A program made the position numbers and the translations under genes. From Chthoniobacterales bacterium (GTDB lineage: Bacteria > Verrucomicrobiota > Verrucomicrobiia > Chthoniobacterales > DASVRZ01), in contig JBBRFA010000003.1 in NCBI GenBank assembly GCA_038225185.1, positions 10,430 to 74,429 of the forward strand: a stretch of DNA of 64,000 bases, written 5' to 3'. This document shows positions 1 to 64,000 of this stretch, in pieces. The notes beneath the pieces are model-generated. The model was not told where the DNA came from, ran no database searches, and was given only the letters and a program-made list of their open reading frames with translations. Positions within the stretch are counted from its first letter, which is position 1. Every line of letters starts with the position of its first letter.

Positions 1-612
1 TTTGGCAACCCTCTCACCCCGCCCGGGATTGTCACCGAGTTCGGTGGAGCGATCTCAGTCTATACCGATACTAATGTAAATATCGGGCAGGCCCGAATCT
101 TCACCCTGCGCGGTGGTGACATCATCATGTGGTCTTCTAATGGTAATATCGCAGCGGGGACCGCCCCAAAGACAGTGGTTACCGCTCCACCCACACGGGT
201 CGTCTTTGATACGAACAGCGCCGACGTCCAAACCGATTTGGGCGGGTTGGCCACTGGCGGAGGTATCGGCGTGCTAGCCTCGGTTGAAGGGGTGCTTCCT
301 GGCGACGTCGATTTGATTGCGCCTTCTGGTTTCATAGATGCAGGCGACGCGGGTATTCGCACCACCGGAAATCTCAATATTGCTGCTGTGCAAGTTCTTA
401 ACGCTGACAACATCCAGTCTGGCGGCACTAGCACGGGCGTCCCTTCTGTGGTCGCGCCTTCCGTCAATCTCGGTGGCCTTACCGCTGCTGCATCTACTGC
501 CACCTCTTCTTCTGCCGCTGTTAGCGATGTCACCAAGACAAACCAAGAGCAAACCCAGCAGCAGGAGCTTCCTTCGATCATCATCGTCGAGGTCCTCGGT
601 TATGGAGGGTAG
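1..612 (+). CDS. C-terminal end of a large filamentous-haemagglutinin-family (FhaB-like) secreted repeat protein; 5' end outside window
   Basis: Frame 1 is open from base 1 to TAG 610-612. Motifs GDVDLIAPSGFIDAGDAGIRTTGNLNIAAVQVLNADNIQSGG and the terminal IIVEVLGYGG resemble the conserved C-terminal region of filamentous haemagglutinin family proteins. Confidence 0.6.
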   Translation, partial: FGNPLTPPGIVTEFGGAISVYTDTNVNIGQARIFTLRGGDIIMWSSNGNIAAGTAPKTVVTAPPTRVVFDTNSADVQTDLGGLATGGGIGVLASVEGVLPGDVDLIAPSGFIDAGDAGIRTTGNLNIAAVQVLNADNIQSGGTSTGVPSVVAPSVNLGGLTAAASTATSSSAAVSDVTKTNQEQTQQQELPSIIIVEVLGYGG

Positions 613-889
613 TTTGCAAAGCCGACACACGATCAACCCAACCACGAAGTTTTAAAACTATCAAACCGGGCAAAAAGGGTATCAAGGTTGGTTTTAACTT
701 TTACCCCCATATCATTGGTGTCTGGATGATTAATTTCGTCAGTGCCCGCCATGCGACCGTTTTAGTTTCGTAACTTAAACTCCACGTGATCGTTATCATT
801 TCGCCACATTTCGTCACGCAATTGTCACACTTCAATTGATGCTCGGCCCTCCTATTTCGCCTATTATGTTAACTTATCCCTTTTTTCCC

Positions 890-1807
890 ATGAAATTGAG
901 TCTCGTTCTACCCGCCTTTTTTATACCCTTTACCGTCCAAAGTGCCTGCCTCATTCCTGGCTTGCAATCCTCCAATTTTTGGGCAAATCCGGTATCGCAA
1001 GTAACCCATGAACCACCTTCCTCCGCAATTCAAATTCCTTCCTCGCCGGAGGAGAATTTTCAACTTGCTCGCAGGTATCTTGCCGGACAAGGTGTGCCCG
1101 TTGACGAGCGCAAAGCCTTCGCGTTGATGCAGTCTGCCGCTATGCATCAGCACCCCGAAGCCATCTCCAGCCTCGGTTTTTTTTATGCGCAAGGAATTAG
1201 TGTCGAAAAGGACCAGGTCGAGGCTATGAAGTATCTGGAAAAGGCTGCCCGATTAGGTGAGGCCAAAGCCCAACTTAATCTTGGTCTGCTCTTGCTCAAT
1301 CGCATCTCCCCCGAGCCAGATGTCGCTGCGGGCTTGCATTGGGTAAAACAGGCGGCGGACCAAGGCCTGGCCAACGCGATTTCCACCGAGGGAGCGATCT
1401 TCTTGCTCGGGCTCTACGGGCAGCCATCGGATTATGGACGAGCCTTTGAAAAACTTACTGCGGCTGCTGCAAAAGAGGACTCCAATGCCGCTTTTCTTTT
1501 GGGAGGTGCCTACGAAAAAGGTCTCGGTTGGAAGGCGGATGCGAAGCTTGCGGAACGTTGGTATCGGGAAGCAGCAAGGAAAGGACATCGCGGCGCGCAA
1601 AGTAAGCTGGCTCGAATATTGGATCCGCAATCACACGATCCGCAACGCCGCATCGAAGCTCTCTCTTGGCTTCTCCTCGCAGCCGAACAACGTGATCCCG
1701 AATCGGAACAACTGCTTACCGGAATTTTTTTCTCATTGGACAAAGTCGAATTGGTAAAGGCAAACGAAAAAGCTCGTCAAATGGCTGTCGCTCCGAAGAC
1801 TCTTTAG
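890..1807 (+). CDS. Secreted Sel1-like repeat (SLR) protein
   Basis: Several ~36-aa Sel1 units (KAFALMQSAAMHQHPEAISSLGFFYAQGISVEKDQVEAMKYLEKAARLGEAKAQLNLGLLL; AAFLLGGAYEKGLGWKADAKLAERWYREAARKGHRGAQ). ATG 890 gives a signal-peptide-like MKLSLVLPAFFIPFTVQSA; the ORF is open from 836, so the start is uncertain. Confidence 0.8.
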   Translation: MKLSLVLPAFFIPFTVQSACLIPGLQSSNFWANPVSQVTHEPPSSAIQIPSSPEENFQLARRYLAGQGVPVDERKAFALMQSAAMHQHPEAISSLGFFYAQGISVEKDQVEAMKYLEKAARLGEAKAQLNLGLLLLNRISPEPDVAAGLHWVKQAADQGLANAISTEGAIFLLGLYGQPSDYGRAFEKLTAAAAKEDSNAAFLLGGAYEKGLGWKADAKLAERWYREAARKGHRGAQSKLARILDPQSHDPQRRIEALSWLLLAAEQRDPESEQLLTGIFFSLDKVELVKANEKARQMAVAPKTL

Positions 1808-1813
1808 CCTTCC

Positions 1814-4108
1814 ATGGCACCCATCCGAAACCTATCAATCCCAACTCAATCGAAAAAGAAATCTATAACCTCTGCTCGTGACAACCAGGCGGGCGTATCC
1901 CTGACGTCACGGCGGTGGATGATTCTCCTCAGCCTTTTCCTGGTTTTCTTCCTCATTGGTGACGCCTACAATCGCTATCAATTCATCCATCTTTCCACCG
2001 CTGTATCCACGGCGGATCCCGCAGCCAGCGTAACTGGGGCAATGGCTTCTGGAAGCCAACTCCGCCAATTGATCCTTCCCCTCAGTTGTATCGACGGTAA
2101 ATGGTGGCTGATCCACACTGAAAAATTCCTCACCTCTCCCGTCTGGCGCATCCGGGAGAGCACGCAGGACAACGCTCCGGAAGGCCGCGAAGTTTATTGG
2201 AGTTCTGGCCCGATCTGGTTCCTGGGCGCAATCACCCGAGTGGTGCAGGCAATCACTGGTCAACCCCTTAACCAGGCCATTGAGACCGCCATTTTCTTCA
2301 TCGCCCCGCTATCTTTCGTGTTCATGGTCGCAGTTTTGCTCCCTGTCGCACTTCGCCAATTTGGCCGACTCGCCGCGTTCGGACAAATCACTTTTCTAAC
2401 GACCTCCCTCGGATTTTTTCAATACATTCGGGTTGGAGAAAATGATCACCACGGCTATGTCGCCTTTTTTTCTCTTTGCAGCGTCAGTGCCCTGGTCGCC
2501 GGAGTTCTGCGCTGGCGCGGGCTGTCAGAGTCGCCAACCCGCTTGGATTTCGGATCACAAACCGACCGATTCTGGTTCGCGCTTTCCGGGCTTTCGGGAG
2601 CTACGGCCCTGTGGGTTAGTTCAGCCACCCATATTCCCGTTCTCTTCGGCTGCGGCGTGGCCGGTCTCTTAATGGCCTGGCAGAGCCGTCGTCACGCCAC
2701 CGAACCTTTGCCGTGGCGGACATGGGGCTTATACGGCTGCGGAGGCAGTCTCGCTTTCTACTTGCTGGAATATTTTCCCGGTCACATGGGTTGGCGTCTC
2801 GAGGTCAATCACCCGTTTTGGGCCTTCGCCTGGCTGGGCGGGGGAGAAATTCTGCATCGAATTTCCCGCCAGTTTGCCACACCGCGCCCGCCCTGGCGCT
2901 GGAGCGACACGCTGCTCGTCGCCGCAGCTTTATTCGCCGCCGTTCTGCCCATCGCTGCCATTGTCCTCCGGTCAGAGCAGGTCTTCTGGGTCTCCGATAA
3001 ATTTCTCTTCCTGCTTCACGAAACTTACATCGACGAATTCAAATCCCTCCCCGCAACCCTCAAAGACCCGACTGGGCGCACCTTGGCGATCATCAATCTG
3101 TCGTGGCTTGTTGTCCTGCTGCTGGCCGCTGGCTTTTTCCTTATTCAGAAGCGCCTGTCCCTGATCCTGCGGAACGCCCTCGTTCTTTCCCTCGCTCCGG
3201 CCCTCGTCATGCAAATGCTTGCCTTCCATCAAATTCGCTGGGGCGGGATCGCCACCGCCCTCTGGAGTGTCGTTGTGCTTACCGTGCTTTTTATCGGGTC
3301 CAGCAAACGTTCCGGGTTGTTTGTGCCAAAATGGGCTTCCGTTGGGTTTTGCTCCCTCGGACTACTGCTGTGCCTCTTTCACCCGTTACTCACCTTCGTA
3401 AGCGCTGGCCTGATTCTAACCCAATCCGAAGAAGAAAAAAAAGTGACTCCGGGCGACATGGGGCCAGCGATCCTTGCCCGGGACGTCGCTCACCGCCTGG
3501 TCACCTACCAACCAGAGCGGCGCCCAGTGATTCTCTCCGGTCCCAGCGTTTCCACCGAATTGGCCTACTACGGCGGCTGCCGGATGATCGGCACTCTTTA
3601 TTGGGAAAACATGCCCGGGCTGAAAAAAGCTGCCCGCATGTTCTCCGCTGCCACTGATGCCGAGTTGTTTGGACTCCTACAAGCCGGGGCCGTCACCCAC
3701 ATCGTGGTTTTTTCGTGGGACGATTTTGCCGACCAATATTTGTCATTGCTTTCCAAAGCTGAAGGCCGCCCCAAACCGCTCACTTCCGCCCTCGCCGATA
3801 TCGTGCATGAGACACGGCCGCCTCCCCAGTGGCTGCGGCAGCTTCCCTACCGCATTCCCGCCGCCTTTGGCATGCCCGACGCTTGGGCGCACCTCTATGA
3901 GATTGTCCCCGAACAATCCAAAAACGACTGGCTCTTTCACCGGGGCATGGCTCTGGTCGAGGACGCCAAATACCGTCAATCCAAAGCCGTCTTCCAAGAG
4001 CTGGCCATCCTGGACCCGAACGATGCCCGGGCTCGCGACGCCCTTGTGGAACTGGAGGAAGTGATCAATCAACTCCCGGCTAATAAAATTCCACGCTCAT
4101 CGCCATGA
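1814..4108 (+). CDS. Polytopic membrane protein, paralog A (764 aa), possible GT-C/STT3-like glycosyltransferase with C-terminal TPR-like tail
   Basis: Long ORF with many hydrophobic segments. Shares blocks with the next gene (DNAPEGREVYWSSG, DHHGYV, YLLEYFPGHMGWRLEVNHP, GTLYWENMPGLKKAARMFSA). C-terminal AKYRQSKAVFQELAILDPNDARARDALVELEE is TPR-like. The functional call is inference only. Confidence 0.85.
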   Translation: MAPIRNLSIPTQSKKKSITSARDNQAGVSLTSRRWMILLSLFLVFFLIGDAYNRYQFIHLSTAVSTADPAASVTGAMASGSQLRQLILPLSCIDGKWWLIHTEKFLTSPVWRIRESTQDNAPEGREVYWSSGPIWFLGAITRVVQAITGQPLNQAIETAIFFIAPLSFVFMVAVLLPVALRQFGRLAAFGQITFLTTSLGFFQYIRVGENDHHGYVAFFSLCSVSALVAGVLRWRGLSESPTRLDFGSQTDRFWFALSGLSGATALWVSSATHIPVLFGCGVAGLLMAWQSRRHATEPLPWRTWGLYGCGGSLAFYLLEYFPGHMGWRLEVNHPFWAFAWLGGGEILHRISRQFATPRPPWRWSDTLLVAAALFAAVLPIAAIVLRSEQVFWVSDKFLFLLHETYIDEFKSLPATLKDPTGRTLAIINLSWLVVLLLAAGFFLIQKRLSLILRNALVLSLAPALVMQMLAFHQIRWGGIATALWSVVVLTVLFIGSSKRSGLFVPKWASVGFCSLGLLLCLFHPLLTFVSAGLILTQSEEEKKVTPGDMGPAILARDVAHRLVTYQPERRPVILSGPSVSTELAYYGGCRMIGTLYWENMPGLKKAARMFSAATDAELFGLLQAGAVTHIVVFSWDDFADQYLSLLSKAEGRPKPLTSALADIVHETRPPPQWLRQLPYRIPAAFGMPDAWAHLYEIVPEQSKNDWLFHRGMALVEDAKYRQSKAVFQELAILDPNDARARDALVELEEVINQLPANKIPRSSP

Positions 4109-6162
4109 CCAAGCCACCCGCCCGAGACCGCTTTTTTCTCAATCACCCAGCGGTCTTCCTCCTTGCGGTGCTTTTTGCCTGGGCCGTGCTCGGGGCTTCA
4201 ACGTGGGCGAAAATCAAACAAAATCACGGCGTCAGCAAAGTCGATCTCCAAGGTGCCGAACTGCCGCAAGTCGATTTCAATTCACCCACCGGCTACGCTC
4301 TCGGGCAGCGACGCCTTATTTTGCAGGATGTCGATTCCTGTCAATGGATCATGCACACCCAGCGCATGGTCGCGGAAGGCGGCTGGCGCGAGCGATTCGC
4401 CCCGGACGACAATGCCCCACAGGGCCGGGAAATCCACTGGAGCAGCGGTGTGATGTGGTGGTTGGCCGGGTTGGGTAGCCTCCATGCCCGGTTCCTGCAT
4501 CTCCCCGTGGGGGCGGGGATCGAGCAGGCGAGCCTCTGGTCGAACGTCCTTTTTCTCGGCCTCGCCCTCCTCCTTGTGCCCTGGGTGGTGCGCCGCGCTT
4601 TCGGCTGGCTGGCCTCCGCCCTTGGTGCCGTCGCCTTTGTTACCAGTTACTCCTTTGGATCCCAGTTTGCCTCTGGTTGCGTGGATCATCACGGCTGGGT
4701 CTCGCTTGCGGGGCTAATCTTCCTCCTCTTTCTCGCTGCCGGCGGTGGAGGTTGGGTAGCCGGGGACGGCACCGCGCCTTCCCCTGCCCAGGCCCGAAAA
4801 TGGTTTGCTGCCTCCGGGTTTTTTGCGGCGGTAGGGCTCTGGATTAGCGCCGCGACGATTATTCCATTTATCGTCGGCATGGGCCTCGCCGCGATTGTGA
4901 CAGCTTTTCTCCTCGCACCCGCACCCAAGCCTTCCGCCGAGCGGGTCGATCCCTCTCTTTGGCGGCTTTGGGGAAACACCGCTGCGCTCTGTTCCCTCGG
5001 CTTTTATCTGCTCGAATATTTTCCGGATCATTTCGGCTGGCGACTTGAGGTCAATCACCCCTGTTACGCCCTCGCTTTGTGGGGCGGCGGCGAATGGTTA
5101 AGCCGGGTCGTCGGCTGGCGGGCGGGCGGACCATTTTTCTCGGGTGCATCCGATCGTTGGCGAGCCCTGGCAGCCACCGTGGCAATGCTGCTGACCCCGC
5201 TCGCTTTGCTGGCCTTCAAAACCCAGGTCTTCCGGGTGTCCGATCCCTTTCTATGGCAGTTGCACCACGACTACATCTCCGAATTTCTCCCGTTAACCAT
5301 CAAATTTAGCCGTGAACCCTTTCTCTTGCTGGTTATGCTTCTCGGGGCTTTACCTTTGCTCATCTTCGCCGATGCCCGGCTTTTGCGCGGTGTGCCGCTG
5401 GCCATGGGACGGAAAGCAGGCCTCGCGCTCACCCTCGGCGGCGCGTTGCTTCCCTCGTTTCTCGGCCTTAGCCAGTCGCGCTGGTATAATGTTGCCAGCG
5501 GCCCCTGGCTTGCAGTGCTTATCGCCACCGTGGGGTGCTGCACGCTGCTCGCTCATACGGCCCAATACGATTGGTGGGAAAAAATGCTCGGCTTTCTCTT
5601 TGTCATCTTCGTCGTCTTTTACCTCCCGGTTTTTGTTTTTCTCGATGTGCGCGATACCATGCGCAAGCCACCAGATATCGGGATTGGCGGAGATAAAATG
5701 ATCCTCATCCGCGATCTTGCCTATCGCTTGCGACGGACGGAGCCGACCGTGGCGGCGCCCGATCAACCGCCCATTGTGGCCAGCGGCCCGACCAATACAA
5801 CCTGGCTGATGTATTTCGGCGGCTTGCGTGGCTTGGGAACGTTGTATTGGGAAAATCTGGAAGGGTTAAAACGCGCTGCTGAGCTGTTTTCCGCGCCGAC
5901 CAGCCGCGAAGGCGAACGTTTGTTGCGGGAAAATCACGTCTCCTACATCGTGATCACTTCGGGCGAGCCATTCGTTTTCGAATATCCACGGCTCTGGCGG
6001 CGACTTGCAGCCAAAGATCACCCGCAGGACACACTTGCCTACGGTCTGGCTTCTGGCAAAAATATCCCGCTTTGGGCTTCGCCATTGCCCTATCCGATTC
6101 CAAATCGTCAGAAAGAAGGCACGCTCTGGATGGCTCTCTACGACGTGCGGGAGGCACGTTAG
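4105..6162 (+). CDS. Polytopic membrane protein, paralog B (685 aa), possible GT-C/STT3-like glycosyltransferase
   Basis: ATGA start/stop overlap with paralog A. Conserved blocks DDNAPQGREIHWSSG, VDHHGWV, YLLEYFPDHFGWRLEVNHP, GTLYWENLEGLKRAAELFSA. Many hydrophobic segments. Confidence 0.85.
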   Translation: MTKPPARDRFFLNHPAVFLLAVLFAWAVLGASTWAKIKQNHGVSKVDLQGAELPQVDFNSPTGYALGQRRLILQDVDSCQWIMHTQRMVAEGGWRERFAPDDNAPQGREIHWSSGVMWWLAGLGSLHARFLHLPVGAGIEQASLWSNVLFLGLALLLVPWVVRRAFGWLASALGAVAFVTSYSFGSQFASGCVDHHGWVSLAGLIFLLFLAAGGGGWVAGDGTAPSPAQARKWFAASGFFAAVGLWISAATIIPFIVGMGLAAIVTAFLLAPAPKPSAERVDPSLWRLWGNTAALCSLGFYLLEYFPDHFGWRLEVNHPCYALALWGGGEWLSRVVGWRAGGPFFSGASDRWRALAATVAMLLTPLALLAFKTQVFRVSDPFLWQLHHDYISEFLPLTIKFSREPFLLLVMLLGALPLLIFADARLLRGVPLAMGRKAGLALTLGGALLPSFLGLSQSRWYNVASGPWLAVLIATVGCCTLLAHTAQYDWWEKMLGFLFVIFVVFYLPVFVFLDVRDTMRKPPDIGIGGDKMILIRDLAYRLRRTEPTVAAPDQPPIVASGPTNTTWLMYFGGLRGLGTLYWENLEGLKRAAELFSAPTSREGERLLRENHVSYIVITSGEPFVFEYPRLWRRLAAKDHPQDTLAYGLASGKNIPLWASPLPYPIPNRQKEGTLWMALYDVREAR

Positions 6163-6257
6163 CCTGGGAGTTTTTCGGGTAGAGGCGCGGCCCAAGACGT
6201 ATTGCCGAAGGTGCCTCGCCTTCGTTGTCTTTGGGTGGTGAGTGCCCATTAATGGGT

Positions 6258-6309
6258 GAACAAGCTTCCAGCTTGTGGCCTATATCGATAACAAGCTGGA
6301 AGCTTGTTC
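6258..6309. repeat. Perfect 19-bp inverted repeat (GAACAAGCTTCCAGCTTGT / ACAAGCTGGAAGCTTGTTC) with a 14-nt loop
   Basis: Read directly: arms at 6258-6276 and 6291-6309 are exact reverse complements. It lies in the 330-bp gap between convergent genes. No clear T-run follows. Confidence 0.8.
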
Positions 6310-6428
6310 TACCTTGCACTTTTCGATTGTCGCCTAATGTGGCGGCAGGCCTTTCGCCAGAAGGAGGATGAGTGCCGCTTCCGGCGAGGGCGCCCGGAAG
6401 GACACGCGCAGGCGCATGTGCTCCCCAC

Positions 6429-6465
6429 AAAACAAAACTGGCGCCGGACTTTCGTCCGGCGCCAG
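6429..6465 (-). terminator. Rho-independent terminator of the minus-strand two-gene unit 8823->6493
   Basis: 12-bp GC-rich stem CTGGCGCCGGAC (6438-6449) / GTCCGGCGCCAG (6454-6465) with a 4-nt loop. On the minus strand it is followed by TTTTGTTTT (6437-6429), 28 nt after the stop at 6493. Confidence 0.75.
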
Positions 6466-6492
6466 CTTGATTAGACTTAAACTAAGCTTGGC

Positions 6493-7872
6493 TTAGAGGT
6501 CGGTGATGGTTGCGCCGTCGGCACCACGATCCACGCTCATCTCACCGAGGGTGAGACCGTTGCCGCCGATGTTGATCGGCAATTGCACCGCTGCGAAGAT
6601 GTTGTCGAAGAAGGTCGTCAACTCAGGACCCGTGGCACCAGTGGTGCCGGCGGATACCAAGTAGCCATACATGTTCTCAAAGCTCCAGAAGGTGTAAGCC
6701 CCGTTGGCCACCTTGGCTTTGTCAGCAACCGAGAGACCGCCGCCACCTGCGGTGACCGGGGTGATGGAGACACCGTTCCAGGCGATGACGCGAGGTTGGG
6801 TGGTGCCATTGCCGAGACCGTTGGTCGGGCCAGTGGTGTTACCGATGGCTGCTGCCGCGTCTTCCGTGGCAAGCACAGTAATCAGGGAAGCGTTTTCGTT
6901 GAGGATCAGGTTATTGGCTTCATCGCGAATCTCGACGTTACCGTTGAGAGCGTTCTGTTGGAACTGAGTGCGCAGGGTGCTGCCGCTGCTGTAGCCACCG
7001 TTACCGGGTTGGTCGGTGTTAAACAGGGTGGAGGCGTTGTTACCGTCTGCCGTTGGCCAGCGACGGAGCGAGGTAATTAGGTTGGAGCCGACCGTCAGGC
7101 GGTATTGTTCAATCAAGCGATCGTTGCTGGTAGGCCCTTGATCACCACTGTGGTTCTCCAAGAGATAAACTGAACGAGTGCCAGAGCCATCGTTCCGTCC
7201 CGTCCAATAGAGGCTGTTACCACTGTCAGCATCAGCCTGAAGCCCAGTGATGTTGCCCAAATTCAAGAAACCGTCTGCCTGCAGAGCACGCAGTTGGTTA
7301 TCGTTGATGTTGGTGATGTTGGCCGAGGATCCGCGGGCCAGCATCGGCACGAAGGTGAGGACGCCGACTTTACCACCAGTGAAGGTGAGGTTGCTTTGCG
7401 GCGTGACCAGAGTTTCCACATCGGAGAACGCGATCTTGGCCTGGTTCTCAGTCACGAACCCGGAATTGTAGTTCGAGGTGCCACCAGTGATGCTGTTACC
7501 GACGATGGTCAAGGCTGTGCCGGTGACCGAGGTGGGGATGTAAGATGCATTACCAGCCGTGTTGTTGAAGTTGGCGATCGCACGGATACCTTCCGTCGAA
7601 CCGCTCCAACTGGTGCGAATGGTGGTGGTGCCAGAGATACCAGGGAACGTGCCGGTAAAGATGTGCTGGTTGGCATTACCAAAGTTGCTACCCGTGTAGG
7701 CCACGGTGCAATTACTGGCATTGTTTGGCAGCACGCCAAAAGCGCGAGCAATGGCGGAGACGGCGGACGCGCGGAAAGCGGTCGCACCGGTGATTTTGAT
7801 GTCGGCAGCGCCGGAGGTGGCAACTGAAGTGACGACAGCTGTGGCTGCCAGGAGTATGGATTTAATTTTCAT
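6493..7872 (-). CDS. Secreted G/T/N/S-rich protein, possibly a PstS/PBP-like-2 periplasmic-binding fold with insertions
   Basis: Signal peptide MKIKSILLAATAVVTSVATSGAA. Blocks ITGATAFRA, SWSGSTEGIRAI, KIAFSDVE, WTGRNDGSGTR, YTFWSFENMY resemble phosphate-binding-protein-like domains. No transporter genes are adjacent. Confidence 0.7.
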   Translation of the reverse strand: MKIKSILLAATAVVTSVATSGAADIKITGATAFRASAVSAIARAFGVLPNNASNCTVAYTGSNFGNANQHIFTGTFPGISGTTTIRTSWSGSTEGIRAIANFNNTAGNASYIPTSVTGTALTIVGNSITGGTSNYNSGFVTENQAKIAFSDVETLVTPQSNLTFTGGKVGVLTFVPMLARGSSANITNINDNQLRALQADGFLNLGNITGLQADADSGNSLYWTGRNDGSGTRSVYLLENHSGDQGPTSNDRLIEQYRLTVGSNLITSLRRWPTADGNNASTLFNTDQPGNGGYSSGSTLRTQFQQNALNGNVEIRDEANNLILNENASLITVLATEDAAAAIGNTTGPTNGLGNGTTQPRVIAWNGVSITPVTAGGGGLSVADKAKVANGAYTFWSFENMYGYLVSAGTTGATGPELTTFFDNIFAAVQLPINIGGNGLTLGEMSVDRGADGATITDL

Positions 7873-7929
7873 GGATTTAATTTTCTACTTTATTTTCTAT
7901 TTTTATTTAACTGATTGGGTGGATTGAAT

Positions 7930-8823
7930 TTAAACTGACTTTTTGGCGCGACGACGGGTCGAACCAAAAAAACCTAATGCGCTAAGACCAAGTAACGCAA
8001 ATGTGGAAGGTTCTGGGACAGCAACGAAGGAGACATCGCCAGCCTGATTGATGGTGATCGAGCCGAGATAGTCGTAGGCTTGGACAGTATCGAAATCGGG
8101 AGTGTTGGTTGCGTTGACAAAGCGGGCTTGACGATAGAGATCGATTACGCCTTCGACTGTGCCAGCGGCTCCGAACGTGCCGAAGGAACCAGCTCCAAAG
8201 TTAAACTGGACGCCTGTGGTTTGACCACTGAAGGCGGTAGCCTGAACTCCTGCGTTGACTTGGTTAAAATCTTCCCAGGTATTCGCGGTCTGCGCACCGG
8301 CATAGATTCCGCTTACCTCGCGCGCATCGAATGCCGCTGAAAACTGCCGGACGAACGAAGCAGAAGTGGAAGCACTTCCGGTCGGATTCGAATTGCGAGC
8401 TCCCACGCTTCCAACTCCCACGCGACGTTCCGTGATGTAGATCGTCTGGTTGGGATCTTGCGCACCTATTATACCAGTAAAACCGGCGGTATTGCTGTTA
8501 TTTTGACCGGCAACGCCACGGTTACCGGCAGCACCAAAATAAAGATCAGTATTGTCAAACCAGTTCGCACCACCGAGCGCGATCAGTTGAGTGCTGATGT
8601 TGCCGATGTTGATGACGTTGGTTGCATTACGAGGTGCACCCCCGTCGCGAAACCGGGTAATAGTCGATCCAAGGTTCACCTCGAGCGAGAGGTTGTTGGT
8701 CGGGTTGACTTGGAAGCCGAGGATCAAGTCCTCGTCGTTGTAAGTGGCGTCGAACTGAGCGTTCGCCATGGGGACGAACGTCGCAGCAGCGACGGCACTC
8801 AAGATATATTGATTGAGTTTCAT
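7930..8823 (-). CDS. PEP-CTERM sorting-domain secreted protein
   Basis: N-terminal signal peptide (MKLNQYILSAVAAATFVPMANA) and a C-terminal VPEPSTFALLGLSALGFFGSTRRRAKK (PEP motif, TM helix, basic tail). Confidence 0.85.
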   Translation of the reverse strand: MKLNQYILSAVAAATFVPMANAQFDATYNDEDLILGFQVNPTNNLSLEVNLGSTITRFRDGGAPRNATNVINIGNISTQLIALGGANWFDNTDLYFGAAGNRGVAGQNNSNTAGFTGIIGAQDPNQTIYITERRVGVGSVGARNSNPTGSASTSASFVRQFSAAFDAREVSGIYAGAQTANTWEDFNQVNAGVQATAFSGQTTGVQFNFGAGSFGTFGAAGTVEGVIDLYRQARFVNATNTPDFDTVQAYDYLGSITINQAGDVSFVAVPEPSTFALLGLSALGFFGSTRRRAKKSV

Positions 8824-9169
8824 TGTTTTGTGTGGTTTATTTTAATTTGAACCCTTCTCCGATGCACAACGACGGATGTCACGCTCACCGGTTCTTGATT
8901 CGTCATTACTTTAAGAATTTCCTGCGAACCGACAAACTTTCTATTGTAACAATTGTGTGACGGAAATCGATCTTGCAATGCCTTGTGCCGCAACATCTTA
9001 CACAAGGGCAGGTCGAAATTTTCTCTTAAAAGGCCACTTTAACGCTCTCCCGCCGCCTTTTCGTAACCCAATCGACACATTCAACTCTGCAAATTTATGC
9101 TTTTTTCCCGGCTTTTATCCGGTTTCCACCTGTTTTGACTCGTTTTAACCCGTTTTCACCCTGCGACCG

Positions 9170-10096
9170 TTACTGCGGGCGCGGGCGGAAGAGGCTGGCG
9201 TGGGCATTTTCGGTGATCGCGCTGATGGCGGGATGCTTGATTTTTCGTTCCGCAGTGATCGCAAAAAATTCTCCCCGACATTCTTTCACCTCGCCCACCG
9301 GACGCAGCCCGTATTGGCGGCGGGCTTCCTCCAGCACCATGGTATGCACCGGCACCACCGCCAGGCCGCTCATGGCGACAGCTTTCATCAGGGCCGCATC
9401 CTCAAACTCCGCCAAAATCTGCGGATGAATGCCCTGCTGATCATACCATTTCTCCAAAGCAAGACGGGTGGCCGTATTTTCGGTCGGCAAAAAAGCGGGC
9501 TGACCATTGAGCGAGGCCGGAAAATTATCCTGCAAACGCGCCGCCAGACTGGCCGGTGCGCAAAAAGTGAGCGTGCTGCCCCCCAGCAAATGCGAATAGG
9601 TTTTAACCAGGAGCGAACTGGGAGCGGCTTCATCGGTGATGATGATGTCGAGCCGATGGGTTGCAAGCTGGAGGAGCAGGCCATCCACTTTGCCCTCGCG
9701 ACAGACGAGATGAATCGGTTGCTCCATGGAAAAAACCGGTTTGAGAATTTCGTGCGCAACGATTTTTGGCACCGAATCGGCCACGCCGACCTGGAGCTTG
9801 AGCGGACGCTGACCGGGACGTTGTCGCACCGCGTTGAGCAATTCGCGTCCCGAAGAAAATATATCGTCCGCATAACCGACGACTAACTGGCCCATTTGAG
9901 TGAGAACGAGCCGGCGACCTTTGCGTTGAAAAAGTTTTTCGCCCAAGGCATCCTCCAGTTGATGAAGTTGGGCGCTGATCGATGGCTGCGAGACGTGCAG
10001 CAACTCGGAGGCGCGACGCAGGCTCCCTTCACGTGCCACCACCCAGAAGTAGCGCAGATGATGGAAATTCAGCCATTCCAAGCTCGGAGTATCCAT
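9170..10096 (-). CDS. LysR-family transcriptional regulator (NhaR-like N-terminus)
   Basis: N-terminal wHTH LNFHHLRYFWVVAREGSLRRASELLHVSQPSISAQLHQLEDALGEKLFQRKGRRLVLTQMG followed by a ~200-aa LysR substrate-binding region. Divergent from the next gene. Confidence 0.85.
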   Translation of the reverse strand: MDTPSLEWLNFHHLRYFWVVAREGSLRRASELLHVSQPSISAQLHQLEDALGEKLFQRKGRRLVLTQMGQLVVGYADDIFSSGRELLNAVRQRPGQRPLKLQVGVADSVPKIVAHEILKPVFSMEQPIHLVCREGKVDGLLLQLATHRLDIIITDEAAPSSLLVKTYSHLLGGSTLTFCAPASLAARLQDNFPASLNGQPAFLPTENTATRLALEKWYDQQGIHPQILAEFEDAALMKAVAMSGLAVVPVHTMVLEEARRQYGLRPVGEVKECRGEFFAITAERKIKHPAISAITENAHASLFRPRPQ

Positions 10097-10187
10097 AGGT
10101 TTAAACGAATAATTGCAAATATTTTAAGTATTAGTCGAACAAAAAGCACCATGAAATGTTCTAAGAAGCCAGAAACACCAAATTACT

Positions 10188-10883
10188 ATGATATTCTCAA
10201 TAATCCTCTTTGTCGGGACCATGCTCCTCTCCCTTTGGGCGATGTGGCGGGTCAAACATGTGTATAATCATTACAGCAAGATGAAATGTGCCTCGGGCGC
10301 AACCGGCGCCCAAGTCGCGCAAGCCATTTTGGATCGTGCCGATATTCGCGATGTCGAAATCATCTCCCAGGAGGGTATGTTGGGCGATCATTACGATCCG
10401 ACGCATAAAAGGCTCGTTTTATCGGAGCAAAATTATCACGGCCAATCCCCGGCCGCCCTCGGGGTGGCGGCTCACGAATGCGGCCATGCCATTCAACATA
10501 AAATCGCTTACGGCCCGCTCCACTGGCGGATGGCGGCGGTGGGTGCGACCAATATTGCCAGTCAAGTGGTAATGTGGTTGCCGCTCATCGGCATCATGAC
10601 CGGTCTCATTCGCGGTCAAACCGCAATCTTGCTGATGGCGGTGGCCTGGGGTGTGATCATGGTTTTCAATCTGATTACACTTCCGGTGGAATTCGATGCC
10701 TCCCGCCGCGCCAAGCTGGTGTTGGGGAACATGGGTTTCATTGGCGACGCCGAGGAAATGACCGGGGTGCGCAAAGTGTTGGATGCCGCAGCCTGGACTT
10801 ATGTGGCCGCGTTTATTACTTCGCTGGCTTACTTCCTGTGGCATTTGCTTCCGCTCCTGTTGGGTGGTCGGCGCAGTGAATAA
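10188..10883 (+). CDS. Membrane zinc metallopeptidase, YugP-like (Zn_peptidase_2)
   Basis: HExxH motif in AAHECGHAIQH, flanking hydrophobic segments, and an N-terminus typical of the putative neutral zinc metallopeptidase family. Confidence 0.8.
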   Translation: MIFSIILFVGTMLLSLWAMWRVKHVYNHYSKMKCASGATGAQVAQAILDRADIRDVEIISQEGMLGDHYDPTHKRLVLSEQNYHGQSPAALGVAAHECGHAIQHKIAYGPLHWRMAAVGATNIASQVVMWLPLIGIMTGLIRGQTAILLMAVAWGVIMVFNLITLPVEFDASRRAKLVLGNMGFIGDAEEMTGVRKVLDAAAWTYVAAFITSLAYFLWHLLPLLLGGRRSE

Positions 10884-10915
10884 TTCCCCGGCTTTTTTAA
10901 CAAAGGAAAATTTAG

Positions 10916-11055
10916 CCACAGAGATCACAGAGAGCACAGAGAGAAAAACAACGGATAGTGAGATTTTTGGGGAAAATCTGAATTTACTGGTGCGGACTAC
11001 ATTGTAACTGCCTTTATAAAATTACTTTTTGACTGCATAAAAATCTTCTCTGTGG
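10916..11055. repeat. Intergenic element: three tandem CACAGAGA(N) words, a core, and an inverted tail TTCTCTGTGG
   Basis: CCACAGAGA TCACAGAGA GCACAGAGA at 10916-10943, and the reverse-complement word at 11046-11055. Internal hairpin AGATTTT/AAAATCT at 10961-10979. The core resembles the 11508-11834 elements. Confidence 0.7.
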
Positions 11056-11098
11056 CTGATCCTCATCTTCCTTTTTTTGGTTAATTTATTTTATTATT

Positions 11099-11497
11099 AT
11101 GAAAATTATCGAAGAACTTATTTCCACCGGAGCACCCGAAGTGACGCCCGAAACTTTGGAATACACGATTCGTCATCTCCCGCAGTTACGCGCGAAATTT
11201 GCCAATCTGGAAGAGGTGCCGATTGATCTTACCGATGCGATTGATTTTCTTTCGCAGGTTTTGGAAGACTTTAGTGGGGGGCTTTGCCGCGATTTGTCTT
11301 TTCATGCCGTGGCAGACATTGCTTTTGCCTTGCAATATTTGTTTCAAGAAACGGATTTGATCCCGGATCACCTGCCGGATGTGGGGTATGCGGATGATGC
11401 GGCGGTGAGCAACCGGGTGTTGCTGAAGCATTCGGTGATTCTGAAGGATTACGCGTTGCAACGTGGTTTTGAGTGGAACCGGCTTTTGACAATGTAG
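11099..11497 (+). CDS. DUF1232 (YkvA-like) domain protein
   Basis: LIPDHLPDVGYADDAAVSNRVL matches the IPD..P..G..DD motif of DUF1232. Clean ORF preceded by an AT-rich leader. Confidence 0.65.
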   Translation: MKIIEELISTGAPEVTPETLEYTIRHLPQLRAKFANLEEVPIDLTDAIDFLSQVLEDFSGGLCRDLSFHAVADIAFALQYLFQETDLIPDHLPDVGYADDAAVSNRVLLKHSVILKDYALQRGFEWNRLLTM

Positions 11498-11507
11498 GGT
11501 TTTTTGT

Positions 11508-11834
11508 CCACAGATTGCACAGATTTGCACAGATTTTTTTTGGGAATTTGGTGGGGCCTTCTGTGGTGGTCTGAAGGTTTTTTTTTCCACAGATTTAACA
11601 GATTTAACAGATTTTTTGGGGAATTTTAGTGGGGGGTGTCCGTGATGGTCAGGATTGTTTGAATCTGTAAAATTTCACCCGGGGTGAATGGGTTGCACTA
11701 AATGCGAGGAACCCTTTTAAATGAAGGGGTTATCTTTTGTTCACAGATTTAACAGATTTTAAGGGGACTTTGGTGGGGTGTGTTTGTGGTGGTCTGGAGT
11801 GTTTTAAATCTGTATAATCTTTAAAATCTGTGGA
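11508..11834. repeat. Three diverged copies of an ~85-95 bp intergenic element (CACAGATTT/AACAGATTT words, a GGGGAAYTTTGGTGGGG..GTGGTGGTCTG core, and an inverted AAATCTGT tail)
   Basis: Copies at 11508-11588, 11587-11675 and 11741-11834, aligned by eye. Copy 3 has terminal inverted repeats TCACAGATTT...AAATCTGTGGA. Confidence 0.75.
11557..11586 (+). terminator. Terminator-like hairpin plus T9 inside repeat copy 1 (candidate terminator for the DUF1232 gene)
   Basis: CCTTC (11557-11561) / GAAGG (11573-11577) with an 11-nt loop, followed by nine T (11578-11586). The stem is short. Confidence 0.45.
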
Positions 11835-11865
11835 CGGTTTTTAACAGCCGTTTTTAAAGTGGGTT

Positions 11866-12876
11866 TTAAACTTCCACGGCATCGCCAAATTCGATTTCCA
11901 TGTTGCCAGCGAGGCGGGTGAGAGTGGTGGAGATGGTGCGCTTTTTGGAGAGGACGTAGGTAAGATCGACGAGGGTCACTTTACCCTGATGCAAAGCGGT
12001 CATGGTGCCGGTTTCGCTGGTGAGCAATCCGGTCACGGCCAACTCTCCCATGCGGGTGGCCAGAATGCGGTCGTAATGGCTGGGACGTCCGCCGCGTTGG
12101 ACGTGGCCGAGCACGGTTTTTCTTACTTCCTGCTGCAAGACATCTTCGCCGGCCGATTCCTGCATTTTCGTGATGAATTCCTCGGCGGAACAAACCCCTT
12201 CGGCAAGAATAATGAGGCTGTTTTTTCTCTTTTCCTCATAACGTTTGGCGAGAAGACGGAGGATGCGCGGCATGTTATAACGATACTCGGGAATGACGGC
12301 GACCTCGGCACCGCAGGAGATGGCGGTGGTGAGGGCGAGATAACCGCTCCCACGACCCATCACTTCCACGAGAAAACAGCGGCGATGCGAGCGGGCAGTG
12401 TCTTTGATTTTATCGATCATATCGACAATCGTGTTGGATGCGGTGTCCACGCCGACGCCCATTTGCGTGCCAAAAATGTCGTTATCGATGGTGCCGGGAA
12501 TGCCGACGATGGGAAATCCGAGTTCGTGGAGTTTGAGGGCACCGGTCAGGGAGCCATCGCCGCCGATGACGACGAGTCCATCCACTTTGCGGTCGCGCAA
12601 TTTTTGCAGCGCCTGGGCCTGGCCTTCGGCGGTCATAAATCGACGGCAACGACTGGATTGAAGGATGGTGCCACCGCGTTCGAGGAGTCCGCTTAGGACG
12701 GCGTCGTTGAGGTCGATCACGTCGTCATCGAAGATACCGTCGTAGCCATTTTGATAGCCGATGGCGCGGTATCCCTGGTGCATGGCGGCTCGGGCGACGG
12801 CGCGAACGGCGGGGTTCATTCCGGGAGAATCTCCCCCGGAGGTTAATACGGCAATGGTGTGGGGTGTCTGTGACAT
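11866..12876 (-). CDS. pfkA: ATP-dependent 6-phosphofructokinase
   Basis: IAVLTSGGDSPGMNPAVRAVARAA, VVIGGDGSLTGA, GIPGTIDNDI, and MGRGSGYLAL motifs. ATG 12876 (MSQTPHTIAVLTSGGD) is preferred over the ORF-track start at 12948. Confidence 0.92.
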   Translation of the reverse strand: MSQTPHTIAVLTSGGDSPGMNPAVRAVARAAMHQGYRAIGYQNGYDGIFDDDVIDLNDAVLSGLLERGGTILQSSRCRRFMTAEGQAQALQKLRDRKVDGLVVIGGDGSLTGALKLHELGFPIVGIPGTIDNDIFGTQMGVGVDTASNTIVDMIDKIKDTARSHRRCFLVEVMGRGSGYLALTTAISCGAEVAVIPEYRYNMPRILRLLAKRYEEKRKNSLIILAEGVCSAEEFITKMQESAGEDVLQQEVRKTVLGHVQRGGRPSHYDRILATRMGELAVTGLLTSETGTMTALHQGKVTLVDLTYVLSKKRTISTTLTRLAGNMEIEFGDAVEV

Positions 12877-13184
12877 ATCGAAATGGGCAAGAGGCAAATC
12901 GCGTTGGTTGTAGCAGTAAAACGAACAATGGCCAGTTTTTTTGAACATCTCTTATTTTCGGGGGTCAAAGATGTTAGGTTAAGGCGATTCGGGTCGCGAC
13001 ATGTCGTGGTTTTTTGGTTTTTGGCGTGCGCGGCCCGAATCTGTTTCCAGGCCAGTATTGATTTGTTCACAGTGAGGGATTTTTTTAAGGTGAATGACAA
13101 GAAACTGGCGATATTTTTGCATCCCTAACTTAATTCGCCGCGGACAACTCCGTGGCACGTCCAGTGCTTTTTATCTGACTGTCT

Positions 13185-13424
13185 ATGAAAGTATCGCGCA
13201 TTGAAAATCAAAAGGATCGCGAGCTGATTCGCGCCTGGGTCGAATTAGTCGATCCGGTAAGTTTGCATCGCGGTGAGACCTGGCAATATCTCGCTTCGGA
13301 AAATCGCGAGGAATGGGAGCACGTTTTCCGGCATCGCTGCCATCCAGCCACCGATGAAGTGATGTATGTGCGCGTGCCAGCGGCGAAAGATTGGGTGCCG
13401 AGTTGGTTTCAGGAAGCGGAATGA
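13185..13424 (+). CDS. Hypothetical small protein (79 aa)
   Basis: Isolated ORF in an otherwise empty gap, with non-repetitive, balanced composition. No recognisable motif. Confidence 0.4.
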   Translation: MKVSRIENQKDRELIRAWVELVDPVSLHRGETWQYLASENREEWEHVFRHRCHPATDEVMYVRVPAAKDWVPSWFQEAE

Positions 13425-13605
13425 CGGGATCTTGATAATTCTTTACTCATAGGGGTTAAGTATAAAAACGGTCGGGGCATGTTGCGGGGTGGTGGGCCAT
13501 TTTGGTTGCCGAATCGGGCATCTTGCAGATGTCGTTCGACATAATCTGCGGCTTCTGTGGCGGAAAAGAGCTCTCCATTTTTACCCATCCCTTTCGATGA
13601 TGGGT

Positions 13606-14658
13606 TTATTCCCCCACTTTGATTCCTTCGCGGACCACGAGCAGGGCGGTGGCTGCGTCGAGAGCTTTTTGCAGGCTGCGATCCATCGGCAAAGAATCGC
13701 CGGCGGCATTTTTTTCTGCTTTGCGGGCTTGAAAGGCGTCCAATTCGGGATTGCGCCCGGCGACGAGGGAGGCTTCGTTCATGTGCGGACGTTGGATTTC
13801 AAAAATAAAAGTGCCGATGCCCTCTTTTTTGCTCCGGCGCAAAAGATCACGTTCCCCGTCGAGATCGGCGGCGACGAGAAGGTCGGGGGTAACGCCCGAG
13901 GCAAGAAATTGTGCATCGCTGCCCGGTAGAACGATGCGACTCACCGCGACCTCCAGGGCGAAGCGTTCGTTGAGAGGAATCGAGGTGTATTCAAAGGCCT
14001 GGCCACTGGTCTGCGTGCCGACGAGGAGTGCTTTGGCTTGCTGGCGCAAGGCGGCGGCGGCGGCTTCGCCCGGGCCGTTGGTATCAGCATTTATGACGAC
14101 GAGAAGAATGCCGCTAAAACGTGTTTCGCCGCTGCTGCGGAAATTTTTTTGTTCCTTGGTGGTGCTGTTGGAAAGGGTGAAAAGACTTTTGTCGCCGCCG
14201 ATAAACAGGCCAGCCAGATCTTTCACGAGATCGAATTCCGCCGGGCCGCTTGTCGCTCGCAGATCGAGGATGACCGCCTGGGCTTTGGCTTCCTTGCGCA
14301 AGGCGGTGCTTAACTGGGCGATGTTATCTTTGGAAAAGTCGCCGAGCCGGGTGTAAATGACGCCGCGCGGGAGGAGTTCGAGCTTGAAATCCTCCCCGGT
14401 TTCGATCTGATTGCCGGGTTTGCGCTCGACCAGACGCGCGTTTTTCCCCAAACGATCCAGAACACCGTGGAGACGTGCCCGTTCGATTTCGTCGGGGCTG
14501 ATCCCACCGCTGCTGGCGATGAGCTGGCTAAGTTTTTCCCAGGCGATTTTTACTTCGGAGGGGCTTAACTGATCGATTGGCGCACGCGTGGATTGCCCTT
14601 CTGTCCACCGGCTTCCGATGAGAAGAAAAAGAAGCACCAGGAGAACGTTATTTTTCAT
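13606..14658 (-). CDS. Secreted S41 (C-terminal processing peptidase)-like protein, apparently lacking the Ser/Lys catalytic dyad
   Basis: Signal peptide MKNNVLLVLLFLLIGS. S41-like blocks GVIYTRLGDFSKDNIAQLSTALRKEAKAQAVILDLRATSGP and LLVVINADTNGPGEAAAAALRQQAKALLVGTQTSGQA, GVTPDLLV. Gly and Gln occupy the positions of the catalytic Ser and Lys. Confidence 0.7.
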   Translation of the reverse strand: MKNNVLLVLLFLLIGSRWTEGQSTRAPIDQLSPSEVKIAWEKLSQLIASSGGISPDEIERARLHGVLDRLGKNARLVERKPGNQIETGEDFKLELLPRGVIYTRLGDFSKDNIAQLSTALRKEAKAQAVILDLRATSGPAEFDLVKDLAGLFIGGDKSLFTLSNSTTKEQKNFRSSGETRFSGILLVVINADTNGPGEAAAAALRQQAKALLVGTQTSGQAFEYTSIPLNERFALEVAVSRIVLPGSDAQFLASGVTPDLLVAADLDGERDLLRRSKKEGIGTFIFEIQRPHMNEASLVAGRNPELDAFQARKAEKNAAGDSLPMDRSLQKALDAATALLVVREGIKVGE

Positions 14659-14731
14659 GTTGCGCAGACAGTAGGCGCGACGGGATCAAGTCGCAAGGAG
14701 GCGGTGAAAATGATGCGGTGGGTGAGGGCAT

Positions 14732-16000
14732 TTAATCGGGCGATTTGCTCCCGATATCGGAACGACAAAAACGGCCGTTGAAATGGATTTTTTCCACTGC
14801 GCGATAAGCTGCGGCGCGGGCCCCGGCCACGGTGTCTCCCATGGCCGTGACCCCGAGCACGCGACCGCCGTTGGTGGCCAGAGTGCCCGAGGCTGTGCGC
14901 TGGGTGCCGGCATGGAAAACTAGCGCACTTGTGGCCTCGGCTTCTGCGATTCCAGTGATTTCCCTGCCTTTCTCGTAGGTGCCGGGATATCCACCCGAAG
15001 CCAGCACGACACAGACTGCCGCACGCGGATCCCAGGTTGCCTGCACCTCGGATAGACGGCCATCGATGGTGGCTTCGATCAAATCCAGCAGATCGCTTTG
15101 CAACCGTGGGAGAAGCACCTGGGTTTCGGGATCGCCGAAGCGGGCATTGAATTCGAGCACCTTCGGACCATCGGGCGTGAGCATGAGACCGGGAAAAAGC
15201 ATTCCACGGAAATCCAGCCCATCGGCTTTTAGCCCTATCATAAATCGGTCGAGCACCTCGCGTTTTACCCGTTCCAGAAGCGCATCATCCAGCGCCGATA
15301 CCGGGCTGCAAGTGCCCATGCCGCCGGTATTCGGGCCGAGATCGCCATCGTAAGCACGCTTATGATCTTGGGCGCCGGGAAAGAGCAGATAATTCGTGCC
15401 ATCGATCAACGCATGAAGGGAGCATTCCGGCCCGGTGAGAAGTTCTTCAATCACCACAGAGGCACCCGACGCGCCAAATTGTCGCCTTTCCATCATCCGA
15501 TAAATGGCCAGCCCCGCCTCCCAATGGGTGTGGGCGATCACCACGCCTTTGCCCAGCGCCAGACCGTCGGCTTTCACCACCAAGGGACATCCCAGGGTGC
15601 GGGCAAATTCCTGCGCGGCAGCCGGATCGGAAAATTGCCCGGAACGCGCGGTGGGAATGCCATGGCGCAGCATAAATTCCTTGGCAAAAATCTTCGATGC
15701 CTCCAGCCGGGCCCCCGCTTGAGTGGGACCGAATATTCGTAATCCCGCCGCTTGGAAAAGGTCGACAATGCCATTGGCAAGAGCGTCATCGGGTCCCACC
15801 ACCGTGAGATCGATGGCCTCCGACAAGGCAAAATCTCGCAATTTTATCAAATTTGATACGCTTATTTGAGATTTTTGCGGATTTACTGGGGTTCCGCCGT
15901 TGCCTGGGTGGCAAATCACTTGGGTGACGCGGGGCGATTGTTGCAATTTCCAAGCCAGGGCATGTTCACGTCCGCCGCTGCCAATAATGAGGATTTTCAC
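14732..16000 (-). CDS. purD: Phosphoribosylamine--glycine ligase
   Basis: VKILIIGSGGREHALAWKL N-terminus and ATP-grasp body. GTG at 16000 is chosen as the start because the 72 upstream codons of the ORF are basic, low-complexity and unlike PurD. Confidence 0.9.
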   Translation of the reverse strand: MKILIIGSGGREHALAWKLQQSPRVTQVICHPGNGGTPVNPQKSQISVSNLIKLRDFALSEAIDLTVVGPDDALANGIVDLFQAAGLRIFGPTQAGARLEASKIFAKEFMLRHGIPTARSGQFSDPAAAQEFARTLGCPLVVKADGLALGKGVVIAHTHWEAGLAIYRMMERRQFGASGASVVIEELLTGPECSLHALIDGTNYLLFPGAQDHKRAYDGDLGPNTGGMGTCSPVSALDDALLERVKREVLDRFMIGLKADGLDFRGMLFPGLMLTPDGPKVLEFNARFGDPETQVLLPRLQSDLLDLIEATIDGRLSEVQATWDPRAAVCVVLASGGYPGTYEKGREITGIAEAEATSALVFHAGTQRTASGTLATNGGRVLGVTAMGDTVAGARAAAYRAVEKIHFNGRFCRSDIGSKSPD

Positions 16001-16148
16001 AGGTAAAAAGGGGTTTTCGACTCGAAGAAATAGCGACTTGCTGGTTAGGGGACACTCTTTTTTGCAGAAAAAATAGTTCCCACGCCCGATTAGCGAAGTG
16101 TTGCATAGCCGAAATGACGGCACTTGCTGTGCTTTATAAGAAGATCGA

Positions 16149-16499
16149 ATGCAGTTTTTTGAAGCAAAATCAGATCGCGGTCTTGAGCGACGAGTCGATG
16201 AGGGCGACTTGCGCAATTTATATCGGGCGGGTTATCTGCATCTCGACTCCCTGGTGCGCCGGGCCGGTTCGCCCAATTGGTTTCGGGTGGATGAGGTGTT
16301 TCCCCATTTCGAGGATATCCCGGTGCCCAAGAGCAAGCGTTACAGTGCGAATTTTAGATCAGCCGCCCAGGCAAGCAATATTCGCACAGGATTGTTCATT
16401 GCGATGTCGGCGGTGATTTTGATTTTTTTGATCATTCGTTTCGTCGATAAAATCGGGACTGAACGCCGGGAAAAAAGTGTCCCAACGTTGAAAAACTAA
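16149..16499 (+). CDS. Hypothetical membrane-anchored protein with a GYF_2-like N-terminal domain
   Basis: EGDLRNLYRAGYLHLDSLVRRAGSPNWFRVDEV resembles the GYF_2 (DUF4339) pattern. One C-terminal TM segment (GLFIAMSAVILIFLIIRF). Confidence 0.5.
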   Translation: MQFFEAKSDRGLERRVDEGDLRNLYRAGYLHLDSLVRRAGSPNWFRVDEVFPHFEDIPVPKSKRYSANFRSAAQASNIRTGLFIAMSAVILIFLIIRFVDKIGTERREKSVPTLKN

Positions 16500-16694
16500 A
16501 TTCGTCCTTGCCTGACAAAAGCGTTTTGTTGGGACTGGTTGCATTCCCTGACATCTTTTCCGTCGATGCCGAAATCACTCTAAGCAGCCGCCCTTTCTGG
16601 CAATTGCACTTTTAAAAAACCCAGGTCGCAAAGAACGACGGTTAGGTTTTTTTTCGCGCTTGCCAGAATGCGGGCGGCATGGGCAAGTGCATTC

Positions 16695-17540
16695 ATGCAA
16701 AAATGGCTCGTCGTCGGTTGTGGCTATCTCGGACGGGAGCTGGCCCAAAGTCTGCACACCCTTGGCCATACCGTGAGTGCCTGGACCAGTTCGCCCGAAT
16801 CGGCCGCCCGAGAAAGTGCTGCCGGGTTTCGCGTCTCGCCCGTCGATATTCGCGATCTCGACTGGGTGCGCCGGGTGGGAGAACGCGACGGACCTTTCGA
16901 CGGTGTGATCAATTGCGTGAGCTCCGGCGGTGGCGACGCCGCGCGTTACCGCGAAATTTACTGGCAGGGAACGGCCAATTTGCTGCGCAGTCTTTGTTTC
17001 GACCGATTTTTTTACACCAGCAGCACCTCGGTCTATGGAAAAAACGACGGGGGCACAGTCGATGAAGATTCCCCGCCCGAAACGACGACCGCGACCGGCC
17101 TTATTTTACGGGAAACCGAAGATCTCGTGCTTGCCCGCAGAGGCATCGTCACCCGGCTTTCGGGCATCTACGGTCCAGGACGTTGTGCCCTTTTGCAGCG
17201 GTTTCTTACTGGAGAATCCACCCTCGATGGCGATGGCGGACGCTGGTTAAACACCATCGAACGCGACGACGCCGTGGCCGGAATCCTCACCCTCATCGAG
17301 AAATCTCCCGCCAGTGGCATTTTCAACCTCACCGACGATGGCGGAATCACCCAACTTGCCGCCTTTCAATTTTTAGCAGCCGCCCTGGAGCGTCCCTTGC
17401 CTCCGTCGGCACCGCCCAATCCGGGTCGTAAACGTGGCCTCACCAATAAACAAGTCTCCAACGCCCGCCTCCGCCAGTTGGGCTGGGAACCACGTTTCCC
17501 GACATTTTTGGCCGGATTGCAGCAGTTGTTAAAAAATTGA
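16695..17540 (+). CDS. NAD(P)-dependent epimerase/dehydratase-family (SDR) protein
   Basis: Rossmann N-terminus MQKWLVVGCGYLGRELAQSL and a later YTSSTSVYG block. The ORF is open from 16668; ATG 16695 is preferred. Confidence 0.75.
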   Translation: MQKWLVVGCGYLGRELAQSLHTLGHTVSAWTSSPESAARESAAGFRVSPVDIRDLDWVRRVGERDGPFDGVINCVSSGGGDAARYREIYWQGTANLLRSLCFDRFFYTSSTSVYGKNDGGTVDEDSPPETTTATGLILRETEDLVLARRGIVTRLSGIYGPGRCALLQRFLTGESTLDGDGGRWLNTIERDDAVAGILTLIEKSPASGIFNLTDDGGITQLAAFQFLAAALERPLPPSAPPNPGRKRGLTNKQVSNARLRQLGWEPRFPTFLAGLQQLLKN

Positions 17541-17588
17541 TTTTTCGGTTGAGTCCGTCTTTTTTTCGCCCACCTTAACGATTCGCTC

Positions 17589-18875
17589 ATGCATTCATTT
17601 CATTACCACGACGGTCGGCTGCAATGTGAGAAGGTCGATCTCGAAAAACTAGCCGAGACCCACGGCACACCTCTTTACGTTTACAGTTCGGCCACGATTC
17701 TGGACCATTACCGGCGCCTCGATGCCGCAATGGCCGGGCTGGATCATCAAATTTGTTTTGCCGTAAAATCCAACTCCAACCTTGCCGTGCTCCATCTCCT
17801 GGCCCTGGAAGGCAGCGGTTTCGACATCGTCTCTGGTGGAGAACTTTTCCGCGTCCTCAATGCAGGCGGCCAGGCCGGCAAATGCACTTTTGCTGGTGTC
17901 GGCAAAACCACCGACGAGATTGAATACGGATTGCGCCACGGCATTTACAGCTTCAACGTCGAGTCCGAGGCCGAGTTGCAGCACATTAGCGATGTGGCGC
18001 ATCGTCTCGGCACCCGCGCCCCAGTCGCCATTCGGGTAAATCCCAACGTCGAAGCCGGCACGCACAAATATATTTCCACCGGCAAAAGTGAGAACAAATT
18101 TGGCATCGATATCGAACGCATTCGCGAAGTTTATGCCGCTGCCGCCCAACTCCCCGGCATTCAACTTCGCGGAATCCAGATGCACATCGGTTCGCAAATC
18201 ACTAAAAGCACGCCTTTTGCCCAGGCCGTCGAGAAAATGCTTCCGCTGGTCTCCGAATTGCAGCGCGATTACGCCCTCGAATTTTTTAGCATCGGCGGCG
18301 GGTTAGGCATCGTTTATCACGACTCCATCCCGGCCGGCGACGCCGCCTGGTGGGCCAAAGACGATTCCAGCGCCATCACCATCGAGGAATATGCCCAGGC
18401 CGTGGTCCCTTTACTCCAAACCCTCCCGCTCAAAATCATCTTCGAACCCGGACGCCTCATTGTCGGCAACGCCGGGGTGCTCCTCACCCAGGCGCTTTAC
18501 GTCAAGCAAGGTGGAAAAAAGAAATTCGTCATCGCCGATGCCGGGATGAACGATCTCATTCGCCCCGCCCTTTACCAGGGCTACCACGAGGTGGTCCCTC
18601 TCCGCGAACCCACCACCGACCACAGCGAGGCCATCGATCTCGTCGGACCAGTCTGCGAAAGCGGCGATTTTTTCGCGCAGGATCGCCTCGTCGCTCCTCT
18701 CGAAGCCGGCAGCTATGTCGCCCTGATGAGCGCCGGCGCTTATGGCTTCGTGATGGCTTCCAATTATAACTCGCGCCCGCGTCCCGCCGAAATCCTCGTC
18801 AATCAAGCCGTCGCCTCCGTGGTGCGCCGCCGCGAATCGCTCGACGACCTTATTCTCGGCGAAACCCTTTCCTAA
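17589..18875 (+). CDS. lysA: Diaminopimelate decarboxylase
   Basis: 428 aa. FAVKSNSN (PLP lysine), HIGSQI, GGGLGI, and CESGD motifs typical of LysA. Confidence 0.92.
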
Positions 18876-18889
18876 CATCACACCATTTT

Positions 18890-19669
18890 ATGAGCATTAA
18901 CATCACTGTCTGGGGCGAAAATGTCCACGAACAAAAAATCCCCGCTGTCCGTGAGATCTATCCCGACGGGATGCACGAAACCATCGCCGCCGGTTTGCGC
19001 CAGGACCCCGCCTTTACCGTGCGCACCGCCACCTTGCAGCAACCCGATCACGGTCTCACCCAGGAGATTCTCGAATCCACCGACGTGCTTACCTGGTGGG
19101 GACATTGCGCCCACGGTGAAGTAAGCGATGCCATCGTGGATCGCGTCCAGGAACGCGTCCTCCAAGGCATGGGCCTCATCGTTCTCCATTCCGGGCATTA
19201 CTCCAAAATTTTTAAACGTCTCATGGGCACCAGTTGTTCCCTGACCTGGCGCGAAGCCGGCGAAAAAGAACGTCTCTGGGTCTGCAATCCCGGGCATCCG
19301 ATTGCGCAGGGTCTCGGTGCTTATTTTGAACTCCCAAACACCGAAATGTATGGCGAACCCTTTGGGATTCCCACGCCCGACGAACAAATCTTCATCAGTT
19401 GGTTCGAGGGTGGGGAAGTCTTCCGCTCCGGCGCGACTTGGAAACGTGGCAACGGCAAAATTTTCTATTTTCGACCTGGTCACGAAACCTATCCGATTTA
19501 TCACAACGACACCGTCAAATTCGTTCTCAAAAACGCCGCCAGATGGGCTGCGCCAGAGGGCTCTCGCTGGATCGATTCCTGCCCCAATGTTCCAGTCGGG
19601 AAAGCTCCCGAAAAAATCGTCGCCAAAGGCGGGGTGCTTCATCAACCCGGCGAGGCAGGTTTTAAATAA
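18890..19669 (+). CDS. ThuA-domain (trehalose utilisation-like) protein
   Basis: [50 protein letters not shown], and [10 protein letters not shown] blocks match the ThuA family. The antisense 255-aa ORF is treated as a shadow. Confidence 0.8.
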
Positions 19670-19696
19670 TCAGCCTCACCAGGATGAGAGTGTTTT

Positions 19697-20266
19697 ATGC
19701 TCGTCGCATTTCACAAGCCCCACGGCATTCTCAGCCAGTTTACCAGCAACGACAGTGCTCATCGCACTTTATCGGAGTTTAATTTCCCCAAAATGGTCTA
19801 TCCGCTCGGAAGATTGGATGCCGACAGCGAGGGGTTGCTCCTGTTAACCGATGAAGCCGCGCTAAACCAATCTCTCCTCCATCCCACCGCCGCCCATCCG
19901 CGCACCTACCATGCCCTGGTCGAACGCGTGCCCGCCGAGGCCGCCCTCCAACAACTCCGCGAAGGCGTCGTTTTCGATGGCAAACTTTCTCTCCCCACCC
20001 AGGCTGGCATTCTCCATCCGCAGCCCGACTTTCCTCCCCGAAATCCTCCCGTGCGCCTTCGCAAAACCGTCAGCGATGTCTGGATTTACCTTACCCTCAT
20101 CGAAGGACGCAACCGGCAGGTGCGCAAAATGACCGCCGCCATCGGACATCCCACCCTGCGCCTCATCCGCGTGCAAATTGGCGCATTCCCACTCGGCCAA
20201 CTTGCCCCCGGCTCCTGGCAGGAACTCACCAGCAACGAACGTGACCTCGTCCTTGCCAAAAACTGA
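19697..20266 (+). CDS. Pseudouridine synthase, RsuA/RluE family (no S4 domain)
   Basis: GRLDADSEGLLLLTDE catalytic-Asp motif and RNRQVRKM block. Confidence 0.85.
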   Translation: MLVAFHKPHGILSQFTSNDSAHRTLSEFNFPKMVYPLGRLDADSEGLLLLTDEAALNQSLLHPTAAHPRTYHALVERVPAEAALQQLREGVVFDGKLSLPTQAGILHPQPDFPPRNPPVRLRKTVSDVWIYLTLIEGRNRQVRKMTAAIGHPTLRLIRVQIGAFPLGQLAPGSWQELTSNERDLVLAKN

Positions 20267-21584
20267 TTTCGCAACGCCCGCCCGCTCCCTCGTGCTCTGG
20301 GAGCGTGCGCTCCTGGCGCTGGCCATTTTTGGAAAATGTTTCGCCCTCTGGCGCAGACAGGGTGCCTACATCGGGTTCGACCTCGGCGACCATCTCCCGC
20401 GTTTGCAGGAATTTTATTGGTGGTCACCCGAACCCGCTCTTCGGGCCATGTATTACGCCTACCATCCGCCAGTGGGTTTTTTCCTGCCCAACCTCATTTT
20501 TCCCTGGATCGAGGATGCGGTGCTGAGAGTCCAGTGTTTCAACACCGCCTGCTCCCTGCTTTGCTTGCTTCTGCTGCGCGCCACTTTGCGCCATCTCCGC
20601 CTGCTCGACTCCTGGCCCGGCATCCTCTTTCTCTATCTTTGGGCAGGAATTCCCCTCCTCATTAATGCCGGGTTCTCCCTCAACCTGGATCTGCCACTCT
20701 TCGTCACCTCGCTGGCCTGTCTTTTCTTTTCCGTCAAATTACTAACTGACCACCGCCCCGGACTCTCTCTTTCGCGCATAATTTTTGCCACCGCCATCAC
20801 TCTCAGCATCGCGGCGGGATTTATGATCAAGTTCAGCGGCCTGCTTGCCTGCTCAATTCCGGTGTTCGTGGCCTTCTTTTTTCCCCAAGTCAGGTTCCCT
20901 TTTCAAACCATGCTCAAGGCAGCCATCCCTGTTTTTCTCGGCATGGCCCTCGTTTTGCCTTATTACTGGCAGCGTTATTACGTCCCGGAACGCACGATTT
21001 TCCCGAGAAATAACGCCATGTTCTATCAAGACGACATCCTCCGGTCACAAATTCTGCGCGACCAGGATCGGATCGGTTTTATCACCCGTTTTTTTACACC
21101 CGCCCTGCTCCAGCCTGCCCGCGAAGTGGATGTCCGGGATCGTGAAATCATCCGCCTCTCCGACGCGTGGCGCGATTTTTTTATCGCAGATCGCGCCTTG
21201 TATTTTCCCGCACCCGACCCCAGCTCCGTGAGGGGTCGGCGACTGCTCGGACAGCTTTATCAACTCTTCTTTTTTCTTTCGTTGCCAGCAGGCCTCGCCC
21301 TCTGGCTGCGAGGACGGGGAAAATGGTTGCCGACACCGTTTGCAAAGGTTGTCCTCGCGCAGGGCGTGGTCTTTTTGCTTAGCCTTTCTCTTTATTGCTA
21401 CATCGAATCCACCCCGGTCTGGAACCCGGCCAAAGCTCTTTACATCCTGCCCTGCACCCTTGCCATCGCGCTTTTTGCCAGCGAGACCCTGGCGTTTCTT
21501 CTCCGGAAACCAGCCGGAATCCGCATCCTTCCCTGGCTGCTTGCCGGGTGGTTGCTAACCAATCATCTTTGGCCCGTCTATTGA
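20241..21584 (+). CDS. Polytopic membrane protein, possibly ArnT/PMT-like (GT-C) glycosyltransferase
   Basis: More than 10 hydrophobic segments. The early loop EPALRAMYYAYHPPVGFFL resembles the PMT_2-type HPPL region. There is no ATG near the 5' end, so GTG 20241 or TTG 20253 (overlapping the upstream gene) are candidate starts. Confidence 0.6.
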   Translation: MTSSLPKTDFATPARSLVLWERALLALAIFGKCFALWRRQGAYIGFDLGDHLPRLQEFYWWSPEPALRAMYYAYHPPVGFFLPNLIFPWIEDAVLRVQCFNTACSLLCLLLLRATLRHLRLLDSWPGILFLYLWAGIPLLINAGFSLNLDLPLFVTSLACLFFSVKLLTDHRPGLSLSRIIFATAITLSIAAGFMIKFSGLLACSIPVFVAFFFPQVRFPFQTMLKAAIPVFLGMALVLPYYWQRYYVPERTIFPRNNAMFYQDDILRSQILRDQDRIGFITRFFTPALLQPAREVDVRDREIIRLSDAWRDFFIADRALYFPAPDPSSVRGRRLLGQLYQLFFFLSLPAGLALWLRGRGKWLPTPFAKVVLAQGVVFLLSLSLYCYIESTPVWNPAKALYILPCTLAIALFASETLAFLLRKPAGIRILPWLLAGWLLTNHLWPVY

Positions 21585-21901
21585 CCCGACGGATGTCGCC
21601 AACTGTCGGGCAGCAGCAGCACCACGCTTTGCGCCACCAACCAGGCTGTCACATAAAAAAAGAGCACTTCCTCTATCGGCAACGGCCCGATATAAATCCC
21701 CAGAATCTGTTTTACATCGAAAAACCAGATCCCCTCCCGCACCGCAATCGTGTCGATCAAGTTTAGATAAGTCCCGACGATCAGCGCCGGAAAAACAATC
21801 GCCCGCCAATTTGCCAGGAAGATTTTTCCGCCCAGGAACCATTGCCCGATGATCACCGGCATCGTCCAGAACATGAGATGATTGAAGTAATTCCACTCCA
21901 T
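21578..21901 (-). CDS. Lycopene cyclase domain protein (CrtYd-like half)
   Basis: 107 aa with 3 hydrophobic segments and the PLPIEEVLFF motif. ATG 21901 lies 1 nt after the upstream stop (TGAGATG). Confidence 0.7.
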   Translation of the reverse strand: MEWNYFNHLMFWTMPVIIGQWFLGGKIFLANWRAIVFPALIVGTYLNLIDTIAVREGIWFFDVKQILGIYIGPLPIEEVLFFYVTAWLVAQSVVLLLPDSWRHPSGQ

Positions 21902-21902
21902 C

Positions 21903-22238
21903 TCAGTTCTTCCTCCAGCGTTCCGGCAGCGGCAAAAAAAGGAGCGTGAGCAGGCCGACCATCCAGGTTTCGATGATGAAAAAAGCATATTCCTCCGCTG
22001 GCAACCGCCACAAAATCCCGAAGGCCCGAATCTCCACCGGCGTTGTTCGCGCCCAATCAAACGACCAGATTTCGCGATACACCGCCCAATTATCCCAGGG
22101 AGTCGTCGTTACCATGACGATGGCAGTGACGACAAATATCCACTTGCAAGCCTCCCATTTTAACCGGTGACGCGCTAAGATCAATAGCAGCACCAGCACC
22201 GGTAGATTGAAATAAAGATGGAATTGCAGATACGTCAT
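21903..22238 (-). CDS. Lycopene cyclase domain protein (CrtYc-like half)
   Basis: 111 aa. TTPWDNWAV and LPAEEYAFFIIE motifs are typical of the heterodimeric lycopene cyclase domain. Confidence 0.75.
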   Translation of the reverse strand: MTYLQFHLYFNLPVLVLLLILARHRLKWEACKWIFVVTAIVMVTTTPWDNWAVYREIWSFDWARTTPVEIRAFGILWRLPAEEYAFFIIETWMVGLLTLLFLPLPERWRKN

Positions 22239-22287
22239 CGATCAGTCAAAAAAACCATGGCCAGTCCGTTACGTTTCCCGTGATTCT

Positions 22288-22584
22288 TTAGACGACATCC
22301 GCTTCTTCATCCCAGCCACTGTCTTCGCGAATGGAACGCAGCCGTTTGCGCACGCCCCGTTTCGACTCGGGAGCGTTCACCTGCGAGGCGATGTAAGTGG
22401 CCACCACCGGCACCACCGACGCCAGGGCCACCGAAAATAGGGTGATGACCGTGGTCTGTTTGTTTTTCTTTAATTTATCGGCAATTAACAGGCCCACGCC
22501 GCAACCGATGGCAGCTTGAGCCAATGAAAAAAGCCCCGCCATCGACGCCGAGGTGGGAAATGATTTTTGGGGATTGATCGACAT
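22288..22584 (-). CDS. Small membrane protein (98 aa), hypothetical
   Basis: Two hydrophobic segments and a charged tail. Same strand as, and immediately upstream of, the cyclase pair. Confidence 0.5.
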   Translation of the reverse strand: MSINPQKSFPTSASMAGLFSLAQAAIGCGVGLLIADKLKKNKQTTVITLFSVALASVVPVVATYIASQVNAPESKRGVRKRLRSIREDSGWDEEADVV

Positions 22585-22656
22585 AACGTTGCTTTGAGAA
22601 TAATCTTCCTTCGTTAAAAAACAATCTCAAGTCTCTCCATCTTCATTAAAAAATCA

Positions 22657-23718
22657 ATGTCCAACACCCTTTTTGTCCTGATTCTTGCCGGGGGAAGCGG
22701 AGAACGCTTCTGGCCTCTCAGCCGACGTGCCGCTCCCAAGCAATTGCTCAACCTTTTTTCCGAACACACACTGCTCGAAAACACGGTCGCACGTCTCAAC
22801 GGTCTCGTGCCCAGCGAGAATATTCTCATCCTCACCAATCAGGAGCAGGAAGCCGCCGTCCGACGCATCATCACCACTCTCCCCCACGAAAACATCATCG
22901 CCGAACCCGATAAACGCGACACCGCCGCCGCCATCGCCCTCGGCGTGGGCCTCATCGCCCGACGCAACCGCACCGCCACCATGGTCGTGCTCCCAGCCGA
23001 CCATCTCATCCGCGATGCTGCCGCCTTTCAAAACGATCTCCGCCTCGCCGCCGATGCCGCCGAGAAATCGGAAGCCCTCGTTACCATCGGCATCAAACCC
23101 ACCTGGGCCTGCCCCGGCTTCGGTTACATCGAACAAGGCGCCGCCGCTTTTTCCGATACCCAACCCGTCTTCGATGTGGTGCGCTTCCGCGAAAAACCCG
23201 CGCCCGATCTCGCCGAAACCTTTCTCCGCCAGGGAAATTTTCGTTGGAATGCCGGCATGTTTATCTGGACTATTCCCGCCATCCTCCGCGAATTCGAGCG
23301 CAGCACCCCGCACCTCTGCGAGTTCATCATTCGCATGCAAAAATGCCCGGAAATCGGCCCTTTTCTCGCCCGCGAATTCCCCGTCCTGCCCAAAATCTCC
23401 ATCGATTATGCCATTCTCGAAAAAGCGCATCGCGTTCTCGTCGTCGAAGCTTCTTTCGATTGGGACGACATCGGCGGCTGGCTCGCCGTGGCCAATTATC
23501 TCCCCAACGACGCCCAGGGCAACCGCGCGAACACCGCCACCACCATCTCGCAGGCGACTAACAACATTGTTTATTCCAAAACCAAAAAGCACGTCGCGCT
23601 GCTCGGCGTTTCCGATCTCGTGATCGTGGAAACGGACGACGCTCTCCTGATTGTTTGCCGGCACGAAGCCGAAAACATCAAACAACTCATCCAAAAAATC
23701 CCTCCCGGGTTGCAATGA
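22657..23718 (+). CDS. Mannose-1-phosphate guanylyltransferase (nucleotidyltransferase domain only)
   Basis: LILAGGSGERFWPLSRRAAPKQLL N-terminus, DKRDTAAAI, PADHLI, and GYIE blocks. The antisense 353-aa ORF is treated as a shadow. Confidence 0.88.
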   Translation: MSNTLFVLILAGGSGERFWPLSRRAAPKQLLNLFSEHTLLENTVARLNGLVPSENILILTNQEQEAAVRRIITTLPHENIIAEPDKRDTAAAIALGVGLIARRNRTATMVVLPADHLIRDAAAFQNDLRLAADAAEKSEALVTIGIKPTWACPGFGYIEQGAAAFSDTQPVFDVVRFREKPAPDLAETFLRQGNFRWNAGMFIWTIPAILREFERSTPHLCEFIIRMQKCPEIGPFLAREFPVLPKISIDYAILEKAHRVLVVEASFDWDDIGGWLAVANYLPNDAQGNRANTATTISQATNNIVYSKTKKHVALLGVSDLVIVETDDALLIVCRHEAENIKQLIQKIPPGLQ

Positions 23719-24137
23719 AAATCCTCGGCATCGATCACGGCGAAGCCCGCATCGGCCTCGCTCTTTCCGACGATCTCGGGATGCTGGCTCATCCCTTTGA
23801 GACCATCGATGGACGCGCCAAAAATGCCGCCATCCTCCGCCAGATTGCCGGGTTGGTGACTACCAAAAAAATCGAGCGCGTCATCATAGGCCTCCCCCGC
23901 AACATGAACGGCACTTACGGACCTGCCGCCGACAAGGTGCGCGAATTTGCCGATAAACTTAAAACCACCCTCTCCATTCCCGTGCAACTTTGGGACGAAC
24001 GCATGACCACCCTTCAAGCGCAGCGCTGCTTGCACGACGCCGGACGCAACGTTAAAAACAGTCGCAAAGTGATCGACCAGGTCGCCGCCGTGATCATCCT
24101 CCAGAGCTATCTCGACTCGCTGGAGATGCTTTCCTAA
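23715..24137 (+). CDS. ruvX: Holliday-junction resolvase-like YqgF/RuvX
   Basis: MKILGIDHGEARIGLALSD N-terminus. ATGA overlap with the upstream stop. ~140 aa. Confidence 0.88.
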   Translation: MKILGIDHGEARIGLALSDDLGMLAHPFETIDGRAKNAAILRQIAGLVTTKKIERVIIGLPRNMNGTYGPAADKVREFADKLKTTLSIPVQLWDERMTTLQAQRCLHDAGRNVKNSRKVIDQVAAVIILQSYLDSLEMLS

Positions 24138-24159
24138 GTTTTCCAGGTCTTATGGGGTT

Positions 24160-24208
24160 TATATGACCTATACGACCTATATGACCTATACGACTTATAC
24201 GACCTATA
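24160..24208. repeat. Five tandem 9-bp units (TATAYGACY) between convergent ruvX and ald
   Basis: TATATGACC TATACGACC TATATGACC TATACGACT TATACGACC TATA, read directly. The last unit contains the ald stop codon (24204-24206). Confidence 0.85.
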
Positions 24209-25313
24209 AATTTTCCACTCCAAACTCCACCCAGGGCAGCCCATGCGCCTCGGCCACCTGGCGATTCGTTACTTTTCCCTCGAAAATATTTACCCCGCCA
24301 AGCAAGGCCGGATACCGCTTGCAAGCTCCTGCCAAACCTTCATCGGCCAGTTTTTCCAGGTAAGGATAGGTTACATTCGTCAACGCCTGGGTCGCCGTGC
24401 GGGCATAGGCACCCGGCATGTTGGCCACACAATAATGAATCACGCCCTCCTCGGTATAGACCGGGTTTTGATGCGTCGTCGGACGCGATGTTTCCGCGCA
24501 GCCTCCCTGGTCGATAGCGATATCGACAAACACACTCCCCGGCTTCATTTGACGTAACATCTCCCGGTTGACCAGCTTCGGAGCGCGCGCTCCCGGCAAC
24601 AGCACTGCACCGATTAACAAATCGATTTGCGGCAGTAGCTCCGTGAGATGCGCTTCACTGGAAAAAAACGTATGCACCGAATGCATGGTAATATCGAGGA
24701 AACGCATCCGCTCCACATCCACCTCCAAAATAGTCACATCCGCCCCCAGGCCCATGCCCATGCGGGCAGCGTTGACACCCGAAGTGCCTCCACCCAGCAC
24801 CACCACCTTGCCTGGCAACACCCCAGGCACGCCGCCGAGCAGCACCCCGTTGCCGCCGCAATGTTTGGCCAAAAAATAACCGCCCACAATGATCGACATA
24901 CGCCCGGCGATCTCGCTCATCGGCTCCAAAAGGGGCAGACGTTTGTTAACCTCCATCGTCTCATAGGCAACCCCGGACACGCCCGATGTTAGCAAGGCAT
25001 CGGTTAGCACGCGATTGGCCGCCAGATGCAAATAGGTAAACAACACCTGCCCTTTTCTCAAAAGAGAATACTCCACAGGCAAAGGTTCCTTCACCTTTAC
25101 GATCAGATCCGCCTCGGCAAAAACAGCCTCGTGTTCATCGACAAAAATCGCGCCCGCCCGCTCGTATTCCGCATCCGGATAACCGCTCCCCGCACCCGCT
25201 CCGCGCTCCACGATCACCTCGTGATGTCGTCGCTTAAGTTGATACACACCCGAGGGCAGCAAGGCCACCCGATGCTCTTGTTCTTTTATCTCACGGGGGA
25301 CGCCGATTTTCAT
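24204..25313 (-). CDS. ald: Alanine dehydrogenase
   Basis: MKIGVPREIKEQEHRVALLPSGV N-terminus and the VVVLGGGTSGVNAA Rossmann motif. 369 aa. Confidence 0.92.
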   Translation of the reverse strand: MKIGVPREIKEQEHRVALLPSGVYQLKRRHHEVIVERGAGAGSGYPDAEYERAGAIFVDEHEAVFAEADLIVKVKEPLPVEYSLLRKGQVLFTYLHLAANRVLTDALLTSGVSGVAYETMEVNKRLPLLEPMSEIAGRMSIIVGGYFLAKHCGGNGVLLGGVPGVLPGKVVVLGGGTSGVNAARMGMGLGADVTILEVDVERMRFLDITMHSVHTFFSSEAHLTELLPQIDLLIGAVLLPGARAPKLVNREMLRQMKPGSVFVDIAIDQGGCAETSRPTTHQNPVYTEEGVIHYCVANMPGAYARTATQALTNVTYPYLEKLADEGLAGACKRYPALLGGVNIFEGKVTNRQVAEAHGLPWVEFGVENL

Positions 25314-25406
25314 GGGTTTTTGCGTTTAAGGAAGATGTTAATAAAGCTACGATCAACATTACGCTTCCCGGCAGCAGGGGTCAAACTTTCTCTCGCTGGC
25401 TAAATA

Positions 25407-25748
25407 TTATTCCACGGGCAGCGGCGCCACCATGGGGGGACCAATCTGCGGCACAGGCGTCGCTGGTAACGGCTCCATCCCCTCCACCTCCGGCATGGGT
25501 GCGGATTCCCCGTCGTAATCGGCCACCGGCACCGGCTCCGGTTCCTCCGGTAATAAGGCGCGCCCGTCGCTCTCGTCGTTCCTATCGGACGTCACCGCCT
25601 CCTTCTTCTCTGCCTCCAGCGAAATCTTCTCCCCGGAAACTTTTGCAGGGGTTGCCTCACGACTCGACCAGATATAGAACGTCAAAACGAGAAACAACGT
25701 TCCAAGAATAACCAGCGCGAATCCAACGATTCTTTTGTTAACACTCAT
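25407..25748 (-). CDS. Bitopic membrane protein with an acidic, Pro-rich C-terminal region, hypothetical
   Basis: ATG 25748 gives MSVNKRIVGFALVILGTLFLVLTFYIW (one TM) followed by an E/P-rich tail. It starts 11 nt after the upstream stop. Confidence 0.55.
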   Translation of the reverse strand: MSVNKRIVGFALVILGTLFLVLTFYIWSSREATPAKVSGEKISLEAEKKEAVTSDRNDESDGRALLPEEPEPVPVADYDGESAPMPEVEGMEPLPATPVPQIGPPMVAPLPVE

Positions 25749-25758
25749 TATGGGAAAA

Positions 25759-26970
25759 CTAACGTGGAGCGGCAATTCCAAATCCCGCGGGAATCCTGGG
25801 TCCCCGGTGCGTCGAGACGAATTTGGCACGATTCATTTTCCAAAAATAACCAAAGCCCGTGCGCGTCGAGAGCAGGCCCAAATCGGCCAGGCCATCCTGA
25901 TCGTAATCGCCCACCATGGTAAGCCGGAAACCCGCCGGAATCGTGGGCCCCTTGATACTTTGCACCACGCGATTGCCATTCCAAATCCAAAAGGCCGTTT
26001 TACCGCTGGCACGGTGATAAATCACGAAATCAGGATTCCCGTCGGTGTTGATATCCGCCGCTCCCGCCACTTCCCAGTTCCTGGGCAGAATCGGTCCGTT
26101 GAAAGCGCTGACAAATTCCCCGGCAACCAAATTCCACAGCACGGTGCGGCGGTTTCCGCGATTGACGATGAGGTAATCTTCCTCGCCGTCGTCGTTAAAG
26201 TCGTCCACCGACGCCAGATAGAAATTTCGCGGAAGGGTGGGTCCGTTGAAAGCGGCCAGAAAACTCGTGCCCTCCATCAGCCACAACGCGGTGCGATTGT
26301 TTTTTACATTTCGTAAAACGAGGTCGGGCTGGCCATCCAGATCGAAGTCTCCCGTATCGCTCACCTCAAATGACGCGGGAAGCCGGGGGCCGTTGGAACT
26401 TCCTAACAAAAAACAATCCTGCATCCGAAAAATCCGTGTCGCACCCGATTTGGGAGCGAAAAGCAGCAGGTCGTTATTATCATCCCCGTTAAAATCCGCC
26501 TGGGGTGGATTGATTTGTTCCCATGTTAACTGCGTGGAGCCGCTTTCGGGACCTGTGCCATCGTTATAGCCATCGATGGCGATCTCATAATCCTCGTTTT
26601 GTTGGGTGTTAAAAACCACCGAGCTGGTGTCATCCCCTGCAGCCTGATCGTTTTCGGCCGTGAGCGAAAGATTGGCCAACGAAGTGCCGCGATAAACCGC
26701 CAGCAATGTATCGAAATCGCTTCCCACCGTGTCAAAGCGATAGATCCCCTGGCGTGGGGCATTCCAATAATACCAAATGGAAGCGCCCCCTTCGTTGTCA
26801 GCATGAAAAGGTTCCTCTGCCTCGGCCCCCGCGTCCACGGTTGAACCACGGATCGAGCCGGAATTTCCGGTTAACTGGCTGGCATCGTCAAAATCATCAT
26901 TCAACGGTTGTGCCGAAAGAAATAAACTTGGAGCGAGCAGTGCAAAAACGAGAAAGGAGCGCTTGAACAT
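25759..26970 (-). CDS. Secreted FG-GAP/VCBS repeat protein
   Basis: Signal peptide MFKRSFLVFALLAPSLFLSA. Repeated Ca-binding-like loops DFNGDDNNDLLLF, GDFDLDGQPDLVL, DDFNDDGEEDYLIV, ADINTDGNPDFVIY, and GDYDQDGLADLGLL. Confidence 0.85.
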   Translation of the reverse strand: MFKRSFLVFALLAPSLFLSAQPLNDDFDDASQLTGNSGSIRGSTVDAGAEAEEPFHADNEGGASIWYYWNAPRQGIYRFDTVGSDFDTLLAVYRGTSLANLSLTAENDQAAGDDTSSVVFNTQQNEDYEIAIDGYNDGTGPESGSTQLTWEQINPPQADFNGDDNNDLLLFAPKSGATRIFRMQDCFLLGSSNGPRLPASFEVSDTGDFDLDGQPDLVLRNVKNNRTALWLMEGTSFLAAFNGPTLPRNFYLASVDDFNDDGEEDYLIVNRGNRRTVLWNLVAGEFVSAFNGPILPRNWEVAGAADINTDGNPDFVIYHRASGKTAFWIWNGNRVVQSIKGPTIPAGFRLTMVGDYDQDGLADLGLLSTRTGFGYFWKMNRAKFVSTHRGPRIPAGFGIAAPR

Positions 26971-27092
26971 GATGTGGGAATTGTTTCTTAAAGACGAAAG
27001 TCCCCGGCGCTTATTCAGATTTTCAATTTGCGCGATTCATCGCTTAACTGGGGCGAGGCTGCAGACTGCTTTTTGGTCCGGGGGGGGGCGCG

Positions 27093-27482
27093 TTATTTCC
27101 TGGTCGTCTGCGCAAGGGCGATGTCGATCTTTTTGGCTAACTCCACGTCCAGGGTGGATACGCCATCGAGATCGTGGGTTGAGAGATAGAATTTTAGCTT
27201 TTTGTAACGAATATCCATATCGGGATGGTGATTGAGGGATTCAGCGACGCCGGTAATCGTGTTCACGAATTCGATGAGTTTTAGATAACTCGGAAATTCA
27301 ATCGTGCGTTCGAGATGCTTGTCTTTTAACTCCCACTCGGGGAGGGATGTTTTCATTCCGCTGATTTGTTCGCTGGTTAAAACGGTTCCCGGCGTTTCTG
27401 CCCGGAGCGATGCACCTGGGAAAATCGACAGCAGCAAGATTGAAAGGATGCGGAGAGAAAACGAATTTATTTTTTTGACCAC
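27093..27482 (-). CDS. Pterin-4a-carbinolamine dehydratase (PCD)-like protein with a predicted signal peptide
   Basis: C-terminal FVNTITGVAESLNHHPDMDIRYKKLKFYLSTHD matches the PCD HHPD core. GTG 27482 gives VVKKINSFSLRILSILLLSIFPGASLRAE. ATG 27533 is an alternative start. Confidence 0.7.
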   Translation of the reverse strand: MVKKINSFSLRILSILLLSIFPGASLRAETPGTVLTSEQISGMKTSLPEWELKDKHLERTIEFPSYLKLIEFVNTITGVAESLNHHPDMDIRYKKLKFYLSTHDLDGVSTLDVELAKKIDIALAQTTRK

Positions 27483-27569
27483 GAATGGGCACGAATGGAC
27501 ACGAATGGAGGGTAAAAAATGCAGCATTGTCATTGATTTGTGCCCGTCGGTGTTCATTCGTGGTTTTTT
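27478..27569. repeat. Intergenic element: three tandem CACGAATGG(R) words, a 43-nt spacer, an inverted TTCATTCGTGG, and T6
   Basis: Words at 27480-27509, and inverted copy at 27553-27563. CCACGAATG (27478-27486) and CATTCGTGG (27555-27563) are exact complements. T-run at 27564-27569. Confidence 0.75.
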
Positions 27570-27588
27570 CCAGGTCCGGATTATGCGC

Positions 27589-30045
27589 CTAGACCGGGAC
27601 GGCGGGAAGTTTCCAGATGTCGCGGGCGTATTCGCTGATCGTGCGGTCGCTGCTGAATTTGCCGACGCGGGCGGTGTTGAGGACGGCCATGCGGGCCCAG
27701 GCGCTGCGGTTTTTAAAGGCGGCATCGACTTTTTGCTGAGCTTCGCTGTAGCTGGCGAAATCGGGCAGGCAAAGGAAAGGATCGCTGTGAATGAGGTTTT
27801 CGCTAAGCATGGTGAGTGCGCCGGGTTCGTTGTGGGTGAAGTAGTTGGAGCCGATCCAATCGACGACGGCTTTCAGTTCTTCGTTGCCGTTGTAATAATC
27901 GAAAGGTTTGTAACCTTTTTTCCAAAGAGCGGCGACTTCCGGGGTGGTGAGGCCGAAGAGAAAGAAGTTTTCGGGGCCGACTTCCTCGCGGATTTCGACG
28001 TTGGCACCGTCGAGGGTGCCGATGGTGAGGGCACCGTTGAGGGTGAGTTTCATGTTGCCGGTGCCGCTGGCTTCTTTGCCGGCGGTGGAGATTTGTTCGG
28101 AGAGATCGGCGGCCGGGACGATGCGTTGGGCGAGGGAGACGCGGTAGTTGGGCAGGAAGGCGATTTTTAGTTTGTCGTTGATGCGTTTGTCGGCATTGAC
28201 GTGCGCTGCGACAGAATTAATGGCTTTGATGATGCACTTGGCGAGATCGTAACCGGGGGCGGCTTTGGCGGCAAAAATGAAGACGCGCGGGGCGATATCG
28301 AGGTCGGGATTTTGGAGGAGGCGCCGATAGAGGGCGAGGATGTGGAGGAGATTCAGGTGCTGACGTTTGTATTCGTGGAGGCGCTTGATCTGGACATCGA
28401 AAAGGGCGTGGGGATCGACGATGACGCCGCATTGCTCGAGAATGGTCTCGGCGAGATCGACTTTATTGGCGTGTTTGATGGCCATGAAATCGTGCTGAAA
28501 CCCGGCGTCGTCGGCGAAGGGTTCGAGCTGGCGGAGGAGGTCGAGGTTGCGCACCCATCCGGAGCCGATGCGGGAGGTGATGAGGGTGCTGAGCCGGGGG
28601 TTGCAGGCGAGAAGCCAGCGGCGGGGGGTGATGCCGTTGGTTTTGTTATTGAAACGGCCTGGATAAAGGGTGTCGAACTCGGGGAAAAGATCACTTTTCA
28701 GGAGCTGGGTGTGGAGGGCAGCGACGCCATTGACGGAGTAACTGCCAACGACGGAAAGGTGGGCCATTCTCACCATTTGCACGTGGCCTTCCTCGATGAT
28801 GGAGAGAATGCGTTTTTTTTCCACGTCGCCGGGCCATCTGGCATCTACTTCGGCGAGGAAATGCTTGTTGATTTCGAAGATGATTTGCAGGTGGCGCGGG
28901 AGGACTTTTTGGAAAAGTGGGACGCTCCATTTTTCGAGTGCCTCGGGCAGGAGGGTGTGATTGGTGTAGGCGAAGGTGCGGGTGACGATGGACCAGGCCG
29001 CGTCCCAGGTGAGATTGTATTGGTCGTGGAGAATGCGGAGGAGCTCGACAATGGCGACGGCGGGGTGGGTGTCGTTGAGTTGGATGGTGACTTTTTCCGG
29101 GAAATCGTCCCAGCCTTGGTTGTTTTTAAAATAGCGGCGGATGATGTCTTTGAGGGAACAGGCGACGAAGAAATATTGCTGGGCGAGGCGAAGTTCTTTG
29201 CCGCTTTCGGTTTTGTCGTTGGGATAAAGGACCTTGGAGATGGTTTCGCTGGCATTTTTATCGCGAACGGCTTCGTCGTAGCTGCTGCGGTTAAAGGCCT
29301 CGAAGTCGAAGTCGGAGGAGGCGCGCGATTCCCAGAGGCGAAGGTAGTTGACGGTGTTGGTGCCGAAGCCGGGGACCGGGATGTCGTAGGGGACGCCCAT
29401 CAATTTCGTGGTGCCGACCCAGCGCGGGATGTAGTTGCCGCGATCGTCGAAGACGTTTTCGATGTGTCCGTAAAGTTCGATCTCGGTGGTGTGTTCGGGG
29501 CGCATGATTTCCCAGGGGGTGCCGAAGCTGAGCCAGGCGTCGGGGAGTTCGATCTGATGGCCGTTGCGGAACTCTTGTTTAAAGAGTCCGTATTGATAAT
29601 GGATGCCGTAGCCGACAGCGGGAAGATCGAGGGTGGCGAGGGAATCGAGAAAGCAGGCAGCGAGGCGTCCGAGGCCTCCATTTCCGAGGGCCATGTCGTA
29701 TTCTTCGCTGCGCAAGTCGGCGATGTCGAAGCCCATTTCCTTAAGGGCTTTTTCCACGGTGTCAAAAATGCCGGCGCTGTAAAGGCTGTTGGAGAACAGG
29801 CGACCCATGAGGAATTCGAGCGAGAAATAATAAACGCGACGGGCGTTGGTGTCGTGATGAATGGCCTGGGTGGCAATCATGCGCTCAATGATGATGCGCT
29901 GAACGGCTTTGGAGGTGGAAAGCCACCAATCGCGTTGCGAGGCGGTGGAATGATCGCGGGCGAGGGCAAATTTCAGCATGCTCTCGATGAGAGCTTTCAA
30001 ACCCTCGGTGGATGTGTCGATTTCGGAAGTAAAAGTGGTCCCCAT
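27589..30045 (-). CDS. glgP: Glycogen/alpha-glucan phosphorylase
   Basis: 818 aa. [15 protein letters not shown] and [28 protein letters not shown] (PLP-lysine region) motifs. Confidence 0.95.
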
Positions 30046-30149
30046 GGTAGTGATTTACGGGAAAAACTCTGCGGCGGTAAGAAAAAAATGCGCGATTTCC
30101 GCCGAAGACGAATTTTTTTAAATTAACGAAAGTTTGTGAGAACAACCAA

Positions 30150-30626
30150 TTACGCAGGGACTTTTTCCGGAAGGCGGCTGCGACATTTGCCGTCGCGCTG
30201 CAATTCGTCGCAACGCGCTTCGATGCGAATCATTTTCGATTCCGGCGAAAATCCGAGTCGTTTCGAGATGCAATCCTCCATGGTGCTGATGCCGACATCC
30301 TCGAATTCCACGATTTTATCGCAGTCCACACAAATGAGATGGTTATGATGAGGACGATCGACAAAATTCGGGTCGTAATACTTAAAATCGCGCCCGAAAT
30401 CCATCTCGCGCAACATCCCGCTTTGGACCAAAATGGGTAGCGTGCGATAAACGGTGGCACGAGAGACGGAGCGTTCAATCTTGCGCGCCATGAGGAGCAA
30501 ATCCTCGGCGGTGTAATGCTCTTTGGTGCTAAACGCTGCTTCCACGATGGCATCGCGCTGGCTGGTGCGCCGAAAGCCTTTTGCCTTTAAAAAAACCTCC
30601 ATATTTTCGCGAGTCGTAGGGTCCAT
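30150..30626 (-). CDS. Fur-family metalloregulator
   Basis: [12 protein letters not shown]..., [10 protein letters not shown] (wHTH), and [16 protein letters not shown] metal-site motifs. ATG 30626 is preferred; ATG 30671 is possible. Confidence 0.85.
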
Positions 30627-30731
30627 GAAACCCGGAGCATAGCAGCGCAGTTTTTTCGAGTCAACCTTCAAGCGGTTTTCAGCTTGTCGCTCCGGCCCGG
30701 ATGCGCTACTTTGTTCTATCTAAACATAAAC

Positions 30732-32546
30732 ATGAGCACGCCCAATACCCTTGATTTACCCCAATCCATCTCCGCTGCCGCCGAACGCGGTGAAGTCATG
30801 AACGGAGCGGAAATCCTCGTCGCCTGCCTGGAGCGCGAAGCGGTGGACACGATTTTTGCCTACCCAGGCGGAGCTTCGATGCCCATCCACCAAGCGCTTA
30901 CCAAATCGACCAAAATTCGCACCATTTTACCCCGTCACGAACAAGGCGGCGTGTTCGCAGCGGGAGGTTACGCCCGTGCCACTGGCCGCGCTGGCGTCTG
31001 CATGGCGACCTCCGGGCCAGGTGCCACCAATTTAGTCACTGGGATTGCCGATGCCTACATGGATTCCATCCCGCTCATTGCCATCACCGGCCAGGTTCCG
31101 CAGGCCATGATCGGACGCGGCGCATTCCAGGAGACCGACGTGTTTGGCATGACTCTCCCGATGGTGAAGCACAATTACCTCGTCTGGGACGTAAACGAAA
31201 TCCCTCGCATCGTAAAGGAAGCCTTTTACATCGCTCAATCGGGGCGTCCAGGGCCGGTGTTGATCGACATTCCCAAAAACATCCAAAACGCCCGCACCCA
31301 ACCCATTTTTCCCGTTAATATCGAGCTGCGTGGCTACAATCCTGACGTCAAAGCTGACGATCTCGCCCTCAATGAAGTGATCGGCATGATCGCTGCCGCC
31401 AAACACCCCATGATCTATTGCGGGGGCGGTATTATTACTGGAGAAGCCTCCGCCGAACTCCTCGAATTCGTCGAACGCTCACAAATCCCCGTCGCCACCA
31501 CCCTCATGGGGATCGGCGGTTTCCCCGAAACACACGAGCTTTCGCTTAAATGGCTCGGGATGCACGGCACCGTTTACGCCAACAACGCAGTTAACGAAGC
31601 CGATCTGCTTCTCGCCATCGGCGTGCGTTTCGACGACCGCGTCACCGGTAAAATCGAAGAATTTGCCAAACACGGCACCATCGTTCACATCGATATCGAT
31701 AATTCCGAGATTAACAAAAACAAAGTCGTTCGCCTGCCCATCCTTAGCGACGTCAAATACGCTCTCACCCGACTTAACGAATTGCTCGCCAAAACAGGCC
31801 GCGAACGCGTGAAATCCGGCTTCACCGCCTTCCCCGATTGGTATGAACAGATCGCCGTCTGGCGCAAAGAATTTCCTTTTACCTTCAAAGACACCGAGGA
31901 AGCCATCCAGCCGCAATACGCCATTCGCTTGCTCTACGAACTCGATAAAGGGAACTCCATCATCACCACCGGCGTGGGCCAGCACCAAATGTGGGCCGCT
32001 CAATATTACGATTTCAATTCCCCGCGCACCCTCATCACCTCCGCAGGTCTTGGCACAATGGGCTTCGGCCTGCCCGCCGCCATCGGAGCCAAAGTGGCTT
32101 TTCCCGATAAACAAGTCGTCGATATCGACGGCGACGGCTCCTTCCTCATGAATGTGCAGGAACTGGCCATGGCACACGTCGAGCAAATCGCTCCCAAAGT
32201 CATCATCCTCAACAACCAATACCTCGGCATGGTCGTGCAATGGGAGGATCGTTTCTACAAGAGCAATCGCGGACACACCTTCCTCGGCGATCCACGCGAC
32301 CTAAGCCGCATCTATCCCGATTACGTCACCATGTGCGCTTCGTTTGGCATCACCTGCGAACGCGTGATTGAGAAAAAAGATCTCGCCGGTGCCATTCAAC
32401 GCATGCTTGATAGCAAGGAATGCTATGTTCTCGATGTGATGGTGCCTTTCACCGAGCACGTGTTACCCATGATCCCCAGCGGAGGATCCTACAAGGATGT
32501 CATCACAGAGGGACGCGACACCCTGCAGGCAGGTTCCGGATTGTAA
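30732..32546 (+). CDS. ilvB: Acetolactate synthase (AHAS) large subunit
   Basis: [41 protein letters not shown], and a TPP-binding [15 protein letters not shown]...DGDGSFLMN motif. Start options are 30732 or 30798. Confidence 0.9.
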
Positions 32547-32583
32547 AACCCAGATTGCAGCACACTAGGTTTAATAATAAAAA

Positions 32584-32614
32584 AGAACGAACCACCCGGT
32601 TCGTTCTTTTTTTT
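32584..32614. terminator. Bidirectional rho-independent terminator between convergent ilvB and the lipoprotein gene
   Basis: AGAACGAACC (32584-32593) / GGTTCGTTCT (32598-32607) with a 4-nt loop, flanked by an A-run upstream (32573-32583) and a T7 run downstream (32608-32614). Confidence 0.8.
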
Positions 32615-32663
32615 GTGACTAGCGTTCAAGCGCTGGTCGTTGGTTTTTTAAAAACCAGCTAAA

Positions 32664-33107
32664 TCACCGGTCCTTACGGTTTTCTTCATCCTCATCGTCG
32701 CGATCTTTTTTGCTCTTTTTCTTCTTATCTTTGCGGTCATCATTTCGGGAATCCCTGTTAATGTCCTCGCGGAATTTCACGTTTCTTCGATTTGAGGATC
32801 GATAATTATCATCCGTTTTAACGATCACAACTGGGCGGGTGACAATGGTGGTCGGGCGACGATACCCCCGGTCGTAGTAATTACGAGTGGGACGTTCATA
32901 CCTATCGTCTCGATAACGGGTATCGCGGTATCGATCATCACGATACCGATTGTCGCGGTAACGATCATTGCGATAACGATCATTGCGATAGCCATTGTCG
33001 TAATACCCGTCGCGCACGACTGTGCGGCGTTGTTCGACCAGCAATGTTTCGCATCCAGTAAAGGTAAATGCAGCAATCAGGAGAAGGGTGATGGTAATAA
33101 TTTTCAT
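32664..33107 (-). CDS. Predicted lipoprotein with tandem (D/N)RYR repeats and a Lys/Asp/Glu-rich tail
   Basis: MKIITITLLLIAAFTFTGC (signal peptide plus lipobox-like FTGC), then GYRNDRYRNDRYRDNRYRDDRYRDTRYRDDRYERP and a C-terminal DRKDKKKKSKKDRDDEDEENRKDR. Confidence 0.7.
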   Translation of the reverse strand: MKIITITLLLIAAFTFTGCETLLVEQRRTVVRDGYYDNGYRNDRYRNDRYRDNRYRDDRYRDTRYRDDRYERPTRNYYDRGYRRPTTIVTRPVVIVKTDDNYRSSNRRNVKFREDINRDSRNDDRKDKKKKSKKDRDDEDEENRKDR

Positions 33108-33210
33108 AGAAAACACTAATTGATCGTTATTCGATGACTCCTTGGATGGGTTATTTCATTTGTAGTGGAATGGCACTGTCTTTTTCTACGTCGTTCGGCT
33201 AATTTATTCA

Positions 33211-33564
33211 ATGCTCGGCTTGCCTCACGAAAAAACCGTCCTCATCCGTCCAGAGTTCCTCAACCATGCCGGCACTTTGTTCGGTGGAAACATGATGATG
33301 TGGGCGGATGACATGGCCTACAACGCCGCCACACTGCTTTTTCCCAGCGCAACCTTTGTCACCAAGCTTTTTGGCCCCATCGATTTTACCACTCCCGTTG
33401 CTCTCGGGCACATTATCAAGATTTACAGTCACGTCGAATCTCGTGGTAATACCTCCTGCAAAGTCCAAGTCTGGGCCATCAATGCCACCACGGGAGCCGA
33501 TGTCTTCAGCACTTACGCCATCATGGTCAACGTGCGCGATCAGCAAAAAATTCCGCTCACTTGA
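33211..33564 (+). CDS. Hotdog-fold acyl-CoA thioesterase (YciA-like)
   Basis: IRPEFLNHAGTLFGGNMMMWADDMAYNAA matches the acyl-CoA thioester hydrolase N-terminal pattern. 117 aa. Confidence 0.75.
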   Translation: MLGLPHEKTVLIRPEFLNHAGTLFGGNMMMWADDMAYNAATLLFPSATFVTKLFGPIDFTTPVALGHIIKIYSHVESRGNTSCKVQVWAINATTGADVFSTYAIMVNVRDQQKIPLT

Positions 33565-33627
33565 CCCGAAAAACAACAGGCCCGGCCAAGCCTGGGTAAA
33601 GTTTTTTCAAAAAAAATCAAAATTCTG

Positions 33628-33657
33628 TTGACGATAAATAGTAAATTGTGGTTTAAA
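33628..33657 (+). promoter_or_regulatory. Candidate sigma70-type promoter upstream of mraZ (dcw cluster)
   Basis: TTGACG (33628-33633), 18 nt, then TTTAAA (33652-33657), ~55 nt upstream of the mraZ ATG in an AT-rich gap. Pattern match only. Confidence 0.25.
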
Positions 33658-33712
33658 ATGGAGTTAATAAGCGCGAAATGGAGCAAAAGTCAGCTCTAAC
33701 GTCTTAAACCTT

Positions 33713-34165
33713 ATGGAAACCGCCTTCGCCAACACCCCTATTTATGCCGGAATCTTCCGCCACGCGGTCGATCCCAAAGGGCGTATCACGGTCCCAGCCA
33801 AATGGCGTCGCGCGGAGTCGGAGGATTTCTACATTATTCCCAACCCCAATAACCAATTTCTCATCGTCATGCCTCCCGAGGAATTTAAAGCCGTCGGAGC
33901 CAAGGTCGCAGCCTCCAAATCGTCCGAAGGCGATAAACGCAATTTTCTGCGGCGCTTTTACTCTGGTGCGCAGCCCTCCACTGTGGATCGCCAGGGGCGT
34001 ATGCTGCTCCCGGAGGAATACCTCACGCAAGTAGGTCTGCAAACCGATGTGATCCTGGCTGGTGGCGATGCCCGTTTCGAAATTTGGAATCCCGACCGTT
34101 GGAACGCGAACCTTGAGGATAAAAACGATGTTTACAACAGAGTCGGCGAAGAAATCGGTATTTAA
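33713..34165 (+). CDS. mraZ: Transcriptional regulator MraZ
   Basis: Two SpoVT/AbrB-like halves (AVDPKGRITVPAKWR; TVDRQGRMLLPEEY). First gene of the dcw cluster. Confidence 0.92.
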   Translation: METAFANTPIYAGIFRHAVDPKGRITVPAKWRRAESEDFYIIPNPNNQFLIVMPPEEFKAVGAKVAASKSSEGDKRNFLRRFYSGAQPSTVDRQGRMLLPEEYLTQVGLQTDVILAGGDARFEIWNPDRWNANLEDKNDVYNRVGEEIGI

Positions 34166-34214
34166 CCCACCCTGGCTATGCGCTTCAACTGGTCTCACAC
34201 CGGAAAATTCCCCC

Positions 34215-35216
34215 ATGACTTCACCCTCTTTCGACGCCAATCCTGCATCGGCAATCCGTCCTGCGGAATCCGGCGCATTCCGGCATCTTCCCGTTTTGCT
34301 GGATGAATCCCTGGAGGCACTACAACCCGCTCCCGGCAAAATCATCGTCGATGGCACGCTAGGTGGCGGAGGACACGCTGAAGCTTTTCTAACAAAAGGC
34401 GCACAGGTCATCGGCCTGGATCAGGATGAGGATGCCCTGCGTGCAGCCACCGCCCGTCTGGTGCGTTTTGGAGAAGCTTTTCATCCCGTAAAAGCCAACT
34501 TTCGCGATCTCGCCAAAGTCCTGGCCGATCTTCAAATCGAAAAAATCGATGGCCTGTTACTCGACATCGGTGTCTCCTCTCATCAACTCGATACGCCAGC
34601 ACGCGGCTTCAGCTTTCAGAATGAGGGACCGCTGGATATGCGTATGGACCAGCGCAGCGGACGTTCCGCAGCCGATTGGGTCAATCAAAGCGAGCTCGAA
34701 GAGCTGATTGCCATCTTCCGCCGATACGGAGAGGAACCTGCCTCCGTTCGCATCGCCCGACATCTGGTCAATGAACGCCAGAAACAGCCTTTTATTACCA
34801 CCACACAACTAGCCGGGGCTGTCGCTGTCGTGCATCCCCGACGTGGAAAAAAACATCCGGCCACCCAGATTTTTCAAGCCCTGCGCATAGCGGTAAACGA
34901 CGAGCTGGGAGCTTTGGAGACCCTCCTCTCGCAGGCACCCGGCCTCCTGGCAGAAGGAGCACGTTTCGCCGTGATGACCTTTCATTCCCTCGAAGATCGC
35001 ATGGTCAAACAAGATTTTCGCACTCGCAGCCAGGCCTGGCTGGATCGGCCGGAGTGGTCGGCTCCCCGCGCCAATCCCGCCTGCGTCTATCGTCTTTTGC
35101 AGCGTAAAAGCCTCACCGCCTCCAAAGACGAACTCACTAACAATCCCCGCGCCCGCAGCGCACGTCTGCGCGTCGTGGAAAAACTCACCCATAAATCCCA
35201 TGTCACGCAATCGTAG
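34215..35216 (+). CDS. rsmH: 16S rRNA (cytosine1402-N4)-methyltransferase
   Basis: HLPVLLDESLEAL, DGTLGGGGHA, DIGVSSHQLD, and FHSLEDRMVK motifs. ATG 34215 is preferred over the ORF-track start at 34062. Confidence 0.92.
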   Translation: MTSPSFDANPASAIRPAESGAFRHLPVLLDESLEALQPAPGKIIVDGTLGGGGHAEAFLTKGAQVIGLDQDEDALRAATARLVRFGEAFHPVKANFRDLAKVLADLQIEKIDGLLLDIGVSSHQLDTPARGFSFQNEGPLDMRMDQRSGRSAADWVNQSELEELIAIFRRYGEEPASVRIARHLVNERQKQPFITTTQLAGAVAVVHPRRGKKHPATQIFQALRIAVNDELGALETLLSQAPGLLAEGARFAVMTFHSLEDRMVKQDFRTRSQAWLDRPEWSAPRANPACVYRLLQRKSLTASKDELTNNPRARSARLRVVEKLTHKSHVTQS

Positions 35217-35571
35217 AAAAAACTCCGATACCATCCGGGTTGCCACCTGTGTCTGGTGGATTTTGGCATTCAGCATCATCGGCGGGTTGGGTCTCAGCTA
35301 TGTCTCGATTAAAAACCAGGCAATCGCTTATGGAGATGATCGGCGTAAACTGGAAGCTCAACTTAACGAAACCAGCAAACTCAATCGCGCTCTCGAAAAT
35401 CAAATCAACGGTCTCGTTTCCTGGAACTCGCTCCAACGTCAGCTCCAATCGGGCTTCATCCAACTGGTGGAAATCGATCCCACCCAAATCGTTCGCATCA
35501 ATACCAATCCCACCGAGATCGGCTACGTCTCCAATGCGAACACACCCGAGCGCATTCTGGCCCAAAAATGA
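35200..35571 (+). CDS. ftsL: FtsL-like bitopic cell-division protein
   Basis: Position between rsmH and ftsI. One TM (VWWILAFSIIGGLGLSYV) followed by a coiled-coil-like RRKLEAQLNETSKLNRALENQING. Confidence 0.6.
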   Translation: MSRNRRKNSDTIRVATCVWWILAFSIIGGLGLSYVSIKNQAIAYGDDRRKLEAQLNETSKLNRALENQINGLVSWNSLQRQLQSGFIQLVEIDPTQIVRINTNPTEIGYVSNANTPERILAQK

Positions 35572-37376
35572 AGCCAATCCAAAAAAGAGCGATCCTCGTT
35601 TGCATTCTTCTGGTCACCGTCCTGAGTGTCTATTCCGCGCGCTTGATTCAAATTCAGGTCGTCGATCATGAAATCTATGCCGCACGCGCCAATGCCAAGC
35701 ACATCGTAAAAAAACCTGTCTATGCCCAACGCGGGCGCATCATCGATATCAATCACGAGATTCTGGCCAGTAACACAGCGGTAAAAACCGTCTATGCCGA
35801 TGCCTCGCACATCCTGCTCACCGAGACGGGTAAAATCGACGACGCGGACCGCAAAAAAAATCGTGTCTCAAAAATTTCAGAGATTGTTGGCAGGCACCTG
35901 GGAATTCCAATTGAGGAAATCGAAAAAAAGATTCTCACCGAACGTCGCTACATCGTCCTTAAACATGGAGTCGATGAACTTGTCGCACACGCTTTGCAGG
36001 GCGAATTACGCGAGAAGGAATTGCGCGGCATTTATTTCAACGAGGATTTCCGCCGCATCTATCCCAATGGCGACATGCTCTGCCACGTTCTGGGTTGGCT
36101 GGATCACGAAAAAAACGGCCTTGCCGGCATCGAAAAAAGCATGGATGAATTTCTCCGCCAGCGCGATGGCTATCGCTTCACCGAGCGTGATCGCACCGGC
36201 CGGGAGATCGTGGTCTATCGCGGCTATGAGCGTCCCGCCCAGGAAGGATTGACTGTGCAGACTACCGTCAACCTCGCAATGCAGGCAGTCGTTGAGGAGG
36301 AATTAAAAGCTGCCTGCGAAAAATTCAAGCCCGAAGGCGCCACCATCATCATGATGAACCCGCACACCGGCGCCATCATGGCCATGGCATCCTGGCCCGT
36401 TTTTGATAATAACGATGCCAACAATGCGCCATCCGAAGTCACCAGAAACCATGCCGTGCTCGATATGTTGGAACCGGGTTCCACCTTTAAAATCGTCGCC
36501 GTGGGTGCCGCCATCGAAGAGGGGCTGGTGACTGACGAAACAAAAATCTTTTGTGAAGGGGGTCGTTTTTTCTATGGCGGAAGAATTCTCAGGGACCATC
36601 ATCCCTACGGGTCTCTTTCGGTGCACGAAATCCTCGTTAAATCGAGCAATATCGGAGTTGCCAAACTAGCTTTGCAAATGGGCGAACAACGTTTCCACGA
36701 TTATGTGCGTCGTTTTGGCTTCGGAGACCGCACTGGGATCGATCTGCCAGGGGAAATACCAGGGCGCGTAAATGCACCCGGTGGCGCGGATAAACTCGCC
36801 ATCACCCGTATCCCCATGGGGCAGGCCATCGGGGTCACTCCCATCCAGCTTTGCACCTCCATGTCTGTCATCGCAAACGGTGGCAACCTCATGATGCCAC
36901 AGGTGGTGGCCAGCATCATTGCCAGTGACGGACGTATTGTTAGCAAATATAAGCCAGTATTGGTTAGAAATGTTATCTCCAGGGAGACAGCGTTGAAAGT
37001 TACCGCCGCGCTCAAGGATGTGGTGGGTAAAAAAGGCACCGCGCCCCTCGCCATGGTGCCGGGATTCGCAGTCGCAGGCAAGACGGGCACCGCTCAGAAA
37101 GCAGGCGCCAGGGGCGGTTACATGGCTGAAAAATATATCGTTAGCTTTTGTGGTTTTTTGCCGGCCGACGATCCCGCTTTTGTCATCTATGTGCTCATCG
37201 ACGATGCCAAGCCCGGTGCCATTCCCAACTACGGTGGAACCATCGCCGCCCCCATCTTCGCCAATGTCGCACGCAAAGCGGCTCGCATCCTCGATCTAAA
37301 GCCAGACCCCGCATTGCTGGATCCCATGGAGGAAGGCCTCAAACAAGCTTCCAACACCAAACCGATTCGAGATTGA
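35568..37376 (+). CDS. ftsI: Peptidoglycan D,D-transpeptidase (class B PBP, FtsI)
   Basis: N-terminal TM, PBP dimerisation region, and transpeptidase motifs STFK (EPGSTFKIV), SSN (KSSNIG), and KTGT (AGKTGTAQ). Confidence 0.92.
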   Translation: MKPIQKRAILVCILLVTVLSVYSARLIQIQVVDHEIYAARANAKHIVKKPVYAQRGRIIDINHEILASNTAVKTVYADASHILLTETGKIDDADRKKNRVSKISEIVGRHLGIPIEEIEKKILTERRYIVLKHGVDELVAHALQGELREKELRGIYFNEDFRRIYPNGDMLCHVLGWLDHEKNGLAGIEKSMDEFLRQRDGYRFTERDRTGREIVVYRGYERPAQEGLTVQTTVNLAMQAVVEEELKAACEKFKPEGATIIMMNPHTGAIMAMASWPVFDNNDANNAPSEVTRNHAVLDMLEPGSTFKIVAVGAAIEEGLVTDETKIFCEGGRFFYGGRILRDHHPYGSLSVHEILVKSSNIGVAKLALQMGEQRFHDYVRRFGFGDRTGIDLPGEIPGRVNAPGGADKLAITRIPMGQAIGVTPIQLCTSMSVIANGGNLMMPQVVASIIASDGRIVSKYKPVLVRNVISRETALKVTAALKDVVGKKGTAPLAMVPGFAVAGKTGTAQKAGARGGYMAEKYIVSFCGFLPADDPAFVIYVLIDDAKPGAIPNYGGTIAAPIFANVARKAARILDLKPDPALLDPMEEGLKQASNTKPIRD

Positions 37377-37383
37377 TTTTTCC

Positions 37384-38865
37384 ATGTTGTTAAAAACATT
37401 ACTCACCAAAACCGCCGTGGAGGAAGTGCGCGGATCGACCGAGCGGGAAATCACCGGCATCGTTTACGATTCGCGTCGCGTCGTGGCCGGCAGTCTCTTT
37501 TTTGCCGTGCGCGGTGAGAAACTGGTCGGCACCGAATTTATTTATCAGGCAATAGAACGGGGAGCCGAGGCCGTGATCTCCGACGTGGACCTGCCAGCCC
37601 AGCGCATCACCGTGGTGCGGGTAGCCGATACCCGCAGAGCCTTGGCCGATCTCTCCTGCGCTTTTTACAAGCATCCTGCGAGTCGCCTCAAACTGGTCGG
37701 AATAACAGGCACCAATGGCAAAACCACCACCGCCTATCTCGTCAAGCATCTGCTCGAAGAGGCCAGTTTGCGCACAGGACTTCTGGGAACGGTTCGCTAT
37801 GAGATAGGAGATCGCATTCTCCCGGCCGCGCGCACCACCCCCGAAGCACCCGAGATTAACGATCTACTTCAGCAAACCCTCAATGCTGGAGGCAAGGCGG
37901 CAGTCATGGAAGTATCCTCCCACGCGCTCAGCCAGGCTCGTGTGCGTGGGTTGGAATTCGATGTCGCTGTCTTCACTAATCTTACCCAGGATCATCTCGA
38001 CTATCATCGCACCCTCCAATCCTACTTCGAGGCCAAGGCGCTGCTCTTTTTGCAGCTCACCGAGCAATCCAGGAAAAAAGGCGTGGCAGTCATTAATCTC
38101 GACCAATCGCATGGCGAACAATTGATCGCGCGCTTCGGTCAGGAAATAAAAGTCATCACCTACGGTTTTGGGGTCGGAGCCGACTTTCGTGCCTCCAATC
38201 TCAAGACCGAAAGCGGCCTCACCACTTTTCAACTCGACGCAGAAGGAAAAAGCTATCTCGTCAGACTTCCCTTGATCGGTCGCTTCAATATTTCCAACGC
38301 CCTGGCTGCCCTTGCCGCCGCAAGCGGCTTGGGAATTCCCTTGCGCAATTCCGTCAAAGCCCTCGCCTCAGCACCACAAGTGCCCGGCAGATTGCAGGCT
38401 GTCCCCATCAAACGCCAATACCAAATCTTCGTCGATTACGCTCACACCGACGATGCTTTATTAAACGTTCTCCGCACCCTGCGCGAACTTTCCCCCAACC
38501 GTCTCATCGTGGTTTTTGGCTGTGGCGGTGATCGGGACCGCGCCAAACGCCCCAAAATGGGGGCCGTGGCCAGTGAATACGCCGACTATTCCATCGTCAC
38601 ATCTGATAATCCTCGCAAAGAAAACCCCGAAACCATCATCGCCGAAATCACCCAAGCCATGCACCCTGGAAAATATGAAGCCGTCATGGATCGGGCCGAG
38701 GCCATCTACCGGGCTGTTTCTCTGGCACAACCCAGAGACATTATCCTCATCGCTGGCAAAGGGCACGAAACCAATCAGGAATTTGCCGATCATATCATCC
38801 CTTTCGATGACGTCGAAGTCGTCACCAACGCCGTCGGCTTGCAACCTGTCAAAATGGCCATCTAA
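37384..38865 (+). CDS. murE: UDP-N-acetylmuramoyl-L-alanyl-D-glutamate--2,6-diaminopimelate ligase
   Basis: GITGTNGKTTT P-loop, the Mur ligase middle and C-terminal domains, and a DNPR motif (TSDNPRKE) typical of mDAP-adding MurE. Confidence 0.92.
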   Translation: MLLKTLLTKTAVEEVRGSTEREITGIVYDSRRVVAGSLFFAVRGEKLVGTEFIYQAIERGAEAVISDVDLPAQRITVVRVADTRRALADLSCAFYKHPASRLKLVGITGTNGKTTTAYLVKHLLEEASLRTGLLGTVRYEIGDRILPAARTTPEAPEINDLLQQTLNAGGKAAVMEVSSHALSQARVRGLEFDVAVFTNLTQDHLDYHRTLQSYFEAKALLFLQLTEQSRKKGVAVINLDQSHGEQLIARFGQEIKVITYGFGVGADFRASNLKTESGLTTFQLDAEGKSYLVRLPLIGRFNISNALAALAAASGLGIPLRNSVKALASAPQVPGRLQAVPIKRQYQIFVDYAHTDDALLNVLRTLRELSPNRLIVVFGCGGDRDRAKRPKMGAVASEYADYSIVTSDNPRKENPETIIAEITQAMHPGKYEAVMDRAEAIYRAVSLAQPRDIILIAGKGHETNQEFADHIIPFDDVEVVTNAVGLQPVKMAI

Positions 38866-40239
38866 ATGAATTCTCTTTCTGTTAACCAAATCGCTCAAAT
38901 GGCTGGGGGAACCCTCGCAGCCATTTCCCGCGATGCTATCCTGGAACGCGTGGTTACGGATAGCAGACAGGTCAAACCCGGCGATTGTTTCGTCGCTTTA
39001 CGAGGCGAAAAATTCGACGCGCATCAATTTCTTCCCGAGGTAATTGCCCGGGGGGCCACGGCCGTATTGGTCGATCAACCTTACACCTCCACGGTGCCTG
39101 TGATCAAAGTTTCGGATACCCTGGTTGGACTGCAATCTCTAGCAAAAAATTATCGATCCACCCTCAAAATCCAGGTCATCGGAATAACCGGGAGCAACGG
39201 CAAGACTAGCACCAAAGATCTCGCCGCAACCGTCTTTGGCCAGAAACATGCAGTCACCAAGACGGCTGGAAATCTTAACAATCACATCGGTCTTCCGCTT
39301 TCCGTGTTAGCCATTGATGACAGCCACCAGTTTGCCATCCTTGAGATGGGGATGAATCATCCGGGGGAAATAGCGCCACTCGCCGCCATCTCCCAGGCAA
39401 ACGCCGCGATCATCACCAATATCGGAGTCGCGCACATCGAGTTCATGCGCAGCCAGAACGCCATCGCCCGGGAAAAAGGCATGCTGGCAGAAAGCGTTCC
39501 CGCAAATGGCTGCGTCATTCTAAACGCCAACGATCTATTTTCTGCCGGTATCGCAAAGCGTTGCCAGGGAAAAATCCTTCTTGCCGGGATCGACCAGGGC
39601 GACATCATGGCGACACGGCTTCTGGCCGAACCAGACGGCACTCATTTTCTGGTTACTTATCAAAACGAAACCCTCGAAGCCTGGCTCCCGGTCTCGGGAC
39701 GGCACATGGTTGCCAACGCCCTTCTTGCCGTCGCCGCAGCGGTTTTCTTTGGCATTCCTTTTCAGGAGGCTGTCGCCTCGCTCGGGCATGTTCGACTTAC
39801 AGGTGGCCGGTTGGAAACCAGGAAACTAGGCGATTACACCATCATCGACGACACCTATAACGCCAATCCGGATTCCATGGTGGCCGCCTTGCTAACCTTG
39901 CGGGAGATGCCCGTCGCTGGAAGGCGCATCGCAGTGCTCGGAGCCATGGGTGAACTCGGATTTTACGCAGAAGAAGGCCATCGCAAAGTGGGCGAGGCAG
40001 CCTCTGGACTCAATCTCCTGATCACTGTCGGCACCACAGCCCGTTGGATCGCGGAAGCAGCCTCCCGGCACGATGCCCTCGAAATCATCCAAGTCTCCGA
40101 CACTCAGGAAGCAGCGCAGAAACTGGCGCATGTTCTCCAATCTGGCGATACCATTCTTTGCAAAGGCAGTCGTTCGGCACGCATGGAAAAAGTGCTCAGC
40201 GAACTCGAAAACCTGATCCATCCCTCCACCGTCCACTAA
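38866..40239 (+). CDS. murF: UDP-N-acetylmuramoyl-tripeptide--D-alanyl-D-alanine ligase
   Basis: GITGSNGKTSTKD P-loop, LEMGMNHPGEI, and DDTYNANPDSM motifs. Confidence 0.92.
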   Translation: MNSLSVNQIAQMAGGTLAAISRDAILERVVTDSRQVKPGDCFVALRGEKFDAHQFLPEVIARGATAVLVDQPYTSTVPVIKVSDTLVGLQSLAKNYRSTLKIQVIGITGSNGKTSTKDLAATVFGQKHAVTKTAGNLNNHIGLPLSVLAIDDSHQFAILEMGMNHPGEIAPLAAISQANAAIITNIGVAHIEFMRSQNAIAREKGMLAESVPANGCVILNANDLFSAGIAKRCQGKILLAGIDQGDIMATRLLAEPDGTHFLVTYQNETLEAWLPVSGRHMVANALLAVAAAVFFGIPFQEAVASLGHVRLTGGRLETRKLGDYTIIDDTYNANPDSMVAALLTLREMPVAGRRIAVLGAMGELGFYAEEGHRKVGEAASGLNLLITVGTTARWIAEAASRHDALEIIQVSDTQEAAQKLAHVLQSGDTILCKGSRSARMEKVLSELENLIHPSTVH

Positions 40240-41348
40240 TGTTATACTACCTTTCACAATTGGGAGATGCTTTTCCGTTTCAATCGGCGCTGAACGTGTT
40301 TCAATACATCAGTTTTCGTGCAGTCTCAGCCGCGATCACCGCCTTCCTGCTCTGCCTCTTTTTTGGAAATTTCGTCATTCGCAAACTTATTTCCCTCAAA
40401 ATCGGACAGCCGATTCGTTCCAAGGAGGAAGTGCATAAATTGTTCGAGCTGCATGGTGCCAAAAAAGGCACTCCCACCATGGGCGGCGTGCTTCTGATGG
40501 GCGCGGTGGTCGTATCCACTTTGTTGTGGGCCAAATCCGATAATCATTTCGTCTGGCTTGCCTTGGTGACCGTCGTCTTTCTAGCCACCGTGGGGTTTAT
40601 TGATGACTATCTAAAAGTGAAGAGAAAAAAATCCGACGGTCTTCCCGGCAGACTCAAATTACTCGCCCAGTTTGGTCTCGCCACCGCTGTTGTCTGCGTG
40701 TTATGGAACGACCCTATTTCCTCCGCCCAGGTCAAGGAACTTTACATTCCATTTTATAAGGAACCCTTGTTAACGTTTGGCTTTGTGGGAGCACTGGTCT
40801 TTTACTCGGCCATTATTGTCGGCACTTCCAACGCGGTAAATCTTACGGACGGCCTCGATGGTCTTGCCACTGGTTGCACCATTACCACGGCTGCCACCTA
40901 TGCCTTGTTTTGCTGGGCCACTGGAAATGCCGTGGTCGCGAAATACCTCCAAATACCCCATAACGTCTTCGTCTCCGAACTCACCGTCGTCTGCATGGCT
41001 CTGGCTGGGGCCGGGCTGGGGTTTCTCTGGTTTAACGCGCATCCCGCCCGGGTATTCATGGGTGACACAGGATCGCTCTCCATCGGAGGTTTGCTGGCGA
41101 TTGTCGCCATTTGCTGCAAACAGGAGCTACTCTTGATCGTCGTCGGCGGTATTTTTGTCATCGAAGCATTATCGGTCATCATCCAGGTCGTTAGTTTCAA
41201 AACCACTGGCAAACGGGTCTTTAAAATGTCCCCGATCCATCATCATTTTGAACTGATGGGATGGAAGGAAAACACGGTCATCGTGCGATTCTGGATTATG
41301 TCGCTTATCTTTGCATTATTAGGTCTGGCAACTTTAAAACTACGCTAA
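40239..41348 (+). CDS. mraY: Phospho-N-acetylmuramoyl-pentapeptide transferase
   Basis: MLYYLSQL... N-terminus (TAATG overlap with murF). GFIDDYLKV, NAVNLTDGLDGLA, and PIHHHFEL motifs. Confidence 0.93.
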   Translation: MLYYLSQLGDAFPFQSALNVFQYISFRAVSAAITAFLLCLFFGNFVIRKLISLKIGQPIRSKEEVHKLFELHGAKKGTPTMGGVLLMGAVVVSTLLWAKSDNHFVWLALVTVVFLATVGFIDDYLKVKRKKSDGLPGRLKLLAQFGLATAVVCVLWNDPISSAQVKELYIPFYKEPLLTFGFVGALVFYSAIIVGTSNAVNLTDGLDGLATGCTITTAATYALFCWATGNAVVAKYLQIPHNVFVSELTVVCMALAGAGLGFLWFNAHPARVFMGDTGSLSIGGLLAIVAICCKQELLLIVVGGIFVIEALSVIIQVVSFKTTGKRVFKMSPIHHHFELMGWKENTVIVRFWIMSLIFALLGLATLKLR

Positions 41349-41350
41349 AA

Positions 41351-42691
41351 ATGGAATTCGCCGGCAAACAGATCGCAGTGTTGGGACTCGCCCGAAGCGG
41401 CGAGTCTGTGGCGCGTCTGTTAGCTTCGCGCGGGGCGCTCGTCTCCGTGTTTGACACCGGCGAAAGCGAGGCGCTTCAAGCGCGGGCCAATCGCTTGCGC
41501 GAATCGGGGATGAAGGCGTTTACCGGACCGGATTTTAACATTACCAAAACCTTCGATCTCGCCGTGATCAGCCCCGGGATCGATCAAGCCACCCCCTTTG
41601 TTCGTCAATTCGTAGATCAAGGCATCCCGCTTTCTGGCGAATTGGAAATCGCATTTCGTTATTGCCAGAAACCCGTCATCGCCATTACCGGCACCAATGG
41701 GAAAACGACCACCACCGAATTGATTAGCGCGATGTTAAATGCAGCCGGCATGCCAACGATCGCCTGCGGAAACATCGGGCTGCCCTTTTCCGAAGTCGTC
41801 GCGCAAATGCAGGATTCGCTCGATATCATCACCCTCGAAGTAAGTTCTTTCCAACTGGAAACCATCGCGACTTTTCGACCTCATATCGCTCTTTGGCTCA
41901 ATTTTACCCCCGATCACCTCGATCGCTATCCCAATCTACAGGCCTACCGGGCCGCCAAATCGCGGATATTCGATCATCAACAATCCACCGATTTTGCCGT
42001 TTGCAATGCCAGCGAGCATTTGCCAGGGATCGTTTCGCGTAAAATCACCTTCAGCGCCTATCATCATCCCGCCGATTTCACCTTGATCGGTGATAGCATT
42101 CATTTTCGCAAAAAACCCGTTGCCGCCCTCGGCTCCTTTCAATTATTAGGTTCTCACAATGCGGAAAATCTAATGGCTGCCCTGGCTGTGGGGATTTCGT
42201 TGGATCTAACTTTTGAGGAAATCCTTCCCCCTTTGCAGGCTTATCGTCCGGCACCGCATCGTTGCGAATTGGTTGCCGAGATCGATGGTGTTCGTTATAT
42301 CAACGACTCCAAGGCCACCAATGTGGATGCGCTGGCCAAGGCACTCACCACCGTGGCTGGCAAAGTGATTCTAATCGCGGGTGGAAAAGATAAAGGGTTC
42401 GAGTTTTCCTCCCTGCGCGAGTTTCTTCCCGGCAAAGTAAAACAGGTCGTTCTCATCGGAGAAATGGCCGAAAGAATCGACCTCGTCTGGCACGACATCG
42501 TCCCTTGCTCCCGGGCCGTTACGCTGCAGGATGCCGTCTCCCATGCCCATGCCATCGCACAACCCGGCGATACGGTGCTCTTTTCACCGGGAACTTCCTC
42601 TTTTGACATGTTCCGCGATTACGCAGACCGCGGGGAACAATTTCGCAAAGCCACCGCCAACCTTCAACTCTCAATCCCAAACCTCATATGA
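41351..42691 (+). CDS. murD: UDP-N-acetylmuramoylalanine--D-glutamate ligase
   Basis: VLGLARSGESVARLL Rossmann-like N-terminus, the GTNGKTTTTELI P-loop, and NDSKATN. Confidence 0.92.
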   Translation: MEFAGKQIAVLGLARSGESVARLLASRGALVSVFDTGESEALQARANRLRESGMKAFTGPDFNITKTFDLAVISPGIDQATPFVRQFVDQGIPLSGELEIAFRYCQKPVIAITGTNGKTTTTELISAMLNAAGMPTIACGNIGLPFSEVVAQMQDSLDIITLEVSSFQLETIATFRPHIALWLNFTPDHLDRYPNLQAYRAAKSRIFDHQQSTDFAVCNASEHLPGIVSRKITFSAYHHPADFTLIGDSIHFRKKPVAALGSFQLLGSHNAENLMAALAVGISLDLTFEEILPPLQAYRPAPHRCELVAEIDGVRYINDSKATNVDALAKALTTVAGKVILIAGGKDKGFEFSSLREFLPGKVKQVVLIGEMAERIDLVWHDIVPCSRAVTLQDAVSHAHAIAQPGDTVLFSPGTSSFDMFRDYADRGEQFRKATANLQLSIPNLI

Positions 42692-43410
42692 ACATTAAAA
42701 ACTTGTTCCAAAAACCCAAGCCCAAAAAACTCAATAACGCCACCCGCCGGGCAGCGGTCCCCATCGCGGAAGATTACGATAGTGAGGAACCTAACGTGCG
42801 CCTATCCAAGGCCTTTTTCGTGGTCATGCTCCTCCATCTCGTCGCAGTTGGCGGTATTTTTGCCTTTAGTTCACTCAAGAAAAATGCTCCGGCAGCTTTT
42901 GAGGAAGCCAGCCAGGAAGTGGGAGTGGATCCCAGCCTGGAGCCAGGCAGCACTCTCTATTCTGTAAAAAAAGAAGATACCTTGGGCAGCATAGCCAGCA
43001 CTCACGGCGTCACTAGAAGCGACCTCGAAAAAGTCAATCGCCTCGCCGGCGGTGCATCGATCCAGACCGGCGACAAACTCATCATCCCAGCCCAATCCTC
43101 GTCCCAGCCAGTCTCGCACGACGTGCAAAAACTATTGCAGCTTTCAGCTAATAAATTTACCGCGTCTTCAACACAAAAAGTTGCCAATACCCTGCCCGTG
43201 AAGCCCGCCTTACCCCTGCATGCCAGCGTCGTGTCCCAAGAAAAACCGGCGGCGAAAGGCAGTCAAATTTATACCGTGGAAAAAGGAGACAACCCGGCTG
43301 CCATCGCCAAGAAACACGGTATCAAATACGTCTCCCTGATCGAGGCCAATCAAATCACCGATCCGAGAAAATTGCAGATTGGACAGAAACTGATTATCCC
43401 GGCTCAATAA
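42688..43410 (+). CDS. Bitopic membrane protein with two LysM domains, embedded in the dcw cluster
   Basis: ATGA overlap with murD. One TM (FFVVMLLHLVAVGGIFAF). LysM 1 is YSVKKEDTLGSIASTHGVTRSDLEKVNRL...GDKLIIP, and LysM 2 is YTVEKGDNPAAIAKKHGIKYVSLIEANQITDPRKLQIGQKLIIP. Confidence 0.85.
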   Translation: MNIKNLFQKPKPKKLNNATRRAAVPIAEDYDSEEPNVRLSKAFFVVMLLHLVAVGGIFAFSSLKKNAPAAFEEASQEVGVDPSLEPGSTLYSVKKEDTLGSIASTHGVTRSDLEKVNRLAGGASIQTGDKLIIPAQSSSQPVSHDVQKLLQLSANKFTASSTQKVANTLPVKPALPLHASVVSQEKPAAKGSQIYTVEKGDNPAAIAKKHGIKYVSLIEANQITDPRKLQIGQKLIIPAQ

Positions 43411-43417
43411 ACCCTTC

Positions 43418-44563
43418 ATGTATCGCAAAAGCATCTATTTTCTGCTGGTGGCCGTTCTCGCAGTGTTAACTGTGGGCTTGATCATGCTTTCCAGCACGGG
43501 AGCTTTTGCACAGGATAGTAAAGGAGATACCTCGGTTTTTCTCCGTAAACAATCCATGTGGCTCGGCATCGGCCTCGTGGGAGCGACGCTGGCCGCCATG
43601 CTGGATTATAATTTCTGGCGCAAAACCTGGCCGATCTGGATGGGACTTTCCATCGTCCTCCTCATTCTCTGTCTTCCGCCTTTTGGAACTAAAATCAACG
43701 GATCCTATCGTTGGATCCGATTGGGAGGATTTAGCTTTCAACCGTCGGAGCTGGCCAAGCTGGCCACGATCACCTTTGCCGCTTTCTGGTTTGCCAGGTA
43801 TGAGGCGGAGGTAAATAGTTTCTGGAAAGGATTTGCCATTCCAATCGGGATCGTCGGTGTCATGATGGGATTGATCTTCGTCGAGACCGATATCGGTGCC
43901 ACGCTCTTGATCGGAGCCACTTTACTATCCGTAATGTTTATTGCCGGCACCCGCTTGCGCTACCTCATTCCAGTGGCGATGCTCGCCCTGGTGGCCGTGT
44001 TTACGGTGGCCAGCAGCATGGATGAACGAGCCGGGCGATTGTTAGCCTTCCGTGATCTGGAGAAATACAAGGAAACTGACGGCCTCCAGCAATATGCCGG
44101 CCTCACCGCTTTGGGTTCCGGCGGCGTCGAAGGCCTGGGCCTGGGGAACGGCAGGCAAAAACTGCTCTATCTTCCCTTTGCCCACACGGATTTTATTTTC
44201 CCCGTCATCGGCGAGGAGTTGGGCCTGCGCGTCACCCTCCTCATCGTCCTCGCCTACGTTGTCATCATTCTCATGGGGTCATTTATCGCCTTGTGTGCCC
44301 GTGATCGCTTTGGCACGTTGCTGGGATTTGGTTGCGTCATGCTAATCGCCATCCAGGCAGTGGTTAATATCGGCGTCACCACCGCATTGTTACCTAACAA
44401 AGGTATGCCATTGCCTTTTGTAAGTTACGGGGGCACCAATCTCTGTGTATGCCTTTTGCTTATCGGCATTCTTATCAGCATTCATCGGCAGGGTGTGGCC
44501 GTATCTCCTGTGGTTATGCCGAGGGTTTTGGCGGCACGCACCCGCCGTCCCATCCACTTGTAA
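43418..44563 (+). CDS. ftsW: SEDS-family peptidoglycan glycosyltransferase FtsW
   Basis: ~10 TM segments. FQPSELAKL, HTDFIF, and LPNKGMPLPFVSYGGT motifs of the FtsW/RodA/SpoVE family. Confidence 0.9.
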   Translation: MYRKSIYFLLVAVLAVLTVGLIMLSSTGAFAQDSKGDTSVFLRKQSMWLGIGLVGATLAAMLDYNFWRKTWPIWMGLSIVLLILCLPPFGTKINGSYRWIRLGGFSFQPSELAKLATITFAAFWFARYEAEVNSFWKGFAIPIGIVGVMMGLIFVETDIGATLLIGATLLSVMFIAGTRLRYLIPVAMLALVAVFTVASSMDERAGRLLAFRDLEKYKETDGLQQYAGLTALGSGGVEGLGLGNGRQKLLYLPFAHTDFIFPVIGEELGLRVTLLIVLAYVVIILMGSFIALCARDRFGTLLGFGCVMLIAIQAVVNIGVTTALLPNKGMPLPFVSYGGTNLCVCLLLIGILISIHRQGVAVSPVVMPRVLAARTRRPIHL

Positions 44564-44566
44564 ATT

Positions 44567-45652
44567 ATGAAAGTCGCAATCGCATGTGGAGGGACAGGAG
44601 GCCATCTTTTTCCAGGGCTGGCAGTGGCGGACGTCCTGCTCGAACGCGGTCACGATGTCCTGGTCTTTATCTCCGAGAAAGAGATCGACGCGCTGGCCAC
44701 TCGCGGGCGTGAGGATCTGCGTTTCGAGAAACTTCCCTCCATCGGCATGCCGCCTGTTTTTTCGCCCGCCATAGTGAGATTTTTCGTGCGTTTTTTTGGG
44801 AGCTATAAACAGTGCCGCCAGATTTTCGATCACTTCAAACCCGACGCCGTGCTGGGCATGGGAGGATTTACCTCCACAGCCCCCATTCTAGCCGGACGAG
44901 CCCGCAAGGCGCCCACGTTTATCCACGAGTCGAATGCGATCCCAGGTAAAGCCAATCGCATGACCGCAAGACTCACCAGAGGTGTTTTATTGGGATTTGC
45001 AGATTGCGCCCCATTTTTTCCCAACAAAAGCGTCGAAGTCACCGGCACCCCCCTGCGTCGAAGCCTGTTACAGCCAGTGGATCGGCCATTCGTTTTCCAG
45101 AAGTTTGATCTCGCAGAAGGGGTGCAAACCCTGCTCGTGATGGGAGGAAGTCAGGGCGCGCAGGGACTTAATCGCGCTGTTTCCGCCGCGCTTGCTTCCT
45201 TCCCGTCCGATTCCTTGCAGGTAATCCATTTTACCGGCAGCCAGGGGGAGGATACTGTTCGCGAGGAATACGCCAGGCAAGGGCGCAGGGCGTTTGTCGC
45301 CGCTTTTTATCATGAGATGCAGGAAGCCTATGCCCTGGCCGATCTCGCAATTGCTCGATCCGGCGCGGCGAGTCTTACCGAGCTGGCTCATTTTGGCATT
45401 CCGTCGATTCTCATTCCCTTTCCCTACGCTGCGGAGGATCATCAGACCTTGAACGCGCAAATTTTTGTCAAAGCAGGTGCCGCCGTGCTTTGCAAGGAAG
45501 AAAATGCCATTGCTGGTGATCTGGCGGAAGTCTTGCAACATCTTATCGAAAAACCGGAGCTGCTCTCTTCCATGCGGAAAAAAACTCTCGCCCTCGACCA
45601 CACGAATGCTGCACAAAAGGTGGCCGATATTCTCGAACGCTCGCAAAAATAA
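44567..45652 (+). CDS. murG: Undecaprenyldiphospho-muramoylpentapeptide beta-N-acetylglucosaminyltransferase
   Basis: ACGGTGGHLFPGLAVA N-terminus, IHESNAIPG, and the ARSGAASLTELA...AEDHQTLNA C-terminal motif. Confidence 0.92.
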   Translation: MKVAIACGGTGGHLFPGLAVADVLLERGHDVLVFISEKEIDALATRGREDLRFEKLPSIGMPPVFSPAIVRFFVRFFGSYKQCRQIFDHFKPDAVLGMGGFTSTAPILAGRARKAPTFIHESNAIPGKANRMTARLTRGVLLGFADCAPFFPNKSVEVTGTPLRRSLLQPVDRPFVFQKFDLAEGVQTLLVMGGSQGAQGLNRAVSAALASFPSDSLQVIHFTGSQGEDTVREEYARQGRRAFVAAFYHEMQEAYALADLAIARSGAASLTELAHFGIPSILIPFPYAAEDHQTLNAQIFVKAGAAVLCKEENAIAGDLAEVLQHLIEKPELLSSMRKKTLALDHTNAAQKVADILERSQK

Positions 45653-47976
45653 TGGAACGCCCCCTCATTCAAAAAATCAATCTTGAGGAATTGACGGCCA
45701 TTTTCATTGGACCGCCAAGGAATATCCATCTGTTAGGTGTGGCAGGTTCCGGCATGAGCGGGCTGGCCGGTTTATTTCTGGCTTTGGGCCATCGCGTGAG
45801 CGGATGCGACCGCGTGTCGAGCCAGGAAGTGCAGAGACTCATCGGCTTGGGACTGCATTTTCACGCGCAGCAAACCGCCTTTTCCGTGCAGGATGCCGAA
45901 TATGTAATCTATTCCTCAGCGATAAAAGCTGGTAACCCGGCCTATGACGAAGCCGTGCGCCTCTGCCTGCCGTTGATTCGCAGAGCAGAGGCTCTTAGTG
46001 CCATCATGAGTGCCAAATCCGGTATTGTGGTTGCGGGGATGCATGGGAAAACCACCACATCCTCCATGGCGGCGCACGTCCTTCGCGTGGGCGGGATTCG
46101 GCCCTCGCATTATGTCGGTGCGGAAATTCCCATCCTCGGCACAAACGCCTATTGGGATGCGAGAGGCAGATATTTTGTGGCGGAAGGTGACGAAAGCGAT
46201 GGCACCCTGGTTAATTATCATCCCGAACATGTCATCCTCCTAAACATCGAGGAGGAACACCTCGATTACTATCGCGATCTGGCTCAGATCGAGGAGGTTT
46301 TTCTAACCCTGCTTCAGCAGACTTCGGGCAAGGTGGTTTATTGCGGGGACGATGCCAACACTTCGCGCGTTTCCAGAAATCATCCGGGTAAAATTTCCTA
46401 TGGAAAATCCGGGGGAGCCGATTATCGTTATAATATTGTTAGAACCGGCAATTTCCAGACCACCTTTACTGTCGAACATGCGGGAAAGGTTTTAGGCGAA
46501 TTTATTCTTAACATTCCCGGCCAGCATAATGTGAGTAATGCGGTGGCGGTGATCGCGCTTGCCACCGAATTAGGGGTGACTCCGGAGGCGATCAAAGAAG
46601 GGTTGCACAGCTTCCGGGGGGCACGCCGCCGGTTTGAAATCAAATATGCCGCCCGCGACATCCGTGTGGTGGACGATTACGGGCATCATCCCACGGAAGT
46701 GCAGGCCACCCTGGCCACAGCCAGGGAGGAGGGAGCCCGTCGCGTCATTGTTCTATTTCAACCCCATCGTTATACGCGCACGGCTGCGTTGAAAGATGCT
46801 TTCGGCGATGCTTTTCAACTCGCAGACATCACTTACGTCACCGACGTCTATGCCGCCAGCGAAAACCCTCTTCCGGGAATAAGCGGGCAAACCCTCGTCG
46901 ATGCAGCTCAAGCCCAAGGCGTCCGCCAGATTTTTTATCGTCCGCGCAAAGACTTTCTCTGGAAGGAAATCGCCCCCCAGCTACAGGCAGGGGATCTGGT
47001 GTTAACCTTGGGGGCGGGAGATATTCACGAGCAGGCTACGAAATTGGTTGCTGACCTTAAAATGGTGGATCAGATCGAAGCCATCACCGGCCCCGGCACG
47101 GTGCGTCTTTACGAGCCGTTAAGTCGTCACACAACATTGCGGGTCGGCGGTCCCGCCCAATTCTGGGTGGAGCCCACCACAGAGTCAGCCTTTGCCGGGC
47201 TGATTCGATTTGCCAATGCGGAGATCATTCCTTTCATGGTGGTGGGCAGGGGATCGAATCTGTTAGTGCAGGACGGTGGAATCCCAGGTATCGTGGTGCA
47301 TCCGGTGGGAGGAGAATTTGCCCGCATCCAGGTTAGCGGCACGATGATTCGGGCCGGGGTGGCGGTCAAGCTCAAGCAAGTGGCGGCTGCTGCGAGAAAT
47401 GCCGGCATCGGCGGTTTCGAGTGGATGGAAGGCATCCCCGGGGAGGTGGGCGGAAGTCTCCGCATGAATTCCGGCGCCATGGGAGTGGATACATTCTCAC
47501 AAGTGGTTAGTTTCCGTTATCTGGATGTCGAAGGACATCTGCATGAGGTGACTCCCTCCGAGGTCGATGTTCGCTATCGCAGTGTGCCCATGCTTGCAAA
47601 AAACTATGCGCTTTCGGCCATTTTTGAAGGGGTTCCCGAAGAACAGGCCAAGATCGACGCTTTGTTGCAGTCTTCACTCGAAAAAAGGAAATCCAGCCAG
47701 CCGATTGCGGCGAGTGCGGGTTGCATTTTTAAAAACCCAGCCGAGATTCCAGCGGGGAAGTTAGTTCAGGAATTGGGTCTTAAAAACACCAGCATAGGAC
47801 GGGCGCGCATTTCCGAGGTTCATGGCAATTTTATCGTGAACGACGGTGGAGCCAGTGCCGCTGAGGTCATGCGCCTGATTTCGAACATACAAACCACGGC
47901 AAAAGCCGAACGTGGCATCGATCTGGAGACAGAGGTGCAAATCGTGGGGGAACCTTTATTGCAAGAATATTTATGA
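45652..47976 (+). CDS. murC/murB: Bifunctional MurC (UDP-N-acetylmuramate--L-alanine ligase, ~aa 1-470) / MurB (UDP-N-acetylenolpyruvoylglucosamine reductase, ~aa 480-774) fusion
   Basis: MurC: GVAGSGMSGLA, GMHGKTTTSSM, DDYGHHPTE. MurB: LSRHTTLRVGGPAQFWVEP, VVGRGSNLLV, GSLRMNSGA, AGCIFKNP, HGNFIVN. A single uninterrupted 774-aa ORF. Confidence 0.9.
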   Translation: MERPLIQKINLEELTAIFIGPPRNIHLLGVAGSGMSGLAGLFLALGHRVSGCDRVSSQEVQRLIGLGLHFHAQQTAFSVQDAEYVIYSSAIKAGNPAYDEAVRLCLPLIRRAEALSAIMSAKSGIVVAGMHGKTTTSSMAAHVLRVGGIRPSHYVGAEIPILGTNAYWDARGRYFVAEGDESDGTLVNYHPEHVILLNIEEEHLDYYRDLAQIEEVFLTLLQQTSGKVVYCGDDANTSRVSRNHPGKISYGKSGGADYRYNIVRTGNFQTTFTVEHAGKVLGEFILNIPGQHNVSNAVAVIALATELGVTPEAIKEGLHSFRGARRRFEIKYAARDIRVVDDYGHHPTEVQATLATAREEGARRVIVLFQPHRYTRTAALKDAFGDAFQLADITYVTDVYAASENPLPGISGQTLVDAAQAQGVRQIFYRPRKDFLWKEIAPQLQAGDLVLTLGAGDIHEQATKLVADLKMVDQIEAITGPGTVRLYEPLSRHTTLRVGGPAQFWVEPTTESAFAGLIRFANAEIIPFMVVGRGSNLLVQDGGIPGIVVHPVGGEFARIQVSGTMIRAGVAVKLKQVAAAARNAGIGGFEWMEGIPGEVGGSLRMNSGAMGVDTFSQVVSFRYLDVEGHLHEVTPSEVDVRYRSVPMLAKNYALSAIFEGVPEEQAKIDALLQSSLEKRKSSQPIAASAGCIFKNPAEIPAGKLVQELGLKNTSIGRARISEVHGNFIVNDGGASAAEVMRLISNIQTTAKAERGIDLETEVQIVGEPLLQEYL

Positions 47977-48887
47977 GTTTGAAAATCGCAGTATTATTAG
48001 GAGGCCCGGGATCGGAGCGCGCGGTATCGTTGCGCTCGGGACGGGCGGTCGCCCAGGCCCTTCGCGAAGGAGGCCATGCCATCGAAGAAATCGTGATCGA
48101 CTCCGCGGAATTTGTTTTGCCCGATTCTATCGATATCGCATTCAACGCCATTCACGGCACTTTTGGTGAAGATGGCACATTGCAAACTGAACTTGAACGG
48201 CGGGGAGTTCCTTACACCGGTGATGCGCCCGAACCCAATCGTATCGCATTCGATAAAATTCTTTCCAAGGAAATTTTCCTTAAAGCAGGAGTAACCACGC
48301 CGCGCAGCGAGACCATTGCCGCAGGGGGCCGGCCATCGCTAACCCTGCCCCTGGTTGTCAAAGCTCCGCGCGAAGGGTCCAGCGTGGGGGTTTACATTTG
48401 CAAAACCGAACCCGAGCTGGAATCCGCACTCAAAAAAGTGGTGGATTACAGCCAGGAAATTCTCATCGAGGAATTCATCGCCGGTGAAGAGCTAACCGTT
48501 GGCATCCTTGGCGATCTGGCCCTTCCGATCATTCTCATCATTCCCAAGGATGGAATCTATGATTTTACCAACAAATATCCGTGGCTCAATCCAGGAGGCG
48601 CGGCCGAGCATTACTGCCCGGCACCGCTTACACCCGAGCTCACCCGGAAAATCCAGGCACTCGCCATGGCCGCACATCGGTCTTTGGGGTTGAAGGTTTA
48701 TAGTCGCGTGGATATTTTATTAACGGCAGAAGGCAACCCGTATGTTTTGGAGGTTAACACCATCCCTGGCATGACGGAGTCGAGCCTTTTACCCGAGGCG
48801 GCCGCAAAGGCAGGCATTGGCATGACCGTTTTGTGCGAACGCATCATCGAGCTATCGCTGGATCGAATCCGGGAGGTGGACGCATGA
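47973..48887 (+). CDS. ddl: D-alanine--D-alanine ligase
   Basis: ATGA overlap with the murC/B stop. IAVLLGGPGSERAVSLRSG, HGTFGEDGTLQ, the ATP-grasp core, and EVNTIPGMTESSLLP. Confidence 0.92.
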   Translation: MSLKIAVLLGGPGSERAVSLRSGRAVAQALREGGHAIEEIVIDSAEFVLPDSIDIAFNAIHGTFGEDGTLQTELERRGVPYTGDAPEPNRIAFDKILSKEIFLKAGVTTPRSETIAAGGRPSLTLPLVVKAPREGSSVGVYICKTEPELESALKKVVDYSQEILIEEFIAGEELTVGILGDLALPIILIIPKDGIYDFTNKYPWLNPGGAAEHYCPAPLTPELTRKIQALAMAAHRSLGLKVYSRVDILLTAEGNPYVLEVNTIPGMTESSLLPEAAAKAGIGMTVLCERIIELSLDRIREVDA

Positions 48888-49906
48888 TGTTTGAAGCTAG
48901 AACCGGTGATTCTCCCCGCCAGGGAAACCGGAAAAGTATCAATCGGCGAAGAAAAAAATCGCAGCACCTGCTCGACGTGCATATTCGGTCGGATAAAGCC
49001 CGCACCCAGCGCAACCAACGCGTCTTGTTGTTTTTTTCCAAGATATTACTGGTCTTCGGATTGCTGGCAGGAGCAGGTTACGGTGTGCGTTACGGGTTGA
49101 ACCATATTTTTTACGAAAACCCAAACTATCTCGTTGCCCACATCGAAGTCGAAAACGAGGGGACTTTGGGACGCGAAACGATTATGGAAGCCGCTGGTCT
49201 TCGCACTGGTGTTAATATTTTTTCCCTGTCGCTCAATAATGCCCGTGAAGCTTTGCTGGAGATTCCCCAAATCGAGGATGCCCAGGTTAGTCGCTCCCTG
49301 CCCGATACGGTAAAAATCGTCGTTACCGAACGCCACCCGGTGGCCTGGCTGGCTCCCACGCGGGAAAAAGCCGAGTCGCTCGATCATTCCCAGGCTTTGC
49401 TAATCGATGCCTCGGGTGTGGTCCTCAAAGCCAAGCAGGTTCTTGCCGAATATCTGCGACTTCCCATCATCGTGGGTGTGCCGGTTGAAAATCTACGCAT
49501 CGGCCAGCCAATCGCCGTTCCCGAGGTGCGCACCGCTCTTTCCATTCTCCAGAAATCGGACGATGCGCTGGCTGGCCGGTTCGATATCCTCTGGGTGGAT
49601 CTCTCCAGCGGCTATGCTTTTGAAATAAGAGATCGCGAAAACACCCGGGTGCGCCTCGGATCGGAAGATCTCGACGGTCAATTGATGAAACTTCGGCTTC
49701 TCCTCGATTACTGCGATGCGAATCAAAAGAAAATGGCCACGGCCAACCTCATGGTGCAACGCAATGTGCCGGTGACTTTTGTTAGCACCGAGCCGGAGGT
49801 GCCTGTCGCCGAAAAACTCCCGCCTTCCGCCTCGTCCACACGTGTGCGCAAGGCCATTCCCATTCCACCTGCAAAAACCAAGAAATCCACCAATGGCCAA
49901 GGATGA
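48884..49906 (+). CDS. ftsQ: Cell division protein FtsQ (POTRA domain)
   Basis: ATGA overlap with ddl. Basic N-terminus, one TM (VLLFFSKILLVFGLLAGAGYG), and a POTRA-like VEVENEGTLGRETIMEAAGL...I region. Confidence 0.8.
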   Translation: MMFEARTGDSPRQGNRKSINRRRKKSQHLLDVHIRSDKARTQRNQRVLLFFSKILLVFGLLAGAGYGVRYGLNHIFYENPNYLVAHIEVENEGTLGRETIMEAAGLRTGVNIFSLSLNNAREALLEIPQIEDAQVSRSLPDTVKIVVTERHPVAWLAPTREKAESLDHSQALLIDASGVVLKAKQVLAEYLRLPIIVGVPVENLRIGQPIAVPEVRTALSILQKSDDALAGRFDILWVDLSSGYAFEIRDRENTRVRLGSEDLDGQLMKLRLLLDYCDANQKKMATANLMVQRNVPVTFVSTEPEVPVAEKLPPSASSTRVRKAIPIPPAKTKKSTNGQG

Positions 49907-51113
49907 TATCGTAGTGGGCCTGGAAATTGGCACCAGTAAAATCTGTGTGGTCGTGGCAGAAAACCAGGCCGATGGCGGGATAAAAATTCTCGGTGTCGGA
50001 CAAGTGCCGTCGCGCGGCATTCGCAAAGGGGAAATCGTGGATTTCGATACCGCCCAGCAATGCATTCACGACGCATTGGTCGATGCGGAACAGAAATCCG
50101 ATATTGAGATCGACCGGGTATTCGTGGGGGTGACCGGTTCGCACATTGCCAGTTTTAACAGTCGTGGCGTTGTTAACATTCCCGAGGACCGCGGCGAAAT
50201 CTTTGAGGAGGACATCGAAAGCGTCCGTGAAAACGCGATCAATGTTAGCATCCCGGGGGAAAATTCGTTTTTGCACTCGATTCTGCAGCATTATTACGTG
50301 GATGATCGCGACGGCGTGCTCAATCCCGTGGGCATCCTCGGCAACCGTCTGGAAGCCGATTATCACATCATCCACGGCATTCGCAACCGCATCCAAAATA
50401 CACTGCGTTGTGTGCGGGAAATTCCCTTGAACGTGGACGACATCGTGCTCAACGGCCTCGCCTCCGCCCAGGTGGTGCTCGATCAGGAACAAAAAAATCT
50501 CGGTGCCCTCGTTCTCGACATTGGAGGCGGCACCACCGACTATGTTTACTATCAAGACGGCGCCGTGCAGCGCAGCGGTGTGCTCGCCGTCGGGGGCGAC
50601 CATATTACCAACGATCTTAGTTCCCTGCTGCGGATACCAATGGCCCGCGCCGAGCGTTTGAAGATAGAGGAGGGGAGTGTTATCGTCGGGAAAAGCATTC
50701 CCGGAGAAATCGTCACCTTAAAGGATGAAACCGGATTTGCCGGACGGGAGATCGAACGCGAAAAACTCAACACCATCATCCACATGCGGGTAAAAGAAAT
50801 TTTCGAGCTTCTACATCGCAGCCTCTCTTCAGACCCCAAATTCGCCATGATTGGATCGGGCGTTCACATCACGGGCGGTTGCAGCCTTCTCAAAGGGATC
50901 GATCAACTGGCTGCCGAGGTCTTCGGATTGGAGGTCACCCTCACCCACGCCCTTCCGATGGCCGGCATTACGTCCGCTTTTCAGAATCCGCAATACTCCA
51001 CCGCCATCGGCCTGGTCAAGTATGCGCAGGCTGTTCACTCAGAACGCGTTAATGATGGGGCGATAAAAAAATTCTTCAAATCAATCGGAGGGTGGTTCAA
51101 GAGATCTTCCTAA
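49893..51113 (+). CDS. ftsA: Cell division protein FtsA
   Basis: MAKDDIVVGLEIGTSKICVVVAE actin-like N-terminus, DIGGGTTD, and a C-terminal amphipathic KKFFKSIGGWFK. 14-nt overlap with ftsQ. Confidence 0.92.
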   Translation: MAKDDIVVGLEIGTSKICVVVAENQADGGIKILGVGQVPSRGIRKGEIVDFDTAQQCIHDALVDAEQKSDIEIDRVFVGVTGSHIASFNSRGVVNIPEDRGEIFEEDIESVRENAINVSIPGENSFLHSILQHYYVDDRDGVLNPVGILGNRLEADYHIIHGIRNRIQNTLRCVREIPLNVDDIVLNGLASAQVVLDQEQKNLGALVLDIGGGTTDYVYYQDGAVQRSGVLAVGGDHITNDLSSLLRIPMARAERLKIEEGSVIVGKSIPGEIVTLKDETGFAGREIEREKLNTIIHMRVKEIFELLHRSLSSDPKFAMIGSGVHITGGCSLLKGIDQLAAEVFGLEVTLTHALPMAGITSAFQNPQYSTAIGLVKYAQAVHSERVNDGAIKKFFKSIGGWFKRSS

Positions 51114-51133
51114 CAGTCTTTGCCCATCGGAAT

Positions 51134-52444
51134 ATGATCGCCATCAATCGTTCTCCAGCACCTGCCACCTTCACTCCCTTGAGTGCGCGCATCGTTGGCA
51201 TTGGCGGTGCCGGTTCCAGCATGATCGACCGTCTTTTGATCGATGGAATGGACGCCTCGCAGTTGATTGCCGTTAACACCGACGCCCAGTCCCTGTCCTC
51301 CTCGGTGGCGGCACAACGGATTCAGCTAGGCCATGCTCTTACGCACGGCTTGGGAGCTGGCGGCGATCCCGAAGTGGGGATGGCCGCCGCGCAGGATGCC
51401 CTTCCAGAGTTGCGCAAAGCGGTGGAGGGCGTGCAAGTCGTCTTTATCGCCGCAGGCCTGGGTGGTGGCACCGGGAGCGGAGCCGCTCCGTTTATGGCCC
51501 ACGCCGCCCGCGAAGCTGGCGCCCTCGTGGTGGCTCTCGTCACTCTGCCCTTTCATTTTGAGGGCAAACGCAGGAACGACCAGGCCAGAACCGGGCTGGA
51601 TCATTTACAGCAAATATGTCATGCCGTGATTTGTTTTGAAAACGACCGCATGTCGGAAATCGTATCGCCCAAGGCTGGCATTCAGCAGGCATTTCTAGCT
51701 GCGGAACAGACCTTTAGCGAATGTCTTCGGGGCATACTGGGCATGTTATCGCGACCCGGACTCATGAAAGTGGGCCTGGATGAATTATTAACCGTATTGC
51801 GCGGAAAAAATGCGCAGACGATCTTTGGTTACGGAGAGGCCGAAGGAGATAATCGCGCTCACGAAGCACTGGCACATGCCTTGAGAAACCCTTTGATGCA
51901 TCGCGGCAAACTCCTGGAAGATGCCTCCAACCTGCTCGTCTATGTCTCGGGTGCGGGCAATCTAACCCTGGCGGAGGTGGAAGTGCTGATGACCGAGCTA
52001 AACCGTCACATCGCGGATGACACCCGTATTCTGTTAGGCACGGGTATCGATTCGCGATTGGGTTCAAAAATGTCTGTTACCCTGATTAGTTCCCTGGGCA
52101 ATGAAAAAGCATCCACGGTGGCCAAACCAACGCAAATTCCATTGGTCGTATTAGCACAGAATGATCTGCTGGACGAAATCGAGGAAGCGGAGCAGGAACC
52201 CACCCACCCTGGGCCTGGGGAGGAGACCCTTCCTGTCGCGGCAAAAGTTGCACCCCCAAATCCGCGTCCGCGTCTGGAACCAGTGGTAGTATCCGTTCCG
52301 GCGGAAAAGTCCGTCCAGGTCAAGCAGGAAGTATTGCAGTTTGAGCCAATTTCGCGCGGACGATTCGAAAAAAGCGAGCCGACCATCGTCGAAGGGCACG
52401 ACCTGGATATACCCACCGTCTTGCGCAAAGGATTTCGGATCTAG
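51134..52444 (+). CDS. ftsZ: Cell division GTPase FtsZ
   Basis: IVGIGGAGSSMIDRL, the tubulin signature GLGGGTGSGAAP, and a C-terminal anchor peptide DLDIPTVLRKG. Confidence 0.93.
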   Translation: MIAINRSPAPATFTPLSARIVGIGGAGSSMIDRLLIDGMDASQLIAVNTDAQSLSSSVAAQRIQLGHALTHGLGAGGDPEVGMAAAQDALPELRKAVEGVQVVFIAAGLGGGTGSGAAPFMAHAAREAGALVVALVTLPFHFEGKRRNDQARTGLDHLQQICHAVICFENDRMSEIVSPKAGIQQAFLAAEQTFSECLRGILGMLSRPGLMKVGLDELLTVLRGKNAQTIFGYGEAEGDNRAHEALAHALRNPLMHRGKLLEDASNLLVYVSGAGNLTLAEVEVLMTELNRHIADDTRILLGTGIDSRLGSKMSVTLISSLGNEKASTVAKPTQIPLVVLAQNDLLDEIEEAEQEPTHPGPGEETLPVAAKVAPPNPRPRLEPVVVSVPAEKSVQVKQEVLQFEPISRGRFEKSEPTIVEGHDLDIPTVLRKGFRI

Positions 52445-52456
52445 CCTTTCTTTCCT

Positions 52457-53656
52457 GTGCCGGTAAATAAAATTCTCATCGTGGGAGGCGGCATCGTGGG
52501 ACTAGCCACCGCGCTGCGTTTGTTGGAGATGCGACCAGGATTGAAAGTCACCGTTCTCGAAAAGGAAGCAAGGGTGGGTAACCATCAAAGCACCCATAAC
52601 AGCGGAGTGCTCCATGCCGGGCTTTATTATAAACCGGGATCGACCAAGGCGCGTCTTGCTGTGGAGGGAATTCGCTCCATGGTGGCATTTTGTCAGCTAC
52701 ACGGCATTGCCCACGAAATTTGTGGAAAATTGGTCGTTGCAACTCAAGAGATCGAAGTGGAGCGGCTTAAAACGCTCTTGCAACGGGGCCGAGAAAATGG
52801 CTTGAGCGGATTACGATGGATGGAGCGGGAAGAAATGCTGGAGATCGAGCCGCATGTAACCGGTCTGGCGGCAGTGCGCGTGCCCGAGGAGGGCATCGTC
52901 GATTACCGCGCCGTCTGCGACCGGATGCTGCTGGAGATCGAACGCCTGGGCGGAGTGGTTCGCACAGATGCCAAAGCGGAAAAAATCGAGGCCGTCGCAG
53001 AGGGGTGGCGCGTGAGCACTCGGAGAGAGGAATTTTCCGCCGATTACCTGGTAAATTGTGCCGGGCTGCATTCGGATCGAGTGAGCGTTCTCGCCGGCGA
53101 AAATCCCTCCGCGCGCATCCTGCCTTTTCGAGGCGAATACTATCAACTTCGCAAGGAGCGCACGTTTTTAGTCAAGCATCTCATCTATCCAGTGCCCGAT
53201 CCGCAGTTTCCATTTTTGGGAGTGCATTTTACCCGCTTGATCCATGGTGGCGTCGAGGCGGGACCCAACGCGGTGCTGGCCATGGCCCGCGAGGGGTATC
53301 GCAAAACCGATTTCATCCCCAAAGATCTGGCGGAGGCACTCCTATTCCCTGGTCTCTGGCAATTTCTTGGCCGTTATCCACGCATGTGTTGGGAGGAATT
53401 GTTGCGGTCGCACAGCCGGCGTTTGTTTGCCCAATCGCTGCAACGTTTGATCCCGGAAATCGTGGAATCCGACCTGTCTCCAGGCGGCGCCGGGGTGCGG
53501 GCACAGGCAATTACCCGCACTGGTGAACTGGTGCAGGACTTTGCCTTGATTCAACGTCCTCGTGCCTTGCATGTTTTGAATGCTCCCAGCCCGGCGGCGA
53601 CGGCTTCGCTGGCGATTGGCGGCGAAATTGCCGGCAAGGTGTTAGCCGACTGTTAG
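52457..53656 (+). CDS. lhgO: L-2-hydroxyglutarate oxidase (FAD-dependent)
   Basis: GTG start. IVGGGIVGLATA FAD motif, HQSTHNSGVLHAGLYYKPGS, LPFRGEYYQL, LIYPVPDPQFPFLGVHFT, and NAPSPAATASL closely follow the LhgO pattern. Confidence 0.88.
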   Translation: MPVNKILIVGGGIVGLATALRLLEMRPGLKVTVLEKEARVGNHQSTHNSGVLHAGLYYKPGSTKARLAVEGIRSMVAFCQLHGIAHEICGKLVVATQEIEVERLKTLLQRGRENGLSGLRWMEREEMLEIEPHVTGLAAVRVPEEGIVDYRAVCDRMLLEIERLGGVVRTDAKAEKIEAVAEGWRVSTRREEFSADYLVNCAGLHSDRVSVLAGENPSARILPFRGEYYQLRKERTFLVKHLIYPVPDPQFPFLGVHFTRLIHGGVEAGPNAVLAMAREGYRKTDFIPKDLAEALLFPGLWQFLGRYPRMCWEELLRSHSRRLFAQSLQRLIPEIVESDLSPGGAGVRAQAITRTGELVQDFALIQRPRALHVLNAPSPAATASLAIGGEIAGKVLADC

Positions 53657-54462
53657 CTTTTGCGGGCGGCACGCAAAGCCTGGCGCATGCTATCCAGGGG
53701 CGCAGGCTGTCCGAGCCAGAATTCGAGGGAAAGCGCACCCTGATGGAGCAACAGGGAGACGCCGTTGGCCGAACGCGCTCCGGCGGCGCTGGCGGCACGT
53801 TGCAAAGGTGTCTCGCTGCCGACATACACCGTGTCGTAGATAAGATGACGATTGGTTAGAAAATGCACTGGTATGGGAGACGGATCGTCATGTTTCATCC
53901 CTACCGATGAGGCATTGATGATAAGGTCGATCTGAGGCAAAGAGTCAGCCAGTGCTTCCTCCGACCAGGGAATGGCCGTCGCGCCGAGCGCACGAGCCAG
54001 CGTGGCGGCTTTCTCATAAGTGCGATTGAGCAGGATAAGTCCCGGGCTTCCCAAGAGGGAAAATTGTGTCGCGATGGCCCGCCCGGCACCGCCACCTGCT
54101 CCGAGAATGAGCGTGCGCTGGGTGGCGGGATCGACCTGCAAATCCTCGGCGATGGCGCGGAGGATGCCGGGGCCGTCGGTGTTGCGACCAATGATGTGAG
54201 GTCCGCGAAAGGCAACCGTGTTTACAGCGCCTAGTTTTCGGGCATGATCATCCTGCCCGGTTAGAAAAGGCAGAACATCGGTTTTATGTGGGATGGTTAG
54301 GTTAACTCCGAGGAAACCGGCTGCCTGTAAAAGCGGCACAGCCTCGCCGATCTCACCGGCTGGGACATGGAGCCGGCAGTAACGTTCTGGTCGCCCGAGT
54401 GCTTCCAGGGCGGCGTTTTGCATCGGCGGCGAAGCGGAATGAGCCACCGGATCGCCGAGCAC
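53653..54462 (-). CDS. aroE: Shikimate dehydrogenase
   Basis: LGDPVAHSASPPMQNAAL, GVNLTIPHK, and ILGAGGGAGRAIA motifs. The only canonical start is GTG 54462, but the upstream 21 codons are open and protein-like (see findings). Confidence 0.88.
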   Translation of the reverse strand: MLGDPVAHSASPPMQNAALEALGRPERYCRLHVPAGEIGEAVPLLQAAGFLGVNLTIPHKTDVLPFLTGQDDHARKLGAVNTVAFRGPHIIGRNTDGPGILRAIAEDLQVDPATQRTLILGAGGGAGRAIATQFSLLGSPGLILLNRTYEKAATLARALGATAIPWSEEALADSLPQIDLIINASSVGMKHDDPSPIPVHFLTNRHLIYDTVYVGSETPLQRAASAAGARSANGVSLLLHQGALSLEFWLGQPAPLDSMRQALRAARKS

Positions 54463-54537
54463 GGCATAGCGGATGTGCGGTTCCTCCCAACGTCGCAGGT
54501 CGTCGATTTGATAGACGGATTTTATGACGTGCGCTCC

Positions 54538-55857
54538 CTATTGAAACTTCTGGATGGTGGTGGAAAATCGTTGCAGAACTTTTTCCCTGCCTAAAACCTC
54601 CAGCAAATGATAGAGGCTCGGGCCAACAGAACGCCCGGTCGAGGCGACACGGGCGGGATGGATGAGTTCGCCCGATTTAACCCCTCTCGCGGTGGCAGTT
54701 TCCTTAAGAGAGTTTTCCAGCGAGGCCAGATCCCAGGTGGGAAGGGATGAAAATGCATCGTGCAAAGCCTGGAGATGATCGAGGGCGCCTGGTTTGCGTA
54801 GGGTTTTATCCACGCTGGCCTCGTCGTAGGGATAGGAGTCGGTAAAGAAGCAAGAGATCCAATCGGGCACGTCGCCCAGGTGTTTGATTTTTTCCTTTAC
54901 AATGGCAAGCACGGCTAACAATTGCGCTTCGTCGGTGATTTGGATGCCCGCTTTTTCGATGAACGGAAGGCTGAGATCGCGGAAACGTTCGATGGACATT
55001 TGGTTGATGTATTGTCCGTTAAGCCAGAAGCATTTATCGAGGTCGAAATGCGCGTTACGCCGGTTGACGTTTGCCAATTCAAAAAGCGGAATAACTTCCT
55101 CGATGGCGAGTTTTTCGCGATTGTCCTTGGGCGACCATCCTAACAGACAGAGATAGTTAATGACAGCCTCTGGGGCGTAACCGCCTTCGATATAGCTTTG
55201 CACGCTGGCACCCTGATCGCGCTTGCTCATTTTGGAGCCGTCCTTGTTGAGGATAAGCGGGATGTGGCCGAAAAGGGGGGGCTTCTCGCCCAGTGCCTCG
55301 TAGATTTGCACGTGCTTGGGAGTATTGGAAAGATGATCTTCGCCGCGGATGACGTGGGTCATTTTCATTTCGATATCATCGACCACGTTAACAAAATGGA
55401 AGATCCAGCCTCCGTCGGGGCGACGAATGGTCATATCGGGATTGGTCACCGGATTGGAGAGATCAAAGGTAACTTTGCCGCAGATCACGTCCTCGACGGT
55501 GGTGTTGCCGCGATAGGTTTTGAAACGAAGGGTGCCGTGATCTTCGTAGATGCGCCCGGCTGCGACCAATTTGTCGAAGTATTTTTGATAAATGGCGTCG
55601 CGTTGACTTTGGAAGTAAGGGCCGTGTTCGCCGCCTTTGAGCGGGCCTTCGTCCCAGTCGAGACCGAGCCATTCGAGGCCGTCGTAAATGGCCTGGACAG
55701 CCTCGGGAGTGTTGCGGGCTTTGTCGGTATCCTCGATGCGAAGGATGAGTTTGCCGCCGGTATGCCGGGCAAAAAGCCAGTTAAAAAGGGCGGTGCGGGC
55801 GCCTCCGACGTGGAGAAAGCCGGTGGGCGAGGGGGCAAAACGAACGCGGGTGGACAT
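54538..55857 (-). CDS. gltX: Glutamate--tRNA ligase
   Basis: RVRFAPSPTGFLHVGGARTALFNWLFAR (HIGH region) and KMSKR (GSKMSKRD) motifs. 439 aa. Confidence 0.92.
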   Translation of the reverse strand: MSTRVRFAPSPTGFLHVGGARTALFNWLFARHTGGKLILRIEDTDKARNTPEAVQAIYDGLEWLGLDWDEGPLKGGEHGPYFQSQRDAIYQKYFDKLVAAGRIYEDHGTLRFKTYRGNTTVEDVICGKVTFDLSNPVTNPDMTIRRPDGGWIFHFVNVVDDIEMKMTHVIRGEDHLSNTPKHVQIYEALGEKPPLFGHIPLILNKDGSKMSKRDQGASVQSYIEGGYAPEAVINYLCLLGWSPKDNREKLAIEEVIPLFELANVNRRNAHFDLDKCFWLNGQYINQMSIERFRDLSLPFIEKAGIQITDEAQLLAVLAIVKEKIKHLGDVPDWISCFFTDSYPYDEASVDKTLRKPGALDHLQALHDAFSSLPTWDLASLENSLKETATARGVKSGELIHPARVASTGRSVGPSLYHLLEVLGREKVLQRFSTTIQKFQ

Positions 55858-55880
55858 GGTGATTTAGTGATTGGTAAGTG

Positions 55881-57164
55881 TTAGGAATGGAGTCGAATGG
55901 TGGCGGAGGCGGCGTGGGCGTCGAGACCTTCGAGGAGTGCGGCGGCGGCGATGATGGGAGCGGAGGTGCGCAGGGAGGTTTCGTCGAAGCTAACGATGCT
56001 CGTGCGTCGTTGAAATTGATCGACGGTAAGGCCGGCGAAAGATTTCCCAGCGCCGCCGGTGGGCAATGTGTGGCTGGGGCCCGCGAGATAATCGCCCCCA
56101 GCGACGGGAGACCAGTTCCCCAGGAAGATAGCGCCGGCGGTAAGAATGCGTGAGGCGAGGGAATCGGCGTCGCGCGTGATGAGAGTGAGATGTTCGCTGG
56201 AAAACCGGTTGGCCAGCTCCACGCCTTGATCGAGGTCGCGCACGAGAACGAGGAAGGCATTTTTTTGCAACACTTCCAGCAGGTATTGCTGGCGGGATAA
56301 GGTGGCGGATTGTCTTTCGATCTCGTGTTGCACAGAGGTTAGGAGCGATTCGGAGGGGGTAAGAAGTCCGATCACGCTATCGTGTCCATGCTCTGCCTGG
56401 GCAAGCAGATCGGCGGCCACCCAGGCGGGATTGGCAGTGTCGTCGGCGAGGATAAGGATTTCGCTCGGGCCGGGAAGTTGATCGATGGAGACTTTGCCAA
56501 AAACCTGGCGTTTGGCTTCGATCACGTAGGCGTTGCCAGGGCCGAAAATTTTCTGCACCGGACGAAGGGTTGACGTGCCGTGGGCGAGAGCAGCGATGGC
56601 CTGGGCACCGCCAATGCGCCAGACTTCGGTGGCACCAGCCAATTTTAAGGCAAAAAGCAATGCGGGATGAATCTGCCCATCGGCTCCCGCAGGTGTGGTT
56701 ACCACGATTTCGGGCACACTGGCGACGGCGGCGAGAGTCACGGTCATGATCGCCGTGGAGACGAGAGGAGCGGTGCCGCCGGGCACGTAAATACCGACGC
56801 GTTGGAAAGGATCGAAGCGTTCGCCGACCAGAACTCCCTGGGCATTATGCGAAGTCCAATTTTGGCGAAGCGATTGACGGGCAAATTCGGCGACGTTGGC
56901 ATGGCAGAGGCGCAGGGTTTTTTCGGTGGCCAAATCGACACTGGCGGAGGCAAGTGCAGCCGCAGAGACCTGGAGCCGGTCGGAAGTGAGAGTGGGACCG
57001 CCAAATTTTTCGGTCAAAGCAATCAAAGCATCGTTTCCTCCGGCGATGACTTGCTCGAGAATATCGGCAACCGTCTGGCGCACGGCCGGGGTGGGCGCGG
57101 CGAAACGGTCCAGCCGGGCGGTGGTTTCGGCAAAATCGGTGCTGTCGTGGCGCAAAATTTTCAT
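55881..57164 (-). CDS. hisD: Histidinol dehydrogenase
   Basis: 427 aa. IYVPGGTAPLVST, AEHGHDS (QAEH region), and AGPSHTLPTGG motifs. Confidence 0.92.
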   Translation of the reverse strand: MKILRHDSTDFAETTARLDRFAAPTPAVRQTVADILEQVIAGGNDALIALTEKFGGPTLTSDRLQVSAAALASASVDLATEKTLRLCHANVAEFARQSLRQNWTSHNAQGVLVGERFDPFQRVGIYVPGGTAPLVSTAIMTVTLAAVASVPEIVVTTPAGADGQIHPALLFALKLAGATEVWRIGGAQAIAALAHGTSTLRPVQKIFGPGNAYVIEAKRQVFGKVSIDQLPGPSEILILADDTANPAWVAADLLAQAEHGHDSVIGLLTPSESLLTSVQHEIERQSATLSRQQYLLEVLQKNAFLVLVRDLDQGVELANRFSSEHLTLITRDADSLASRILTAGAIFLGNWSPVAGGDYLAGPSHTLPTGGAGKSFAGLTVDQFQRRTSIVSFDETSLRTSAPIIAAAALLEGLDAHAASATIRLHS

Positions 57165-57342
57165 GGTGCGGATGGACAGTGTAGGCGGTCTGCTGGCGGG
57201 GTCAATGGTCTGGTCGATGCTTCGGCTGGGTTTCTCATTGGGAAAAAATAAGCACTGGCAGGGGAGGGCGTGGCGTTGGCATGATGCTGTAGTGCATTTT
57301 TCGGCCAGGACTTTTACATCTGCTTCGCGCTGGACCGCTTAT

Positions 57343-58085
57343 ATGGGGTGTCAGATTAATCGGATACGGATCAATACGTTGTCGCGCGACACGGTGGAAG
57401 GTGTGCCGGTCTGGGTAAAAAAGCGCACGCCGGTGAGCCGCTGGCTGGTGAGGGTGGCAACGGTTTTTTCCAACTGGCGCATAATCCGGTGGAAGTGCTG
57501 GCCACGGGGGAACACTGGCGTCGATGGGAGGTGGAGATGTTTTTAGCCTTGAATGGAGGCAATCGTCTGGCCGGGGTGGCGGGCGATGGCGCGGTCTATG
57601 CGGAGATATTACCAGGAGCGGATCTGGGGCAATTTTTAAAAGAGAACCGCTTGAATCCCGCCGTCCTGGGGTTGGCGGGCGATGCCTTCCGGCAAATGCA
57701 TGCGATGCGCGATCCGCTCAGTGGAGATTACTTTTCCCATGGCGATTCGCATTTGGGCAATGTCATCATCGATGAGAAATGTGCGCGTTCGGGCTGGATA
57801 GATTTTGAGACGCGCCATACCGGCGGATTATCGGCGGGAGAACGTCATGCAGACGATTTGCTAGTTTTTTTGCTGGACCTGGCGGGCCGTTCCACGCGGG
57901 AGGAATGGGAGTGGCGCAGCCGGGCTTTTCTCGATGGCTACGGGCGTGCGGAGGTTTTGCATTTCCTTAAAAAACGACTCACCCTCCCGGCGGGGTGGGG
58001 CGCGGTGTGGTGGGCGGTGCGCACGAGCTATCTAAGTCGCCGGGAAATGCAATGGCGGATGGTGGATTTGCGCAAGAGGCTGTGA
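57343..58085 (+). pseudogene. Kdo/WaaP- or APH-like small kinase, apparently split by a 1-nt frameshift at the T6 run 57464-57469
   Basis: Frame 1 (57343-57468) encodes EGVPVWVKKRTPVSRWLVRVATVF (a VxVK-type N-lobe). Frame 3 continues FQLAHNPVEVLATGEHWRRWEVEMF...HGDSHLGNVII...WIDFE (catalytic loop and DFG-like motif). Neither frame alone gives a complete kinase fold. The 5' start is uncertain. Confidence 0.5.
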
Positions 58086-59071
58086 AAAAAACTGTTCTCC
58101 AAATCGTGCAGGTCGCGCTCACCGTGGTGGTGTTAGTATGGTTGTTTCACGACGAAACCAAGCGAGCTGCCATGTGGGAGGCGTTTAAAAAAGCGCAATG
58201 GTCGTGGATCTGGCTGGGCTTGTTTTTGGGCCTGATCGGTGAATTCTGCGGCATCGTGCGCTGGCGTCTTTTATTGTTAGCGCAGGGGATCGAAGCGGGA
58301 TTTGCAAAGGTTTCGCGGTGGTTTTTTATCGCGTTGTTTTTCAATATCTTTCTTCCCGGCACCACGGGAGGGGATTTGGTGCGGCTCTACTATCTGTGGC
58401 GGGAATACCCGGCGCAACGGCAGGGAGCGGTGTTAACATTGGTGGCAGACCGGTTGGTGGGATTGATTCCCCTGATCGTCGCAGCATTCCTAGGTGCCAT
58501 CTGGCAACACGCCTGGCTTACGCAGACGCGGGCGACGACGGGTCTGCTTTATGGAGTGTTGGTTTTTTGCATTGGCATGGCCGTGGTGATCGGGGCGACT
58601 TTCTATCTGGGGGTGCGCGATCTCAAAGTCCCAGCGTGGGTGCCAGGGAACCGGCGGCTGGCCAGCGTGGCAGCCGGTTGGGGTTTGTTTCTCAATGATA
58701 AAAAAAGGTTTGTCTGGACGGTGTTACTTTCGATACCGGTGTTGTTTACCTATTACGGGGGATTTTATTGCGCGGCCAGGGCCGTGAATGCCGGTGTGAG
58801 TTTGGGGCAGATTTTTAGCATCATGCCGATTGTGACGGTGATTACCTCCCTGCCGATAAGTGTCTCGGGGATGGGAATACGGGAGGGGATGTTCGAGCGG
58901 TTGCTAGGCGATCTTTGCGGCACGCCGCCCGAGGTGGCGTCTGTGGTGTCGCTGCTAGGTTTTTCGATTTTTACATTTTTCGGGCTGCTGGGTGCCGTGG
59001 TTTATGTTTTTTCCCCACGTCTGCAACGGCGCGAACTTCAAAAAATGGCACGGGAAGTTGCTCCCCAGTAA
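58052..59071 (+). CDS. Flippase-like / lysyl-phosphatidylglycerol-synthase-TM-domain (UPF0104) membrane protein
   Basis: ~8 TM segments. FFNIFLPGTTGGDLVRLYYL and SLPISVSGMGIREG motifs are typical of this family. The alternative GTG start at 58082 would overlap the kinase stop as GTGA. Confidence 0.75.
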   Translation: MADGGFAQEAVKKTVLQIVQVALTVVVLVWLFHDETKRAAMWEAFKKAQWSWIWLGLFLGLIGEFCGIVRWRLLLLAQGIEAGFAKVSRWFFIALFFNIFLPGTTGGDLVRLYYLWREYPAQRQGAVLTLVADRLVGLIPLIVAAFLGAIWQHAWLTQTRATTGLLYGVLVFCIGMAVVIGATFYLGVRDLKVPAWVPGNRRLASVAAGWGLFLNDKKRFVWTVLLSIPVLFTYYGGFYCAARAVNAGVSLGQIFSIMPIVTVITSLPISVSGMGIREGMFERLLGDLCGTPPEVASVVSLLGFSIFTFFGLLGAVVYVFSPRLQRRELQKMAREVAPQ

Positions 59072-59101
59072 AGGGAGAGGCAGACCCGCAATCCTGGGAC
59101 G

Positions 59102-60505
59102 CTAACTTTTTTTGAATTGCGGGAGATGTTTCCGATGGGCCTGGAGCATTTCCCGGGTGAGTTTCCGGATGCCAGGCAAGGTGAGAAGAGCGCCGGTGAG
59201 AGGATCCATTGCCACGGCTTGCTCCACCAAACGGGGATCGCCCGTTTCGGATGCCAGCACGGTAAGTTCCTGCACATTGATGTTTGTCCGGTTGATGGCA
59301 GCGCAGCCAGCGGGAAGCGGCCCGGGAGAGGTGGGCTGGATGCCGTTCCCGTCCACCAGGCAGGCCACCTCGACGCAGCAATTTCTGGGTAAATTGGGAA
59401 TCAGATGACCGCCGGAGGCAAGGTCGCTGCCGGGTGCGCCCCAGTTTGGCACATTACCGTAAATGACGCTTTTTTCGCCGGTGACGACGGAGTGGATAAT
59501 GCGTGCGCCATATTCCTCCGAGCAGACCGGCGGCTCGCTCAATGTTCCTTTGAGCTTCTTGAGTTGGTCCTCCCAACGGTATTTGCTGCTCACCTCGTAA
59601 TAGTCCCACCGCTCTTTGATGTAGCTATCGATGGTAGCGGCGTCTTTGCGGAACCACGGCAGGTATTCCCCCGCGTGATGCGAGGATTCGGTCTGGAAAT
59701 AACCAAACGTGCGCATGATCTCGGTGCGAACTCTTTCGTAATGATAAACATCGACTCCGTGATCGACTGCGAGATCGCCACCACTCTGCGCCACCTTGCC
59801 GTGCTTGCGGCCCGAGGCCGGGGAGGGGAAATTTTTGTCGAGGAGTTTGCGCAGCGCGGGATACAAATCCCTTTGACCGTGCCGGAATTCGGTGATCCAG
59901 GCCTGATGATTGATCCCGTGGCATTTGAAGGTAACCTCATTATACGGCACGCCCAGTTGATCCGCTAAAAGGCGGGTGGTTCCCTGGACGCTGTGGCAAA
60001 GCCCCACCGCCCGGATCCCGGTGTGGTGCAACGCCCAGCAGTTGATCGCCATGGGATTGGCATAATTAAGGAGAAGGGCGTCGGGGCAGACCTGCCGCAT
60101 GTCGCGGGCGATGGATTGTAAGACGGGAATGCTCCGCAAACCCCGGAAGATTCCTCCTGGATTGAGGGTGTCGCCGACACATTGATCGATTCCATGGCGG
60201 CGCGGAATTTCCTTGTCGAGCCGGTAGGCTTCCAGACCGCCGACCTGGAAGGCGACGATGACAAAGTGGGCACCCTCAAGAGCCTTGCGCTGATCGGTGC
60301 CGTGTTCCACCAGGGTGGGAAATCCGTGATGTCCGATCAATTGCCGGGCAAGAGTGGCAGTTCGGCGAGCCCGGGAGGCGTTGATATCCATGAGGGAAAG
60401 CGTGACTTCCCGCAGCTCGGGGAAACTGAGAATGTCGAGGATCATACGCATGGGGAAGGCCACGCCGCCGGCGCCGATGATGGTGATTTTGAGGAGATGA
60501 TTCAT
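59102..60505 (-). CDS. Glycoside hydrolase family 4 (NAD+/Mn2+-dependent alpha-glucosidase or alpha-galactosidase)
   Basis: KITIIGAGGVAFP Rossmann N-terminus, LLNYANPMAI, and VGLCHSVQGT motifs characteristic of GH4. ATG 60505 is preferred. Confidence 0.85.
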   Translation of the reverse strand: MNHLLKITIIGAGGVAFPMRMILDILSFPELREVTLSLMDINASRARRTATLARQLIGHHGFPTLVEHGTDQRKALEGAHFVIVAFQVGGLEAYRLDKEIPRRHGIDQCVGDTLNPGGIFRGLRSIPVLQSIARDMRQVCPDALLLNYANPMAINCWALHHTGIRAVGLCHSVQGTTRLLADQLGVPYNEVTFKCHGINHQAWITEFRHGQRDLYPALRKLLDKNFPSPASGRKHGKVAQSGGDLAVDHGVDVYHYERVRTEIMRTFGYFQTESSHHAGEYLPWFRKDAATIDSYIKERWDYYEVSSKYRWEDQLKKLKGTLSEPPVCSEEYGARIIHSVVTGEKSVIYGNVPNWGAPGSDLASGGHLIPNLPRNCCVEVACLVDGNGIQPTSPGPLPAGCAAINRTNINVQELTVLASETGDPRLVEQAVAMDPLTGALLTLPGIRKLTREMLQAHRKHLPQFKKS

Positions 60506-60573
60506 GGGAAAAAGAATGCCCTGTCCAACTGCACTAGCCAAGAGGAGAAATGTGCAATAGCATAAATGTGCGT

Positions 60574-61428
60574 ATGAGAGAAGAGATAAATGTCCGTCCG
60601 ATTTTGGGACCTTTTGATGGAATGCCCCTGGCGTTTCTGGGTCTGGGGGAGGAGGTGCGCACCAGAGCCGATTATCGTTGGGATGAAACGATGCGCCAAT
60701 CCCCGGGATTTCTTCTGCTCCAGATTACTCTGGATGGCATGGGAGTATTTGGGCGGACGACTGCCACCGAGAGGGAGGTTCCTCCCGGCACGGCTTTTCT
60801 GGTTTGGATTCCCAGCAGACATTGTTACCGGTTTGATCCGGCCCGGGCCCGGCATTGGCATTTCGTCTGGGCCATGCTTGGCGGGAGTGCCCTGCCCGAT
60901 TACTGGAAGCACTTTGGTGCACGAGATTTTACGTTCATAAAAATTCCGCCCCGGCACAAGATCGTCCGATCTTTGCAGCGTTGGCGTTCCGAAACGGATC
61001 GAGGCTGCCCGATAGACTGGCAACTGGCGAATAGCGCCTCATGGCTGATCCATCAATTACTAATGCTCCATGCGGGAGCCTCGTCTGCGACCAGGGCAAA
61101 GGTTCCGCGTATGCCCGAGGGTTTGCGCACGCGCATTGGCAAGGATGGCTGGGCCAGCCACCACGGAGTCTCCCGGTTCCAGCTTTATCGTCAGATCAAA
61201 AAGGAGAGTGGATTCAGCCCGCGCGATTATCTTGCCCGGCAACGGATCGAACTGGCGTGTTCGCTGCTGGCGGGAAGCGACGAAGCGATCCGCAACGTGG
61301 CTTTGCGCTGTGGTTTTGACGATCCGAATTATTTCGCCCGGTTTTTCCGCAGGCAGACCGGCCATAGCCCGGGTATCTGGCGGGAGAGATTTGGTAGGGC
61401 GTCCAGAGACAGCATCGGATCGGATTAG
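60574..61428 (+). CDS. AraC-family transcriptional regulator
   Basis: C-terminal double HTH (GWASHHGVSRFQLYRQIKKESGFSPRDYLARQRIELACSLL...NVALRCGFDDPNYFARFFRRQTGHSPGIWRE). Divergent from the GH4 gene. The start may be 60550 or 60574. Confidence 0.85.
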   Translation: MREEINVRPILGPFDGMPLAFLGLGEEVRTRADYRWDETMRQSPGFLLLQITLDGMGVFGRTTATEREVPPGTAFLVWIPSRHCYRFDPARARHWHFVWAMLGGSALPDYWKHFGARDFTFIKIPPRHKIVRSLQRWRSETDRGCPIDWQLANSASWLIHQLLMLHAGASSATRAKVPRMPEGLRTRIGKDGWASHHGVSRFQLYRQIKKESGFSPRDYLARQRIELACSLLAGSDEAIRNVALRCGFDDPNYFARFFRRQTGHSPGIWRERFGRASRDSIGSD

Positions 61429-61603
61429 CCCTCCTGAGGGGAGGCGATTTTTCAGGGTTCCGCGCGCTGCAGTCTATCAAAATCGCATCGTAAACCGCCC
61501 TCGCGCGATTCACGGAGATCCGCATCCCCGAGCAAAAGACACCGTTGGCTGGGATATCTGGCACAACCTTTGCTAAAAAGATTTTCTACATGCTGCTTTT
61601 ACC

Positions 61604-62926
61604 ATGCTTACATCTATCTGCCGATCTCAGCGGGTCGGTTTTTCCGGCACAGTAAGTGGTCTGTTGCTTGCTTGTATAGGAGCGGCTTCTCTCACCGCAC
61701 TCCATCCTTTGGAGGCCGCCACCCTCACTTGGTCGGGGGCGGCAGGCGACGGCAATCTCTTCACAAACGGGAATTGGAGCCCAGGGCAGACTCCGGCGAC
61801 GGGCGACGCTCTCATTTTTGCGGGTTCGACGAGCCTCACAAACACCTTTTCCGGCACGGCTTTCTCGGCGGCAGCGATCACTTTCAACGCCACGGCGGGG
61901 GCGTTTGTGATCAATGGTTCAAACACTCTGACGATCTCCGGGGCCGCAGGCATTACCACCAGCAGCACGGCCACGCAGACCCTCAATACCCGGCTTGCCC
62001 TCGGCATTTCGCAGACCTGGACCACTGCAACCGGGGGCAGCCTCGCGGTCGGTGGAAATGTGGCTCTGAGCACTTTCTCGCTCACTCTGGCAGGTGCAGG
62101 CACGACGACGCTTAATGGGGTGCTCAGCGGCACAGGCGGATTGAGCCGGGGCGCCACCAGCACAGGCACGCTGGCGATCAATGGCGCGAATACCTTTTCC
62201 GGCGCGACCTCCCTTTCTTTTGGCACGGTGCAGATTGGCAATAATGCGGCCTTGGGCACTGGCACGGTGACTTTTGCCGGCACCGCGCTCCGACTGGAAG
62301 CCATCGGCGGGGCCAGAACCCTGGCGAATAACCTGATTATCGGCAACACAACGACTTTTCAAGGGACCAATAACCTGACCTTTACCGGCGGCGCAAGCCT
62401 CACCGGCAGCCGTTCCTTCGCAGTAAATGGCACCGGGATCGTCTCCCTCAATGGCGTGGTCAGCCAGAGCACCGCGACCGCACGCACACTGACCAAGTCC
62501 GGGACTGGCACCCTTATTCTCAACGGCATCAACACTTTCACTGGCGGCGTGAATCTTTCCTCCGGGGTGTTGCAAGCGGGAAACAGCAACGCTTTTGGCA
62601 CCGGGACGATCCAGCTCGGTAGCGGCACGCTCCAAGCAGGCGGGAGCCCTCTGATTTTTGCCAATGCGTTAAGTCTCACGGGGAACACCATTTTTTCTGG
62701 GAATCAAAACATCACCTTCAACGGCAACGGTGCCCTGACTGGGAATCGCATCCAAACCGTTAACTCCACCGGCATCGTGACCTACAACGGCGCGATCAGC
62801 GGGGCCGCTTTTCTTTACAAACAAGGCCCCGGCACGATGGCCTTCACCGGTACCACGGCAAACACATTTTCCGGGCTGACCTATATCTATGACGGCACGC
62901 TCTTGCTCGGCAAAACCGCCGGGTAA
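61604..62926 (+). CDS. Autotransporter-associated beta-strand repeat (PATR) giant surface protein, N-terminal segment (ends at an apparently frameshift-generated stop)
   Basis: Signal-peptide-like N-terminus. Repeated ~30-aa units of the type GTGTLILNGINTFTGGVNLSSGVLQAGNSNAFGTG. The stop TAA at 62924-62926 interrupts a repeat. Confidence 0.8.
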   Translation: MLTSICRSQRVGFSGTVSGLLLACIGAASLTALHPLEAATLTWSGAAGDGNLFTNGNWSPGQTPATGDALIFAGSTSLTNTFSGTAFSAAAITFNATAGAFVINGSNTLTISGAAGITTSSTATQTLNTRLALGISQTWTTATGGSLAVGGNVALSTFSLTLAGAGTTTLNGVLSGTGGLSRGATSTGTLAINGANTFSGATSLSFGTVQIGNNAALGTGTVTFAGTALRLEAIGGARTLANNLIIGNTTTFQGTNNLTFTGGASLTGSRSFAVNGTGIVSLNGVVSQSTATARTLTKSGTGTLILNGINTFTGGVNLSSGVLQAGNSNAFGTGTIQLGSGTLQAGGSPLIFANALSLTGNTIFSGNQNITFNGNGALTGNRIQTVNSTGIVTYNGAISGAAFLYKQGPGTMAFTGTTANTFSGLTYIYDGTLLLGKTAG

Positions 62927-64000
62927 ACGCCATCGCGGGTGCATTGCGGGTCGGCGACGGCGTGGGCGCCACCGGCAGTGCCATCGTGCAGCTCAACGCC
63001 GCGAATCAGGTCATCAATAGCTCCGCCATCTCGATCTACAGCGACGGTATCCTGCGAGTGCAGGGAAATAACGAGACCGTGGGAGCAGTGACCCTCTTCG
63101 GCGGCTCCATCACCGGCAGCGCGACCTTGGGGCTGGGAGGCACGCTCACTTTTGGCGTCTCTGGCACCACCGCAGGCAATATCGACGCCAATCTGGCCCT
63201 GAATGCCTCACGTATTTTCAACATCGGCAACAACACCAACCAGGCCACCGACCTCTCCATCAACGGCAGTCTCTCCGACGGTGCCGCCCCCAGCACGATC
63301 ACCAAGACCGGCACCGGCACAGTCCTTTTTGCCGGAGCCAATACCTTCACCGGCGGATTACTTATCAACGCAGGCACCCTGCTCGCCAGGTCCAATGCCG
63401 CCCTCGGCACCGCAGCCGTGCAGCTCGGCGATACCACGGGCAACACGGCAGCCACCCTGCTTTTCAGCAACACCAGCGGTCTCACCATATCCAACGCCAT
63501 CAGCGCCCGCACCGGTAGCAGCGGCACATTGATCATCGGCGGGCAAAACACCAGCGGGGTGAATACTCTAACCGGCGTGATAGCACTGGGCCGCACCGTC
63601 ACGTTCACGGCGGCGACCGGCGGCCAGGTGGACTTAAACGGGGTCGTTTCAGGAGCAGGCGGCCTCACAAAAACCGGCGGTGGCACAGTGAGGTTGGGGA
63701 ACACCAGCACCTACAGCGGAGCCACCTCGGTCACCGCCGGCACCTTTGCCGCCGGTGCGGTGGGTAGTTTCTCGGCCAGCTCCGCGATGAGCATCTCCAG
63801 CGGGGCGATTCTCGATTTGCAAGGCTTCAACAACATCGTCGCCTCCCTCGCTGGTGCAGGCATGGTTGCCCTCGGCGGCAGCATCCTCACCGCCGGTGGC
63901 AACAACGCCACCACCACTTTCTCTGGCGTCCTCAGTGGACTCGGCGGCCTCACTAAAAACGGCACCGGGATCCTCACCCTCAGCGGCATAAACACCTACA
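62923..64000 (+). CDS. Continuation of the PATR repeat protein in frame 1 (runs off the window; no start codon of its own)
   Basis: Manual translation of frame 1 from 62893 to 64000 has no stop and reads VNAIAGALRVGDG...TKTGTGTVLFAGANTFTGGLLINAGTLLARSNAALGTAAVQLGD...LTKNGTGILTLSGINTY. It is not in the ORF track, and the minus-strand ORFs here are shadows. Confidence 0.75.

Follow-up and report, generated by a model that had tools for sequence, protein, structure and literature searches.

The window analysed here comprises 64,000 nt of a Chthoniobacterales bacterium (assembly GCA_038225185.1, contig JBBRFA010000003.1, forward strand, positions 10,430-74,429), and the genes considered lie close to its beginning (Table 1). 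It opens with the 3' end of an FhaB-like adhesin gene (tpsA), as the original prediction had it, which encodes a DUF3739 domain and a tract rich in Ser, Thr and Ala and ends in ...IIIVEVLGYGG, a C-terminal motif kept in 34 loci. Between the tpsA stop codon and the start of a Sel1-repeat gene lies a gap of 277 nt (613-889), a distance that weakens the case for joint transcription of tpsA with sel1-A-B. For the Sel1 gene, a start at ATG 890 is more probable than one at TTG 836, which opens the longest ORF, because the resulting N-terminus (MKLSLVLPAFFIPFTVQSA followed by C) is signal-peptide-like. The two downstream ORFs, here called A and B, were read directly from the sequence and have the lengths, the ATGA overlap (4105-4108) and the 6-nt distance from the Sel1 gene (TAG 1805-1807 to ATG 1814) that had been reported, the 764-aa form of A also being used in a Logan gene call, whereas the NCBI gene call starts at Met36, nt 1919 (P0001, 729 aa). 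A consensus scan placed a terminator-like hairpin 3' of B, faced by a stronger hairpin on the minus strand (6468-6435); the sel1-A-B transcription unit likely ends there, with scan counts that did not exceed those in shuffled sequence.

Table 1. Features of the A/B locus; coordinates refer to the window and residue numbers to A unless stated otherwise.
Feature	Position (nt)	Strand	Description
tpsA, 3' end	1..612	+	FhaB-family two-partner-secretion exoprotein gene; Pfam DUF3739, E=9.6e-32
Sel1-repeat protein gene	890..1807	+	Pfam Sel1, E=7e-29, 4 repeats
Gene A	1814..4108	+	764 aa, A-type STT3/AglB-like GT-C protein; alternative start 1919
CIDGKWW, residues 92-98	2087..2107	+	D94, catalytic Asp equivalent, first DXD, EL1; aligns with OST 'efDP' block
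QDNAPEGREVYWSSG, residues 118-132 (B 101-115)	2165..2209	+	Counterpart of STT3/AglB EL1 block 'D..wYPxGR'
GENDHHGYVAF, residues 208-218 (B 191-201)	2435..2467	+	D211-H212-H213, second DXD, metal-binding, EL2; aligns with OST 'Gf.D.E'
YLLEYFPGHMGWRLEVNHP, residues 316-334 (B 301-319)	2759..2815	+	Predicted periplasmic EL4; family-specific, near-invariant
TYIDEF, residues 404-409	3023..3040	+	Y405-I406-D407-E408, TIXE/SVSE motif, EL5; aligns with OST 'SVaE'
HQIRW, residues 472-476	3227..3241	+	R475, TM11 Arg equivalent, lipid-phosphate site; aligns with OST 's.vRl'
ILSGPSVSTELAYYGG, residues 573-588	3530..3577	+	OST WWDYG position, here S-G-P-x-x-S-T; register 'vv.sWWDYGYWI' versus 'vVLsgP.tST.L'
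GTLYWEN, residues 593-599	3590..3610	+	Invariant family motif at OST DGGK/DNXTZNX[T/S] position
C-terminal TPR, residues 704-749	3923..4060	+	~1.5 repeats; profile matches to consensus TPR proteins; model helices 703-753
Gene B	4105..6162	+	685 aa, B-type STT3/AglB-like GT-C paralogue, without TPR
Motifs in B	within 4105..6162	+	D77, D194-H195-H196, Y301-P319, I391-x-E393, R459, SGPTNTT 560-566, GTLYWEN 578-584
Terminator-like hairpin	6206..6224	+	3' of gene B; consensus scan
Two paralogous secreted protein genes	6493..8823	-	459 aa and 297 aa, unannotated family, same cluster; second with PEP-CTERM sorting signal

A and B are paralogues, as had been proposed: BLASTP aligned 639 columns at 34% identity (E=6e-77), a similarity far beyond chance. 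Thirteen TM helices were predicted in A, together with a periplasmic globular domain of the OST type and the short C-terminal TPR, which is longer in many homologues; Pfam TPR matches were obtained for up to 30 of 58 family members. The predicted topology, including a periplasmic EL4, is supported by the charge bias of the loops, with K+R densities of 0.15-0.25 in the predicted cytoplasmic loops and of 0.00-0.07 in EL2, EL3 and EL4, the short loops on the periplasmic side.

Several lines of evidence support the placement of A and B as very divergent STT3/AglB/PglB-like GT-C proteins with the OST architecture of 13 TM helices and an OST-type C-terminal globular domain, the kind of protein suspected at the outset. 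The NCBIfam model of archaeal STT3, TIGR04154, matched both proteins (A, E=8.4e-11; B, E=1.5e-3) and 37/58 family members at E<=0.01, while Pfam STT3 recognized 11 of these 58 (best E=1.5e-9) and a Pfam search with A and B themselves returned no match. Scores against the curated OST models stayed far under threshold (41 bits versus a cut-off of 450), and HMMER profile searches of the PDB recovered no OST. Profile-profile alignment with hhalign against a reference of 60 genuine WWDYG OSTs, in turn, reached a probability of 99.3% over 604 columns (E=2e-19) and of 98.3% over 592 columns (E=1.5e-14). AlphaFold (AF2) models of pLDDT 89.5 and 90.2 had AglB, STT3, DPY19 and PglB as their best Foldseek matches, all at probability 1.00 (AglB 7e9s: E=6e-11 and 1e-11), whereas the scores of ArnT and AftA were lower by orders of magnitude. 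Searched by itself, the C-terminal domain matched the AglB globular domains 3vu0 and 3vgp.

The motif register was taken from the hhalign alignment, and conservation was counted over 329 distinct homologues. All four blocks that had been noticed in A and B were located in both copies and are 96-100% conserved, yet two of them had been given the wrong role. The loop-1 catalytic acid had been sought in the first block, at D119; it aligns instead to D94 in CIDGKWW (D94 kept in 319/329 homologues, W98 in 318/329), and DNAPEGREV corresponds to 'D..wYPxGR'. Within the latter block, position 128 is His in 312/329 members (95%), possibly a phosphate-site residue. A carries Tyr at this position, which we counted against our main reading, set out below. 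Similarly, the TIXE/SVSE glutamate had been assigned to RLEVNHP, whereas the alignment puts it at E408 in EL5 (98% conserved; I406, 90%). RLEVNHP belongs to EL4, where hhalign found no conserved partner of residues 316-334 in the OSTs and where E319, Y320, P322, R328, E330, N332, H333 and P334 are each at least 96% conserved; this segment, LLEYFPxHxGWRLEVNHP, and GTLYWEN are the invariants specific to the A/B family. The D211-H212-H213 block (96-97% conserved) had been compared with archaeal AglB, correctly so: the second DXD motif of AfAglB is Asp161-His162-His163 (PMC8342417). Spacing agrees as well, with intervals of 34, 117, 197 and 67 along D94-H128-D211-E408-R475 in A and of 34, 114, 199 and 66 along D47-H81-D161-E360-R426 in AfAglB (PMC8342417), which backs the assignment of D94. 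R475 is present in 327/329 homologues. By homology, the mapped catalytic residues would be expected to cluster in three dimensions.

D94, D211, H213, E408 and R475, whose counterparts in AglB and PglB make up the catalytic centre on the membrane's outer face, are thus retained at 96-99%, a level that, including H212 and across 329 divergent members, is not expected of a pseudo-enzyme. This makes it extremely unlikely that A and B are catalytically dead OST-fold scaffolds or chaperones of the inner membrane for export of the giant TpsA, even if the operon coupling to tpsA, the protein-binding modules (the TPR in the protein, Sel1 in its neighbour) and the lost sequon-binding motifs would all suit such a role.

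In OSTs, WWDYG and DK/MI together form the Ser/Thr pocket. The lack of the canonical WWDYG Asp, already noted from the sequence, proved to be part of a wider loss. An aromatic-Gly block had been expected at this site, which instead holds S-G-P-x-x-S-T, while the aromatic GTLYWEN (Y596, W597, E598 and N599, 98-100% conserved) aligns with DGGK/DNXT further along the same block (iv), which spans residues 573-634 of A (nt 3530-3715) and 557-619 of B. None of the 329 members examined has a Trp in the WWDYG columns, where P577 is 97% conserved, and the DK/MI segment is an alignment gap, so that both elements are missing in all of them. The pocket reading the usual N-x-S/T signal is lost in the A/B family. 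Besides, N-x-S/T is not in excess in TpsA (0.69 observed versus 0.72 expected per 100 aa). Despite the full OST architecture and the conserved catalytic triad, it is therefore very unlikely that A and B act as ordinary N-oligosaccharyltransferases on N-x-S/T sequons in the manner of PglB or AglB.

The missing sequon pocket would also be compatible with a glycan or lipid acceptor, be it a capsular or exopolysaccharide, a lipid-linked intermediate or a cell-wall polymer. Non-protein acceptors are common among GT-C families, ArnT, EmbC and AftA being examples; AftA and ArnT do appear lower in the fold match lists, and distant members in Opitutaceae have other membrane or TPR proteins, not tpsA, as neighbours. 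We consider this doubtful, since the T-I-x-E motif, which binds the peptide backbone (PMC8342417), is kept, the closest likeness is clearly to the protein-modifying AglB, STT3, DPY19 and PglB, TPR domains are typical of GT-Cs with protein substrates, and coupling to tpsA is tight in the closest clade.

This coupling emerged from comparison of related loci. A co-oriented TpsA-family gene lies upstream in 28 of the 66 loci whose upstream sequence extends to 1.5 kb or more, nearly all closest-clade loci among them, with a gap of -50 to +13 nt to the STT3-like gene in 17/28 and often overlapping stop and start codons in the closest clade. These tpsA genes encode 3,895-3,960 aa with PF05860 (TPS) and PF12545 (DUF3739). 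A Sel1-family gene lies no more than five genes away from the STT3-like gene in 26/79 loci, and the order tpsA-sel1-STT3-like recurs in two other loci; the predicted association with FhaB-like and Sel1 genes thus extends beyond the window. In contrast, the tandem arrangement is no general feature, being found in only 2 further loci of 79, and an A-type gene accompanies a B-type gene in five loci including the window. As tpsA is not adjacent in the more distant Opitutaceae members, the TpsA link is limited to a subclade.

Alternatively, A and B could be protein glycosyltransferases acting on PEP-CTERM proteins and the paralogues encoded downstream, with tpsA nearby merely as part of a shared surface-protein island. 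In 30/79 loci, the 459-aa/297-aa family is encoded at a distance of up to five genes from the STT3-like gene, and PEP-CTERM proteins are also found in two related loci. In addition, the best curated model, TIGR04154, describes an archaeosortase-associated AglB subfamily, exosortase being the bacterial counterpart of archaeosortase; this analogy comes from the model name only, and the match, far under threshold, may merely mirror its being the longest AglB model. We regard such acceptors as unlikely, because their genes lie mostly on the opposite strand at variable positions (+2 to +5), while tpsA is directly upstream, co-oriented and at near-zero gaps.

We therefore favour, at a probability of roughly one half, a reading in which A and B would be periplasm-facing, metal-dependent lipid-linked-sugar transferases whose acceptor is non-canonical and which specifically serve the adjacent TpsA. 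As active enzymes needing a divalent metal, they would use a polyprenyl-phosphate carrier at the periplasmic side as donor of a sugar or glycan and attach this to an extended polypeptide held against the Y-I-x-E strand, recognizing a signal other than canonical N-x-S/T; an acceptor motif was not identified in TpsA. The window holds no polyprenyl-phosphate-sugar synthase gene; a GT2 resembling such synthases (PgfS, AglJ, ArnC, PpgS) is encoded in 7-8 related loci. Synteny suggests the giant FhaB-like TpsA encoded directly upstream as acceptor of the A-type enzyme, presumably unfolded while crossing the periplasm, and the TPR of A and the secreted Sel1-repeat protein as candidate substrate-holding adaptors. 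B may be a second enzyme of the locus, whose site or sugar specificity could differ, or a partner subunit. A glycosyltransferase serving a TPS adhesin has a precedent in HMW1C, which acts as a 'third partner' (PMC3983070). Of the surface-protein glycosylation module originally envisaged, the linkage of STT3/AglB-like proteins to surface-protein genes holds, while activity and target remain putative.

In summary, our data support A (A-type) and B (B-type) as members of an unannotated branch of the OST superfamily in bacteria, with a GT-C fold. This branch is large, comprising ~2,000 clusters at 50% identity, mostly from Verrucomicrobiota, and Pfam and NCBIfam contain no assignment for it. In the family members nearest to A and B, a giant secreted adhesin is probably the substrate that is glycosylated.

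Proteins A and B, encoded by two genes that overlap by ATGA at 4105-4108 (as given by the ORF list and read directly from the bases), have the fold of the oligosaccharyltransferase (OST) superfamily and its conserved catalytic layout, have lost the sequon pocket and, in their closest clade, are linked at the operon level to tpsA, the gene of a giant FhaB-like two-partner-secretion (TPS) exoprotein. At 34% amino acid identity over 639 columns (E=6e-77) they are clear paralogues, and all four sequence blocks quoted in the original prediction were found in both. The Sel1-repeat gene sel1 ends 6 nt before A (TAG to ATG), and its product reached 99.6 bits against PF08238 (cut-off 30.7), with four repeats. 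ATG 890 is the likeliest start codon of sel1, as it yields a signal-peptide-like N-terminus, reading MKLSLVLPAFFIPFTVQSA and then C. Another 277 nt separate sel1 from the stop of tpsA, which matches DUF3739 (PF12545) at 127-609 and whose N-terminus lies beyond the window edge. Two terminator-like hairpins point towards one another immediately past B, which makes sel1-A-B look like a single unit. The start of A is placed at Met36 by NCBI (nt 1919, 729 aa) and at nt 1814 in the Logan call (764 aa); the 35 extra N-terminal residues of the longer form are basic and would be cytoplasmic. Elsewhere in the window, 353-aa ORFs are open on both strands at near-identical coordinates (22654..23715 on the minus and 22657..23718 on the plus strand), and about 13 tightly packed ORFs form a long run on the plus strand (35568-53656).

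Features of the locus (window positions) and motifs of the A/B family with their OST counterparts (residue numbers of protein A)
Feature	Position	Strand	Description
tpsA 3' end	1-612		last 200 codons, FhaB-family exoprotein; Pfam DUF3739, E=1e-31
sel1	likeliest start ATG 890	+	Pfam Sel1 PF08238, E=7e-29
Gene A	1814..4108	+	764 aa, ORF list
Gene B	4105..6162	+	685 aa, ORF list
Terminator-like hairpin	6206-6224	+	just 3' of B
Terminator-like hairpin	6468-6435	-	facing the plus-strand hairpin after B
Secreted protein	6493-7872	-	459 aa, unannotated family
Secreted paralogue of the 459-aa protein	7930-8823	-	297 aa, C-terminal PEP-CTERM sorting signal
CIDGKWW	D94		OST 'efDP', catalytic Asp of first DXD motif, EL1 (hhalign)
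DNAPEGREVHW			STT3/AglB 'D..wYPxGR' block (hhalign)
G..D-H-H-G	D211-H212-H213		OST 'Gf.D.E', second DXD motif, EL2 (hhalign)
Y-I-x-E	Y405-I406-x-E408		OST 'SVaE', TIXE/SVSE motif, EL5 (hhalign)
Q-x-R-W	R475		OST TM11 'vRl' (hhalign)
...vVLS-G-P-x-x-S-T-x-L			OST 'vv.S-W-W-D-Y-G-Y-W-I' (hhalign)
G-T-L-Y-W-E-N			OST 'D-n-x-t-x-n' (DGGK/DNXT) position (hhalign)
...v.if.V.p			C-terminal strand, OST 'V.Iyev' (hhalign)

Pfam gave no match for A or B. The sole curated sequence model to match A was the AglB model of NCBIfam (archaeal STT3, TIGR04154; residues 122-478, E=8.4e-11), with 41 bits at a cut-off of 450; B scored 17 bits (1.5e-3) against the same cut-off, and neither protein reached the curated OST thresholds (PF02516, TIGR04154). 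Among 58 homologues scanned singly, TIGR04154 matched 37 and Pfam STT3 (PF02516) 11, all under threshold, and no glycosyltransferase family other than STT3 was hit. The 113 homologues retrieved from 5.8 billion proteins are named, where they have a name, 'hypothetical protein' or 'TPR repeat protein'. Single-sequence and profile searches of PDB sequences with HMMER found no solved OST: the full alignment returned TPR matches only, and a TPR-free profile returned nothing. It therefore takes a comparison of folds or of profile with profile to see the relation to solved OSTs. AlphaFold2 models based on the family alignment (pLDDT 89.5 and pTM 0.90 for A, 90.2 and 0.93 for B) have a GT-C fold with 13 transmembrane (TM) helices and an OST-type C-terminal globular domain. 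Foldseek against the PDB placed Archaeoglobus AglB on top for both (E=6e-11 for A, 1e-11 for B), followed by human and yeast STT3, DPY19 and Campylobacter PglB (probability 1.00, TM-scores ~0.45-0.61), while ArnT, AftA and ALG12, the next GT-C enzymes, were weaker by orders of magnitude; isolated AglB C-terminal globular domains (3vu0 and 3vgp) were matched on their own. As an OST reference set, metagenomic loci encoding WWDYG[YH]W supplied 71 full-length OSTs, 60 of which were aligned and compared with family profiles by hhalign. The alignment was near whole-length and in one register, be it with a 14-sequence family profile (99.3% probability, E=2e-19, 604 columns) or with a 58-sequence one (98.3%, E=1.5e-14, 592 columns). 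The likeness to STT3, AglB and PglB that had been proposed from the sequence was thus borne out by Foldseek with both models and by hhalign, and we regard homology to these GT-C enzymes as solid on profile and model grounds; the function of the family we infer, with good motivation.

Conservation was then counted at each mapped position over 329 distinct family members. The Asp of the first DXD motif (D94, D77 in B) is present in 319 of them (97%), D211, H212 and H213 (D194-H195-H196 in B) are conserved in 96, 97 and 96%, and R475 in 99%. At the TIXE/SVSE position, A has Y405-I406-D407-E408 and B Y390-I391-S392-E393, with I406 conserved in 90% and E408 in 98%. In AfAglB, the first DXD motif contains Asp47 and the second consists of Asp161-His162-His163, the metal is bound by Asp47, Asp161 and His163, Glu360 lies in TIXE, and His81 and Arg426 are close to the phosphate (PMC8342417). 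The spacings of these residues (47-81-161-360-426: 34, 114, 199 and 66) are very closely matched in protein A (94-128-211-408-475: 34, 117, 197 and 67). The D-x-H call of the original prediction was right, being an exact Asp-His-His match to AfAglB 161-163 (PMC8342417; hhalign). However, it had taken D119 for the catalytic loop-1 Asp and RLEVNHP for the SVSE counterpart, for which global and local hhalign as well as the AfAglB spacing give D94 and E408. The density of Lys and Arg (0.15-0.25 in predicted cytoplasmic loops, 0.00-0.07 in external loops EL2, EL3 and EL4; 58 sequences) fits the OST topology, which would place every conserved block on the periplasmic side. With 96-99% conservation of the catalytic residues, it seems scarcely credible that the family is a dead scaffold. 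Residue 128 (nt 2195-2197), by spacing the position of AfAglB His81 near the lipid phosphate, is His in 312 of the 329 members, B included, and Tyr in A; because of this Tyr128, A may handle its donor differently or be partly degenerate.

The ternary-complex study of AfAglB assigned the Ser/Thr pocket to WWDYG and DK/MI (PMC8342417). In the family, the WWDYG columns read S-G-P-x-x-S-T, with Trp in 0 of 329 members and P577 conserved in 97%, so that the canonical WWDYG Asp is missing, as had been noted from the sequence. The OST segment 'gD..K..w...I', which holds DK/MI, aligns to a gap, and residues 634-646 contain no conserved D-x-x-K or M-x-x-I. The DGGK/DNXTZNX[T/S] motif is absent as well; in its place stands an invariant G-T-L-Y-W-E-N, of which Y596-W597-E598-N599 are 98-100% conserved. 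We considered YWEN as a shifted WWD and rejected this, as its place in the alignment is the DGGK/DNXT position, 17 residues further on (hhalign). A further block in EL4 (E319, Y320, P322, R328, E330, N332, H333 and P334) is 96-100% conserved. Judged by these alignments, the family retains the catalytic centre of OSTs as well as the strand that binds the peptide backbone, is devoid of the +2 Ser/Thr reader and carries two invariant motifs of its own. That A and B act as canonical N-OSTs is, with the Ser/Thr pocket missing, very improbable.

When 1.84 billion cluster representatives were searched with a profile, 2,030 proteins scored E<=1e-3, and 871 of them E<=1e-30; at 50% identity the family falls into about 2,000 clusters, most of them from Verrucomicrobiota, and neither Pfam nor NCBIfam assigns it. 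With one genome per species, relatives are encoded on 421 stretches, the best 79 of which are nearly all from Verrucomicrobiota (Chthoniobacterales/Terrimicrobiaceae, Opitutaceae and some Akkermansia-labelled MAGs), besides a few bins labelled Pirellulaceae or Eisenbacteria. The two subfamilies from which A and B come are old: proteins of the A-type have about 730-780 aa and a short TPR, those of the B-type usually about 900 aa and a long TPR, which the window's B lacks. Tandem duplication, which the original prediction noted for the window, is no general feature, direct tandems being found, besides the window, in only two of the best 79 of 421 loci (L070 and L072). Still, in four loci (L001, L013, L029 and L038), and likewise in the window, a stretch of about 6 kb holds exactly one A-type and one B-type gene, so the pairing is older than the window's tandem arrangement. 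In these four, opposite strands carry the two genes, at a distance of 3-4 kb. Full-text searches on OST/STT3-like proteins in Verrucomicrobia and Planctomycetes, on GT-C families without WWDYG and on GT-C together with filamentous haemagglutinin turned up no account of the family; PMC10584680 presents a 'new glycosyltransferase family', which was rejected as a candidate, being YfhO-like. The family we describe is a large clade that carries no annotation, has invariant motifs of its own and shows a new genomic association; it fails three defining OST motifs and all curated thresholds.

This association emerged when neighbours were clustered in the best 79 of the 421 loci and the window. The commonest neighbour was the FhaB-like giant gene (34 loci). 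Upstream sequence of 1.5 kb or more was available for 66 loci, and in 28 of these the gene lies immediately upstream in the same orientation. These 28 are nearly the whole closest clade (L001-L036), within which the link to an FhaB-like gene that had been noticed in the window recurs; in 17 of them, the distance from the tpsA stop to the STT3-like ORF is -50 to +13 nt. In two loci (L200 and L202), precomputed annotations assign a TPS domain (PF05860) and DUF3739 (PF12545) to the upstream genes (3,895-3,960 aa), which on these grounds are bona fide TpsA exoprotein genes. In the distant Opitutaceae members, tpsA does not adjoin. The TpsA C-termini are conserved (window, L001-L036, L046, L068 and L078) and consist of a Ser/Thr/Ala-rich tract, PSxIxVEVLGYGG and usually an acidic tail, which may constitute a processing, retention or modification signal; the window's TpsA terminates right at ...VEVLGYGG. 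N-x-S/T is not enriched in the linked TpsA proteins (0.69 observed versus 0.72 expected per 100 aa). In L200, tpsA and the STT3-like gene flank a gene (6768-9908) whose 1,046-aa product is polytopic in the membrane and ends in TPR repeats; this product is no member of the A/B family, and Pfam matched nothing to its membrane domain.

The Sel1 neighbour recurs too, in 26 loci, mostly just downstream of the STT3-like gene and, in L003 and L007, upstream as in the window. A GT2 glycosyltransferase of ~240-250 aa, whose best NCBIfam matches are polyprenyl-phosphate-sugar synthases (PgfS, AglJ, Dol-P-hexose transferase, ArnC and PpgS), is encoded nearby in seven to eight loci (e.g. L047 5916-6671 and L202 18215-18925); the 64-kb window holds no homologue of it. 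In 30 of the 79 loci, members of the family of 459- and 297-aa secreted proteins are encoded no more than five genes away from the STT3-like gene, and there is a slim chance that such neighbouring PEP-CTERM or secreted proteins, instead of TpsA, are the acceptors. This family has no sequence match in Pfam, NCBIfam or the PDB, and a suspected phosphate-binding-protein-like fold of the 459-aa neighbour found no support in these resources. For two other neighbours a GT-C assignment is not supported, hhalign probabilities being no higher than 32%: a 479-aa protein from 12 loci without a Pfam or NCBIfam match, and a 694-aa protein from Opitutaceae loci in which Pfam and NCBIfam recognised only TPR.

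AglB (AfAglB-L, 7e9s/3waj/5gmy; TIGR04154), which we take to be a member of CAZy GT66, is the best fold match of both A and B and, like them, has 13 TM helices and a C-terminal globular domain, at about 13% identity in the structural alignment. Shared are the EL1 Asp, the identical Asp-His-His, the T-I-x-E Glu and the TM11 Arg, at near-identical spacing (PMC8342417). Unlike AglB, which is archaeal, the A/B family is bacterial (Verrucomicrobiota), lacks WWDYG, DK/MI and DGGK, carries 55 extra residues in EL1 ahead of D94 as well as the invariant EL4 LLEYFPxHxGWRLEVNHP and GTLYWEN, and in many members ends in a TPR. PglB (Campylobacter lari, 3rce/5ogl/6gxc) and STT3 (6s7t, 8agc and 6ezn) have the same fold and catalytic layout, and the STT3/AglB block 'D..wYPxGR' corresponds to DNAPEGREV in A, yet the match to PglB is weaker than that to AglB or STT3 (E about 1e-6). 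In contrast to PglB and STT3, A and B have no Ser/Thr pocket and give no sign of N-x-S/T or D/E-x-N-x-S/T recognition; besides, PglB is found in the context of a pgl glycan-assembly cluster, the A/B family in that of a tpsA operon.

DPY19 (7zlg/7zlh/7zli), with an STT3-like GT-C fold, a luminal 'dome', no WWDYG and Foldseek TM-scores of 0.52-0.60, sets a precedent for an OST-related enzyme with changed acceptor chemistry and a polyprenyl-monophosphate monosaccharide donor (PMC10154233). However, its active site has no metal-coordinating residues and its catalytic Glu71 is on EL1, (PMC10154233), while in the A/B family the metal site of OSTs is preserved in full. We therefore rejected membership among the DPY19 C-mannosyltransferases despite the similar fold; Pfam DPY19 matched neither A, B nor any of the family members scanned (n=58). 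Another precedent, HMW1C, is a nucleotide-sugar user of GT41 with a GT-B fold. In the Haemophilus influenzae hmw1ABC locus, its gene lies beside that of a giant TpsA adhesin, as the 'third partner' of TPS, so TPS adhesin loci can encode a dedicated glycosyltransferase (PMC2877744, PMC3983070). HMW1C is soluble and cytoplasmic and modifies N-x-S/T before export, whereas A and B are polytopic GT-C membrane proteins with a predicted periplasmic active site; the two are analogous, not homologous, and of unrelated fold. TMTC1-4 are TPR-bearing GT-C protein O-mannosyltransferases. With TMEM260 (PMC10214176), they share with A the order of a GT-C membrane domain followed by a C-terminal TPR, and they target large adhesion or receptor proteins. 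Yet they form another GT-C branch, the catalytic layout of A and B being of the OST type, and gave neither a sequence match nor a top fold match to A or B.

As to mechanism, the Asp-His-His site with D94 and E408 suggests that A and B would be active metal-dependent transferases, and R475 at the phosphate site points to a polyprenyl-phosphate-linked sugar as the donor, at the periplasmic face. The GT2 neighbour in some loci weakly hints that this might be a monophosphate-linked monosaccharide, by analogy with the monophosphate carrier of AfAglB or with DPY19. An extended polypeptide would be held along Y-I-x-E, and the acceptor signal would have to differ from N-x-S/T. The best candidate acceptor would be the TpsA exoprotein: in type Vb secretion, TpsA proteins are unfolded while crossing the periplasm, and the unfolded state is preferred by OST-type enzymes. 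That the acceptor is not a protein at all we consider unlikely. If TpsA is the substrate, the TPR tail and the Sel1 protein would be plausible holders for it, and A and B may have two specificities or work jointly, for which yeast Pmt1-Pmt2 is a paired GT-C precedent. Tentatively, and with some doubt, these elements can be joined into a new class of bacterial protein glycosyltransferases derived from AglB/STT3-type OSTs, in which the core and T-I-x-E were kept and the N-x-S/T pocket was replaced. Since EL4 LLEYFPxHxGWRLEVNHP and GTLYWEN took the place of this pocket, such a class would modify a new kind of site; the glycan would be attached in the periplasm to the unfolded adhesin, at a non-canonical Asn or at Ser/Thr of the TpsA C-terminal tract, by an A-type and a B-type enzyme working as a pair while TPR and Sel1 modules hold the substrate.

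To our knowledge, bacterial STT3-type OSTs have been characterised essentially only as PglB, in Campylobacterota and some Desulfobacterota, and PglB-type OSTs are the workhorses of bacterial glyco-engineering. The A/B family is a separate bacterial branch, nearer to AglB than to PglB, and, with the catalytic machinery kept and the sequon pocket exchanged, represents a natural experiment on OST acceptor choice and possibly a new specificity for engineering. The operon that it shares with giant TpsA proteins provides a concrete, testable hypothesis on the substrate. Should the enzymes be inactive or act on polysaccharides, the finding would shrink to the annotation of a divergent GT-C family. 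If the substrate hypothesis is true, the 'third-partner glycosyltransferase' idea would extend from cytoplasmic HMW1C to a periplasmic, lipid-carrier-dependent route, and the family would provide the first such system of glycosylation devoted to substrates of type Vb secretion.
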